Positions 1-63,502 of a DNA stretch of 63,502 nucleotides are shown here, piece by piece. Under the pieces are notes generated by a model, which saw nothing but the letters and a program-made list of their open reading frames with translations, was not told where the DNA came from and did not search any database. The first letter of the stretch is position 1. Each line of letters starts with the position of its first letter. Where the stretch lies: contig JAUCBJ010006624.1 in NCBI GenBank assembly GCA_032718475.1, positions 1 through 63,502 of the forward strand, read 5' to 3'. Position numbers and translations under genes: made by a program. Source of the stretch: Nemertoderma westbladi (Eukaryota; Animalia; Xenacoelomorpha).

Positions 1-2844
1 TTTACAGTAGCCAGTCGCAATCGTAAAGTAACCTAACTCTCCAAGGAATACCTGAAGTACATCTAAGCCTTTGGGACGGACAGTCGAGTGACTTGTGCCG
101 GTTGTCGTTGTCGTTGTGCGGCTACGTCGTTGGCGAAAGTACGGCGGCGACGACACATCGGCGCTGAGGATCTCGTACTGTCCGGGGGTTGATTGGGGTA
201 GGCAGCGACGCCCGCTCGCCTAAATATAAACTCATTATAATATGGATAAACTCATATATAGCAGATATGACGGAGTTGATAGAAGATGGTCTTGGTATCG
301 GGGAGCGATATACTCTACTTTACAAGCGTTTGTTGATAGCTTAATACGCGGCGACGTTAGTCCAACTGCTGCGGAGGACGATGGTCGTTATATCGAACCG
401 ACAATGTCCCAAGTGTAGCTCTCGCGCGAGTTGGACTATAGAAAATTCGCTGCTCGATATACGCAGCGTAATGGTACGTATATGGTCTTCTTAACTACTG
501 GTCATCCTATCGATTTACACAATACGGACTATGTCGACTATATATCCTGCCCAGCGGAGTCGGAACCATAAACTGAAATTCGAATGCGAAAATTCTATTC
601 GAAATCGGCTCGAAAGAAAAGACACTAAAGAAACAAATGGACGCGGTAACTCCAAAGTATATTTGGAATTCTTGATAGAAGCATTGTAACAACAAATAAA
701 TGTCACCCGCGTTTACCCTACCAGACGTGCGTCTTTGGTATTATTACGATAAACGCCCTAGACCCAAATAATAAACGGAAAGACATAAACATCCATGTAA
801 ACCGAAACTTGTTGACGTATCACCTATGCTCACTCGGCTCGAACGATCCTGGAGTAAACCTACGATCAGAGTCCCGGAATACTCGGTCAAACCTCCTCAT
901 TCCTTAGTTGGACCTCAGACCTGCGATCCTGGTGGTGTCGCGGATCCTCGCGGACTGTATTCACTGTTCAAAGATCTAGTGCTACCCTAACAATTAATCG
1001 GTAACACTCCGACAGTGATTTCTAGCTAGCCGCCCATCTTACCTAGCTGGATTATGACGCAGACACCTAATATCATTATCCAACCGTATGGTCGTCCCGT
1101 TTAACGCGATACAACCCTTCATCAAAGTGAAGGAGAGCGTTGTACGAAACGAGTTAAACGCTATTCTATAAAGATCAAAAAAGAAACCTGCGTTTGTTCA
1201 GATAAACGTAAGTTATAACAGTAAGTCCAATCGATAAACGAATTGTCTTTATCTCAGTTCGATTGTGAAATCCAGAATCTCTAAGAAGATATCGCACTTA
1301 GACAACCCCATTCTCTGCGAGAGTTTTTGGATGAACGTATCCAGCTACGAGCGGAGGAAAATCAGCTCGAGGAGAAGCATATCGAAACGGCGGATACCCC
1401 GACCACAATCCTACACCTTCTGATGCAATCATATTGCACCCTTCACCCAGGAGTTATGGCCCTCCTAGTAAAGTGGCTCCCCCCAAAGAGAAAAAGACTC
1501 TTGCTAGCCTCAAAAAACTGCGTAAACGCCGTCTGCGTAAGAAAGACTAACTGTTTAGAGTATCTTTATGTTTTAGAAACTGTGATTTTTATATTTTATA
1601 GACTGAAAATCCCATTTTCTGGGAGCGGTGTAAAAGCTTTTACTGAATTGTCCGGTTATTTTTCCTTATTTTTCCCGTAAAGTACTCTGTAGTTGGTTTA
1701 CCAGGCATAAAAAGGCCGTGTCCTTGCTGTACTGGTGTTTTAGCGGACATAAGAGCTATTTCTTCTGTATTTGTACTTTAGAGGACATAATCCGTAATTC
1801 CGTGACGTAAAAGCTCGATACTCTTGAAAACAGTGTCGCTACCATGACGACAGCTAGCAGCTGATATTGCCACGTCGACGTTTCTTTGTTTCTCTGTTCT
1901 CTCGTTGTTCAGGTTGACCAATCAGAGCGTTTGTTGTCTTTGTGTTGGAGGTATATACAGAAACTCAGTAGTTCAGTGTTATGTTTTTTGCCCAGAGCCT
2001 AAGAACCGGCTTTGGCACCTCCGTGTTTTCAGTTTTTAGTCTTACACTAGTAGGTTTAATTATAAAGGGCATATATCCTTTAACTACCTGACTCATGGAA
2101 TCACTGCTGACTGATCATACATGCTGACTGCTGAAACATTGCAAACTCATAACAATCAGTGTTTTCATTGTTGTTTTATACTGCTATTTACCGTCAGTTC
2201 TTCATAATATGGTTGATGAATAATTATATTTGGAATAACGATAAATAACCCCGAAACCCAATATTCTTGATATACCGAAGGTAAGAGAGAAGGGTTACAG
2301 ATAAACGATTGTGACTTATGTTAAAGTGGTTTGAAGTGAATCTAATGTTATTTGATAGACCCTACATGAGTCAGTCTGTGTTCCTTTTATATGTGACTAA
2401 AATCAGTGAAGATTGGCAGATTAGTGTGCAGTATTGTGCAGCATTGTGTATGAGTGAGTCTGTTAAAGAAGCAATTCCTAAAGAATGCGCCATATATGTG
2501 AATTATAATTAAGCCATATCGTTGTGAGTAGTTTAAGTCATAACTCTGTTTATATAGATAAAGCGCCACGTCCTAAAGGAACTGTTAATATTACCGAAGG
2601 TGAATAATATTGTCAGAGATTATATAGTACTGTCAGTCGAATAATACATTAGGCTTACATAGCAATAAAATTAAACCGTCGAACCCAATCTCCCGGGAAT
2701 ATCCAGCGGGTGAATGATCGCGCACAGATTGGTTTCGACTAGTGTAGTGAATCAAATACTTGTCATAGACTAAAAACCGATTTAATATCTAGAAGACATC
2801 TTAATTTGGTGGGTTAAACTGCCAAAGGTCTGAAAGCGCGAACA
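1..2844 (+). mobile_element. BEL/Pao LTR retrotransposon copy C: 3' internal region plus 3' LTR, continuing off the left edge of the window
   Basis: Colinear with 44203-47091 of copy A. PPT GGGAGCGG at 1621-1628 is followed by the LTR start TGTAAAAGC, and the copy ends ...GAAAGCGCGAACA at 2844. Confidence 0.93.
1629..2844 (+). repeat. 3' LTR of copy C (about 1.2 kb, TG...CA)
   Basis: Same termini as the LTRs at 45881-47091, 48606-49803 and 58741-59833. Confidence 0.92.
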
Positions 2845-3854
2845 CTTAGTATACTGGCAGACCATTCACCATTAATATACTGAGTAGCGAAACCAGGTGC
2901 CACACGAGTGGCGTCAGTAATTGGACTCTTATTATAAAAAGAATTCCTTTCAAATAATTATATTAATATTTATAGCCCCCCTTCCCACACCCCCAGCCGC
3001 CACGACGTTCAGTTACTACTTTGGTCTTGGTGCGATAAATGTAACCCGTTGTAATAGTAATGTTAATTAAATATTAAACTAACCAATTCGAAATACCCCA
3101 ATGGCTAGAAGATAGGTGAGTTTAAAACGAAACATAGCCACGAACCCTTCCTTGGGGCAACTCTCCAAATAATTATCTAACTGAGATAATACGTCGGTTT
3201 ATCAATTGTTTCTTCCAAACTAGATAAGAACCTAAGCTGTTCTCAACGCAACCTAAGAAAATTTATTACGCAATGCAACAAAATTACATTTATATCTGGT
3301 AGAATGGGACGGTGGGTAAAAAAGCCGCTAACTTACAGTATAGTACTTTTGTTCAATACAGTACTACACTGCGGTGCAGTTTCAATTAATGGTTATAGGA
3401 ATACTTACAAAAAAATATGTTAACTACTTTGGGGAAGGTTGCTTTACTTACACTATTTGTGACAAACCCTGTGACCAATGCAAATAACGGTGCACTTTGA
3501 CTCAAAGTGAAAAATATGTTCTTCAGCGCAAAATGACCGCAAGGGAAATAAAGTTTTGCTTATTGTTTTGGTTAGAAAATGTCGACACAGTAACCTGTTC
3601 CTTTCTCTAAGTAATTTTAATTAAATTTAATAATATTATTGGCTACACCACTACACCTACTGTAAGTGTGATATGTAGGGTAGGTAGTGCTGCAAACTGA
3701 AACAAAATTTGACTTGTTTCGGTTTCAGTGCTAATAAAAATATTCATTTCAGTTCAAATTTCAGTTCCAGCTCCCAGAAAATAATAATTTCAGTTTAAAT
3801 TTTAGTTCACAAAAATCACCAAAAACAATTTCAGTTGAGTTTTAGTTCGAGGCT

Positions 3855-5261
3855 CTAAGGGTAGGTACACGTACGCTTACCAGTGAGTACCTCTGTTATA
3901 GATTCCCACGCTTTGTGGTGACCCGATGTATCCTTAAAATAAGCCGCGGCCTTATCGGATTCGAACCCACAGTCCTCGGCAAATTGCTGAAACTGGAGGT
4001 CCCATGAAGCTCCAATGGCGGTCTTCATCATGATCTTATCCATGTGGGCATATCCAGGCACTAATAAAAGTTCCTTCACCCAGTCAGGATGGTCACTAAG
4101 CAAGTTTATGGCAAGGGATACTGTATAGGACTCCCATCCATTACCATAGCCACCCACTCCCTACTGCTGCTCGCGTCACTGACACCACTATTTTGCATTG
4201 TCTTCTCCATTATAGACTCCACAGTAGCATGCGAGCTCGGATCGCTTTCAATGGGTGAATGGACCTGTACATCCGCAAACAGTGAACCAGGGGTGGCTTC
4301 AATAGTGCCTCGATCATCCAACAAGGATATGAGTCTTTCATACGTTTTGTCATTAAATATCGTTGACGATGACTTGGGGTGGCCCTTCAGGACAGATAAT
4401 TCCGACGACAAACAGGGAACGAATCGAACTAAACAATGTTTTGTTTTAGTTCAAAAATGAGTCTAGTGTGCTATCTAATTTTTCTCCAAGATCTAAATGT
4501 GTCATGTTCACGTGTTGGAATTTATGTTTTGGTGGGTGACTAATTGAGGGGACGGTTGTGACCTTTGACACGGGTAGATGTTTTTGATTATATACATGGT
4601 ACGTTTTACCAACAAACTGCATGTTGTCAATTAGTACTGAAATATCTCCGTCCCCAAATGATTGTTGAGAATTTGCTGAATATTTCAGCATCCTAGTTAC
4701 CGTCATGTAACTGTGGTGAGCTGAATGTGTACTCCGAACATGTTGGGAAAATTTGGAGTTGTCTGTGGAGTAACACACTACACTCTCCAAAGTTGCTAGT
4801 TTACCATTATATTTGGAGTGTATAGAAGATACTATAAGTTCGTATAATTTGACAGCAATAGTTATAGATCTTTTCGTTTTAGATGTCGTCGAATCTTTAA
4901 TGTCCACACCAGTCAGGTCATACAAAAAATCCCGCACTTCACCTTCCGGAATCACCTTGTCTGGATCATATTCCAACAAATCCTTCAAATCGTAGCGCGA
5001 TCTGTTCAACTGGGCGGCACAAATTTCCCGCAGCTTGCTTCCTGGTGATTTGGATCCTGCAGCCGCGGTATTATTACAAATGGTGACCGGAGGGGATTGT
5101 GATACAGTAGGTTGATAGTTCGATCCAACATTATTGCTTGTCTTGGGCAGGTTGGCACTGGGCAACGAAACAGAAGGACCAGATGGAGCAGCAAAGCTCG
5201 TTGGAATACAATTGTATACAAGGAGTGCATATAATTGAAGCGCGTTCAGATAGTGAGCCAT
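3855..5261 (-). pseudogene. Degenerate DNA-transposase-like relic, possibly Academ-related, broken into three ORFs
   Basis: ORFs 5261-4446, 4411-4106 and 4157-3855 read as one frameshifted protein with motifs IDNMQF..H, VMDGSP, LLVPGYAHMDK and WD..F..FA..CGF.S.KA...HHKAWE. These recall Academ-type transposase motifs from memory, so the family call is inference. A possible TAG-starting terminus lies at 5883 on the minus strand. Confidence 0.4.
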
Positions 5262-6086
5262 CAGCGCGCAGTTTTAAAATAACGCTGCGTTTCACCTCCT
5301 TCCCCGTGATTATCTTTACCTTACTAGTGGAAATTTTTTAGCAACAGTCCAACAGTGAAGGTCCGTGGTATCCGATCCACCACTTAATTTACTATTTCAT
5401 AGTACAAGTACAATATTGCAATGTAACTTACATCAATGGCTTCTAATAGTCAAATTGGAGTTAGGCAGAATGTGTAGATAGGTGAAAGTCACTGCTAAGC
5501 CCAGTTGGCATGTCATAGTCATTCAATATTCCCAGACAGAGGCTGCGCCCAAACTTTGGCTCAGTAAGAAATATCATAAACCCAATATATGGGCGTTTTT
5601 TTTAATTCAGTATTTTTGAAATATCACAAAATGCACAATAAAATTCTAGTTGTCCCAAATATAGCTCATTGTATTTTTTTGCTCTCTATCCAGTGGTACA
5701 AATATTAATGTGCCGAATTACAATATAAAGTGCCGGGAAACGATTTAAGTTAACATTGTGGCCTATGTAAATATATGGCACTCATACAAACTTTGGGTGT
5801 GTCCTCTAGAAACTCATAACCCAAAACTTGGGCTATGTTCGCTCACTGTAGGAGGGTCCCCCCTATTTGACACAAGTGCCCTACAACTGTACAGTACTTA
5901 GAGGGCCTACAGAAGTAGTTGCAGCGTAGCGTACAGCTGTACAGGCAGACAGGTAACAACACTGCAACATCTGAACATGCAACACGGCTGATCCGACACT
6001 GCAGCACTAGGCCTACATGACTAATGGACTGAAACTGAACGGCAAACGGTGAACATAAAATAAACGATATAGTGAATATAAATCAA

Positions 6087-6875
6087 ATGGCAAAGTCACA
6101 GCTTAATCTTCAAATGCTATTGGACCAGGAGCAAAGCAACTTTCAGCGGAAAGAAGACGAAATGGAACACTTGGTCGACCAGTTGGACCAACTCAAAGAA
6201 CTTGTGGAACAAAAGAACTCTGAGATAGGATCGCTGCGAGCAGAAATCGAGATAGCCAACCGCCACGAATCATTGTCGCCAGACTGTGACGTCACAAATG
6301 ACAGCGCATTCTCCGAGTCGCTATGCAACGGGATCACGCAAATGAAAGATAAAGTAAACGACGCGCATTCCGGAATATCGCGACTTCTTCATTTTCAGAA
6401 CGTTGTGATAAACGCGGAACAAACTCCCACCGACTCTTCTGCTAAATTCCAAGAGGAAATTGCCCGATTGTTATCTGTTAATTCTGATTTACGGAAACAG
6501 AACAATCTGTTGTCGCACCGACTGCACGAAGAACGGCTTCGAGCGAGAGACGAAGTTGTGGCTCAGTGCAACGACGCGCCGGCAGGGGGCGATCATACGG
6601 ACTCCGCGAACAATATTGAGCTGCTTCTCGACGAAGTCGTCAAGAATAAAGAAATCTTTTCTCTTTACGAAGATAAAGTCGATAAGCTGAACTCCTCGGT
6701 TAGCAGTTTGGAGACTTTTCTTCACACCGAACGATCCCAGACTCGCTCGTTGCGGACGCAGTTGTCCCGACTTGTCGGGGTTAACTCGGAGTTAGAGAGT
6801 TCTCTTTACGAGGAAAGGAACAATCTGGAAGCCGTTAGAGAAGATTACGAGAGGTTTAAGGATAATAGTATCGAG
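6087..6875 (+). CDS. Coiled-coil exon of a PACT-domain (pericentrin/AKAP9-family) gene
   Basis: Heptad-rich ORF with first ATG at 6087 and an in-frame TGA at 6036. Donor GAG|GTACGG at 6875/6876 is phase 0 and joins the 8229 exon in frame (...DNSIE|VHSTSESR...). The true 5' end is uncertain. Confidence 0.78.
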
Positions 6876-6984
6876 GTACGGTTGCTTATATGTGTTATTG
6901 TGAGGTGACCTGCATTTATGCGATTATCCTCAACAATAACTACCGGTACCTCTCTGGTACCACAGACCTATTATAGTATTAGAA

Positions 6985-8215
6985 TTACTTTATTTCCCTT
7001 CCACTCACAAACTAACCCGCTCGCTACTTTATTTCCCTTCCACTCACAAACTAACCCGCTCGCTACTTTATTTCCCTTCCACTCAAAAACTAACCCGATC
7101 GTTACTTTATCTCCCTTCTGCACTTCCACTCACGAACTCACCTGTTCGCTATTTTATTTCCCTTCCACTCACAAACTCACCTCACCCGTTCGCTACTTTA
7201 TTTCCCTTCCACTCACAAACTCACCTGTTCGCTACTTTATTTCCCTTCCACTCACAAACTAACCCGTTCGCTACTTTATTTCCCTTCCACTCACAAACTC
7301 ACCTGTTCGCTACTTTATTTCCCTTCTGCCCTTCCACTCACAAACTCACCTGTTCCCTACATTATTTCCCTTCCACTCACAAACTCACCTGTTCGCTACT
7401 TTATTTCCCTTCCACTCACAAACTCACCTGTTCGCTACTTTATTTCCTTTCCACTCACAAACTCACCTGTTCGCTACTTTATTTCCCTTCCACTCACAAA
7501 CTCACCTGTTCGCTACTTTATTTCCCTTCCACTCACAAATTAACCCGTTCGCTACTTTATTTCCCTTCCACTCACAAACTCACCTGTTCGCTACTTTATT
7601 TCCCTTCCACTCACAAACTCACCTGTTCGCTACTTTATTTCCCTTCCACTCACAAATTAACCCGTTCGCTACCTTATTTCCCTTCCACTCACAAACTCAC
7701 CTGTTCGCTACTTTATTTCCCTTCCACTCGCAAACTAACCTGTTCGCCTCTTTATTTCCCTTTCACTCACAAACCCGTTCGCTACTTTATTTCCCTTCCA
7801 CTCGCAAACTAACCTGTTCGCTACTTTATTTCCCTCCCACTCACAAACCCTTTCGCTCTTTTATTTCCCTTCCACTCACAAACTCACCTGTTCGCTACTT
7901 TATTTCCCTTCCACTCGCAAACTAACCCGTTCGCTACCTTATTTCCCTTCCACTCACAAACTCACCTGTTCGCTACTTTATTTCCCTTCCACTCACAAAC
8001 TCACCTGTTCGCTACTTTATTTCCCTTCCACTCACAAATTAACCCGTTCGCTACCTTATTTCCCTTCCACTCACAAACTCACCTGTTCGCTACTTTATTT
8101 CCCTTCCACTCGCAAACTAACCTGTTCGCCTCTTTATTTCCCTTCCACTCACAAACCCGTTCGCTACTTTATTTCCCTTCCACTCGCAAACTAACCGGTT
8201 TACTACTTTATTTCC
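6985..8215. repeat. Intronic 39-bp minisatellite (CGCTACTTTATTTCCCTTCCACTCACAAACTCACCTGTT)n, about 30 copies
   Basis: Direct tandem repeat with unit starts at 7022 and 7061. It fills most of intron 6876-8228. Confidence 0.95.
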
Positions 8216-8228
8216 TTCCGTATTTTAG

Positions 8229-8792
8229 GTCCACTCGACGTCGGAATCTCGACTGAACGAACTCCAAACACGTTTATCCGACGAGCGAGTTCGAGTCGAG
8301 AAACTCGCCGACTCGTTGTCCCAAAGTCGTCAAACGATATCCGAGTTGGTAAACCGAAACTCGGAAACATCCAAAGAGAAAATAAACTCGTTGGAAACCG
8401 AGAATTCCCGACTGAACGACCAACTCTCCTATCTCACTCGTATTGAAATACCTCGGCTGGAAGCAGAGAACTCGAAACTGAAAATCGAAATCACTAGATT
8501 ACAGGGCGAGCAACGTCGCTCGTTTCGCTCGTGCGTCTCCTACTCCCGTTCCGAGTCGCAACGCAAGGCCTTGGTTTACCAGAAGCGCTACCTCCTGCTC
8601 CTTATCGGGGGCTTCCGCTGCTCGGAGGCCAACACGCTCGCTCTGATTGGTCGGATGGGTGGTTGTCCTGGCGACGCGGCGCGCCCGCGCCGGCTCTGTC
8701 CCTGGCGTAAGTTCCGCGCCGCGGTTCTCGTACCAATCGCGATTAGCAGGATGCGGTTCTTGGTCTCTAGATGGCGCAAAGTTAGACGGTAA
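8229..8792 (+). CDS. Terminal exon encoding coiled coil plus the PACT centrosome-targeting domain
   Basis: Acceptor TATTTTAG|G at 8228/8229. RSESQRKALVYQKRYLLLLIGGF..SEANTLALIGRMGG...KFRAAVLVPIAISRMRFLVSRW matches the AKAP9/pericentrin PACT consensus (RAESFRKALIYQKKYLLLLLGGF...RFRSAVRVSIAISRMKFLVRRW). Confidence 0.9.
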   Translation, partial: VHSTSESRLNELQTRLSDERVRVEKLADSLSQSRQTISELVNRNSETSKEKINSLETENSRLNDQLSYLTRIEIPRLEAENSKLKIEITRLQGEQRRSFRSCVSYSRSESQRKALVYQKRYLLLLIGGFRCSEANTLALIGRMGGCPGDAARPRRLCPWRKFRAAVLVPIAISRMRFLVSRWRKVRR

Positions 8793-9253
8793 TTTCCGTG
8801 GAGTTTAGTTTAGGGTTAATATAACTTATTAGGGGAAAAATTACAAAACTGCCAGAAAAAAACAAGAATTAATTAGAATAAGTAGAACAATAATTATAAG
8901 GCCAAGAGCACTTTAAATTTATGTTTGATTTCATATCAAACTATTTACTTAAAGACTTATAATCTATTACTTTATAAGATTACAGTCGAGACGTTTAGAA
9001 CTAGGGTAGAGACGCGAACTGCAGTCCTATATAGTGCGAGATTAAGACTTGTTTGTATCTAATTTTATTCGAAAATGGAAATTTTATTTTAAATAATAAC
9101 TATTTACATACAATGTTGTGTGTAAAGTATCACTTTACAGTGTGATGATCCGAGTTGGTTTGTTACACAAACGAACGTTAGTGAGTGAGTGAAAATAAAG
9201 CCACGAGGATCAGAAGAACACTGTAAAGTACTTTGCAACAAGTATGTATGTAG

Positions 9254-9738
9254 TTTTATTCCAAAATTGTAACATTACGAAATGATTGTACATATACATT
9301 ATAAGTGATAGAAACTGAACAAATTATATTAGTTGCTGTATAAATAAATGTAAAAATGACATAAATTATGTTATAAATAAGTTAGCTTATATTTATGGTG
9401 GCGTTTGGAGCCATTGTTATATTAATATAGCTAGGCCCTACTGGTTATTAAAATAGCTATACCCCGCCCAGCGGTATGTAATACAGTAGGCCTATCTGGC
9501 TATCAGGCAAATTTCCACCTATTGTTTACGTGGTATCCAATGACGGCGTTAAGTAATGTCCCCTTAGTGGACTGTACTTAACGCCGTCATGGTTACCACG
9601 TAAACAATAACACCAAATACTATACTAAATGTACAGGACAAAACAATGCTGTAATGTCCTCTAAAGTTGCAAAGTGCTAAATAACAACTCGCTGTTAATA
9701 CTAACGGCGTTGAGTAATGTTACAATTTTGGAATAAAA
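9254..9738. repeat. Nested inverted repeats, MITE-like
   Basis: Perfect 25-bp inverted repeat TTTTATTCCAAAATTGTAACATTAC at 9254-9278 and 9714-9738, enclosing an inner hairpin with arms of about 35 bp (9521-9555 and 9574-9608). Confidence 0.6.
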
Positions 9739-9800
9739 GTCTTTAATTTATAAAAATTAAACAATAAATTTCACTACTCGCGTGCTATAATGAATGGCAG

Positions 9801-9935
9801 GTGGTGGCTCAGTTAGATAGTTAGGCAGTTAGGTACCAGTTAAATAACTGGGAGCAAATCTTGGGATAGGAGTAGCGCCCACCCCTACCCTCGGGTAGCA
9901 GCTATCGAAAGAGGAGCCTTCGGGTCGCCTCCGGC
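9801..9935 (+). mobile_element. Probable tRNA-derived SINE fragment
   Basis: A-box-like GTGGCTCAGTT followed by a GC-rich tail (GGAGTAGCGCCCACCCCTACCCTCGG...GGAGCCTTCGGGTCGCC) resembling invertebrate SINE 3' parts. No B box is seen. Confidence 0.4.
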
Positions 9936-10793
9936 TTATTTCGTGTGCCGAAATATAAAGTAATATCTACCTATATAGTACCCGTATATACATTATGTAC
10001 ATCATCTGCCTTCTGAGTTACATAATATTTCCATTTTCGAATAAAAAATAATATTTGAAAGGAAAATCCCATTCTGTGGCAACTTTAGCTTTTTTTACTT
10101 TATCCTAATTTATTAAAGATAAACTGGTGAAAAAATTACAGTTGGACTCGCTGCAAGAGATCTTCCAGCTATAAAGAGATCTTCCAGCTATATATTATTT
10201 TATGTATTTTATACTACAATCAAAATATTAGCAAAAAATCACAAACATGTGACCACATTTTGTGATTTTGAGCCACTATGGCAAGAAACTATGATGTTAG
10301 TGTGTTGTGTGTGTGTGTATGTATTAATAATATTATATAATTTTATTAATTTGGCTCTATAAAGTTTTATTATATATCTACGGTTTTTATTCCTTGTGCA
10401 GTTTTTATTTGCAATTATTGTTTGTTTGTGTTGAGTTTATTTGGATTTTATTTGTGTTTATTTATTATTTAAGATTTAACGAACTAATAAAATGTTACTT
10501 AAAGTATTTTCTATTCTAATGTATAAAATAATATCTGCTTTCGTTTTTCGTTTTAAACTATTTCATTTATTTTAATATCCGTATAGAGTCAGCATTGCAA
10601 TTCTTAATGTGGTATTGATTTACACATACTAGTTGTACTGTAAGTTGATTGTATTGTATTACGTTGATCTGTACATATTGTAATGTTTTATCATTTTTTT
10701 GCGTTAATTTTCAGTTTTAGTGTATAAGTTCATTTCATATACAATAAATTAATTCTTAAATCTGTGTATTTTCTGTGTTTTGTCTCTCTGGTT

Positions 10794-11331
10794 ATGGGTC
10801 ATTTTATAAATTATGTCACGCAAATTAACGAAATCTACTCTTGTCACAACATTGCATAGTAATGGAACGCTTCTATCCTCATCACACGGCTAGCGCCCGT
10901 CTTTTGGGAATTCGTCTTGCATTAAGGCATCGATCGATACTTACAGATTTAAATTAGAGGCTCCGGTACAGCTTGTGTTTGTTGTACTTAATCATTTGAG
11001 TAACCGTGAGATTATATTATATGACTGAAGTTTGGCAACTGTCACAACGTGTCGTTGATTAAATATTTGGAGTAGAGCCGATGACGCAAATGTGCTAAAT
11101 GATATAATATTAGGGATTTTTTGTCAGCTGCGAGGTAAAGATGTGGAAGGACATCATTCAATAGGGTTGCCGAAGCAATACCGTATAGAGTTCAACCCCC
11201 AGTGTCATATTATCTTAATTTTTGCGACTTCTGAACAAAACCCTGTTATTATCACGAAGCAACCCCCCCCCCCCCCCCCCCCGCACCCATCTCCCTCCAA
11301 CGCGTGATATTCTTTACGAAAGCCCCCCTTA
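10794..11331. mobile_element. Degenerate MITE, PIF/Harbinger-like ends
   Basis: Imperfect inverted ends TATGGGTCATTTTATAAATTATGTCACGC and GCGTGATATTCTTTACGAAAGCCCCCTTA, with a subterminal poly-C run. Confidence 0.35.
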
Positions 11332-11571
11332 AGTTGAAAACGTTATGTTTGTTATTTTATATTATTTCATATTGAATCACAATAATTGTTTTAACTGTAT
11401 TTCTGTGAAATAAAAATAAACAATAGAAAATAAGATTCTTTAAGTTTATTAAAATAATAATAAATTTACAGAACTTTAAAACCTGTTATTTTAAGTTCGT
11501 AATGGCACTTGTTTGTTGGGGTCATTAATTATTCAGTTTCTATTAATGTAATCTATTTCCGGGTGGGGACA

Positions 11572-11763
11572 TTAAACTTTCACGGCTCCTTGATCCTCCA
11601 ACTGCTGTAGTTGTCTACCTTTAAGAGTTTGAACTCGTCGACATGTAGGGCAAGCTAACAGGAGGAGTCCACCAGCCCTCTGGCAATCCTTTATGAGACA
11701 GCGTTCACAGAAGATGTGCATACAGTTTAGTACCTGTGGATTTACGTATTCTCCCTGACATAC
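11572..11763 (-). CDS. Exon 2 of a small C3HC4 RING-finger gene
   Basis: Acceptor TTATTCCAG|GTA. Translates VCQGEYVNPQVLNCMHIFCERCLIKDCQRAGGLLLLACPTCRRVQTLKGRQLQQLEDQGAVKV*. AATAAA lies downstream on the minus strand at 11445-11450. Confidence 0.85.
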   Translation of the reverse strand, partial: VCQGEYVNPQVLNCMHIFCERCLIKDCQRAGGLLLLACPTCRRVQTLKGRQLQQLEDQGAVKV

Positions 11764-12289
11764 CTGGAATAAATTATTATTTTACTTTAATTGATGTAAG
11801 TCAGGAGTGTAAACGCTGTGTCTACAAAAAAATCAGAAACGACAACCATTATTATGAATAACAATTAAATTATAATCTGTCAGCTTGACTCTCGTTTATT
11901 GTTTTGGTTAGAATAACATGCCACTGTAACCGGATCCATTCTCTTAACCATTTTCCGTATTTACTATGATTTGAAGGCAATGAAATCTATGGGAATATTA
12001 ATATTCTTTATCGATAAAAATTAATGTCTATACTGTTGATAAATACCTAGCTGATATTGTAATATCACCTGGTAAAATAGAACAATAAACCTTTTGAACA
12101 TTTCAATGGCGCCTTTAAGTAATACTCATCCCAAATGGAAGGCGTAAGCGTAATAAAAACTGTCGCCAAGGTTGTGGTTATATTCGTTTTGGATCAAACC
12201 GTTCATGTTTTTTTAATAAGTTGAAGTTCGTAGTTAAATGGAGATTAAATGTAAATTGTAGACAAAACGGTAGTCATAGAAACACTTAC

Positions 12290-12352
12290 CTGACAACTAA
12301 CAGTGTCTGGATCGAATGTTGGAGGTCCATTAGGATACAACTCTTGCGCCAT
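12290..12352 (-). CDS. Exon 1 of the small RING-finger gene
   Basis: ACAATGG start with an upstream in-frame stop. Encodes MAQELYPNGPPTFDPDTVSCQ, then a consensus donor CAG|GTAAGT. The phase-0 splice supplies the first RING cysteine (C-Q|V-C). TATAAA lies about 60 bp upstream. Confidence 0.82.
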
Positions 12353-13837
12353 TGTAATGTACAGTTTAGGTCTATTTATCACCAGAAGTCACAAACTTTT
12401 TAATATTATTTATATTAGCCTAGATAATACCTGATCGGAACATTAAGTATCTAATTTCTAAGTATTTCTATTTTTTGTTTACGAACAATTTTCAATCTAT
12501 TAAAAATAGATAACTAATAATCGTTCCTCTAACATTTACCCCTAAATTTTTTTGTAAGTGAATTTTAATGGTTTTGATAGGAAATTAATTTGCAGGATTT
12601 TTAGCAGCTTCCAACATATTATATTCTTTCAGTTTCTGAGTTCACCATATTGGATTTACAAATACTTGGTGACTACTGATAGACAATTGGAATATTTTAA
12701 TTAATGCTGTTAATTTATTTTGGAAAGTAAGTCTGTTTCCATGGTATTTATTCATTTCATTGGGTAAGTTAATGCAAGGCATTATAAACACTTATAAGTT
12801 CACATTTGGCCAATTCAATATCAATCAATTTGGGTGAGATCCGTTTTTGAAAGCGTATTGTAGGCAGATTTAATAATTTATTAACTATTTAATACTTTAT
12901 TGCTCGTTCGACATGTACAGTGCATTTCGAAGGTGCTTACAGTGTTACAGGGAATGTTATTCGAACCAAAACAATAAACCAGTGTCAATTAATAGCACAG
13001 GTTACAGTTACATATTTGCTCGTAATCAGGTTGATTGGAAATATTTTAGTAGATAAAATGCAGCTCTTCATTGTCGTTTCTATTAGTACAGTTTGTTGTA
13101 GGTCATGAATACATTGATACTTCATTACATTTCATTTGACTTTGATAATAACTAGGCCTGCATATATTATACCGCACGGAGATATAAATATAAGTAGCAA
13201 AAAAAATAATAATCTTATGTAAGTTCTGATTAATTATAATTAATACTTGTAATTATTAATTGTATATTTAATTTAATGTTAATTAATTGACTTGTTCAAC
13301 GTTATTTATGTTTAAAACACAATGGTAACAGACTAAAATGTTTGAATTATGATCCTCGCGTATAACGCTAAATATCCTCGTATCTTTCCTTTTTAGATAC
13401 AGTAAATTGACAGGCGATTAAATAATGTCGTGGAATGCTACAATGAACTTTAGTGCAATATCATTAAGTTCTCTCATTGTTTGTCATTCGTAATTAAACT
13501 GAGATTGCATTATTGCCAGGATAGCCATATAAGTCCTCCTTGGCAAAATATCAAATCCAAATGTTACAATAGCCACGCAGATTGAATGGGCTAGATGAGT
13601 TGATACAATATCTCCGCCATTTGCCCAATACCGCACATATGGCAGCATACAATTCACCGGCCTGCACACCTCAAGTCAACGCTATCGAAAATCGAAGCGG
13701 TATGATTTGTATCGTTTATTGCTGGGCATACTGTTCATGAAATTATCAAATTCACTCTGTGAATTTAATGTGACTGAAAATTATTCCATTAAATGGAATC
13801 AATGGATAATATTTTAGGCTCGTTAGTCAATAATGCA

Positions 13838-14821
13838 TGTTCACCACCATGGATGATCTTTCACAGTACACCCCTCCTTCCACTCTGTTTCCTGAAGGAA
13901 TGTCTGTTCACCCATGACCTACTATAACAGTTATAGTTATAGTTACTATAACTGTTATAGTAGGTCATGGTTCACCACCATGATGGGTGATCTTCCACAG
14001 TAAACCCTTACACTCTGTTTCCTAAAGTAATGCCTGTTCACCACCATGATGGGTGATCTTCCACATTAAACCCTTCCACTCTGTTTCCTAAAGGAATGCC
14101 TATTCACCACCATTGGAGATCTTCTACAGTAAACCCATCTACTCTGTTTCCTAAAGGAATGCCTGTACATCACCATGATGGGTGATCTTCCACATTAAAC
14201 CCTTCCACTCTGTTTCCTAAAGGAATGCCTGTTCACCACCATGCGGGATCTCCCACATCCACAATAAACACTTCCACTCTGTTTCCTAAAGGAATGTCTG
14301 TTCACCACCATAACTACAGTATTCTAGTATCTTCTACAGTAAACCCCTCCCCTCTGTTTCCTAATGGAATGCCTGTTCACCCACCATGAAGGGTGATCTT
14401 CCGCAGGAAACCATTCCACTCGGTTTACAAAGGAATGTCTGTTCACCACAATGGGTGATCTTCCGCAGTAAACCCTTCCACTCGGTTTCCAAAGGAATGT
14501 CTGTTCACCACAATGGGTGATCTTCCGCAGTAAACCCTTCCACTCGGTTTCCAAAGGAATGCCTGTTCACCACCATGGGTGATCTTCCACAGTAAACCCT
14601 TCCACTTGTTTCCTAAAGGAATGCCTGTTCACCACCATGGGTGATCTTCCACAGTAAACCCCTCCACCCTGTTTCCTAAATGAATGCTTGTTCACCACCA
14701 TGGGTGATCTTCCACAGTAAAACTTCTTCAATGTTTCCTAAAGGAATGCCTGTTCACCACCATGGGTGATCTTCCTCAGTAAACCCTTCCACTCTGTTTC
14801 CTGAAGGAATTAAACCCTTCC
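13838..14821. repeat. About 60-63-bp minisatellite (GTTCACCACCATGGGTGATCTTCCACAGTAAACCCTTCCACTCTGTTTCCTAAAGGAATGCCT)n, about 15 copies
   Basis: Direct tandem repeat. Confidence 0.93.
13913..13969. mobile_element. 57-bp palindromic micro-MITE, P-superfamily-like
   Basis: CATGACCTACTATAACAGTTATAGT...ACTATAACTGTTATAGTAGGTCATG flanked by the 7-bp duplication GTTCACC (13906-13912 and 13970-13976). Confidence 0.8.
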
Positions 14822-15573
14822 ACATTTCTATTTACACGAAGAAAAAGTTAGAAGGGAAAAAGATGGACTTTTCATAATACAGTATTCTATGTATTATTAA
14901 ATTTAATAAAGATAAATTTAAAAAAAAAATAAAAATCTTCATATATAAAATTCCAATAAAAAGTCGACCGAAAAGTGAAATCCTGGTATTCTTCAAATGG
15001 GCGCAAATCTGCCTTTGTTTCTGAGCCCCGGGGCATACCAGATCATATTTTCCAAACGAAATTCATTGGTCACACGTAGAAGGGAAATACAGAACATTAA
15101 CAAACAGTTGCGGTGATTGATTTTATTTTATTTATTTTCTTATTTATACCGAGTTGGTCGTACACATTAATTATAACAATTGCATTATATTTAATTGAGA
15201 GTAGTAAGCATTTTAGAATTTAAAAAATTTAAAGAGATTAAAGTATTTAGTATTTGAGTGTTGATAGTGCACTGAAGGCTTGAAGGGCATTCGATTCCAA
15301 GGCGTACTATATACAAGGCCATGCCATCGAGTTAACTGGGGGCAAGATGTTTTGACAACAATTTGATATTTTGATATGGGGAGAGTCAGGGCCTTCATAA
15401 AATAACAGGCCTGGACACAGAGCTGCCCTCAAAAAAATAAGAGGCCAAGTAGGAAGTTTTCAAGAATAAAATCATAAAGGATTTACACAAATTGCCAATG
15501 GAGTTATGTTCTAGAACAAAAATAATTTAATATTTTATTAAATACTTGTTGTGTGTTGTGAAATTTTGAAATT

Positions 15574-18066
15574 ATGGTTAGACACTGCAGTGTCAATAAC
15601 TGTGAAAGCGGGAGTCAGCGGAGTGCATTGAGAACTGTTTTTGCTCCACCAAAAAACGTCGAAAAGAGAAAGTTGTGGCAAGAGGCACTACGCGAAAATG
15701 GTGTAGTGACAGTAACTGATAGTATGGGAGTTTGTGAGAACCATTTCATTCCAAGTCATGTGATTGGAACAGGGCAAAGAAAGCGCCTTCATAGAGATGC
15801 AACACCGTTTTCGTGCCGGGGTAATGTGGGAGCAAGCTCAAATTCATTTGCATCAACTGCAGAGAAGAGAAGACTTGTAAATGAGGGTGAAAGACTAGAT
15901 GCGGAGATCAGAGAGTTTTTGTCAAGTGACATAATAGTGTCCACATCTCAATTCGATGAGGGCGAACTATCTGAACCAAACACGCTATTCTATAACTTAA
16001 TCCAAAATAATGAAAATGTCGTTCATCTTTTCGGAGAGCATGGTGAAAGCGAAGCTGGTTCTTTAGTCAGTTTAGACAACAATGGCATGGTGAAAGTTTT
16101 CGTTAACGGTAAGAAAATTACGTTGCCGGGGCACTTGACAAAATGGGAGAAGATCTCTCGATATAGTGAATTGAATAGTGTGTTAACCTTTGCCAAAGAA
16201 GTCGAATGGAATGAAATACATAATGCTACAATAGAAAGCGTTGTGAAAGACCTACAGGGACTTTCAGATAAGGTAGTTGATGAAAAGCAAAGTAAGTTAT
16301 TTCGATTTTGCGCAGATCAAATTGAGTTAAGCTGCACTCCTCCAAATCGTCGCCGTTTTGGTAAACTAGCTGACTTATTGTGTTTCTCGGTGATTTTGCA
16401 TGCAATTTCCGCTGCTGCTTATCGCGAACTGTCAGAGTTACTATATTTTCCTAGTGAGCGTCATCTTAGAAGATTAGTTAGTGGAATTGGAGAGGCTCAA
16501 TCTTACTGGTCGTCGAGATTTTCTCACCTTCGTGACTATGACTGTATTCTGCAGATAGACGAAGTTTATGTACAAGCCAAATTAATGTACAATGAAGGAA
16601 AACTATTTGGATTACCTGAAGGGCCAATCCCTATACCTTGTGAGAATGATGTATGTGAGTATTTGGCAAAAACACTCTTGGTCATGCAGGTAGTTTTTCT
16701 GCGCAGTAAAGAAAAGGAAGTGGTGATGATGAAACCAGTGGTTAACCTTAATACAGATATTCTCAAGAATGCTATCATGGAAAGTTTGAAAGTACTGCAT
16801 GTATGTACTCTGAATGCTATTGCTCTCATCCTGGATGGTAATCGAACGAATCATAGCGCCACAGAGGCTATTGGAGGAGCTGTGATAATAAATCCCTTTA
16901 CTGGCAGAGTTTTATTTAATATGGGAGATCCAGTGCATGAAATAAAATGCTTCCGCAATAACTTTGTAAACAAAGGTTTAGTCACTTTTCCTGATCCCAT
17001 TGAGTTAATTGTCCCACCATTTACAAAGCTCCTAACAACACCAACGGTTTACATTAAAAATATACTTCCAACTACATCAGATTGGAACTTCAACATTGAT
17101 GATTTGGAGAACCATGAAGCGAATGATGTGGATGCCAATGTTGAAGTGATTTCAACTGACGATGATTCGAGAGGAACAATATTTGACAATACCTGTGTTT
17201 TTAAAGAAAAAGTTAAAGACAAAGTATCTACCAACACAATCACTGCAGACTGGAATGAAATTACTTATGTCCACGATGATGAAAGTAACAACATTGTCAA
17301 ATTAGCAGTAAAGCTCAACCATACTGTTGTTCATCCAAACAAGTTACAACGACAATCTGTTTCTCGTGCACTGGCTATCATTGATGTTTCAACGATAGCA
17401 GCCCTAACTATTTATGGTTACACAAGCACTGCTAAGCTACTACTACTTTTTGCTCAATGGTGGATGGTGATGAATACTCGAAGCACCAATATAGGGGTTA
17501 AGAAAAATAATATATTACAACAGCCACTAACAACCAAAAGTAAATTACAGGTAGAATTTCTTAACGGATTTTATAATTGGTTATGTCAATTAGATGATGG
17601 ACAACTCTTGACCAAGGATACACTAAAGTCGTTCAAGAACACAACAAAGGTCATTTTACAAATATCTCATCATCTATTGTATGGTGAAAGATCTATACTA
17701 TACAAGTATATTTTACCTGGACGTTTTCAGAACGATGCAATAGAACACCTTTTTGCTCTATTTCGGAGGATGAGTGGGTGCTCCTATCTCATCAGTGTGT
17801 ACGAGATCATTTGTTCTGAACGAAAACTAAAGCTGAAGTCACTCATAAAGTTGTTCCAATCGAATCAGTGCAATTTCAATCTAACTCTTTCCTCATTTCT
17901 GGATCAATTTAAAGGTGATGGTAGTGAGAGCAGTCTAACTAGTGAAGATTATGATATTATAAATACAATACTGGGTAACCCACAAGTTGACTGTCTACTA
18001 GAGGAAGAATCCGAAAATGATGCAATGGTGGTAATATACTTGGCTGGAGTACTTGGCTGGGTGTAA
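15574..18066 (+). CDS. THAP-domain P-element-like transposase, 830 aa, C-terminus probably truncated
   Basis: N-terminal C2CH THAP domain (CSVNNC...W...VCENHF...LHRDATP). Catalytic-type motifs IDEVY, LDGNRTN, GDPVHEIKCFRNN and QNDAIEHLFALFRRMSG. The ORF stops just after YLAG, where related transposases usually continue. Confidence 0.9.
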   Translation: MVRHCSVNNCESGSQRSALRTVFAPPKNVEKRKLWQEALRENGVVTVTDSMGVCENHFIPSHVIGTGQRKRLHRDATPFSCRGNVGASSNSFASTAEKRRLVNEGERLDAEIREFLSSDIIVSTSQFDEGELSEPNTLFYNLIQNNENVVHLFGEHGESEAGSLVSLDNNGMVKVFVNGKKITLPGHLTKWEKISRYSELNSVLTFAKEVEWNEIHNATIESVVKDLQGLSDKVVDEKQSKLFRFCADQIELSCTPPNRRRFGKLADLLCFSVILHAISAAAYRELSELLYFPSERHLRRLVSGIGEAQSYWSSRFSHLRDYDCILQIDEVYVQAKLMYNEGKLFGLPEGPIPIPCENDVCEYLAKTLLVMQVVFLRSKEKEVVMMKPVVNLNTDILKNAIMESLKVLHVCTLNAIALILDGNRTNHSATEAIGGAVIINPFTGRVLFNMGDPVHEIKCFRNNFVNKGLVTFPDPIELIVPPFTKLLTTPTVYIKNILPTTSDWNFNIDDLENHEANDVDANVEVISTDDDSRGTIFDNTCVFKEKVKDKVSTNTITADWNEITYVHDDESNNIVKLAVKLNHTVVHPNKLQRQSVSRALAIIDVSTIAALTIYGYTSTAKLLLLFAQWWMVMNTRSTNIGVKKNNILQQPLTTKSKLQVEFLNGFYNWLCQLDDGQLLTKDTLKSFKNTTKVILQISHHLLYGERSILYKYILPGRFQNDAIEHLFALFRRMSGCSYLISVYEIICSERKLKLKSLIKLFQSNQCNFNLTLSSFLDQFKGDGSESSLTSEDYDIINTILGNPQVDCLLEEESENDAMVVIYLAGVLGWV

Positions 18067-18220
18067 ATGTTTAATTCACGTAATATCAATTTCACGTAAT
18101 ATCATTCACGTAATATCAATAAATTATTATCAGATATTAATGGTATCATCAATAAAAAGTTAGCTAACTTTATAACGAAATGGCTTTATATATAGATAGA
18201 TATAGATATATATATAGATA

Positions 18221-21200
18221 CTAGAAAGCCAGTGGCCCTTCGGGCCACGGCTTTCTAGTTCACAAGCCTATTCACCATTCCAAACATTAATTAATTAATT
18301 AACTTAACAAAATTTCATATGATTGAGAGTGTTCTCTCAAACAAAAGGACTGATGCTGTTTTACTTTTCAGATACCTACACTGGTCAACGTCCTTCGCAT
18401 AGATGCAGCCTTATGATGTAGTACAGTAGACCTCTGACAATTATCAGCGTAAAAGCATTTTTAATAAATAAATGTGAGAATGTTTTTACTTTTCAGATTC
18501 AGATTTTTCGCACCCTAGCAGTAGACTGGAAATCCGCAGACTGGTTAGCGTCCTCCCCATACAAACAGCCTATGGTCATCATGCCTTTCCCAAGTATAAG
18601 CAAAAAAGCATTAGAAACAACGAAATGGGAGAAGAATTTCACTTGAGACATTTCACCCTCTAGCGGCAGACTGAGAAATTGCAGATTAGTCAGAGTTTTC
18701 CACAAACACGCAGTCTATGGTGTAGTAGACCTCTGACAAGTATCAGCCTAAAAGCATTAGAAACAACGAAACGGGATAAGGTTTTCACTTTCAGACATTT
18801 CGCCCCTTAGCGGCCGAATGGAAAACTGCAGTTTGTTCGGCGTCTTACCTAGACACACACCCTATGGTGTACTACACATCTGGCAAGTGTCAGCCTGAAA
18901 TCATATTAATAACGAATTGGGATAAGGTTTTCACTTTCAGACATTTGGCCCCCAAGCGGTAGACTGGATAAATGTAGACTGGTTCTAGCTTCTCCCCAAA
19001 CACACAGTCTATGGTGTAGTAGACCTCTGCCAAGTATCAGCAAAAAAGCATTATAAACAATGAAATGCATAAAGGTTTTCACTTTCAGACATTGCGCCCC
19101 CTAGCGACAGACAGAGCTATTGCAGATTGGTCTTAGTTCTCCACAAACATGCAGTCTTTGATGTAGTAGACCTCTGACAAGTATCAGCCTAAAAACATTA
19201 TAAACATCAAAATGGGATAAGGTTTTCACGTTCAGACATTTCGCCCCCTAGCGGCCGAATAGAGAACTGCAGGTTGTTCGGCGTCCTCTTCAGACACACA
19301 GCCTATGGTGTAATACACATCTGCCAAGTGTCATCGTAAAAGCATTATTAATAACGAAATGGTATAAGGTTTTCACTTTCAGACATTTGGCCCCCTAGTG
19401 GCAGACAGAGGAATTGCAGATTGGTCAGAATTCCAGTGGCCCTTCGGGCCACGGCTTTCTAGTTCACAAGCCTATTCACCATTCCAAACATTAATTAATT
19501 AATTAACTTAACAAAATTTCATATGATTGAGAGTGTTCTCTCAAACAAAAGGACTGATGCTGTTTTACTTTTCAGATACCTACACTGGTCAACGTCCTTC
19601 GCATAGATGCAGCCTTATGATGTAGTACAGTAGACCTCTGACAATTATCAGCGTAAAAGCATTTTTAATAAATAAATGTGAGAATGTTTTTACTTTTCAG
19701 ATTCAGATTTTTCGCACCCTAGCAGTAGACTGGAAATCCGCAGACTGGTTAGCGTCCTCCCCATACAAACAGCCTATGGTCATCATGCCTTTCCCAAGTA
19801 TAAGCAAAAAAGCATTAGAAACAACGAAATGGGAGAAGAATTTCACTTGAGACATTTCACCCTCTAGCGGCAGACTGAGAAATTGCAGATTAGTCAGAGT
19901 TTTCCACAAACACGCAGTCTATGGTGTAGTAGACCTCTGACAAGTATCAGCCTAAAAGCATTAGAAACAACGAAACGGGATAAGGTTTTCACTTTCAGAC
20001 ATTTCGCCCCTTAGCGGCCGAATGGAAAACTGCAGTTTGTTCGGCGTCTTACCTAGACACACACCCTATGGTGTACTACACATCTGGCAAGTGTCAGCCT
20101 GAAATCATATTAATAACGAATTGGGATAAGGTTTTCACTTTCAGACATTTGGCCCCCAAGCGGTAGACTGGATAAATGTAGACTGGTTCTAGCTTCTCCC
20201 CAAACACACAGTCTATGGTGTAGTAGACCTCTGCCAAGTATCAGCAAAAAAGCATTATAAACAATGAAATGCATAAAGGTTTTCACTTTCAGACATTGCG
20301 CCCCCTAGCGACAGACAGAGCTATTGCAGATTGGTCTTAGTTCTCCACAAACATGCAGTCTTTGATGTAGTAGACCTCTGACAAGTATCAGCCTAAAAAC
20401 ATTATAAACATCAAAATGGGATAAGGTTTTCACGTTCAGACATTTCGCCCCCTAGCGGCCGAATAGAGAACTGCAGGTTGTTCGGCGTCCTCTTCAGACA
20501 CACAGCCTATGGTGTAATACACATCTGCCAAGTGTCATCGTAAAAGCATTATTAATAACGAAATGGTATAAGGTTTTCACTTTCAGACATTTGGCCCCCT
20601 AGTGGCAGACAGAGGAATTGCAGATTGGTCAGAGTTCTCCACAAACACGCAGCCTATGGTGTAGTAGACCTCTGCCAAGTACCAGCCTATAAGAATTATA
20701 AACAACGAAATGGGATAAGGTTTTCACTTTCAGATATTTCGCCCCTTAGTGGCCGAATGGAGAACTGCAGGTAGTTGGGCGTCCTCCACAGACACACACC
20801 ATATGGTGTAATACACATCTGCCCAGTGTCAGCCTAAAAGCATTATTAATAACGAAATGGGATAAGGTTTTCACTTTCAGACATTTGGCCCCCTAGTGGC
20901 AGACAGAGGAATTGCAGATTGGTCAGAGTTCTCCACAAACACGCAGTCTATGGTGTAGTAGACCTCTGCCAAGTATCAGCCTAAAAGCATTATAAACAAC
21001 GAAATGGGATAAGGATTTCACTTTCAGATATTTCGCCCCCTAGCGGCCGAATGGAGAACTGCAGGTAGTTGGGCGTCCTCCACAGACACACACCATATGG
21101 TGTAATACACATCTGCCAAGTGTCAGCCTAAAAGCATTATTAATAACGAAATGGGATAAGGTTTTCACTTTCAGACATTTGGCCCCCTAGCGGTAGACTG

Positions 21201-21807
21201 GAGAAATGCAGACTGATTCTAGCTCCTCCCCAAACACGCTGTATGGTGTAGTAGACCTCTGCCAAGTATCAGCAAAAAAGCATTATAAACAAAGAAATGG
21301 GAGAAGGTTTTCACTTTTAGATATTTCTCCCCCTAGCGGCAGACTGGGGAATTGCAGATTGGTCAGCATCCTCCCCAAACACACAGCCTATGGTGTAGAA
21401 GACCTCTGCCATGTATCAGCTAAAAGGCTTTAATAATAACGAAATGGGAGATGTTTTCAGTTTCGGATATTTCCCCCCCTAGCGGCAGACTGGAGAACTG
21501 CAGATTGATCAGTGTCCTCCCAAACACACAGTCTATGGTCGGGAACAGATCTGCAAAGTATCATTTAGAACAGATTAAGTCTGGTATCAAAAAGTAGCAT
21601 AATAGTCGATACCCAACGTGTCGAGTGACAGAATGAACTGCTAGGCCTACCGCGCTACCGGTACCGAATTCACGAAATTCGCATTCACGCAAACAAACGC
21701 GTAAAATAAGACTCGAGATAGCGACAGTGCACGTGCTCGTGACGAGAGCTTTCGTTCGATGTATCGCAAGCTCCGATTGGTGCTTGTGTGTAGAAACGTA
21801 TAGCTTG

Positions 21808-21847
<40 letters not shown>

Positions 21848-21868
21848 CATGATATTTATATATATAGA
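18221..21868 (-). mobile_element. Non-autonomous Helitron H1 with a 147-bp tandem array
   Basis: On the minus strand: 5' TCTATATATATAAATATC, a (TGTC)n microsatellite, the monomer array, and a 3' GC-rich hairpin AGAAAGCCGTGGCCCGAAGGGCCACTGGCTTT ending CTAG|T. Contains a 1204-bp internal duplication. Confidence 0.82.
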
Positions 21869-24058
21869 CTAGAAAGCCTGTGGCCCTTCGGGCCACAGCT
21901 TTCTAGTGCACGTGCAGATGATATATGAATATGTGTGGAAGATTGGAGAACTGCATACGGAACAGACACCATCATTAAATAAAACACCACCCCCATAAGA
22001 GATAACTTTCAAGTTTCAACTTTAGTCAGATTGTAAATAACAAAATTTCCAGAAAATGATCACTTTCAGATCCACCCTCTACCTGCGGACTGGTGAAATG
22101 CAGACGGCGCTGCAGTTTGGTAAAGGTGGGGTTTATGAAGTAAAATGCCTGCCTTTCAAGTTTCAGCTTAAACAGATTGTAAATAACAAAATTGGTGTAG
22201 ATGTTCACATTCAGACTTCTAGCGGTAGACTGAAGAACTGTAGACGACTCTGGGACTCCGTAAAGATACAGAATATGCTGCAGTAGATTCCTGCCAAGTT
22301 TCAGCTCAAAGGGATTAAAGAGAACCAATTGGGATGAGGTGTTCACTATCAGACAATTCGCCCTCTAGCGGCAGATAGGGGAACTGTATACAACTCTGCG
22401 ACTCCGTAAAGGTAGAGCCTATGCTGTAGTAGATGCCTACCAAGTTTCAGTCTAAACCGTTTGTAAATAACAAAGTTGGAGAAGATGTTAATTTTCAGAC
22501 ATTTCACCCTCTAGCGGTAGACTGGGGAAGTGTATAGGACTCTGCAACTCCGTAAAGATAGAGCCTAGGATGTAGTAGATACCTGCCAAGTTTCAGCTCA
22601 AAAGGATTAAAAAGAACCAAATGGGATGAGGTTTTCACTATCAGACAATTCGCCCTCTTGCGTCTGACTGTGGAACTGTAGACGACTCTACTACTCCGCA
22701 AAGATATAGCCTATGCTATAGTAGATGCCTACCAAGTTTCAGTCTAAAAGGATTGTAAATAACAAAGTTGGAGAAGATGTTAACTTTCATACATTTCGCC
22801 CTCTAGCGGCAGACGCGGGTACTGTAGACAACTCTGCGCGACTCAGTAAAGATATAGCCTATGCTGTAGTAGATGCCTACCAAGTTCAGTCTAAATGGAT
22901 TATAAATAACAAAGTTAGAGAAGATGTTAACTTGCAGACATTTCGCCCTCTAGCGGTAGACTGGGAAATTGTAGACGACTTTGCGACTCAGTAAAGATTC
23001 AGCCTATGCTGTAGTAGATGCCTACCAAGTTTCAGTCAAAACGGATTGTAAATAATAAAGTTGGAGAAGATGTTATCTCTCAGACATTTAGCACTCTAAC
23101 GGTAGACTGGGGAACTGTAGACCACCCAGTGACTCCGGAAATATACAGCCTATGCTGCAGTATATAGCTACCAAGTTTCAGCTCAAAAGCATTAAAAACA
23201 ACCCAATAAGATCAGGTTTTCACTATCGGATAATTCGCCCTCTAGCGGCAGACGGGGGAACTTCAGACGGCTCTGAGTATTACGTTGCAACGAGTTAGGG
23301 CGAGACCTATCTAACGAGCTATAGTAAGCGAGATTTCATCGAGATTAGATGTATAATATTAGATAACATAATAATACAGTAAGTATAGGCCTATAGAAAT
23401 AATTATTTTTACTTTTAATATTCATAACAGTAAAACAAAAATGTTATAAACCTCTCCTTCCATGCAGCCAATGATTGAGAAAGCAGAATTACTACAACCC
23501 AAACCCACCCCAATCAACACTCCAGCCTGCTTGCTCCTTATCTGTGCCCAGCCAGCTAGCTGCGAGTTCAATAATTACCTTAAGGTTGCTACAGAAAACA
23601 ATCCTTCCCTATTCAATAACAATAGGCCAATTCGATCGTGCTTGGCGAATATGACATATTTATACACTATTTGTTTTTTAATCAATAAATAATCATACAT
23701 ATTTATATTAAACACTCGAATAAAATAAATACTTTGTGAGAATGGGACACGGCGAATCTACCCATGTTAATTTTATACCAGGTGGGATAAATGTTAGCCC
23801 TCTAAATCATTAATTACCGATAGAAGAACCGAAATAATTCGATAAATTTCGCCCGAAAATCACGAAAATCGCCCTCTAGCGGCAGACGGGCGAACTTCAG
23901 ACGACTCTGAGTATTACGTTGCAACGAGTTAGGGCGAGACCTTTCTAACGAGCTATAGCAAGCGAGATTTCATCGAGATGGGTTCGATTGTATAGCCGAT
24001 GACAAACACACAGACAGACTGACTGACTGACAGACAATCGATATTTATATATATTAGA
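21869..24058 (-). mobile_element. Non-autonomous Helitron H2, a distinct subfamily with 146-147-bp monomers
   Basis: Same 3' hairpin and CTAG at 21869, 5' TC at 24058 with a (TGTC/AGTC)n microsatellite. Monomers diverge from H1 and H3. Confidence 0.8.
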
Positions 24059-26522
24059 CTAGAAAGCCAGTGGCCCTTCGGGCCACGGCTTTCTAGTTCA
24101 CAAGCCTATTCACCATTCCAAACATTAATTCTGTAATTAATTAATTAACTTAACTTAACAAAACGTCACATGATTGACTGTTCTCTCAAACAAAATTTCT
24201 GAAGCTATTTTACTACAAACTACTATGTACAACATAAGGCTTGTTGTATATACTGTAGTAAATGCCTACCAAGTATCATTTCCAAAGGATTACAAAATAG
24301 TAAAAATATGGAAAAAGGTTAAACTGTAGAACATCCTCGTAAACACAACCTATACTGTAGTTTATTTAGTTTAGTAGGTACTGTACAGTAATTTTAGATC
24401 GCTGCCAAGAATCAACTCTAAAGAATTTAAATGGGAGAAGGATTTCACTTTCAGATAATTCGTCCCCTAGTGGCGGACTGGAGAACTGCAGAGTGGTCAA
24501 CGTCCTTCCCAAAGACGCAGCCAATGATGTAGTACAGTAGACCTCTGCCAAGTATCAGCCTAAATGCATTTTTAATAAATAAATGTGAGAATGTTTTCAC
24601 TTTTCAGACATTTCGCACCCTAGCAGTATACTGGAGAACTGCAGACTGGTTAGCATCCGCCCCAAACACACAGCCTATGTATGGTGTAGTACCTTTCCCA
24701 AATATAAGAAAAAAAGCATTAGAAACAACGAAATGGAAGAAGGTTTTCATTTCAGACATTTCACCCTCGAGCGGCAGACTGAGAAATTGCAGATTGGTCA
24801 GAGTTCTCCTCAAACACGCAGTCTATGGTGTAGTAGACCTCTGCCAAGCATCAGCCTAAAAGCATTATAAACATCGAAATGGGAGAGGGTTTTCACTTTC
24901 AGACATTTTGCCCCCTAGCGGCCGAATGGAGAACTGCAGTTTGTTCGGCGTCCTCCCCAGATACACGCCCTATGGTGTAATACACATCTGGCAAGTGTCA
25001 GCCTGAAAGCATATTAATAACGAAATGGGATAAGGTTTTCACTTTCAAGACATTTGGCCCCCTAGCGGTAAACTGGATAAATGCAGACTGGTTCTAGCTC
25101 CTCCCCAAATACACAGCCTATGGTGTAGTAGACCACTGCCAAGTAACAGCAAAAAAGCATTATAAACAATAAAATGCATAAAGGTTTTCACTTTCAGATA
25201 TTGCGCCCCCTAGCGGCAGACAAGAACTATTGCAGATTGGTCAGCGTTCTCCATAAACACGCAGTCTTTGATGAAGTAGACCTCTGACAAGTATCAGCCT
25301 AAAAACATTATAAACATAAAATGGGATAAGGTTTTCACATTCAGATATTCGCCCCCTAGTGGCCGAATAGAGAACTGCAGGTTGTTCGTCGTCCTCTCCA
25401 GACACACACCCTATGGTGTAATACACATCTGCCAAGTGTCAGCCTAAAAGCATTAAAAACAACGAAACGGGTGAAAGTTTTCACTTTCAAACATTGCGCC
25501 CCCTACCGGCAGACAGAGGAATTGTAGATTATTCAGAGTTCTCTACAAACACGCAGTCTATGGTGTAGTAGACTTCTGCCAAGTACCAGCAAAAAAGCAT
25601 TATAAATAACGAAATGGGTGAATGTTTTCACTTTCAGACATTGCGCCCCCTAGCGGCAGACAGAGGAATTGCAGATTGGCCAGAGTTCTCCACAAACACG
25701 CAGTCTATGGAGAGTAGATCTCTGCCAAGTATCAGCAAAAAAGCCTTAGAAACAACGACATGGGAAAAGGTTTTCACTTTCGGATATCTCTCCCCCTAGC
25801 GGCGGACTGGGGAATTGAAGATTGGTCAGCATCATCCGCAAACACACAGCCTATGGTGTAGTATACCTCTGCCACGTATCAATTAAAAGGCCTTAATAAT
25901 AACGAAATGGGAAAAGGTTTTCAGTTTCGCACATTTCGCCCCCTAGCGGCAGACAGGAGATCTGCAGATTGATCAGTGTCCTCCCAAACACGCAGTCTAT
26001 GGTCAGGAACATATCTGCAAAGTATCATTTATCATATTATATTATATTCATTATCACAGATTGAGACTGATGGTGTAACCGGTTGATCAGTAATTTGGCC
26101 GAAAATGGTTATGGTACAGTATAGCCCAATTTGACCACAATAATACGCCTTCACGCATAAATGATACATAAAATTAGCCTCGATATAACGACGTTTTGCG
26201 TCCATGTTCTCGGGGCAGTCTGCATCACGTAGATGTGCATCAAAAAGTACCATAATAGTCGTGACCCAACATGTAGAGTGACAGAATGAACTGCTAGGCC
26301 TAACTGCGCTACCGGTACCAAATTCACGAAATCTGCATTCACGCAAACAAACGCGTAAAATAAGACTCGAGATAGCGACAGTGCACGTGCTCGTGACGAG
26401 AGCTTTCGTTCGATGTATCGCGAGCTCCGATTGGTGCTTGTGTGTAGAAACGTATAGCTTGGACAGACAAGCAGACAGACAGACAGACAGACAGACAGAC
26501 ACATGATATTTATATATATAGA
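24059..26522 (-). mobile_element. Non-autonomous Helitron H3, H1-like
   Basis: CTAG and hairpin at 24059, 5' A|TC boundary at 26523/26522. The 5' unique segment is shared with H1 (about 26245-26520 versus 21585-21868). Confidence 0.82.
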
Positions 26523-28440
26523 TAGATGTATAGGCTACTGTATATAGCTTACAGATAACGAAAAAGAGCCCTTACTTACCCGTAGCTAGGGCGAAAGTCA
26601 TACCCGATATATGTGTTGGCCCCAAACTTGTGTTGCTTGTTGCTCTATGTTGCTATGGTAACTGACTTAAAAATGTGTCCATTAAACTCCCCATACACGA
26701 TATAGTACTGATTTCTGTGGATCCAATGGCCACAAAGTTGTTTGTTTACCCATTGCTAAGGAGAAAGTCACTGTTGCTATGGTAACTGTGACTTAAAAAT
26801 GTGTCCATTAAATTCCCCATACACGATATAGTACTGATATGTGTTGGTCCCATGATCATAGAGTGAAATGAAGTAACACTTCCTACTTGGCCTCTTATTT
26901 TTTTGAGGGCAGCTCTGTGTCCAGGCCTGTTATTTTATGAAGGCCCTGGGAGAGTTCAATAAATTTTCATTTGCTGCAATTTGGTCAATGGACGTAATTG
27001 AAGCATCCTCGTTAAGTAAGATACAAAATTTTATGGTAGCTAGTGTCCTAGCATCCTACTTCCCTCTATAAATATTTTGTAGTAGCTAGTTCTTGTTACT
27101 ATTTATTTATATAGAAAATGTTTCAGAATAGTCGAGTAGACGCTTGGTACATTTTACTGACGAACCGTTCTCCAGCGTATGACTGCAATTTTATTTGCTC
27201 ATGATGTTGTTCCACATTATAATAATAAATTTTCGCTATAAAGACTTTGGGAAAGGTTGAGCAATTTTTTTTACTGCAGTTTGTTTGGAGGATAAAATCA
27301 TAACAAAATTACCAAAAAAATGTTAATCCCTGTAGAGAATGTGTTAGCAACTACATTAAACATTCTAGAATATTATGTTATTATGATTCAAAATGCAGTA
27401 ATAACACTTAGGCAATGAAAATTTATTATGATTCCAAATATTGCAGTAATAAGTTACATTTAGGCAATGAAAATGACCTTAAAGAGAGTTGGAGGCGACG
27501 AGTGCTTTGACTAAAATAACTAAAAAATATTGTGATTAATAGTGACATTTAGTTTTGAGAAAGATTGCCTTATCTGGATCTACCGCCTTATGTAAGGCGA
27601 TAAATCCAAAAAATCCAAAAGATGGAAACGCTAGAAAAATGCAGCGATAGCAATATGAGAAAGGACTTTTGCCATTTGCGAAACAAGATTGCCACGATAC
27701 GAAGAATTAGCTGCAAATTTGAAGATTCCGTTGGATTTGGGAGATGGTGAGCTTGAAGACCTAACTATTTTGGGAATCCGATTCTATCGAAGTTGTTACG
27801 TCAATTTTACAGGTAATATACTTAATGTACACCACCATTTACAGTAATATATAGAATATTGTATAACATTTGTATTTTCGCTTTACAATTGTTGTTGGAA
27901 AAGAATTTTAAAACGTCTCCATCCAATCTAATCTAGCCACGGCCCTATCAAGCATTATTGATCATTTTATAATACTTTTTATGTGGCTATTTTTAATTTT
28001 TGTTACATATAAATGTTCTGGAACATATTGCCGTTACCCAACATGTATACAATATTATTGTTGCTCATATTTTTAAAATATTTCAGATTTTATTTATTTA
28101 TTTTAAAATATGGCAGATTTTTTTGTTATGATGGAAATATTTTTTCAACTTTATTTGTTTATAACATATGCCTATTTTAAAAAAATGTGAATAAAACGCA
28201 ACATAAAAGAGCAACATTCTCTATGTGAGGTCTAATTCTATATAAAATAATTTTGGGCATTACTATGTTATGGGTACCCACTTTTTAAACAAATTTTTTC
28301 ATATAAAAATGGCTTTTATCATGAGGTTTTTTGTTCTAGAACAAATATTTAACTTTCTGCCAGTATGATGGTAGCTAGTACTTTTGATTTTGTGTTAGCT
28401 ACAGTAGTACTATTTATTAGCTAGTAAATGTAAGATATAC

Positions 28441-28622
28441 GGCATCACGACATTAGTTCCAAAGTACCTTAGTTCCAAAGCGTCATTAGTTCCAATTCGG
28501 AAACGTCATTAGTTCCAAAGGGGGTGTCATTAGTTCCAAAGAGTCGTTAGTTCCAAAGCGAAGTGTCGTTAGTTCCAAAAGGGGTCGTCGTTAGTTCCAA
28601 AGAGGGTGTCATTAGTTCCAAA
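28441..28622. repeat. About 20-bp tandem repeats with core TTAGTTCCAAA (9 copies), probable left terminal repeat region of the MULE
   Basis: The tandem repeat is seen directly. The link to the MULE end is inferred from its position upstream of the transposase start. Confidence 0.6.
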
Positions 28623-29090
28623 GAAAATTCTACTGTATAATTATATACTGATAGTTAAATCAAAAAAACCTGAATGCTTGAGTACATTACCGGTATCCGG
28701 TTCTAGTCAGGAAGTCCATACCGTATGAATATGAATGCTTGTGTACATTACCGGTATCCAGTTCTAGTCAGGAAGTTCATACCGTACGAATACCGTAATA
28801 GACACCAGAATGCAGAATGCTTGAGTACCGGTAATAGCTAGAAAGAGCATGATATCAAAAAAACTATTATTTGAATAGTTTTCGTTGGATATAGACATAG
28901 GCATTCATAATAGAGATACTGTACCGGTCGGTACCGGTAGAGTGCATAATATATAGGCCTTCGGTATAATTTTGCACATCATTATTAATTTATTATCACT
29001 TTAGTACCGGTAGCCTATATCTGTAGGTCTAGTGTATAGCATACTGTTAGGCCTTAGCCATAAGCACATATACACAAGGTTTAATCCACC

Positions 29091-31340
29091 ATGGCTCAAG
29101 AAGACTTTGGCTCATTCGAAGCATTCACCCAAAACTCTAAATCCGGAAAACACCCGTTGCTGTCATATCCTTGCGGAAATGGTCAGATTCTGCAATTCAT
29201 GTTCAAAGCGAAAACGGAGAATGCATTATACTACACGAAGTGGGGCCTTCGCGCAGCACGTGACTTAAATTTAATTTAAGTACTAATTCGAAAGTATTAC
29301 TGTATTAGCAAATTTTAAGCAGATTTCGCCTAATCACTTTTTACCTCTTTCATTTCTATTCAGACATTTCTGACTCTAGCGGTATAGTGAGAACTGAAGA
29401 TGGATTAGGGTCTCCAGCCCCACAAAGACACAGCCTATGGATGAATAGTACATACGTACATCGGCCAAGTTTCATCTTGAATAACGGATAACGAAATGAG
29501 AGACGGATCTCACTTTCAGAAATTTCGTCGTATAGCGGCAGACCGATTAAATCTCCCCCCCCCCCCCCCCCACAAAGACGCAGCATGTGGTCCAGAATAT
29601 ATGGCAAGATTCAGCTTAAACTGATTAAAATCAATGAGACGGGAGAATCTATTCACTTTCAGGCATAAAGTAGTCCTATAGCGGGTGACTGTTGAACTGA
29701 TTTTCAACAAAACAAATTTTCAACTTGGCAGCTTTAAATTCGACAAAGTTATAAGCATGTCAATATCATAACGACGACAACGATTTCACTTTCAGACATT
29801 TGGCCCTCTAGCGGCAGACTGGAAAACTGCAGATGGATTCGCCTCCTTTGAAAGTCACAGCTAATGGTCTAATACATATCTGCCAAGTTTCAGCTTAAAC
29901 GGATTAAAAGCAAAGAAATGGGAGGGCATTTAATGTTTAGACATGTGGCCCTCTAGCGGGAGACCATTGCACTGATGGTGTCTGAAAGTCTCTCAAAAAT
30001 CTCAACTTTAGCTCATATTGATACCTACAAATTTTCAACTTGGCAGCTTTAAATCCGACAAAGTTATTAGCATGTCAAAATCGTAACGACGACAACGATT
30101 TCACTTTCAGACCTTTGGCCCTCTAGCGGCAGACTGGAGAACTGCAGATGGATTCGCCTCCTTTGAAAGTCACAGCTAATGGTCTAATACATATCTGCCA
30201 AGTTTCAGCTTAAACGGATTAAAAGCAAAGAAATGGGAGGGCATTTAATGTTTAGACATGTGGCCCTCTAGCGGGAGACCATTGCACTGATGGTGTCTGA
30301 AAGTCTCTCAAAAATCTCAACTTTTGCTCATATTGATACCTACAAATTTTCAACTTGGCAGCTTTAAATCCGACAAAGTTATTAGCATGTCAAAATCGTA
30401 ACGACGACGACGACGACGACGACGACAACGACGACGACGACGACGACAATGACGACGACGACAACTATTTGCATAAATTGACCCACCCCCTAACAGTGTC
30501 AATTCGCTAAGGCTCCGCCAACTTCGTGGCTCGCCCCACAAGTGCAAATTGTGCAAGCTAGCGAAAGATGGGGACCATTCTCTTCCACCACCTCCATGCA
30601 TCACGGTTAAAGGCGATAGAATTATGGTTGACCCGGTGAACCCGAATCGTCCGCACTACTGCGCAGCTCTTGGTAAGGAAAACGTTGCCGCTCAGCAAAT
30701 AGATCGAAAGACGAGACAGGTGATTCGTAGTACCGGGAAGCGCCCTCGGGTCGCCTATAATGATGCTCTAGCTGAGATCCAGAGTTCCCATCCGGATTTA
30801 GAAGAGTTTGAAAGGCAGGCTATTGAGGATAAAATGCCCTCCTTTAACTCCGTACAAAGGTCCTATCAGCGAGGTCGCCGTCGAAGTGTTCCAAAAGTGG
30901 AGGATATTTTCAACATTCCATTTGCTCTAACGCTAACGCACAGGGGGCGTTTTGCCAATCCGGGGGATGCTTGTCAAAACGAATTACTCATGGTTTATCG
31001 TCCACAACATCCTGAAGATCCTAAGATTATAATACTCTCTGCCATGCCTGATTTTGCACGCCTCTTAAGATCACGGCACATTGTCATGGATGGTAACTTT
31101 AAATACCAACCAATAGTTCCCTATCCATTTGAACAACTCTACACTATACATGGATTTATTCCAGATAAAGACAACAATCTCGAGTCTATTCCACTTGTCT
31201 ATGCTTTGCTACCAAACAAGGAACAACAAACGTATATGTACTTGTTCGAGCGGATCCGGGAGAATTTGCTTTTAGTGCCTGGTTGTCACGAGATTCCTGG
31301 AGTTTCGTGGCACTTGGACTTCGAGCAGAGTGCCATTAAT
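29091..31340 (+). pseudogene. MULE/Mutator-family transposase, interrupted and 3'-truncated
   Basis: Joining 29091-29234 to 30540 gives ...ALYY-K-CKLCK...PCITV...DP...HYC, an N-terminal zinc-finger-like region. MULE motifs follow: MDGNFK, QLYTIHG, PLVYALLPNKEQQTY and DFEQSAIN. The BEL LTR cuts it at 31341. Confidence 0.85.
29236..30539. mobile_element. Non-autonomous Helitron/Helentron-associated (HINE/DINE-1-like) element inserted in the MULE ORF
   Basis: Interrupts the codons between YY and KC with no clear TSD. Has GTGGGGC/GCCCCAC near its ends, monomers related to the 147-bp family with 315-bp periodicity (29714, 30029, 30344), an (ACG)n tract at 30402-30461 and a short terminal hairpin. 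Confidence 0.6.
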
Positions 31341-31885
31341 ACGTAAAAGCTCGATACTCTTGAAAACAGTGTCGCTACCATGACGACGGCTAGCAGCTGA
31401 TATTGCCACGTCGACGTTTCTTTGTTTCTTTGTTCTCTCGTTGTTCAGGTTGACCAATCAGAGCGTTTGTTGTCTCTGTGTTGGAGGTATATACAGAAAC
31501 TCAGTAGTTCAGTGTTATGTTTTTGCCCAGAGCCTAAGAACCGGCTTTTGGCACCTCCGTGTTTTCAGTTTTTAGTCTTACACTAGTAGGTTTAATTATA
31601 AGGACATATATCCTTTAACCTGGCTTTTAATCGCTGCTAACTGATCATACATACTGACTGCTGAAACATTGCAAACTCATAACAATCAGTGTTCAGTTGT
31701 TGTTTTATACTGCTATTTACTGTCAGTTCTTCATAATATGGTTGATGAATTATTATATTTGGAATAACGATAAATAACCCCGAAACCCAATATTCTTGAT
31801 ATACCGAAGGTAAGAGAGAAGGGTTACAGATAAACGATTGTGACTTATGTTAAAGTGGTTTGAAGTGAATCTAATGTTATTTGAT
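31341..31885 (+). repeat. Partial 5' LTR of copy A
   Basis: Near-identical to 46057-46603 of the 3' LTR. Lacks the first 176 bp or so and the last 488 bp or so. Confidence 0.9.
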
Positions 31886-31948
31886 TCGAGAGACCACTTC
31901 ACTCCTCTAGACTCGAGCGTACCTTGTTCCTATTTCCTCGAACAACCG

Positions 31949-32350
31949 ATGATGGAAATATATTGTGCTTATTGCCGGCTTAATAACTCTCATATATTTG
32001 CCGTCTGCCCACAATTTATGACTCAATGTCACTACTGCCAACTTAAAGGACACCAAAGTTACAACTGTCCCTTTAATCGCGATTTAGAGAGCGTAGACGA
32101 GATGATCACCCTGCGATACATCCGAGCTTGGGAAGCGAACGCCGATTTACATTGCGAATCCCGACATCGCTATTACCCTGGACGAGCTTACGAGGGAGTT
32201 TACGCGTTCCATCCTTATCTATTCGTGTCGATTGAACAGAAAACACGCGTACCAAGTTACGAGTTAATGAAGCGTGTTGGTGAGTGTATTTCCACCAAGT
32301 TTGTCAGGAAATACCTGAGAAACGTTAACCCTAATGATATAACCACATGA
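31949..32350 (+). CDS. Small double zinc-knuckle (CCHC) ORF in place of U5
   Basis: CAYCRLNNSHIFAVC and CHYCQLKGHQSYNC. 133 aa from ATG 31949, open from an LTR ATG at 31847. Not present in the other LTR copies. Confidence 0.6.
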   Translation: MMEIYCAYCRLNNSHIFAVCPQFMTQCHYCQLKGHQSYNCPFNRDLESVDEMITLRYIRAWEANADLHCESRHRYYPGRAYEGVYAFHPYLFVSIEQKTRVPSYELMKRVGECISTKFVRKYLRNVNPNDITT

Positions 32351-32360
32351 CATAACCACA

Positions 32361-32372
32361 TTAAAGGATATA
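32361..32372 (+). promoter_or_regulatory. Primer-binding-site position of copy A (TTAAAGGATATA), not tRNA-type
   Basis: Homologous to the 12 nt abutting the 5' LTR of copy B. Lacks TGG and is the exact reverse complement of the LTR 12-mer TATATCCTTTAA (31607-31618, 46323-46334). Confidence 0.75.
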
Positions 32373-32376
32373 GCTT

Positions 32377-32555
32377 CTTTATTGCAGTAAGCAATAAAGT
32401 TGAAAATACCGGTCAACCGGTAAACTTGAACCGGTACTTCTGTAGGTCAGTAGGCCCAACTGCAAGAACCGGTACTGCTGTAGGTCCGTAGGTCCAACTG
32501 CCAGAACCGGTACTTCTGTAGGTCCGTAGGCCTAACTGTCCTAACCGGTACTTCC
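32377..32555 (+). repeat. Leader hairpin plus 38-bp tandem repeats containing the ACCGGT palindrome
   Basis: CTTTATTGC-AGTAA-GCAATAAAG at 32377-32399. AACCGGTAC at 32429, 32467, 32505 and 32543. Conserved in copy B (about 58548-58724). Confidence 0.85.
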
Positions 32556-32733
32556 CGTATAAGTACATTAGTATTATTCGATTTGATTGTTGTATACCGG
32601 TAGGTCTTAATACTTAATCGGGGAACGGCCGCCCTGGTTTTTTATTGAGATTTTACTTATTTCTGTCAAGTTTTATTTGTTTGTAGGCCAGTATTGAACA
32701 GAAGACGTGTAAGCCTGATCAGATTGTACAGAC

Positions 32734-33305
32734 AATTTGTAGGCTGAGCTGTTGTCTGATTGCTGTTAAGTCTGAACGGATTGCAGTGTGTGTAGATCAC
32801 CTGTCCGATTAAGTACGGTTAGGAAGTAGGGGCAGCGAACGCTGTAAGGTAAACCCCCAACTAAAGAATAAGTCGTACTACTGGGTTAGAACGCATACTC
32901 CCTAATCATTTCGGAGTCTGCATGTCCTGTAGTTTATTTAGGCTTGAGAGTAGTCTGCCATCGTTTAGTCTGTACTTTGTTTGTGTAAGTCTGTACGGGT
33001 AGCGTATAATTTTATTTAGATAATTTGTAGGCTGGATAGTTGTCTGGCTGTTATTAGGTCTGAGCGGATTGCAGCGTGTGTAGATCACTTGTCCGATAAA
33101 GAACGGTTAGGAAGTAGGGGCAGCGAACGCTGTAAGGTAAACCCCCAATTAAAGAATAAGTCGTACTACTGGGTTAGAACGCATACTACCTAATTATTTC
33201 GGAGTCTGCATATACCGTAGTTTGTTTAGGCTTGATAGTAGTCTGTCAGTGTTCGGTCTGCATTTTGTTTGAGTGGTTTGTACGCGTAGCGTAATATTTA
33301 TTATT
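32734..33305 (+). repeat. About 288-bp diverged tandem duplication in the leader of copy A
   Basis: AATTTGTAGGCTG... begins at 32734 and 33022. Copy B has a single unit. Confidence 0.85.
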
Positions 33306-34616
33306 CAGAGTTTATGCGATTATCCGCAACATTCATTCCCCAAGTTTGTTCCTACAGTAATTGTGTTTGTTATACATACCGCTATAGTTAAATTAACCCC
33401 GGTACTACACGGGCTGCTTGGCGTAGGTAAAGACTGGAGATTTTGTGCATCGGTCACTCCAGCAGATGCCGTGGTTCTTTTAGCTGTTCAAGTATATTTA
33501 ACTACTGATTATCTGTTGTACAAGTACTCGTACCTAATTTAGGGTTTAGTGTACAGTGCTTTCCGAGAGTAATTAGTGTAGGCATTATATTTGTGTTGTA
33601 AAGTGGTTGATAGGCACGTTCGATTAGCTCTATTAACTTCTAGGTAGGAACACTCCGTGATACATAACGTAGAACCTATAGCGATACGGCTATAGGTCGT
33701 CAGGCGGTGGTATTTTCCTATCTGGACAACGCAGTGTATTTACTACTACGTATTATTTTCAAATAACCGCAGTACCCTGTCCGTTGTAATAACCAGTTTT
33801 CTAACTCTTTGTTAGGCTGGTTTGTAGACTTCTTGTAAAATTACCCTAAAAATTCGTATTTTGTGTTTTTTGTAAATTTTTGTGTTTATTTAGAGATTGT
33901 AATCTCACCCGAATTGTACGTAATTTGTAGTATTAAGTAACTTAGGTAAATTATAATTATTTGTTTTAGAGTCCTATAAGTAACACTTCACTAAAAGCGC
34001 ACCGCTTTGCGTAGTGATTACCCCCCAGAAATAATAACATTTATTTCAACATTGACAAAACCCATTAAAACGGGTATATATATAATATAAATCAAATCTA
34101 ACGATTTATAAATAGTAGGCCTACCATACAACCATTAGGTCTCAATATCAGTTGGACTACTGCTCAAATAACGGTAAGAAAGTAAGTAAAGTAACAAAGT
34201 AACCCTAAAATTCAGAAATTCAATTATTTAAAATAATTGATATACCAGTATTTACGATAGGCCTATTATCTTTATTTCTATAAATTTAGGCTGAAATTAT
34301 ACCGGTACTTGTAATTAATTCTAGTCCAGAATTATATATACTACAAATTGTAAGCTGTATACCGGTATTCCCGATAGGCCTATTATATATTTATATATAT
34401 TTGTGCTAAAATTATACCGGTATTCTGAGATAAACCTAGTCTGTAATAATACTTATATATACTATAAGCATACCGGTATTTTAATATATTATATATATAT
34501 CACGCTACACTGAGTAGCAGTATCGGTAATTAATTACTAGGCTAGCAGTTAATACTGAATTACTAGACTTGCTTAGACTGTAATATAGCAGTAGGCATTC
34601 AACTGTACATACAAAT

Positions 34617-37600
34617 ATGTCTGATACTAAGCAGAACCTGTCAGACAGTCTATTAGATGTAACTATCTGCGACTCAGATAGAGGTGTAGAACCCTCTAGT
34701 CGTAAGTTCAGTTCACCTCCCACTGTGAGGAAGGTCATCCCTCCAGTAGTAATAACAGAACCTAGGCTAGTCCAACATCGTAGGTCTATCATAGGCACCC
34801 GAGCTCAGGTCAAGCGGGACCAAGAAGCAGCGGAACAGCAACAACCCGCGAGTCAGGAGCTTGTTACTCAGCGGCCCAGCAGCTCCAGTAGTGAGGATAC
34901 TGTAGAGCTGACACCCGAGCGCGGAGCAGAGATGACGGATGCGGTTTATACGGATCCCCTTCTCATCCTTCCTGCAGCCGTACTCACTAGGTTATTGATC
35001 GCGGTGGAAGAACACCAGATCGATTGGGCGAGAAGTCAACGACCAACTAGAGATAGTTATGCTGGATACACAAGGGAAGAAATGAAGTCCATGGTCGAGT
35101 CGCAATGGAACTTCCCCGGACCCGGACTCCCGTTTGATTTATCAGAAGCTGCCTGGGAAGACATACACCGGATGGGAGTAGCCAAGGAAACCATCGATCC
35201 AGCTGTGTGGAAGAGGTCCGCAGCCGGATACGCACAGGGATTCTTCAGCTCTATAGAGCGATTAAAAGAACAACTGTTTCAACAACCTCAAGGACCTCAA
35301 GAGCAGGGATTGCTGCTTTATCAAGTTAGAGAAAGAATTCTACGAATCAGGCTAATCTTATCAGCCTTTGAGGAGGCTTCTAAACGAAGACAAGACACGT
35401 CGTTGCAAGTTGCCGTAAAGACTTGGTTTCAACGGGTGAGTCTCCAGGTTCAAGGAACAGCTCAGTGGAAAGCTCAGCTGGAGGAGCGATCAACCCATGG
35501 AGAATCAACAGACGCTACTTTTTCCCAAGTGGAAAGTGAAGCGACGTCAGAGAAGCCGCATAAGAGAGATGCCATTGACATCTATCTGTCGGACTATCAA
35601 CGTTTTTTAGGTGATGACGAATTGAGAAGAAGGTTAGATGGACTTAGCCCTAATAGCGAAGGAACCAAGCTTGTGTTGGATGCCATCGATGTGGAAATGA
35701 GGGCTGCGAATCAGGCTAAATTTGATGAACAACTCCGCCTGACACGAGTCCAAGAAGAACAAGTAAAGAAAAAACGTATAGAAGACCGAAAGGCAGCGGC
35801 AGTAGCAGCAGCAGTGGCAGCTGCAGAAGCAGAAAGAAAAGCGGCAGCGGCAGAGGCAGCGGCAGAGGCAAAAGCGGCAGTAGCAGCAGCAGTGGCAGCT
35901 GCAGAAGCAGAAAGAAAAGCGGCAGCGGCAGAGGCAGCGGCAGAGGCAAAAGCGACAGTAGCAGCGGCAGTGGCAGCTGCAGAAGCAGAAAGAAAAGTGG
36001 CAGCAGCAGAGGTAGCGGCAGAGGCAAAAGCGGCGGAGGCAGTGGCAGAAGCCGAACGGAGAGCGACTGAAGAAACCACTCAATTAGAATTGGAAAACAT
36101 TCAGGAGAATCAAGACTGCATAAATAAACAGTTAACAGCTAGTAATATGCAGATGATGAATCGATCTACTCCCAAAAGACAGGGATATACATCATCTGAG
36201 GAAGGCGATACCACCGATACTGAAGGCAAAGGAAATAGATCTCGTCTAAGCAGACGTAAAAGAACATTCCACCGTCAGAAATTGCCTGATTTGCCTCCAG
36301 CTGTTAGAAGGCAACTAAATAGCACCAACTTAGGCAGTACAGAACCCACAGACCAAATAATTAAAATAGAAAGACTCCCTACTATAGTAGATGAGCCTGA
36401 AATAATTAGGCCTGTTCTCGAAATCACCCCTTCGGTGATAGACACCCCTGTACTCCCTGAAGTTACCTCTAAATTCCCTCTGCATAGCACTAAGCTACCT
36501 GTGCCCCGTAGAACTGCCCCAGAGACAGTTCAGGTCCTGGGTCCCGAGCGAAATATTCATAATTTGTCGCCCGTTGTCCATCGTCCGCCCGCTACAACGT
36601 TGGCGACTCCCGCTTCGGCGGTCGAATGGGTGGACGAGGGACGGCGGGGGATGGATATCCTGCTCGGACAGATGCAGGAGACTGTCCAGCAGTTCAAGGG
36701 CACAGTAAGGGAAAGTAGGCTAGAGTTGCAAGAAGTGCAGCAAAGTATCGCGCTAGAGCGCGATAAATTAGTAAATACTCAAAGAGGTATACCACCACCC
36801 TCTGTAACAATGTGTCAACCTGTTAGGTCTGAAGTATCGCATGCGCAAGGTGTGGAGCCTACACGCATCTATACTGCTAGCGAAGTAGAAACTCCTATAG
36901 TGAACCCTATTAAGGGTAATTATAGACCTGTTGATAATGACATTCCCTATAGAACTGATCATAATCCGAGAAATTTATATACCGATAATTCGATATTAAA
37001 TAACACGATGGCCCAAGAAAGTTTTACGCGTCAAATGGCTAGAACCGAAGCCCGGCAAGCGGTAAAGGTGGGAGAGATCGTCAAGTTCAATGGAGATGAG
37101 ATGAAATGGTTACCTTTTAATGAATATTACAAAGATAACATACAGAACTCTGTACTATCTAATGGAGAAAAACTTAGATACCTCATCGAGTGCTTGGAAG
37201 GATCTCCCAAGTTAATGGCGTTAAAGTTTATTGGACATCCAGACGGATTAAGACAAGTTTGGGATACGCTAAACATCAGGTATGGTAATAGGAATAATAT
37301 CGCTGGGTACTTGTATGCAAAATTAGTAGCGCCCCGAAAGTTTATTAGTAGCGGAATTATCGAGTTTTCCGATGAGATCCAGGAGATCTGCAGACAATTA
37401 GATTGGCTAGGTAAGTCTCATGAGTATCAGAACACTATGGTTATTAGAGCAGTGGCTTCTACTTTACCGAAAGGTGGAGTAGGTACACGCTGGGATAAGA
37501 AAGTGTTATATATGATGGAACAACAACGACGAGACCCTACCATGGCTGATCTCATGTCATTCCTAGATGGAGAAGTGAAATTACAGCTCCTGAAACTGTC

Positions 37601-40600
37601 CAGAGAGAAGACACCGGAAAACAAGGTAAGTGAAAAACCCGTCTCTAGGAGAAAGGTAACACCAGTGTGTTATACCGATGACGGCGAAAGCCAGACTTCT
37701 CAAGGAGAAGATAGCGGGAAAGACACTGACAGATCTTATTATGTCAATAAAATGCCTAAAGATCAGGTGAGTAAATTCAAGTCTCGATCAAATGACCGGA
37801 GAGAACAGGTAAGAAAAACTCCTCCCACGTCTCCCAAGAGAATTCAGGTGAGAAAGCCCGAAGAAAGGGCAAGTGTACACAATGTGACTCAGAATAAGGT
37901 AAGTAACATCAAACCGAAATGTGCGCTGTGCGACGGGACCCACCATTTGAATAGGTGTGATGAATTTCTAAAGAAATCATTAACGGAGAGACGCGAAGTC
38001 ATGTGGGATAAGCGGTTATGTTATAATTGCCTCAGACAAGGACACCAACGGCGAACCTGTTTCTCTGACATAAGGTGTGCAAAGTGTGGTGCGAAACATC
38101 ATATCTTGTTGCACGCTGAATTCGATCGAAATAGTCCGAATCAGGTAAGTGATTCCGAGCTACATGTCCAATTCAGTGATGTGAACGACACTGATCAATC
38201 TGAGATGGAAGGATTCTATACAGACGAGTTCTCCGACGAAAACGAATCCTGTAACATGATAAATACCGCAGTGTATCGAGCGCTCACCTATGAAAAGGAT
38301 ACAGACAACGACTTCACTCTAACTACTTCTGAGCGACAACCATCTTGGAAAGAGCCATCTTCCAATGTAGGGATCCGAGAGTTTCCTGTGGTGCAAGTGA
38401 GGGTTCACGGACCTAAGAGGAGTTATGTAGTGAACGCCCTCCTTGACTCCGGTAGTACAGGAACATTCATCGACAAAGAGCTAGCCGAAGATATATTTGC
38501 TGGACAACTCAAGTTCCAAACTAAGCTCAACATGTCTGGCATAATGCAAGTTTGGAAATCTACAATAACAGCTGATTATTATGTAGGCGCGTTGTCCACC
38601 CCACAAGACGAACTAGGAGAACACAGCATAAGGTCAGTGAAAATGGTGGCTATAAAGAACTTCGCTACTACTCAAGCAGACCTTTATAATTGGGATGAGG
38701 ATGAGAGCATCCAACATCTTAACATACCTCGATTCCAGACTGATTATCCTGGAGTGCAAATACTCATCGGCCAAAACGCGCATGAGGCGCTGGAGACATT
38801 AGAGAAACGGCCTGCTCAACCGCAGCCCCTACAGACCTATGCGGTAAGAACTAGAGTAGGTTGGTACTTTACTGGCCCTTCCCGTAGAACACTCAGAGAA
38901 AGACTACCGCCAGAGAGCGTATGCCAGGTGAGTGAATGGGAAGATGATACCAGTGAGGGAGACAACTCAACTGAGGGAATTCCATACTCCTCAGATAATG
39001 ACGACGTTCACCAGCTTTTTGATGAAGAGAATACCATCGATCTCCTTAAGGAAAACGAAGCTTGGCAAAACCAAGTGAACTTATGTCAACTTCTCTATCC
39101 ATCTGAACGAGAAGCTTATAACGACGAGTTAAATGACGTCATTGAGCGTCATAATGCCAAGACTCGAGATGAACATGCTGTACGATTCTTTACGCAAGAG
39201 GCGGTAGAGCCCAATTCCTACGATAAAGCCTTGTCGGTGGAAGAGGAAAGGGCCAAGCAGATCCAAGAGACGACTACACGTTTCCTCAAAGATCAAGGAA
39301 GGTACGAAGTCGGTTTACCTTTTCGCAAGAGAGAACCGAAGTTCATCAATAACAGACCTTTGGCGGAAAAAAGAATCGCGCAACTCCATCGACGCCTTGC
39401 GGCTAATTCTTCAGCGAAAGCAATGTATCAAACACAGCTGGAAAAATTTATTAATAAGGGATACGCGGAGAGAGTACCGGAAGAAACACCTGTGACTGAA
39501 AGAACGTATTATTTAACTCACCATTACGTTCCTAAACCCGGTAAACCCAATGAAGTGAGAGTAGTGTTTGATGGCTCCGCTCTTTACATGGGTCAATCCC
39601 TTAACTCTGAATTGTTACCCGGACCCAACTTACTTCAATCTTTGTTGGGAATTCTTTTAAGATTGAGACAATATTCGATTGCTTTCGCCTCCGATATAGA
39701 AGGCATGTTCTTGCAAGTCAAGGTGTTGGATAGGGATCGGGATAGCTTACGATTTCTATGGTGGCCCGAAGGAGACCTCAACCAGAAACCGGTGGAGTAC
39801 TGGATGACCATCCAGGCCTTTGGGATAATCTCAAGCCCTTCCAACGCCTGTTCGGTAGTGCGTACCACTGCAGAGGACAACAGAGAGGCCTTCTCTAAGG
39901 AAGTGATCGACAACATCAAGAGAGACATATACATGGACGACAATCTGAAGTCCCTCCCATCAGTTGAGGAAGCCATTGAGGTCGCTAAGGGAACGGTAGA
40001 GTGCTTAAAAAGAGGTGGATTTCGATTAACCAAATTCACCAGCAACTCCCGTGAGTTTCTGGAGTCGATCCCTGCGGAAGATCGAGGGGCGAAAGATCTC
40101 GATTTGATCAAAGATGATCTGCCAGAGACCAAGACACTTGGCTTGAAATGGGACACAGAGCGAGATATTCTGTTTTTCCAACTAAAACAGCGAGATAATC
40201 CAGTTCGAACCAAACGGATTTGCTTAAGTATACTGAGCACTTATTTCGATCCATTGGGATTTATTAGCCCAGTTATATTGATTGCTCGTAGTTTGGTACA
40301 ACAAATGTGGCTTGAAAACCACTCATGGGACGATCCACTTAAGGGAGAATTATTGAAGCAGTGGATGAAATGGGAAGATTCTCTGCCAGCGATCGAAGAT
40401 TTTATAATTTCCCGTTCATATTTTGGTCATGTTCTCCCTACGTATTCCTATCAACTCCATGTGTTTGGAGACGCCAGCGATATGGGAATCGGTATAGTAG
40501 CCTACCTAAGAGTGGAAACTCCGGATGGAATCAAAGTCGCCTTGGTTACTTCTAAGGCATTAATCAACAACAAGTTGAAAGTTCCTCGAGCGGAGTTAAA

Positions 40601-42815
40601 AGCGGCTCTATACGCTACAGCCATCGGCCGGAATGTAACCGAACAGATTGACTATCCATTAGAGAAAACTGTCTATTGGACCGACGCTTTACTCGTGTTA
40701 GAGTATATAACCAATGAAGTCTGTCAGTTCAGCGTCTTCGTTACCAACAGGGTAGCCATCATACTTAGTCGCACGACGATGGACCAATGGAGACATTGCC
40801 CCGGAACGATTAATCCAGCAGACATCGCGTCCCGAGGAGCGACTCCCAAGGAATTGGTAAATACTCCCGAATGGTTAGGAGGACCCGACTTTCTCTACAG
40901 GGAAGAAGAAGAATGGCCTCCTCATCTCACAACAGCAGAGATCAGACAGGCCAAGGGAGCGGAGAAAGTTAAACCCAAAACTCGAGCGAGTAAATCGAAG
41001 TTGTTTAAACCTGCGGTTGATCTATCTGTATTATTTACTTCCGGAGAGGATGCTTTGGATCAGAAACCCACCGCCACGACTAAAGAAGTCTTGGAAATCC
41101 GTGACAAGGATTGGAAATCTGGAATACCAGATATCGCACAAGGACTCTCACCTCTCTTGCAGAGAGCGATACGTCACTACAGTTCCTGGAATCGGCTCTG
41201 TAAAGCTGTTACCTATTTGAAACGATGTTTTCATCATCGTTACTCCGGGACAAAGACCAATAGTGATGATGCTCCATCAACATCTGCACGAGTCCATGTT
41301 GTTAAAGATCTTCCTAAATACAAGATATCCGACAGGTTTCTAAAGGAAAAGATCAGTTACCAGGAGCATGATGAAACCAACAAACAGATGCTGAGACTTC
41401 TACAATGCTATGAGGATTCCGATAAGTATTTCCTGTTGTTAAGAAATCCACAGATGCGCTTAAGGGATCGCTTCTCTAGTACCATGATAGATGGGTTAAT
41501 ACGTGTTGGAGGTAGGCTAACCAACGCCCCATTATCCTTTGACACTAAGTTTCCCATCCTCATTAGAAATCTTGACATACAAATCAAGATAATTGTAGAT
41601 GTTCATAGCAAACTGTACCATGCTGGTAGAGAACGAGTTCTGAGCGAAATTCGAACTCGCTACTATTTTTATAAACCCCGTAGGGCTCTGAACCAAGTTC
41701 TTAGGAACTGCATACCCTGTAGGAAAGCATTCAGTAGGCCTTTAACACAGCGAGAGGCAGAATTACCTAGGGAAAGAGTAAGCTTCTATGAACCACCCTT
41801 TACTAATACCGGTGTGGATTTATTTGGCCCTATTGAAGTATATCGTGCCCGGACTATAGTCAAGAGATGGTGTGTCATCTTCGTTTGTATGACTTGTAGA
41901 GCTATCCATCTCGATATGGTAAACGATCTATCCACCAACAGCTTCGTGTTGAGTTTACGACGACAGATCGCTCGCTTCGGAACCAGTAACACGATGAGAT
42001 CGGATAAGGGAACGAACTTCATTGGCGCCAACAACGAAATTCAAGCTTACGTAAAGGACTGGAACAAAAGACAGGTGGACGATCAGCTAAGGATAACAGC
42101 GTCTAGCTGGACCTTCAACGCCGCCGACGCCCCTTGGTGGGGAGGAAGTTGGGAGAGATTGATTAGGAGCGTGAAGACTGCGTTCCACTTTATTGTGCCT
42201 TGTCGCGCTTATCTCACCGACGAACTATTGCGGACGTTAATGGAGGAAATCGCCGCCTATCTCAACGAAAGACCGCTTATGCCAGTCTCTTCAAATCCTG
42301 ATTCCCTGGAAGCGCTAACACCCGCGCACTTTCTACTGAAGAAACCCGTAGCCATGCTCCCGCGATCGGAGATCACAGACGGAGACGAGTACTGCCGTCG
42401 AACCTGGCAACTTATGCAGTTGCTATCCCGTCGTTTCGCTGACCATTTCGAGAAACATTACCTGCCCACTCTACAACTTCGAACTAAGTGGTTTGCGCAG
42501 CAAGAAAACGTCAGCGCTGGAGACATGGTGCTTATTGTGGACCCCGATCTCCCACGTAAGCGATGGCAAACAGGACGTATCATCGAGACTTATATCTCGA
42601 GCGATGGTTTGGTGCGATCAGTAGAGCTCGTCGTCATGCGGCGGAACTTTAAGAAACCAGGGATAGTCTTTGAGACTCAACAGCTCAATCGCCCAGTGGG
42701 ACGTTTATGTTTACTGGAAAGAGACAGAGAGCTCTCCGGAAACTATGGAAGGCAAGAAACTCTTCCCACGACCACTTCCCTAATCCAACCGACATCTAGG
42801 GACTCCCCAACTTAA
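34617..42815 (+). CDS. BEL/Pao gag-pol polyprotein, 2732 aa (Gag, protease, RT, RNase H, integrase)
   Basis: BEL-type capsid region (KFNGDEMKWLPF...EKLRYLIECLEG), triple knuckle (CALCDGTHHLNRC, CYNCLRQGHQRRTC, CAKCGAKHHILLH), protease LLDSGS, RT YMDD, RNase H VFGDAS...RAEL...WTDA, and integrase HHCC with GVDLFGP, SDKGTNF and WERLIRSVK. Confidence 0.97.
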   Translation: MSDTKQNLSDSLLDVTICDSDRGVEPSSRKFSSPPTVRKVIPPVVITEPRLVQHRRSIIGTRAQVKRDQEAAEQQQPASQELVTQRPSSSSSEDTVELTPERGAEMTDAVYTDPLLILPAAVLTRLLIAVEEHQIDWARSQRPTRDSYAGYTREEMKSMVESQWNFPGPGLPFDLSEAAWEDIHRMGVAKETIDPAVWKRSAAGYAQGFFSSIERLKEQLFQQPQGPQEQGLLLYQVRERILRIRLILSAFEEASKRRQDTSLQVAVKTWFQRVSLQVQGTAQWKAQLEERSTHGESTDATFSQVESEATSEKPHKRDAIDIYLSDYQRFLGDDELRRRLDGLSPNSEGTKLVLDAIDVEMRAANQAKFDEQLRLTRVQEEQVKKKRIEDRKAAAVAAAVAAAEAERKAAAAEAAAEAKAAVAAAVAAAEAERKAAAAEAAAEAKATVAAAVAAAEAERKVAAAEVAAEAKAAEAVAEAERRATEETTQLELENIQENQDCINKQLTASNMQMMNRSTPKRQGYTSSEEGDTTDTEGKGNRSRLSRRKRTFHRQKLPDLPPAVRRQLNSTNLGSTEPTDQIIKIERLPTIVDEPEIIRPVLEITPSVIDTPVLPEVTSKFPLHSTKLPVPRRTAPETVQVLGPERNIHNLSPVVHRPPATTLATPASAVEWVDEGRRGMDILLGQMQETVQQFKGTVRESRLELQEVQQSIALERDKLVNTQRGIPPPSVTMCQPVRSEVSHAQGVEPTRIYTASEVETPIVNPIKGNYRPVDNDIPYRTDHNPRNLYTDNSILNNTMAQESFTRQMARTEARQAVKVGEIVKFNGDEMKWLPFNEYYKDNIQNSVLSNGEKLRYLIECLEGSPKLMALKFIGHPDGLRQVWDTLNIRYGNRNNIAGYLYAKLVAPRKFISSGIIEFSDEIQEICRQLDWLGKSHEYQNTMVIRAVASTLPKGGVGTRWDKKVLYMMEQQRRDPTMADLMSFLDGEVKLQLLKLSREKTPENKVSEKPVSRRKVTPVCYTDDGESQTSQGEDSGKDTDRSYYVNKMPKDQVSKFKSRSNDRREQVRKTPPTSPKRIQVRKPEERASVHNVTQNKVSNIKPKCALCDGTHHLNRCDEFLKKSLTERREVMWDKRLCYNCLRQGHQRRTCFSDIRCAKCGAKHHILLHAEFDRNSPNQVSDSELHVQFSDVNDTDQSEMEGFYTDEFSDENESCNMINTAVYRALTYEKDTDNDFTLTTSERQPSWKEPSSNVGIREFPVVQVRVHGPKRSYVVNALLDSGSTGTFIDKELAEDIFAGQLKFQTKLNMSGIMQVWKSTITADYYVGALSTPQDELGEHSIRSVKMVAIKNFATTQADLYNWDEDESIQHLNIPRFQTDYPGVQILIGQNAHEALETLEKRPAQPQPLQTYAVRTRVGWYFTGPSRRTLRERLPPESVCQVSEWEDDTSEGDNSTEGIPYSSDNDDVHQLFDEENTIDLLKENEAWQNQVNLCQLLYPSEREAYNDELNDVIERHNAKTRDEHAVRFFTQEAVEPNSYDKALSVEEERAKQIQETTTRFLKDQGRYEVGLPFRKREPKFINNRPLAEKRIAQLHRRLAANSSAKAMYQTQLEKFINKGYAERVPEETPVTERTYYLTHHYVPKPGKPNEVRVVFDGSALYMGQSLNSELLPGPNLLQSLLGILLRLRQYSIAFASDIEGMFLQVKVLDRDRDSLRFLWWPEGDLNQKPVEYWMTIQAFGIISSPSNACSVVRTTAEDNREAFSKEVIDNIKRDIYMDDNLKSLPSVEEAIEVAKGTVECLKRGGFRLTKFTSNSREFLESIPAEDRGAKDLDLIKDDLPETKTLGLKWDTERDILFFQLKQRDNPVRTKRICLSILSTYFDPLGFISPVILIARSLVQQMWLENHSWDDPLKGELLKQWMKWEDSLPAIEDFIISRSYFGHVLPTYSYQLHVFGDASDMGIGIVAYLRVETPDGIKVALVTSKALINNKLKVPRAELKAALYATAIGRNVTEQIDYPLEKTVYWTDALLVLEYITNEVCQFSVFVTNRVAIILSRTTMDQWRHCPGTINPADIASRGATPKELVNTPEWLGGPDFLYREEEEWPPHLTTAEIRQAKGAEKVKPKTRASKSKLFKPAVDLSVLFTSGEDALDQKPTATTKEVLEIRDKDWKSGIPDIAQGLSPLLQRAIRHYSSWNRLCKAVTYLKRCFHHRYSGTKTNSDDAPSTSARVHVVKDLPKYKISDRFLKEKISYQEHDETNKQMLRLLQCYEDSDKYFLLLRNPQMRLRDRFSSTMIDGLIRVGGRLTNAPLSFDTKFPILIRNLDIQIKIIVDVHSKLYHAGRERVLSEIRTRYYFYKPRRALNQVLRNCIPCRKAFSRPLTQREAELPRERVSFYEPPFTNTGVDLFGPIEVYRARTIVKRWCVIFVCMTCRAIHLDMVNDLSTNSFVLSLRRQIARFGTSNTMRSDKGTNFIGANNEIQAYVKDWNKRQVDDQLRITASSWTFNAADAPWWGGSWERLIRSVKTAFHFIVPCRAYLTDELLRTLMEEIAAYLNERPLMPVSSNPDSLEALTPAHFLLKKPVAMLPRSEITDGDEYCRRTWQLMQLLSRRFADHFEKHYLPTLQLRTKWFAQQENVSAGDMVLIVDPDLPRKRWQTGRIIETYISSDGLVRSVELVVMRRNFKKPGIVFETQQLNRPVGRLCLLERDRELSGNYGRQETLPTTTSLIQPTSRDSPT

Positions 42816-45800
42816 TATCGTTCGGAGTGGGCGTGTGACTCTATTATTTTATATTAGTTTATTATTTTTATATTTATGTATGTATTACTATGTAATTTTA
42901 TTATAATCGTTTTATTTAATTTAGTAGAATATTATTTAGCGATTATTTTGTAGAATAGTGCAATATATTCGTGTTTATTACGTACGTAATTACTTATATT
43001 ATATTTAGTGAGACGGCGAAGAAATAATTATTTTTCTCTTTCCTTACTGTCCGTATTATATTATAAATACGTAACTACAGTAAGATGAAATGTCCGTACT
43101 TATTAAAGTACAATAAAGCCACTACTATATTTAAGTATTATTGGTAGGCAGAGTATTAGGAATGCAAAGTTCAGATCCTCGTGTCTCGGCTAAACCAAGC
43201 TCTGGGTAGACCTTGGAAACGACTTGCCTCTTCACACTGACATTGCTTTGTGCGATATTGCTCTCATACCGTATCTTAAATAATACATATAGTAGCGTGA
43301 TGTCCCTTTAACAGTAGCGTATAACGCAAAATAAATCTGTTAAACCCTTTGACCATCTGTAATTCTAGTCGATTAAGATATCGCGGCACCCACCGATATA
43401 CTTGAAAGACAAATTCTAGAATCAGTGGTTAACGTCCCCAGACAAGTTCTGGAATAAATCGGTGCCCATCTCAAATATTAATTATTTAATATTTGCAAAT
43501 CTAATAAATCAAAATCTGTAAAATTCAGATCCTTCAACAATTCTAGTCAATTAAGATATCGTAGCATTTACCGATATTCTTAAAAAAAGACAATTGTCAT
43601 AGAATTAAGGATCTTGTGTCCCTAGACATGTTCTAGAATCAAAATATGTCCATTTAATTATCAAATAATAAAATTTCAGGGAATAAATTTAAATTCATGC
43701 CTTTTAATGAATTTAATAAATTGCCATTTTTACGCAATTTATAAAGTTCCCAAAATTCCATTAATTAATAGATCAAGGGAGCGGAGATTTATCTTATCAT
43801 GCGTATGAGTGTGTGAAAGTCTCCCAAACATAGTCAATAGCCGATAAAATTCATAAAGTCATGTATAAAACAGAACATTGACTATTAAAGAATACTATTA
43901 AATAACATCCCAGATCTGTATGCATTGGAATCACCCTAATTCTACCGCTAGCTTTGCATAATGTCACCATAGCAACAACCACGCTAGAATTAGAATTGAG
44001 TTAAAAGAACAATAGAAAGCTTGTCCCATTGAATAGCATAGGGAATAAATAGCGCACTACTAGTATCCAAGGATACATAATAATACAGTGACATTCTGGA
44101 AGGCATTGACTAACGGACAAATGGCCCGAATGTGTGTAGTTGTGACCAGTTGTGTGGTATTTGTGAGTTTATAGGTTAGGTGAATGTTACTGCTAAAGTG
44201 TGTTTACAGTAGCTAGTCGCAATCGTAAAAGTAACCTAACTCTCCAAGGAAAACCTGAAGTACATCTAAGCCTTTGGGACGGACAGTCGAGTGACTTGTG
44301 CCGGTTGTCGTTGTCGTTGTGCGGCTACGTCGTTGGCGAAAGTACGGCGGCGACGACACATCGGCGCTGAGGATCTCGTACTGTCCAGGGGTTGATTGGG
44401 GTAGGCAGCGACGCCCGCTCGCCTAAATGTGGACTCATTATAATATGGATAAACTCATATATAGCAGATTAGACGGAGTTGATAGAAGATGGTCTTGGTA
44501 TCGGGGAGCGATATACCCTACTTTTACAAGCGTTTGTTGATAGCTTAATACGCGGCGACGTTAGTCCAACTGCTGCGGAGGACGATGGTCGTTATATCGA
44601 ACCGCCAATGTCCCAAGAGCAGCTCACGCGTGAGTTGGACTATAGAAAATTCGCTGCTCGATATACGCAGCGTAATGGTACGTATATGGTCTTCTTAACT
44701 ACTGGTCATCCTATCGATTTACATAATACGGACTATGTCGACTATATATCCTGCCCAGCGGAGTCGGAACCATAAACTGAAATTCGAATGCGAAAATTCT
44801 ATTCGAAATCGACTCGAAAGAAAAGACACTAAAGAAACAAATAAACGCGGTAACTCCAACGTATATTTGGAATTCTTGATAGAAGCATTGTAACAACAAA
44901 TAAATATCACCCGCGTTTCCCCTACCAGACGTGCGTCTTTGGTATTATTATGATAAATGCCCTAGACCCAACTAATAAACGGAAAGACATAAACATCCAC
45001 GGAAACGTTGTGTTAAACACAGTTGTGCTCGTTATATTTACTGGAGTTTCGAGCGAAACTTGTTTGACGTATCACCTATGCTCACTCGGCTCGAACGATC
45101 CTGGAGTAAACCTACGATCAGAGTCCCGGAATACTCGGTCAAACCTCCTCATTCCTTAGTTGGACCTCAGACCTGCGATCCTGGTGGTGTCGCGGATCCT
45201 CGCGGACTGTATTCACTGTTCAAAGATCTAGTGCTACCCTAACAATTAATCGGTAACACTCCGACAGTGATTTCTAGCTAGCCGCCCATCTTACCTAGCC
45301 GGATTGTGACGCGGACATTTAATATCGCCGTTTAACCCTTACCATCGTCCCGGCTTGACACGATATAACCTGTCACCAGAGTGGCGGAGAACATTGTACC
45401 AAACGAGTTAAACGCTATTCTACAAAGATCAGAAAGGAAACCTACGTTTGTTCAGATAAACGTAAGTTATAACAGCAAGTCCAAGCGATAAACGAATTGT
45501 CTTTATCTCAGTTCGATTGTGAAATCCAGAATCTCTAAGAAGATATCGCACTTAGACAACCCCATTCTCTGCGAGAGTTTTGGATGAACGTATCCAGCTA
45601 CGAGCGGAGGAAAATCAGCTCGAGGAGAAGCATATCGAAACGGCGGATACCCCGACCATAATCCTACACCTTCTGATGCAATCATATTGCACCCTTCACC
45701 CAGGATTTACAGCCCTCCTAGTAAAGTGGCTCCCCCAAAGAGAAAAGGACTCTTGTTAGCCTCAAGAAACTGCGTAAACGCCGTCCGCGCAAGAAAGACT

Positions 45801-45872
45801 AACTGTTTAGAGTATTTTTATATTTTAGAAACTGTGATTTGTATATTTTATAGACTGAAAATCCCATTTTCT

Positions 45873-45880
45873 GGGAGCGG
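45873..45880 (+). promoter_or_regulatory. Polypurine tract GGGAGCGG
   Basis: Directly precedes the LTR start in all three copies (1621-1628, 45873-45880, and 49804-49811 on the minus strand). Confidence 0.85.
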
Positions 45881-47091
45881 TGTAAAAGCTTTTGCTGAAT
45901 TGTCCGGTTATTTTTCCTTATTTTTCCCGTAAAATACTCTGTAGTTGGTTTACCAGGCATAAAAAGGCCGTGTCCTTGCTGTACTGGTGTTTTAGCGGAC
46001 ATAAAAGCTATTTCTTCTGTATTTGTACTTTAGAGGACATAATCCGTAATTCCGTGACGTAAAAGCTCGATACTCTTGAAAACAGTGTCGCTACCATGAC
46101 GACGGCTAGCAGCTGATATTGCCACGTCGACGTTTCTTTGTTTCTCTGTTCTCTCGTTGTTCAGGTTGACCAATCAGAGCGTTTGTTGTCTCTGTGTTGG
46201 AGGTATATACAGAAACTCAGTAGTTCAGTGTTATGTTTTTGCCCAGAGCCTAAGAACCGGCTTTTGGCACCTCCGTGTTTTCAGTTTTTAGTCTTACACT
46301 AGTAGGTTTAATTATAAGGACATATATCCTTTAACCTGGCTTTTAATCGCTGCTAACTGATCATACATACTGACTGCTGAAACATTGCAAACTCATAACA
46401 ATCAGTGTTTTCAGTTGTTGTTTTATACTGCTATTTACTGTCAGTTCTTCATAATATGGTTGATGAATTATTATATTTGGAATAACGATAAATAACCCCG
46501 AAACCCAATATTCTTGATATACCGAAGGTAAGAGAGAAAGGTTACCAGATAACGATTGTGACTTATGTTAAAGTGGTTTGAAGTGAATCTAATGTTATTT
46601 GATAGACCCTACATGAGTCAGTCTGTGTTCCTTTTATATGTGACTAAAATCAGTGAAGATTGGCAGATTAGTGTGCAGTATTGTGCAGCATTGTGTATGA
46701 GTGAGTCTGTTAAAGAAGCAATTCCTAAAGAATGCGCCATATATGTGAATTATAATTAAGCCATATCGTTGTGAGTAGTTTAAGTCATAACTCTGTTTAT
46801 ATAGATAAAGTGCCACGTCCTAAAGGAACTGTTAATATTCCCGAAGGTGAATAATATTGTCAGAGATTATATAATACTGTCAGTCGAATAATACATTAGG
46901 CTTACATAGCAATAAAATTAAACCGTCGAACCGAATCTCCCGGGAATATCCAGCGGGTGAATGATCGCGCACAGATTGGTTTCGACTAGTGTAGTGAATC
47001 AAATACTTGTCATAGACTAAAAACCGATTTAATATCTAGAAGACATCTTAATTTGGTGGGTTAAACTGCCAAAGGTCTGAAAGCGCAAACA
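45881..47091 (+). repeat. 3' LTR of copy A (1211 bp)
   Basis: TGTAAAAGC...GCAAACA. Contains CCAAT (46170), TATATA (46204) and TCAGT initiator-like motifs. Confidence 0.93.
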
Positions 47092-48605
47092 GTGGAGCTT
47101 CGCAAATGTCGTGATCTTTGCGAAATATTTTGTGTTTACCAATACTATAGATGGAGCTTTTCAAATGTCGCGATCCTTGCGAAATATTTTGTGTTTACCA
47201 ATACTATAGGTGGAGCTTTGCAAACGTCTCGATCTTCGCGAAATATTTTGTGTTTACCAATACTATAGATGGAGCTTTTCAAATGTCGCGATCCTTGCGA
47301 AATATTTTGTGTTTACCAATACTATAGGTGGAGCTTTGCAAACGTCTCGATCTTCGCGAAATATTTTGTGTTTACCAATACTATAGATAGAGCTTCGCAA
47401 ATGTCGCTATCTTCGCGAAATATTTTGTGTTTACCAATACTATAGATAGAGCTTCGCAAATGTCGCAATCTTCGCGAAATATTTTGTGTTTACCAATACT
47501 ATAGGTGGAGCTTTGCAAACGTCTCGATCTTCGCAAAATATTTTGTGTTTACCAATACTTTAGGTGGAGCTTCGCAAACGTCATGATCTTCGTGACATAT
47601 TTTGTGTTTACCAATACTATAGGTGGAGCTTCGCAAATGTCGTGATCTTTGCGAAATATTTTGTGTTTACCAATACTATAGATGGAGCTTTGCAAACGTC
47701 TCGATCTTCGCAAAATATTTTGTGTTTACCAATACTTTAGGTGGAGCTTCGCAAACGTCTCGATCTTCGCAAAATATTTTGTGTTTACCAATACTTTAGG
47801 TGGAGCTTCGCAAACGTCATGATCTTCGTGACATATTTTGTGTTTACCAATACTATAGGTGGAGCTTTGCAAACGTCTCGATCTTCGCGAAATATTTTGT
47901 GTTTACCAATACTATAGATAGAGCTTCGCAAATGTCGCAATCTTCGCGAAATATTTTGTGTTTACCAATACTATAGATGGAGCTTCGCAAATGTCGTGAT
48001 CTTTGCGAAATATTTTGTGTTTACCAATACTATAGGTGGAACTTCGCAAATGTCGCGATCTTCGCGATATTTTGTGTTTACCAATACTATAGATAGAGCT
48101 TTTCAAATGTCGCGATCCTTGCGAAATATTTTGTGTTTACCAATACTATAGGTGGAGCTTCGCAAATGTCGCGATCTTCGCGAAATATTTTGTGTTTAAC
48201 AATACTATAGGTGGAGCTTCGCAAATGTCGCGATCTTTGCGAAATATTTTGTGTTTAACAATACTATAGGTGGAGCTTCGCAAATGTCGCAATCTTCGCG
48301 AAATATTTTGTGTTTACCAATACTATAGATAGAGCTTCGCAAATGTCACAATCTTCGCGAAATATTTTGTGTTTACCAATACTATAGGTGGAGCTTTGCA
48401 AACGTCTCGATCTTCGCAAAATATTTTGTGTTTACCAATACTTTAGGTGGAGCTTCGCAAACGTCATGATCTTCGTGACATATTTTGTGTTTACCAATAC
48501 TATAGGTGGAGCTTTGCAAACGTCTCGATCTTCGCGAAATATTTTGTGTTTACCAATACTATAGATAGAGCTTCGCAAATGTCGCAATCTTCGCGAAATA
48601 TTTTG
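47092..48605. repeat. 59-bp satellite, left part (GTGGAGCTTCGCAAATGTCGCGATCTTCGCGAAATATTTTGTGTTTACCAATACTATAG)n
   Basis: Period of 59 (47121, 47180, 47239), about 25 copies. Confidence 0.97.
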
Positions 48606-49803
48606 TGTTCGCGCTTTCAGACCTTTGGCAGTTTAACCCGCCAAATTAGGATGTCTTCTAGATAATAAATCACCTTTAGCCTATGACAAGTATTTAATTC
48701 ACTACACTAGTCGAAACCAATCTGTGCGCGATCATTCACCCGCTGGATATACCCGGGAGATTGGGTTCGACGGCTTAATTTTATTGCTATGTAAGCCTAA
48801 TGTATTATTCGACTGACAGTATTATATAATCTCTGACAATATTATTCACCTTCGGGGAATATTAACAGTTCCTTTAGGACGTGGCGCTCTATCTATATAA
48901 ACAGAGTTATGACTTAAACTACTCACAACGATATGGCTTAGTTATAATTCACATATATGGCGCATTCTTTAGGAAATGCTTCGTTATCAGTCTCACTCAT
49001 ACACAATGCTGCACAATACTGCACACTAATCTGCCGATCTTCACTGATTTTAGTCACATATAAAAGGAACACGGACCGAATCATGTAGGGTCTATCAAAT
49101 AACATTAGATTCACTTCAAACCACTCAACATAGGTCGCAATCATTTATCTGTAACCCTTCTCTCTTACCTTCGGTATATCAAGAATATTGGGTTTTCGGG
49201 GTTATTTGTCGTTATTCCAAATATAATAATTCATCAACCATATTATGAAGAACCGACAGTAAATAGCAGTATAACAATATAAAGTATGCACAGGTTGTTT
49301 GATTAGGTATGGTATGTTATGTTGTGATAAATGCAGTGATCAGACATCAGATAACGGATATATGTCCTTATAATTAAGCCTACTAGTGTAGGACTAAAAA
49401 CTGAAAACACGGAGGTGCCAAAAGCCGGTTCTTAGGCTCTGGGCAAAACATAACACTGAACTACTGAGTTTCTGTATACACCTCTAACACAGAGACAACA
49501 AACGCTCTGATTGGTCAACCTGAACAACGAGAGAACAAAGAAACAAAGAAACGTCGACGTGGCAATATCAGCTGCTAGCCGTCGTCATGGTAGCGACACT
49601 GTTTTCAAGAGTATCGAGCTTTTACGTCACGGAATTACGGATTATGTCCTCTAAAGTACAAATACAGAAGAAATAGCTTTTATGTCCGCTAAAACACCAG
49701 TACAGCAAGGACACGGCCTTTTTATGCCTGGTAAACCAACTACAGAGTATTTTACGGGAAAAATAAGGAAAAATAACCGGACAATTCAGCAAAAGCTTTT
49801 ACA
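48606..49803 (-). repeat. 3' LTR of copy B (1198 bp)
   Basis: TG...CA termini on the minus strand with the PPT at 49804-49811. Confidence 0.93.
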
Positions 49804-50861
49804 CCGCTCCCAGAAAATGGGATTTTCAGTCTATAAAATATAAAAATCACAGTTTCTAAAACATAAAGATACTCTAAACAGTTAGTCTTTCTTACGCAGA
49901 CGGCGTTTACGCAGTTTTTTGAGGCTAGCAAGAGTCTTTTTCTCTTTGGGGGGAGCCACTTTACTAGGAGGGCCATAACTCCTGGGTGAAGGGTGCAATA
50001 TGATTGCATCAGAAGGTGTAGGATTGTGGTCGAGGTATCTGCCGTTTCGATATGCTTCTCCTCGAGCTGATTTTCCTCCGCTCGTAGCTGGATACGTTCA
50101 TCCAAAAACTCTCGCAGAGAATAGGATCGTCCAAGTTCGATAACTTCTTAGAGATTCTGGATTTCCCAATCGAATTGAGATAAGGCCAATTCGTTTATCG
50201 ATTGGACTTACTGTTATAACTTACGTTTATCTGAACAAACGCAGGTTTCCTTTTTGATCTTTATAGAATAGCGTTTAACTCGTTTCGTACAACGCTCTCC
50301 TTCACCTTGATGAGGGGTTGTATCGCGTTAAACGTGGACGACCATACGGTTGGATAGTGATATTAGGTGTCCGCGTCACAATCCGGCTAGGTAAGATGGG
50401 CGGCTAGCTAGAAATCACTGTCGGAGTGTTACCGATTAATTGTTAGGGTAGCACTAGATCTTTGAACAGTGAATACAGTCCGCGAGGATCCGCGACACCA
50501 CCAGGATCGCAGGTCTGAGGTCCAACTAAGGAATGAGGAGGTTTGACCGAGTATTCCGGGACTCTGATCGTAGGTTTACTCCAGGATCGTTCGAGCCGAG
50601 TGAGCATAGGTGATACGTCAACAAGTTTCGGTTTACGTGGATGTTTATGTCTTTCCGTTTATTAGTTGGGTCTAGGGCATTTATCGTAATAATACCAAAG
50701 ACGCACGTCTGGTAGGGTAAACGCGGGTGATATTTATTTGTTGTTACAATGCTTCTATCAAGAATTCCAAATATACGTTGGAGTTACCGCGTCCATTTGT
50801 TTCTTTAGTGTCTTTTCTTTCGAGTCGATTTCGAATAGAATTTTCGCATTCGAATTTCAGT

Positions 50862-51167
50862 TTATGGTTCCGACTCCGCTGGGCAGGATATATAGTCGAC
50901 ATAGTCCGTATTGTGTAAATCGATAGGATGACCAGTAGTTAAGAAGCCCATATACATACCATTACGCTGCGTATATCGAGCAGCGAATTTTCTATAGTCC
51001 AACTCACGCGTGAGCTGCTCTTGGGACATTGGCGGTTCGATATAACGACCATCGTCCTCCGCAGCAGTTGGACTAACGTCGCCGCGTATTAAGCTATCAA
51101 CAAACGCTTGTAAAAGTAGAGTATATCGCTCCCCGATACCAAGACCATCTTCTATCAACTCCGTCAT
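50862..51167 (-). CDS. Possible small accessory ORF in the 3' region (MTELIEDGLG..., 101 aa)
   Basis: Intact with ATG in copy B. The ATG is lost in copy A (about 44470-44775) and the ORF is frameshifted in copy C (268-570). No recognisable domain. Confidence 0.35.
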   Translation of the reverse strand: MTELIEDGLGIGERYTLLLQAFVDSLIRGDVSPTAAEDDGRYIEPPMSQEQLTRELDYRKFAARYTQRNGMYMGFLTTGHPIDLHNTDYVDYISCPAESEP

Positions 51168-52640
51168 ATCTGCTATATATGAGTTTATCCATATTATAAT
51201 GAGTTTATATTTAGGCGAGCGGGCGTCGCTGCCTACCCCAATCAACCCCGGACAGTACGAGATCCTCAGCGCCGATGTGTCGTCGCCGCTGTACTTTCGC
51301 CAACGACGTAGCCGCACAACGACAACGACAACCGGCACAAGTCACTCAACTGTCCGTCCCAAAGGCTTAGATGTACTTCAGGTTTTCCTTGGAGAGTTAG
51401 GTTACTTTTACGATTGCGACTAGCTACTGTAAACACACTTTAGCAGTAACATTCACCTATAAACTCACAAATACCACACAACTGGTCACAACTACACACA
51501 TTCGGGCCATTTGTCCGTTAGTCAATGCCTTCCAGAATGTCACTGTATTATTATGTATCCCTGGATACTAGTAGTGCGCTATTTATTCCCTATGCTATTC
51601 AATGGGACAAGCTTTCTATTGTTCTTTTAACTCAATTCTAATTCTAGCGTGGTTGTTGCTATGGTGACATTATGCAAAGCTAGCGGTAGAATTAGGGTAA
51701 TTCCAATGCATACAGATCTGGGATGTTATTTAATAGTATTCTTTAATAGTCAATGTTCTGTTTTATACATGACTTTATGAATTTTATCGGCTATTGACTA
51801 TGTTTGGGAGACTTTCACACACTCATACGCATAATAAGATAAATCTCCGCTCCCTTGATCTATTAATTAATGGAATTTTGGGAATGTTATAAATTGCGTA
51901 AAAATGGCAATTTATTAAATTCATTAAGAGACATGAATTTAAATTTATTCCCTGAAATTTTATTATTTGATAATTAAATTGACATATTTTGATTCTAGAA
52001 CATGTCTGGGAACGCAAGATCCTTAATTCTATGACAATTGTCTTTTTAAGGATATCGGTAAATGCTACGATATCTTAATTGACTAGAATTGTTGAAGGAT
52101 CTGAATTTTACAGATTTTGACTTATTAGATTTGCAAATATTAAATAATTAATATTTGAGATGGGCACCGATTTATTCCAGAACTTGTCTGGGGACGTTAA
52201 CCACTGATTCTAGAATTTGTCTTTCAAGTATATCGGTGGGTGCCGCGATATCTTAATCGACTAGAATTACAGATGGTCAAAGGGTTTAACAGATTTATTT
52301 TGCGTGATACGCTACTGTTAAAGGGACATCACGCTACTATATGTATTATTTAATATACGGTATGAGAGCAATATCGCACGAAGCAATGTCAGTGTGAAGA
52401 GGCAAGTCGTTTCCAAGGTCTACCCAGAGCTTGGTTTAGCCGAGACACGAGGATCTGAACTTTGCATTCCTAATACTCTGCCTACCAATAATACTTAAAT
52501 ATAGTAGTGGCTTTATTGTACTTTAATAAGTACGGACATTTCATCTTACTGTAGTTACGTATTTATAATATAATACGGACAGTAAGGAAAGAGAAAAAAT
52601 AATTATTTCTTCGCCGTCTCGCTAAATATAATATAAGTAA

Positions 52641-55600
52641 TTACGTACGTAATAAACACGAATATATTGCACATGTTTGAAGGATTAGGGAGGTGGTCGT
52701 GGGAAGAGAATCTTGCCTTCCACAGTTTCCGGAGAGTCCCCCATTCCCTTCCGGTAAACACAAACGACCGACTGGGTGATTGAGTCGCTGCATCCCGAAT
52801 ACAATTCCAGGTTTCCTCTTCGTCCTGGAATAGTGACGATAGAAACATCGCTCTAGGTACACGACGGCCTTACAAAGCCGATTCCAGGAGCTATAGTGGT
52901 CCGTCGCTCCCTGCAGGAGAGGTGAGAGTCCCTGCGAGACGTCTGATGTTCCAGAGCTCCAATCGCTCTCTCTGATCTTCATGAAGGATCCACTCGCGGT
53001 GGGGAGGTCCAGATCCACGGCGTCGTCCCTGGCAATATGTAATACCGACAGATCTATCCCGGGTTCAAATAACTCCGATCCACCCGTCCAGGTTTTAGGT
53101 TTGACTTTCTCCGCTCCCTTGGCTGGTCTAATCTCAGTCGGAGTAAGATGGGGAGGCTGTTCATCCTCCTTACTCAGGAAGTCGGGTTCACCTAACCGGT
53201 CTGTAGTATCTGTCAGTTCTTGAGGAGTTGCTCCTCTGGAAGCGATGTCAGTTGGATTAAACTTCTTGGGGCAATATCTCCATTGATCTACATTGGAGCT
53301 AATATTGTCATTATCTGAGGAGTATGGTGTTCCCTCAGTTGGGTCGTCTCCCTCACTAGTATCATCTTCCCATTCACTCACCTGGCAGACGCGATCTTGA
53401 AGCAGTCTTTCTCTGAGCGTTCTTCGGGAAGGTCCAGTAAGGTACCAACCAACTCTAGTTCTTACCGCATAGGTCTGAAGTGGTTGCGGTTGAGTAGGTC
53501 GTTTCTCTAATGTCTCCAGCGCCTCATGCGCGTTTTGGCCGATGAGTATTTGCACTCCAGGATAATCAGTCTGGAATCGAGGTATCTTAAGATGTTGGAT
53601 ACTCTCATCCTCGTCCCAATTATAAAGGTCTGCTTGAGTAGTAGCGAAGTTCTTTATTGCCACCATTTTGACTGACCTTATACTGTGTTCTTCTAGTTTA
53701 TCCTGTGGAGTGGACAACTCACCTATATAATAGTCGGCAGCCACAGCAGATTTCCAAACCTGCATGATCCCTGACATGTTTAGCTTGGTTCGGAACTTGG
53801 GTTGTCCAGCAAAGATGTCTTCGGCTAGTTCTTTATCGATGAATGTTCCTGTGCTGCCGGAGTCCAGGAGGGCGTTCACTATATAGCTCTTCTGAGGTCC
53901 GTGGACCCGTAACTGGACTACAGGAAATTCTCGGATTCCTATATTGGAAGTTGGCGCTTTCCAAGATGGTTGTTGATCGGAAGTAGTTAGGGTGAGGTCG
54001 CTGTCTGTGTCTTTCTCGTACATGAGTGCTCGATACACTGCGGTGGTGTTTATTAAGTAACAGGATTCGTTTTCGTCGGAGAACTCGTCCGTATAGAATC
54101 CTTCCATCTCAGATTGATCAGTGTCGTTCACATCACTGAATTGGACATGTAGTTCGGAATCACTCACCTGACTCGGGCTGTTTCGTTCGAATTCCGTGTG
54201 CAACAAGATATGATGTTTTGCGCCGCACTTTGCACACCTTGCGTCGGAGTAACAGGTTCGCCGTTGGTGTCCTCGTCTGAGGCAATTATAACACAACCGC
54301 TTATCCCACATGACTTCACGTCTATCCTTTAGTGATTTCCTCAGGAATTTATCACACGCATTTAAACGGTGGGGCCCGTCGCACAGCACACATTTCGGCT
54401 TGATGTTACTTACTTTAACCTGTGCTATGTGGTGCACACTTGTTCTTTCCTCGGGCTTTCTCACCTGAATTCTTTTAGGAGACGTAGGAGGGGTTTTTTG
54501 TAACGGTTCCCTTCTGTCATTGGGTCGAGACTTGGATTTACTTACCTGGTCTTTAGGCGTTTTATTGACATAATAAGATCTTTCAGTGTCTTTCCCGCTG
54601 TCCTCTCCTTGAGAGGTTTGGCTTTCGCCGTCGTCTGTATAACACACTGGTGTTACCCTTCTCCTAGAAACGGGTTTCTCACTTACCTTGTTTTCCAGTG
54701 TCTTCTCTCTGGACTGCCTTAGGAGCTGTAATTTCACTTCTCCATCTAAGAATGACATGAGATCAGCCATGGTAGGGTCTCGTCGTTGTTGTTCCATCAT
54801 ATATAACACCTTCTTGTCCCAGCGTGTACCTACTCCACCCTTGGGCAAAGTAGATGCTAAGGCTCCTACAACCATAGAATTCTGGTATTCATGAGACTTA
54901 CCTAACCAATCTAGTTGTCTACAGATCTCCTGAATCTCATCGGAAAACTCTATAATCCCGCTGCTAAGAAACTTTCGGGGTGCCATTAATTTCGCATATA
55001 AATACCTAGCTATGTTAGTCCTATTACCATACCTGATGTTTAGTGTATCCCAAACTTGTCTTAATCCATCTGGATGTCCAATAAATTTTAACGCCATTGA
55101 CTTGGGAGATCCTTCCAAGCACTCGATGAGGTATCTAAGTTTTTCTCCATTAGATAGTACAGAGTTCTGTATGTTATCTTTGTAATATTCATTAAAAGGT
55201 AACCATTTCATCTCATCTCCATTGAATTTGACTATCTCTCCCACCTTCACTGCTTGACGGGCTTCGGTTCTAGCCATTTGACGCGTAAAACTTTCTTGGG
55301 CCATCGTGTTATTTAATATCGAGTTATCGGTATATAAATTTCTCGGATTATGATCAGGTCTATAGGGAATGTCATTATCAACAGGTCTATAATTACCCTT
55401 AATAGGGTTCACTATAGGAGTTTCTACTTCGCTAGCAGTATAGATGCGTGTAGGCTCCACACCTTGCGCATGAGATACTTCAGACCTAACAGGTTGACAC
55501 ATTGTTACAGGGGGTGGTGGTATACCCTTTTGTAAATTTACTAATTTATCGCGCTCTAGCGCGATATTTTGCTGCACTTCTTGCAACTCTAACTTACTTT

Positions 55601-56744
55601 CCCTCACTGTTCCCTTTAAATGTTGGACAGTCCCTTCCAACTCTCGGACCTGTTGGGAGGAGCGTATCCGATTCTCCTTCATCTCTCCGAGGAGAATATC
55701 CATCCCCCGCCGTCTCTCGTCTACCCAATCAACCGCCGAAACGGGATCCGCCAACGTCGTAGCGGGCAGACGAGGGACAACGGGCGACAAATTTGGAATA
55801 TTTCGCTCGGGGTCCAGGACCTGAACTGTCTCCTGGGCAGTTCTACGGGGCACAGGTAGCTTAGTGCTATGCAGAGGGAATTTATAGGTAGCTTCAGGGA
55901 GCACAGGTGTATCTATTACCGAAGGGGTGATTTCAAGAACAGGCCTACTTATTTCAGGCTCATCTACTATAGTAGGGAGTCTTTCTATTGTAATTATTTG
56001 GTCTGTGGGTTCTGTACTCTCTAAGTTGGTGTTATTTAGTTGCCTTCTAACAGCTGGAGGCAAATCAGGCAATTTCTGACGGTGGAATGTTCTTTTACGT
56101 CTGCTTAGGCGGGATCGATTTCCTCCGCCTTCAGTGTCGGTGGTATCGCCTTCCTCAGATGATGTATAACCTTGTCGTTTGGGAGTAGATCGATTCATCA
56201 TCTGCATATTACTAGCTGTTAACTGTTTATTAAAGTTATCTTGCCTCTCTTGAAGATTTTCCAACTCTAGTTGGGTTGTCTCTTCAGATGCCCTCCGTTC
56301 TGCTTCTGCCACTGCTATCTTTCTTTCCGCTTCTGCCGCTGCCGCTTTTATTGCTGCAGCTGCCGCTTTTGCCTCTGCCGCTGCCTCTGCTGCCTTTCTT
56401 TCCGCTTCTGCCGCTGTCACTGCCGCTGCTGCTGTCTTTCTATCTTCTATACGTTTTTTCTTTACTTGTTCTTCTTGAACCTTGGCGATGCGGAGTTGTT
56501 CATCGAATTTAGCTTGGTTCGCCGCTAACCTATCCACATCAATTGCATCTAACACAAGTTTGGCTCCTTCGCTGTTAGGGCTAAGTCCCTCCAGCCTTCT
56601 CCTCAACTCGTCATCTCCTAAAAAACGCTGATAGTCTGACAGATAGATGTCAATGGCATCCCTCTTATGCGGTTTCTCTGCTGTCACTTCGCTCTCGGTT
56701 GTATCTAGTAGACTGTCTGACAGGTTTTGCTTTGCGTCAGACAT
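52641..56744 (-). CDS. Internally deleted BEL polyprotein, 1367 aa: Gag plus protease, lacking RT, most of RNase H and integrase
   Basis: Aligns to copy A with three large in-frame deletions. Keeps the capsid region, the triple knuckle and LLDSGS. Confidence 0.93.
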   Translation of the reverse strand: MSDAKQNLSDSLLDTTESEVTAEKPHKRDAIDIYLSDYQRFLGDDELRRRLEGLSPNSEGAKLVLDAIDVDRLAANQAKFDEQLRIAKVQEEQVKKKRIEDRKTAAAAVTAAEAERKAAEAAAEAKAAAAAIKAAAAEAERKIAVAEAERRASEETTQLELENLQERQDNFNKQLTASNMQMMNRSTPKRQGYTSSEEGDTTDTEGGGNRSRLSRRKRTFHRQKLPDLPPAVRRQLNNTNLESTEPTDQIITIERLPTIVDEPEISRPVLEITPSVIDTPVLPEATYKFPLHSTKLPVPRRTAQETVQVLDPERNIPNLSPVVPRLPATTLADPVSAVDWVDERRRGMDILLGEMKENRIRSSQQVRELEGTVQHLKGTVRESKLELQEVQQNIALERDKLVNLQKGIPPPPVTMCQPVRSEVSHAQGVEPTRIYTASEVETPIVNPIKGNYRPVDNDIPYRPDHNPRNLYTDNSILNNTMAQESFTRQMARTEARQAVKVGEIVKFNGDEMKWLPFNEYYKDNIQNSVLSNGEKLRYLIECLEGSPKSMALKFIGHPDGLRQVWDTLNIRYGNRTNIARYLYAKLMAPRKFLSSGIIEFSDEIQEICRQLDWLGKSHEYQNSMVVGALASTLPKGGVGTRWDKKVLYMMEQQRRDPTMADLMSFLDGEVKLQLLRQSREKTLENKVSEKPVSRRRVTPVCYTDDGESQTSQGEDSGKDTERSYYVNKTPKDQVSKSKSRPNDRREPLQKTPPTSPKRIQVRKPEERTSVHHIAQVKVSNIKPKCVLCDGPHRLNACDKFLRKSLKDRREVMWDKRLCYNCLRRGHQRRTCYSDARCAKCGAKHHILLHTEFERNSPSQVSDSELHVQFSDVNDTDQSEMEGFYTDEFSDENESCYLINTTAVYRALMYEKDTDSDLTLTTSDQQPSWKAPTSNIGIREFPVVQLRVHGPQKSYIVNALLDSGSTGTFIDKELAEDIFAGQPKFRTKLNMSGIMQVWKSAVAADYYIGELSTPQDKLEEHSIRSVKMVAIKNFATTQADLYNWDEDESIQHLKIPRFQTDYPGVQILIGQNAHEALETLEKRPTQPQPLQTYAVRTRVGWYLTGPSRRTLRERLLQDRVCQVSEWEDDTSEGDDPTEGTPYSSDNDNISSNVDQWRYCPKKFNPTDIASRGATPQELTDTTDRLGEPDFLSKEDEQPPHLTPTEIRPAKGAEKVKPKTWTGGSELFEPGIDLSVLHIARDDAVDLDLPTASGSFMKIRESDWSSGTSDVSQGLSPLLQGATDHYSSWNRLCKAVVYLERCFYRHYSRTKRKPGIVFGMQRLNHPVGRLCLPEGNGGLSGNCGRQDSLPTTTSLILQTCAIYSCLLRT

Positions 56745-58728
56745 GCTTATGTGTACAGTTGAATGTCTACTGCTGTATTACAGTCTGTGCAAGTCTAGTA
56801 ACTCAGTATCACTGTTAGCCTAGTAATTAATTACCGATACTGCTACTCAGTGTAGCGTGATATATATATAATATATTAGAATACTGGTATGCTTATAGTA
56901 TATATAAGTATTATTACAAACTAGTTTATCACATGGGGATTCACAGAATACCGGTAGGTAATTTTAGCACAAATATATATAAATATATAATAGGCCTATC
57001 GTGAATACTGGTATGCAGTTTACACTTATAGTGTATATATATAAGTATAATTACAGACTAGAATTAATTACAGAATACCGGTATGATTTCAACCTAAAAT
57101 TTATAGAAATAAATATAATAAGCCTATTGTAAATACCGGTATGTCAATTATTTTAGAATAATTGAATTTCTGAATTTTAAGGGAAGGGTTACTTGGTTAC
57201 CTTAACTTACTTTATTGCCGTTATTTAAGCAGTAGTCCAACTGATATTGAGACCTAATGGTTGTATGGTAGGCCTACGATTTATAAATCGTTAGATTTGA
57301 TTTATAATATATATATACCCGTTTAATGGGTTTTGTCAATGTTGAAATAAATGTTATTATTTCTGGGGGTAATCACTACACAAAGCGGTACGCTTTCAGT
57401 GAAGTGTTACGTACAGGACACTAAAACAAATGATTCTAATTTACCTAAGTTACTTAATACTACAAATTACGTACAATTCGGGTGAGATTACAATCTCTAA
57501 ATAAACACAAAAAATTTACAAAAACACAAAATACGAAATTTCAGGGTAATTTTACAAGAAGTCTACAAACCAGCCTAACAAAGGGTTAGAATCTGGTTAT
57601 TACAACGGACAGGGTACTGCGGTATTTGAAAATAATACGTAGTAGTAAATACACTGCGTTGTCCAGATAGGAAAATACCACCGCCTGACGACCTATAGCC
57701 GTATCGCTATAGGTTCTACGTTATGTATCACGGAGTGTTCCTACCTAGAAGTTAATAGAGCTAATCGAACGTGCCTATCAACCACTTTACAACACAAATA
57801 TAATGCCTACACTAATTACTTTCGGAAAGCACTGTACACTAAACCCTAAATTAGGTACGAGTACTTGTATAACATATAATCTGTAGTTAAATATACTTGA
57901 ACAGCTAAAAGAACCACGGCATCTGCTGGAGTGACCGATGCACAAAATCACCAGTCTTTACCTACGCCAAGCAGCCCGTGTAGTACCGGGGTTAATTTAA
58001 CTATAGCGGTATGTATAACAAACACAATTACTGTAGGAACAAACTTGGGGAATGAATGTTGCGAATAATCACATAAACTCTGAATAATAAATATTACGCT
58101 ACGCGTACAAACTACTCAAACAAAATGCAGACCAAACACTGACAGACTACTATCAAGCCTAAACAAACTACGGTATATGCAGACTCCGAAATAATTAGGT
58201 AGTATGCGTTCTAACCCAGTAGTACGACTTATTCTTTAATTGGGGGTTTACCTTACAGCATTCGCTGCCCCTACTTCCTAACCGTTCTTTATCGGACAAG
58301 TGATCTACACACGCTGCAATCCGCTCAGGCCCAATAACAGCCAGACAACTATCCAGCCTACAAATTGTCTGTACAATCTGATCAGGCTTACACGCCTTCT
58401 GTTCAATACTGGCCTACAAACAAATAAAACTTGACAGAAATAAGTAAAAATCTCAATAAAAAACCAGGGCGGCCTTTCCCTGATTAAGTACTAAGACCTA
58501 CCGGTATATAATTATCAAAATCGAATAATACTAATGTACTTATACTGGAAGTACCGGTTAGGACAGTTGGGCCTACGGACCTACAGAAGTACCGGTTCTG
58601 GTAGTTGGACCTACGGACCTACGGCAGTACCGGTTCTGGCGGTTGGGCCTACTGACCTAATGAAGTACCGTTCAGGTTTACCGGTTGACCGGTACTTACA
58701 ACTTTATTGCTTACTGCAATAAAGAAGC

Positions 58729-58740
58729 TATATCCGTTAT
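58729..58740 (-). promoter_or_regulatory. Primer-binding-site position of copy B (ATAACGGATATA), not tRNA-type
   Basis: Abuts the 5' LTR end ...GCGAACA with no gap. Exact reverse complement of the LTR 12-mer TATATCCGTTAT (59392-59381 and 49362-49351). Confidence 0.8.
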
Positions 58741-59833
58741 TGTTCGCGCTTTCAGACCTTTGGCAGTTTAACCCGCCAAATTAGGATGTCTTCTAGATAA
58801 TAAATCACCTTTAGCCTAATGTAAGCCTAATGTATTATTCGACTGACAGTATTATATAATCTCTGACAATATTATTCACCTTCGGGGAATATTAACAGTT
58901 CCTTTAGGACGTGGCGCTCTATCTATATAAACAGAGTTATGACTTAAACTACTCACAACGATATGGCTTAGTTATAATTCACATATATGGCGCATTCTTT
59001 AGGAAATGCTTCGTTATCAGTCTCACTCATGCACAATGCTGCACAATACTGCATACTAATCTGCCGATCTTCACTGATTTTAGTCACATATAAAAGGAAC
59101 ACGGACCGAATCATGTAGGGTCTATCAAATAACATTAGATTCACTTCAAACCACTCAACATAGGTCGCAATCATTTATCTGTAACCCTTCTCTCTTACCT
59201 TCGGTATATCAAGAATATTGGGTTTTCGGGGTTATTTGTCGTTATTCCAAATATAATAATTCATCAACCATATTATGAAGAACCGACAGTAAATAGCAGT
59301 ATAACAATATAAAGTATGCACAGGTTGTTTGATTAGGTATGGTATGTTATGTTGTGATAAATGCAGTGATCAGACATCAGATAACGGATATATGTCCTTA
59401 TAATTAAGCCTACTAGTGTAGGACTAAAAACTGAAAACACGGAGGTGCCAAAAGCCGGTTCTTAGGCTCTGGGCAAAACATAACACTGAACTACTGAGTT
59501 TCTGTATACACCTCTAACACAGAGACAACAAACGCTCTGATTGGTCAACCTGAACAACGAGAGAACAAAGAAACAAAGAAACGTCGACGTGGCAATATCA
59601 GCTGCTAGCCGTCGTCATGGTAGCGACACTGTTTTCAAGAGTATCGAGCTTTTACGTCACGGAATTACGGATTATGTCCTCTAAAGTACAAATACAGAAG
59701 AAATAGCTTTTATGTCCGCTAAAACACCAGTACAGCAAGGACACGGCCTTTTTATGCCTGGTAAACCAACTACAGAGTATTTTACGGGAAAAATAAGGAA
59801 AAATAACCGGACAATTCAGCAAAAGCTTTTACA
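58741..59833 (-). repeat. 5' LTR of copy B (1093 bp)
   Basis: Matches 48606-49803 with a 105-bp deletion near 58818. Confidence 0.93.
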
Positions 59834-62800
59834 TTTTGTGTTTACCAATACTATAGATGGAGCTTCGCAAATGTCGTGATCTTTGCGAAATATTTTGTGT
59901 TTACCAATAATATACATGGAGTTTTGCAAATGTCGCAATCGTCGCGAAATATTTTGTGTTTACCAATAATATACATGGAGTTTTGCAAATGTTGCAATCG
60001 TCGCGAAATATTTTGTGTTTACCAATACTATAGATGGAGCTTCGCAAATGTCGTGATCTTTGCGAAATATTTTGTGTTTACCAATAATATACATGGAGTT
60101 TTGCAAATGTCGCAATCGTCGCGAAATATTTTGTGTTTACCAATAATATACATGGAGTTTTGCAAATGTTGCAATCGTCGCGAAATATTTTGTGTTTACC
60201 AATACTATAGATGGAGCTTCGCAAATGTCGCAATCTTCGCGAAATATTTTGTGTTTACCAATACTATAGGTGGAGCTTTTCAAATGTCGCGATCCTTGCG
60301 AAATATTTTGTGTTTACCAATACTATAGATAGAGCTTCGCAAATGTCGCAATCTTCGCGAAATATTTTGTGTTTACCAATACTATAGGTGGAGCTTTGCA
60401 AACGTCTCGATCTTCGCAAAATATTTTGTGTTTACCAATACTTTAGGTGGAGCTTCGCAAACGTCATGATCTTCGTGACATATTTTGTGTTTACCAATAC
60501 TATAGGTGGAGCTTTGCAAACGTCTCGATCTTCGCGAAATATTTTGTGTTTACCAATACTATAGATGGAGCTTCGCAAATGTCGTGATCTTCGCGAAATA
60601 TTTTGTGTTTACCAATACTATAGGTGGAGCTTTGCAAACGTCTCGATCTTCGCGAAATATTTTGTGTTTACCAATACTATAGATAGAGCTTCGCAAATGT
60701 CGCAATCTTCGCGAAATATTTTGTGTTTACCAATACTATAGATGGAGCTTCGCAAATGTCGTGATCTTCGCGAAATATTTTGTGTTTACCAATACTATAG
60801 ATAGAGCTTCGCAAATGTCGCAATCTTCGCGAAATATTTTGTGTTTACCAATACTATAGGTGGAGCTTTGCAAACGTCTCGATCTTCGCAAAATATTTTG
60901 TGTTTACCAATACTTTAGGTGGAGCTTCGCAAACGTCATGATCTTCGTGACATATTTTGTGTTTACCAATACTATAGGTGGAGCTTTGCAAACGTCTCGA
61001 TCTTCGCGAAATATTTTGTGTTTACCAATACTATAGATGGAGCTTCGCAAATGTCGTGATCTTCGCGAAATATTTTGTGTTTACCAATACTATAGGTGGA
61101 GCTTTGCAAACGTCTCGATCTTCGCGAAATATTTTGTGTTTACCAATACTATAGATAGAGCTTCGCAAATGTCGCAATCTTCGCGAAATATTTTGTGTTT
61201 ACCAATACTATAGATGGAGCTTCGCAAATGTCGTGATCTTCGCGAAATATTTTGTGTTTACCAATACTATAGATAGAGCTTCGCAAATGTCGCAATCTTC
61301 GCGAAATATTTTGTGTTTACCAATACTATAGGTGGAGCTTTGCAAACGTCTCGATCTTCGCAAAATATTTTGTGTTTACCAATACTTTAGGTGGAGCTTC
61401 GCAAACGTCGCGATCTTCGCGAAATATTTTGTGTTTACCAATACTATAGATAGAGCTTCGCAAATGTCGCAATCTTCGCGAAATATTTTGTGTTTACCAA
61501 TACTATAGGTGGAGCTTTGCAAACGTCTCGATCTTCGCAAAATATTTTGTGTTTACCAATACTATAGATAGAGCTTCGCAAATGTCGCAATCTTCGCGAA
61601 ATATTTTGTGTTTACCAATACTATAGATAGAGCTTCGCAAATGTCGCAATCTTCGCGAAATATTTTGTGTTTACCAATACTATAGGTGGAGCTTCGCAAA
61701 CGTCGCGATCTTCGCAATATTTTGTGTTTACCAATACTATAGGTGGAGCTTTGCAAACGTTGTGATCTTCGCAATATTTTGTGTTTACCAATACTATAGA
61801 TGGAGCTTGGCAAATGTCGTGATCTTTGCGAAATATTTTGTGTTTACCAATAATATACATGGAGTTTTGCAAATGTCGCAATCGTCGCGAAATATTTTGT
61901 GTTTACCAATAATATACATGGAGTTTTGCAAATGTTGCAATCGTCGCGAAATATTTTGTGTTTACCAATACTATAGATGGAGCTTTTCAAATGTCGCGAT
62001 CCTTGCGAAATATTTTGTGTTTACCAATACTATAGATAGAGCTTCGCAAATGTCGCAATCTTCGCGAAATATTTTGTGTTTACCAATACTATAGGTGGAG
62101 CTTTGCAAACGTCTCGATCTTCGCAAAATATTTTGTGTTTACCAATACTTTAGGTGGAGCTTCGCAAACGTCATGATCTTCGTGACATATTTTGTGTTTA
62201 CCAATACTATAGGTGGAGCTTTGCAAACGTCTCGATCTTCACGAAATATTTTGTGTTTACCAATACTATAGATGGAGCTTCGCAAATGTCGTGATCTTCG
62301 CGAAATATTTTGTGTTTACCAATACTATAGGTGGAGCTTTGCAAACGTCTCGATCTTCGCGAAATATTTTGTGTTTACCAATACTATAGATAGAGCTTCG
62401 CAAATGTCGCAATCTTCGCGAAATATTTTGTGTTTACCAATACTATAGATGGAGCTTCGCAAATGTCGCGATCTTCGCGATATTTTGTGTTTAACAATAC
62501 TATAGGTGGAGCTTCATAAACGTCACAATCTTCGTGACATATTTTGTGTTTACCAATACTATAGTTGGAGCTTCGCAAACGTCGCGATCTTCACGATATT
62601 TTGTGTTTACCAATACTATAGGCAGAGCTTCGCAAACGTCGCGATCTTTGCGAAATATTTTGTGTTTACCAATAATATAGATGGAGTTTCGCAAATGTCG
62701 CAATCGTCGCGAAAAATTTTGTGTTTACCAATACTATAGATGGAGTTTCACAAATGTCGCGATCTTCGCGATATTTTGTGTTTAACAATACTATAGATGG

Positions 62801-63215
62801 AGCTTCGCAAATGTCGTGATCTTTGCGAAATATTTTGTGTTTACCAATAATATAGATGGAGTTTCGCAAATGTCGCAATCGTCGCGAAAAATTTTGTGTT
62901 TACCAATACTATAGATGGAGTTTCACAAATGTCGCGATCTTCGCGATATTTTGTGTTTAACAATACTATAGATGGAGCTTCGCAAATGTCGTGATCTTTG
63001 CGAAATATTTTGTGTTTACCAATAATATAGATGGAGTTTCGCAAATGTCGCAATCGTCGCGAAAAATTTTGTGTTTACCAATACTATAGATGGAGTTTCA
63101 CAAATGTCGCGATCTTCGCGATATTTTGTGTTTACCAATACTATAGATGGAGCTTCGCAAATGTCGCGATCTTTGCGAAATAGTTTGTGTTTACCAATAC
63201 TATAGGTGGAACTTT
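59834..63215. repeat. 59-bp satellite, right part (about 57 copies with local higher-order units)
   Basis: Same monomer and phase as 47092-48605, with 175-bp trimers near 62660-63190. Confidence 0.97.
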
Positions 63216-63502
63216 GATAAAAAAAATTCTCAACCTTTAATAATATTATTTTATTAATGTGTCCGAGTTCGCTCGACCTAGTAGTAGTACTATTTATTAA
63301 TACCATTATAGGTACAGCTACGCAAAAATAGCAAAATTTCTGGAAGGCCTACACAAATACATGGACTTCTAGAATACAATTTTATACCATCTGTATGTAT
63401 ATATATACCATTCTAGAATTCTGTGAACAATACTAATACTAATATTGTCATATACATACTATAGCACATGTTAGCTATTTTATTTAAAAAAAAAAAATTT
63501 CT

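Follow-up and report, generated by a model that had tools for sequence, protein, structure and literature searches.

How does an LTR retrotransposon begin to copy its RNA when its primer-binding site (PBS) does not start with TGG and is instead complementary to its own LTR? A BEL/Pao family raises this question in the window, by which we mean the whole 63,502-nt stretch of DNA that was analysed. The best reading, to which we give a probability of roughly 0.7, is that the family would self-prime with its own LTR RNA in the manner of Tf1. The earlier note had proposed self-priming for this family, and at the level of sequence the proposal is supported by the absence of TGG, the polarity, the co-variation and the pairings found in relatives.

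Three copies (A, B and C) of one LTR family lie in the window:

59833-48606, minus strand: copy B element
58741-59833, minus strand: copy B 5' LTR, 1093 bp, TG...CA
48606-49803, minus strand: copy B 3' LTR, with the 12-mer at 49351-49362 and the third site at 48982-48988
52641-56777, minus strand: copy B ORF, 1378 aa, from Gag (DUF1759) to the protease region
31341-31885, plus strand: copy A 5' LTR fragment, 545 bp, with the 12-mer TATATCCTTTAA at 31607-31618
34584-42815, plus strand: copy A gag-pol ORF, 2743 aa, open
45881-47091, plus strand: copy A 3' LTR, 1211 bp, whole, with the 12-mer at 46323-46334
46709-46715, plus strand: third site GTTAAAG of the copy A 3' LTR, followed by the hairpin arm from 46739 and AATAAA at about 46911
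1629-2844, plus strand: copy C 3' LTR, with an A-type 12-mer at 2072-2083 and an A-type third site at 2462-2468

We take copy B to be young because its LTRs are near-identical (99.8% over 1015 nt plus 78/78, leaving aside 105 bp missing from the 5' LTR) and a 5-bp target duplication, CAAAA, surrounds it within a 59-bp satellite. Downstream of its ORF, deletion has removed RT together with most of RNase H and integrase, which makes copy B non-autonomous. The 105 bp absent from its 5' LTR include AATAAA and are present in the 3' LTRs. This gap (58818/58819 against 48684-48788) falls between short CATAG repeats; in copy B the missing bases hold the only AATAAA downstream of the 12-mer, which its 3' LTR keeps, and their loss from the 5' LTR would abolish premature polyadenylation. 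Copy B sits inside an array of the satellite, and the copy A 3' LTR abuts the same array (47092-48605, 59834-63216).

Copy A is rearranged at its 5' end, where the LTR fragment is followed by 472 bp of unrelated sequence unique to the window (31886-32357), then ACA, then the PBS. The fragment lies within an ORF (30477-31346, 31886-32357) that had no match in a Pfam search and presumably resembles a Mutator-type transposase. Of copy C only the 3' LTR is in the window, and its PBS is outside. The window also contains a THAP/P-element-type transposase ORF of 834 aa (15562-18066) and a PACT-domain exon (8229-8792); the PACT-domain ORF matches fish proteins at only 44-60%.

That the family is BEL/Pao, as had been claimed, is borne out by Pfam domains, motif order and homologues. 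A Pfam profile search gave PF03564, PF05380, PF17921 and PF18701 above the cut-off, and the domains of the copy A ORF are DUF1759, Peptidase_A17, Integrase_H2C2 and DUF5641. Copy A has the PR-RT-RH-INT order. In its ORF we read what we take to be DUF1759, a zinc knuckle, protease, RT (YMDD at 1783), RNase H-type (acidic motifs at 1960-2081), integrase and DUF5641 motifs. Among the matches listed (at least 120), every homologue has PF05380, the closest proteins are BEL/Pao polyproteins at 42-44% identity, and the named homologues come from Nematostella, Patiria, Ruditapes and fish. Other hallmarks are TGT...ACA LTR ends, a purine run before the 3' LTR and the 5-bp duplication around copy B. The Pol is thus BEL/Pao and not the Ty3/gypsy chromovirus Pol of the Tf1/sushi group. 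We placed the family by its Pol sequence, despite a PBS that departs from the ICTV description: there is no 18-nt site for tRNA-Arg or tRNA-Gly and no TGG after the LTR.

The sites on which the priming argument turns are these:

58729-58740, minus strand: copy B PBS ATAACGGATATA, the first 12 nt after the LTR, no TGG
59381-59392, minus strand: copy B candidate self-primer TATATCCGTTAT, in the 5' LTR at LTR position 442
32361-32372, plus strand: copy A PBS TTAAAGGATATA, preceded by ACA only
58702-58724, minus strand: hairpin right behind the PBS, 9 bp, CTTTATTGC/GCAATAAAG

In copy B the LTR ends in GCGAACA (58747-58741), the PBS is directly next, and its exact complement recurs in the 3' LTR at 49362-49351; all coordinates given before for this arrangement are correct. 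The match, exactly 12 nt, begins with the base that directly follows the LTR. The copy A complement, TATATCCTTTAA, is found in both of its LTRs and also in copy C, which the earlier note had not listed. For copy A that note was right about the position of the PBS and the 12-mer. In the window, though, no intact LTR precedes this PBS; there is only the 545-bp fragment and then the 472 bp. The two PBSs differ at positions 1 and 5, and both changes are mirrored in the LTRs of A and, in addition, of C. The polarity also suits priming, as had been stated. Cognate duplexes have energies of -13.3 and -11.6 kcal/mol, compared with -7.3 when the partners are swapped. Only these two PBS/LTR alleles occur in the window, and both have a 12-nt complement at offset 0, within the sequence definition of a Tf1-type site (an exact LTR complement of at least 10 nt at offset 0-5).

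Such a match is rare by chance. Only 23 of 20,000 order-2 Markov LTRs gave a complement of 12 nt or more to the copy B PBS, and among the 8,912 internal positions of copy B just one, the very first, has a 12-nt LTR complement. In a fold model of RNA that starts at the 12-mer, the primer-PBS helix has a mean probability of 0.97 and the fold a z-score of -3.2.

We compared contigs of four public runs (X1, X3, X4 and X5) with the copy B leader; these are contigs, and their depth does not equal copy number. In three of the four runs both A-type changes lie inside contigs that cross the B LTR-PBS junction: contigs with the two changes number 46 and 50 in X1, 18 and 19 in X3, and 1 in X5, with none among the X4 contigs. 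The public contigs therefore supply the A-type LTR-PBS junction that is missing from the window, with both alleles at the LTR end, and they do not join the LTR site and the PBS of one copy. At the LTR site, contigs of all four runs depart from the A reference at 46333 or 46335, and one X5 contig has the copy B 12-mer unchanged. Contig depth also falls after 46335; since the short stretch accounts for part of this through an edge effect, we relied instead on the loose contig ends and on the divergence between the A and B LTRs. The X5 contigs, which are RNA only by our guess, had no splice-like joint. When metagenomes were scanned with a 19-nt LTR pattern, the 25 loci obtained were all chance matches of 22 nt or less, and a viral contig collection gave no relative.

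A chance match or an assembly artefact, which the AT-rich sequence and the rearranged 5' end of copy A might suggest, deserves almost no weight. The probability is about 1e-3 for one allele, and there is a second matched allele, independent runs and nine relatives (see below). Public contigs, Markov null and relatives already exclude it.

A host tRNA half or fragment as primer is a more serious alternative, and still a highly improbable one. ARAGORN found 0 tRNAs in the window. With G-U pairs allowed, the two PBSs resemble the complements of what we take to be the consensus anticodon loops of Lys(UUU) and Asn(GUU). Priming by half-tRNAs does exist in Copia lineages (PMC6317226). However, a separate tRNA would be needed for each allele and for each of the 8 distinct sequences of the relatives, and the exact cis complements would go unexplained, above all where they span predicted splice junctions. 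The sole partner in view for the PBS is the element's own 12-mer, with the right polarity.

Under Tf1-like self-priming, the 12-mer, located close to the 5' end of the genomic RNA, would anneal to the PBS 640-750 nt downstream. The RNA would be cut just 3' of the 12-mer, probably by the element's RNase H, and DNA synthesis would run from the new 3'-OH through U5. The 12-mer and the PBS would stay matched because the primer would afterwards be copied into the PBS. All four steps are modelled on Tf1, for which Atwood-Moore reportedly dealt with primer retention in 2006. Priming fixes the right end of the LTR DNA, a few bases beyond CA, and the 3' end of the primer must therefore pair just past CA.

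The 12-mer has a second putative partner within the LTR:

59012-59018, minus strand: third co-varying site GATAACG, pairing with nt 7-13 of the 12-mer region
58965-58988, minus strand: 3' arm of the predicted locking hairpin, pairing with -18 to +5 around the 12-mer start (59410-59388)

The third site lies at about +387 in the LTR from the 12-mer (about 390 nt downstream); its sequence is GATAACG in B and, in both A and C, GTTAAAG. It has the same two changes as the 12-mer, and a 7-bp helix with nt 7-13 is preserved. A and B differ at just 23 of the 480 columns here, which makes it improbable that drift produced two exact compensations (post hoc estimate, about 3e-4). With the lock arm at +415 to +440 from the 12-mer, the three LTRs fold in the model into a rod of about 490 nt, although folds of 700 nt are unreliable; double changes occur in 4 of 155 predicted rod pairs, from three sequences only. 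The lock arm is stronger than shuffles (0, 0 and 2 of 200 match it). As an isolated duplex it is unexceptional among LTR windows, of which 1/119, 6/118 and 28/120 are equally strong, and we therefore treat the locking hairpin as a prediction. In the relatives, a PBS-like lock site is 3-7 nt long and not above chance.

In the fold model the primer-PBS helix has a probability of 0.97 as long as the RNA begins no more than 16 nt before the 12-mer, and of about 0.02 once it begins 18 nt or more before it. On one reading, the 5' copy of the 12-mer is predicted to be free while the 3' copy, with U3 attached, is locked in the hairpin; the 3' LTR 12-mer would then be hidden by its upstream sequence in the ~490-nt hairpin and would leave the PBS to the 5' copy. 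On the other reading, an RNA start further upstream would block priming.

The third site can also mean that the 12-mer is selected for structure alone. An alternative is that the pairing is a regulatory RNA structure, serving RNA circularisation, packaging, translation or the control of poly(A), with something else as the true primer. The second co-varying partner and the long predicted rod speak for this, and so does the hairpin behind the PBS, one strand of which (58702-58724) is also complementary to the AATAAA site of the LTR (~46905-46925, -8.5 kcal/mol), possibly a case of poly(A) occlusion. But the complement begins no more than 5 nt from the LTR end, the place at which priming sets the end of the DNA. 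In 11 of 11 cases its length is 11-12 nt, it takes the place of TGG throughout the clade, and no other primer is in view. We regard a purely regulatory role as unlikely.

Divergence between the A and B LTRs jumps at the 12-mer: the 442 columns upstream contain 5 substitutions, and the 98 columns that follow nt 7 contain 37, along with 12 gaps. This jump and the loose contig ends at the end of the 12-mer would fit a minus-strand transfer point at the 3' end of the primer, although a free loop would look similar.

Relatives from other DNA (15 loci and 20 stretches) are all host contigs inside MAGs. These bacterial MAGs (L026-L040, G001-G005) contain animal host contigs with whole BEL/Pao elements, which is contamination; G001 alone has 13 matches. 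Nine clade members have a readable LTR-PBS junction: L026, L027, L028, L029, L031, L032, L033, L034 and L073. We set the LTR ends by hand for L026, L028, L032 and L033, where contigs are cut. Dropped before counting for an unreadable LTR-PBS junction were L030, L035, L037-L040, L068/L080, L069/L082, L070/L081, L071, L072, L074 and L075. L036, with a non-TGG site and too little of its LTR for testing, was left out, as was a nested 331-bp LTR pair in L033 with no Pol assigned and a complement of 4 nt or less.

None of the nine testable members has a TGG site, and eight have an exact 11-nt self-complement at offsets 0-5. For seven of the nine, the 11-nt complement appears only when a GT-AG junction within the LTR is bridged, and in one (L031) it is contiguous. 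The remaining member, L027, pairs at 10 of 11 across such a junction when read by eye; the exact search scored 8. The predicted junctions have a GTRAGT or GTATGT donor and a pyrimidine-rich acceptor, with introns of 76-1022 nt. Shuffled PBSs reached 11 nt in 6 of 3,600 trials and cross-pairs in 2 of 132, both of them L028 against L033, which have a common 11-mer. Between L029 and L034 both partners change together (CAC/GTG against TAA/TTA). Two pairs, L029/L034 and L028/L033, are closely related, which leaves 8 distinct words and about 7 lineages among the nine relatives. L031 and L026 have offsets of 4-5 nt, a long distance for a priming site. A longer pairing that reaches past the 11-12 nt core found no support in a Fisher test (p 0.19 across 8 lineages).

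In an RT tree of 41 rows, built without named BEL/Pao references (Sinbad/Sailor, Suzu, Dan, Flow), the window element and all nine relatives fall in a 29-row clade with support of 99/95, and on the midpoint root the window element is sister to the other 28 rows, a position that would suit either the loss of an intron or its absence from the outset in the window family. L063, L064, L066 and L067 are outside the clade in the tree, and L065 is 97% identical to L064; all five of these outside elements have TGG 0-1 nt after the LTR. It is likely, judging from these sequences, that the clade of the window element primes copying with its own RNA.

L031 (6091-6410) has its contiguous self-complement in a 320-bp LTR and is placed next to spliced relatives (92/82, weak support), a placement that suggests intron loss. 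L029 is inserted in a tandem array, like copy B. The window family needs no splice-built primer: the 12-mer is contiguous and no canonical junction improves the match. Strong 3' splice-acceptor-like sites lie upstream of its 12-mer at LTR positions 284, 366, 404 and 411 (46130-46295), and a strong donor-like site at LTR position 648.

A wider account is more tentative, and we think it rather doubtful as a whole: a BEL/Pao clade reaching from cnidarians to fish may have dropped tRNA priming once and may prime with 11-12 nt of its own LTR RNA. The primer in the 3' LTR would be kept silent in most members by an intron, the primer being joined by the host spliceosome, and in the window family, where it is contiguous, by a co-evolving LTR hairpin that needs upstream U3.

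The earlier note cautioned that the 12-mer may not be the extreme 5' end of the RNA, and this caveat stands. In the window family TATA-like boxes are at -119 (A only) and -10 (both alleles), not near -30 of the 12-mer; in the relatives TATA-like words are at -26 (L034), -29 (L031), -97 (L026) and about -220 (L032). The positions in L034 and L031 would fit a cap-terminal primer, and those in L026 and L032 an internal one. An RNA start 18 nt or more upstream would count against the self-priming model because the fold model then loses the primer-PBS helix.

The internal position implied by the only clear TATA words of L026 and L032 would suit a primer that is encoded by the element and acts in trans, namely a short transcript of a 5', 3' or solo LTR by itself, or a second packaged genome, cut after the 12-mer. 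In L029 and L034 the spliced 11-mer is followed at once by AATAAA, so that a short transcript of either LTR would end near it, and the window family is very abundant in the public runs. On the other hand, the AATAAA of the window family is about 590 nt downstream of the 12-mer, free trans-priming in a mixed population would uncouple the PBS and the LTR site, and copy B, young and recently mobile, keeps a perfect cis match with the rarer allele. We consider a trans primer improbable, if a shade less so than the regulatory alternative, and prefer self-priming in cis.

According to PMC8742986, BEL/Pao elements use tRNA primers and their replication is poorly understood. The earlier note was aware of no self-priming case among them, and we found no report in the open literature either (subscription papers, Repbase Reports and GyDB were outside the scope). 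The parts available of PMC5445492, PMC5443660, PMC6934838, PMC3601003 and PMC3286476 contain no BEL/Pao self-priming, and a term search of PMC3118150, PMC554778, PMC8556966 and PMC6238403 gave no mention of a PBS.

Tf1 demonstrably primes its own reverse transcription, and the same is predicted of a few Gypsy and plant Copia lineages. If our reading is true, a whole clade in animals would have made the switch, as one more independent origin. Such elements would depend neither on the supply of tRNAs nor be open to silencing by tRNA fragments, and the switch would explain how PBS annotation based on tRNAs can miss them. What the model predicts is specific: RNA that ends at one named base, splicing of the relatives at named junctions and a hairpin switch. 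New here are the contrast between ingroup and outgroup on independent DNA and the third co-varying site in the window family.

The window family is like the Belpaoviridae of the ICTV in its LTRs (0.2-1.2 kb), single gag-pol ORF, PR-RT-RH-INT order, PPT and animal host. It differs in having a 12-nt self-complementary site where an 18-nt PBS for tRNA-Arg or tRNA-Gly is described, and in a length of about 15 kb (if copy A were whole) against 4.2-10 kb (PMC8742986). For the TAR lineage of plant Ty1/copia (Houba, Osr-1) self-priming was predicted by the same criterion, a complement of at least 10 nt beginning 0-5 nt after the LTR (PMC6317226); that lineage is plant Copia and of separate origin. The closest parallel in mechanism is the Ty3/gypsy group of Tf1/Tf2 (S. 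pombe), Tj1 (S. japonicus), Tf1/sushi and Tcn1, in which no tRNA is used and, as in the window family, the PBS complements the element's own LTR (over 11 nt there; PMC7175516, PMC4600332 and PMC5341516). In Tf1 the PBS pairs with bases 1 to 11 of the RNA, and RNase H makes its cut between base 11 and base 12 (PMC7175516). The Tf1 primer is the first 11 nt of the transcript. For the window 12-mer the TATA-like words do not suit such a cap-terminal place, and the fold model allows the helix for RNAs that begin within 16 nt of it. Compared with the Tf1 group, the window family belongs to a different superfamily, BEL/Pao, has a primer-PBS distance of 640-750 nt, and adds a third co-varying site and a predicted locking hairpin, while 7 of its BEL/Pao relatives have the complement only across a GT-AG junction.
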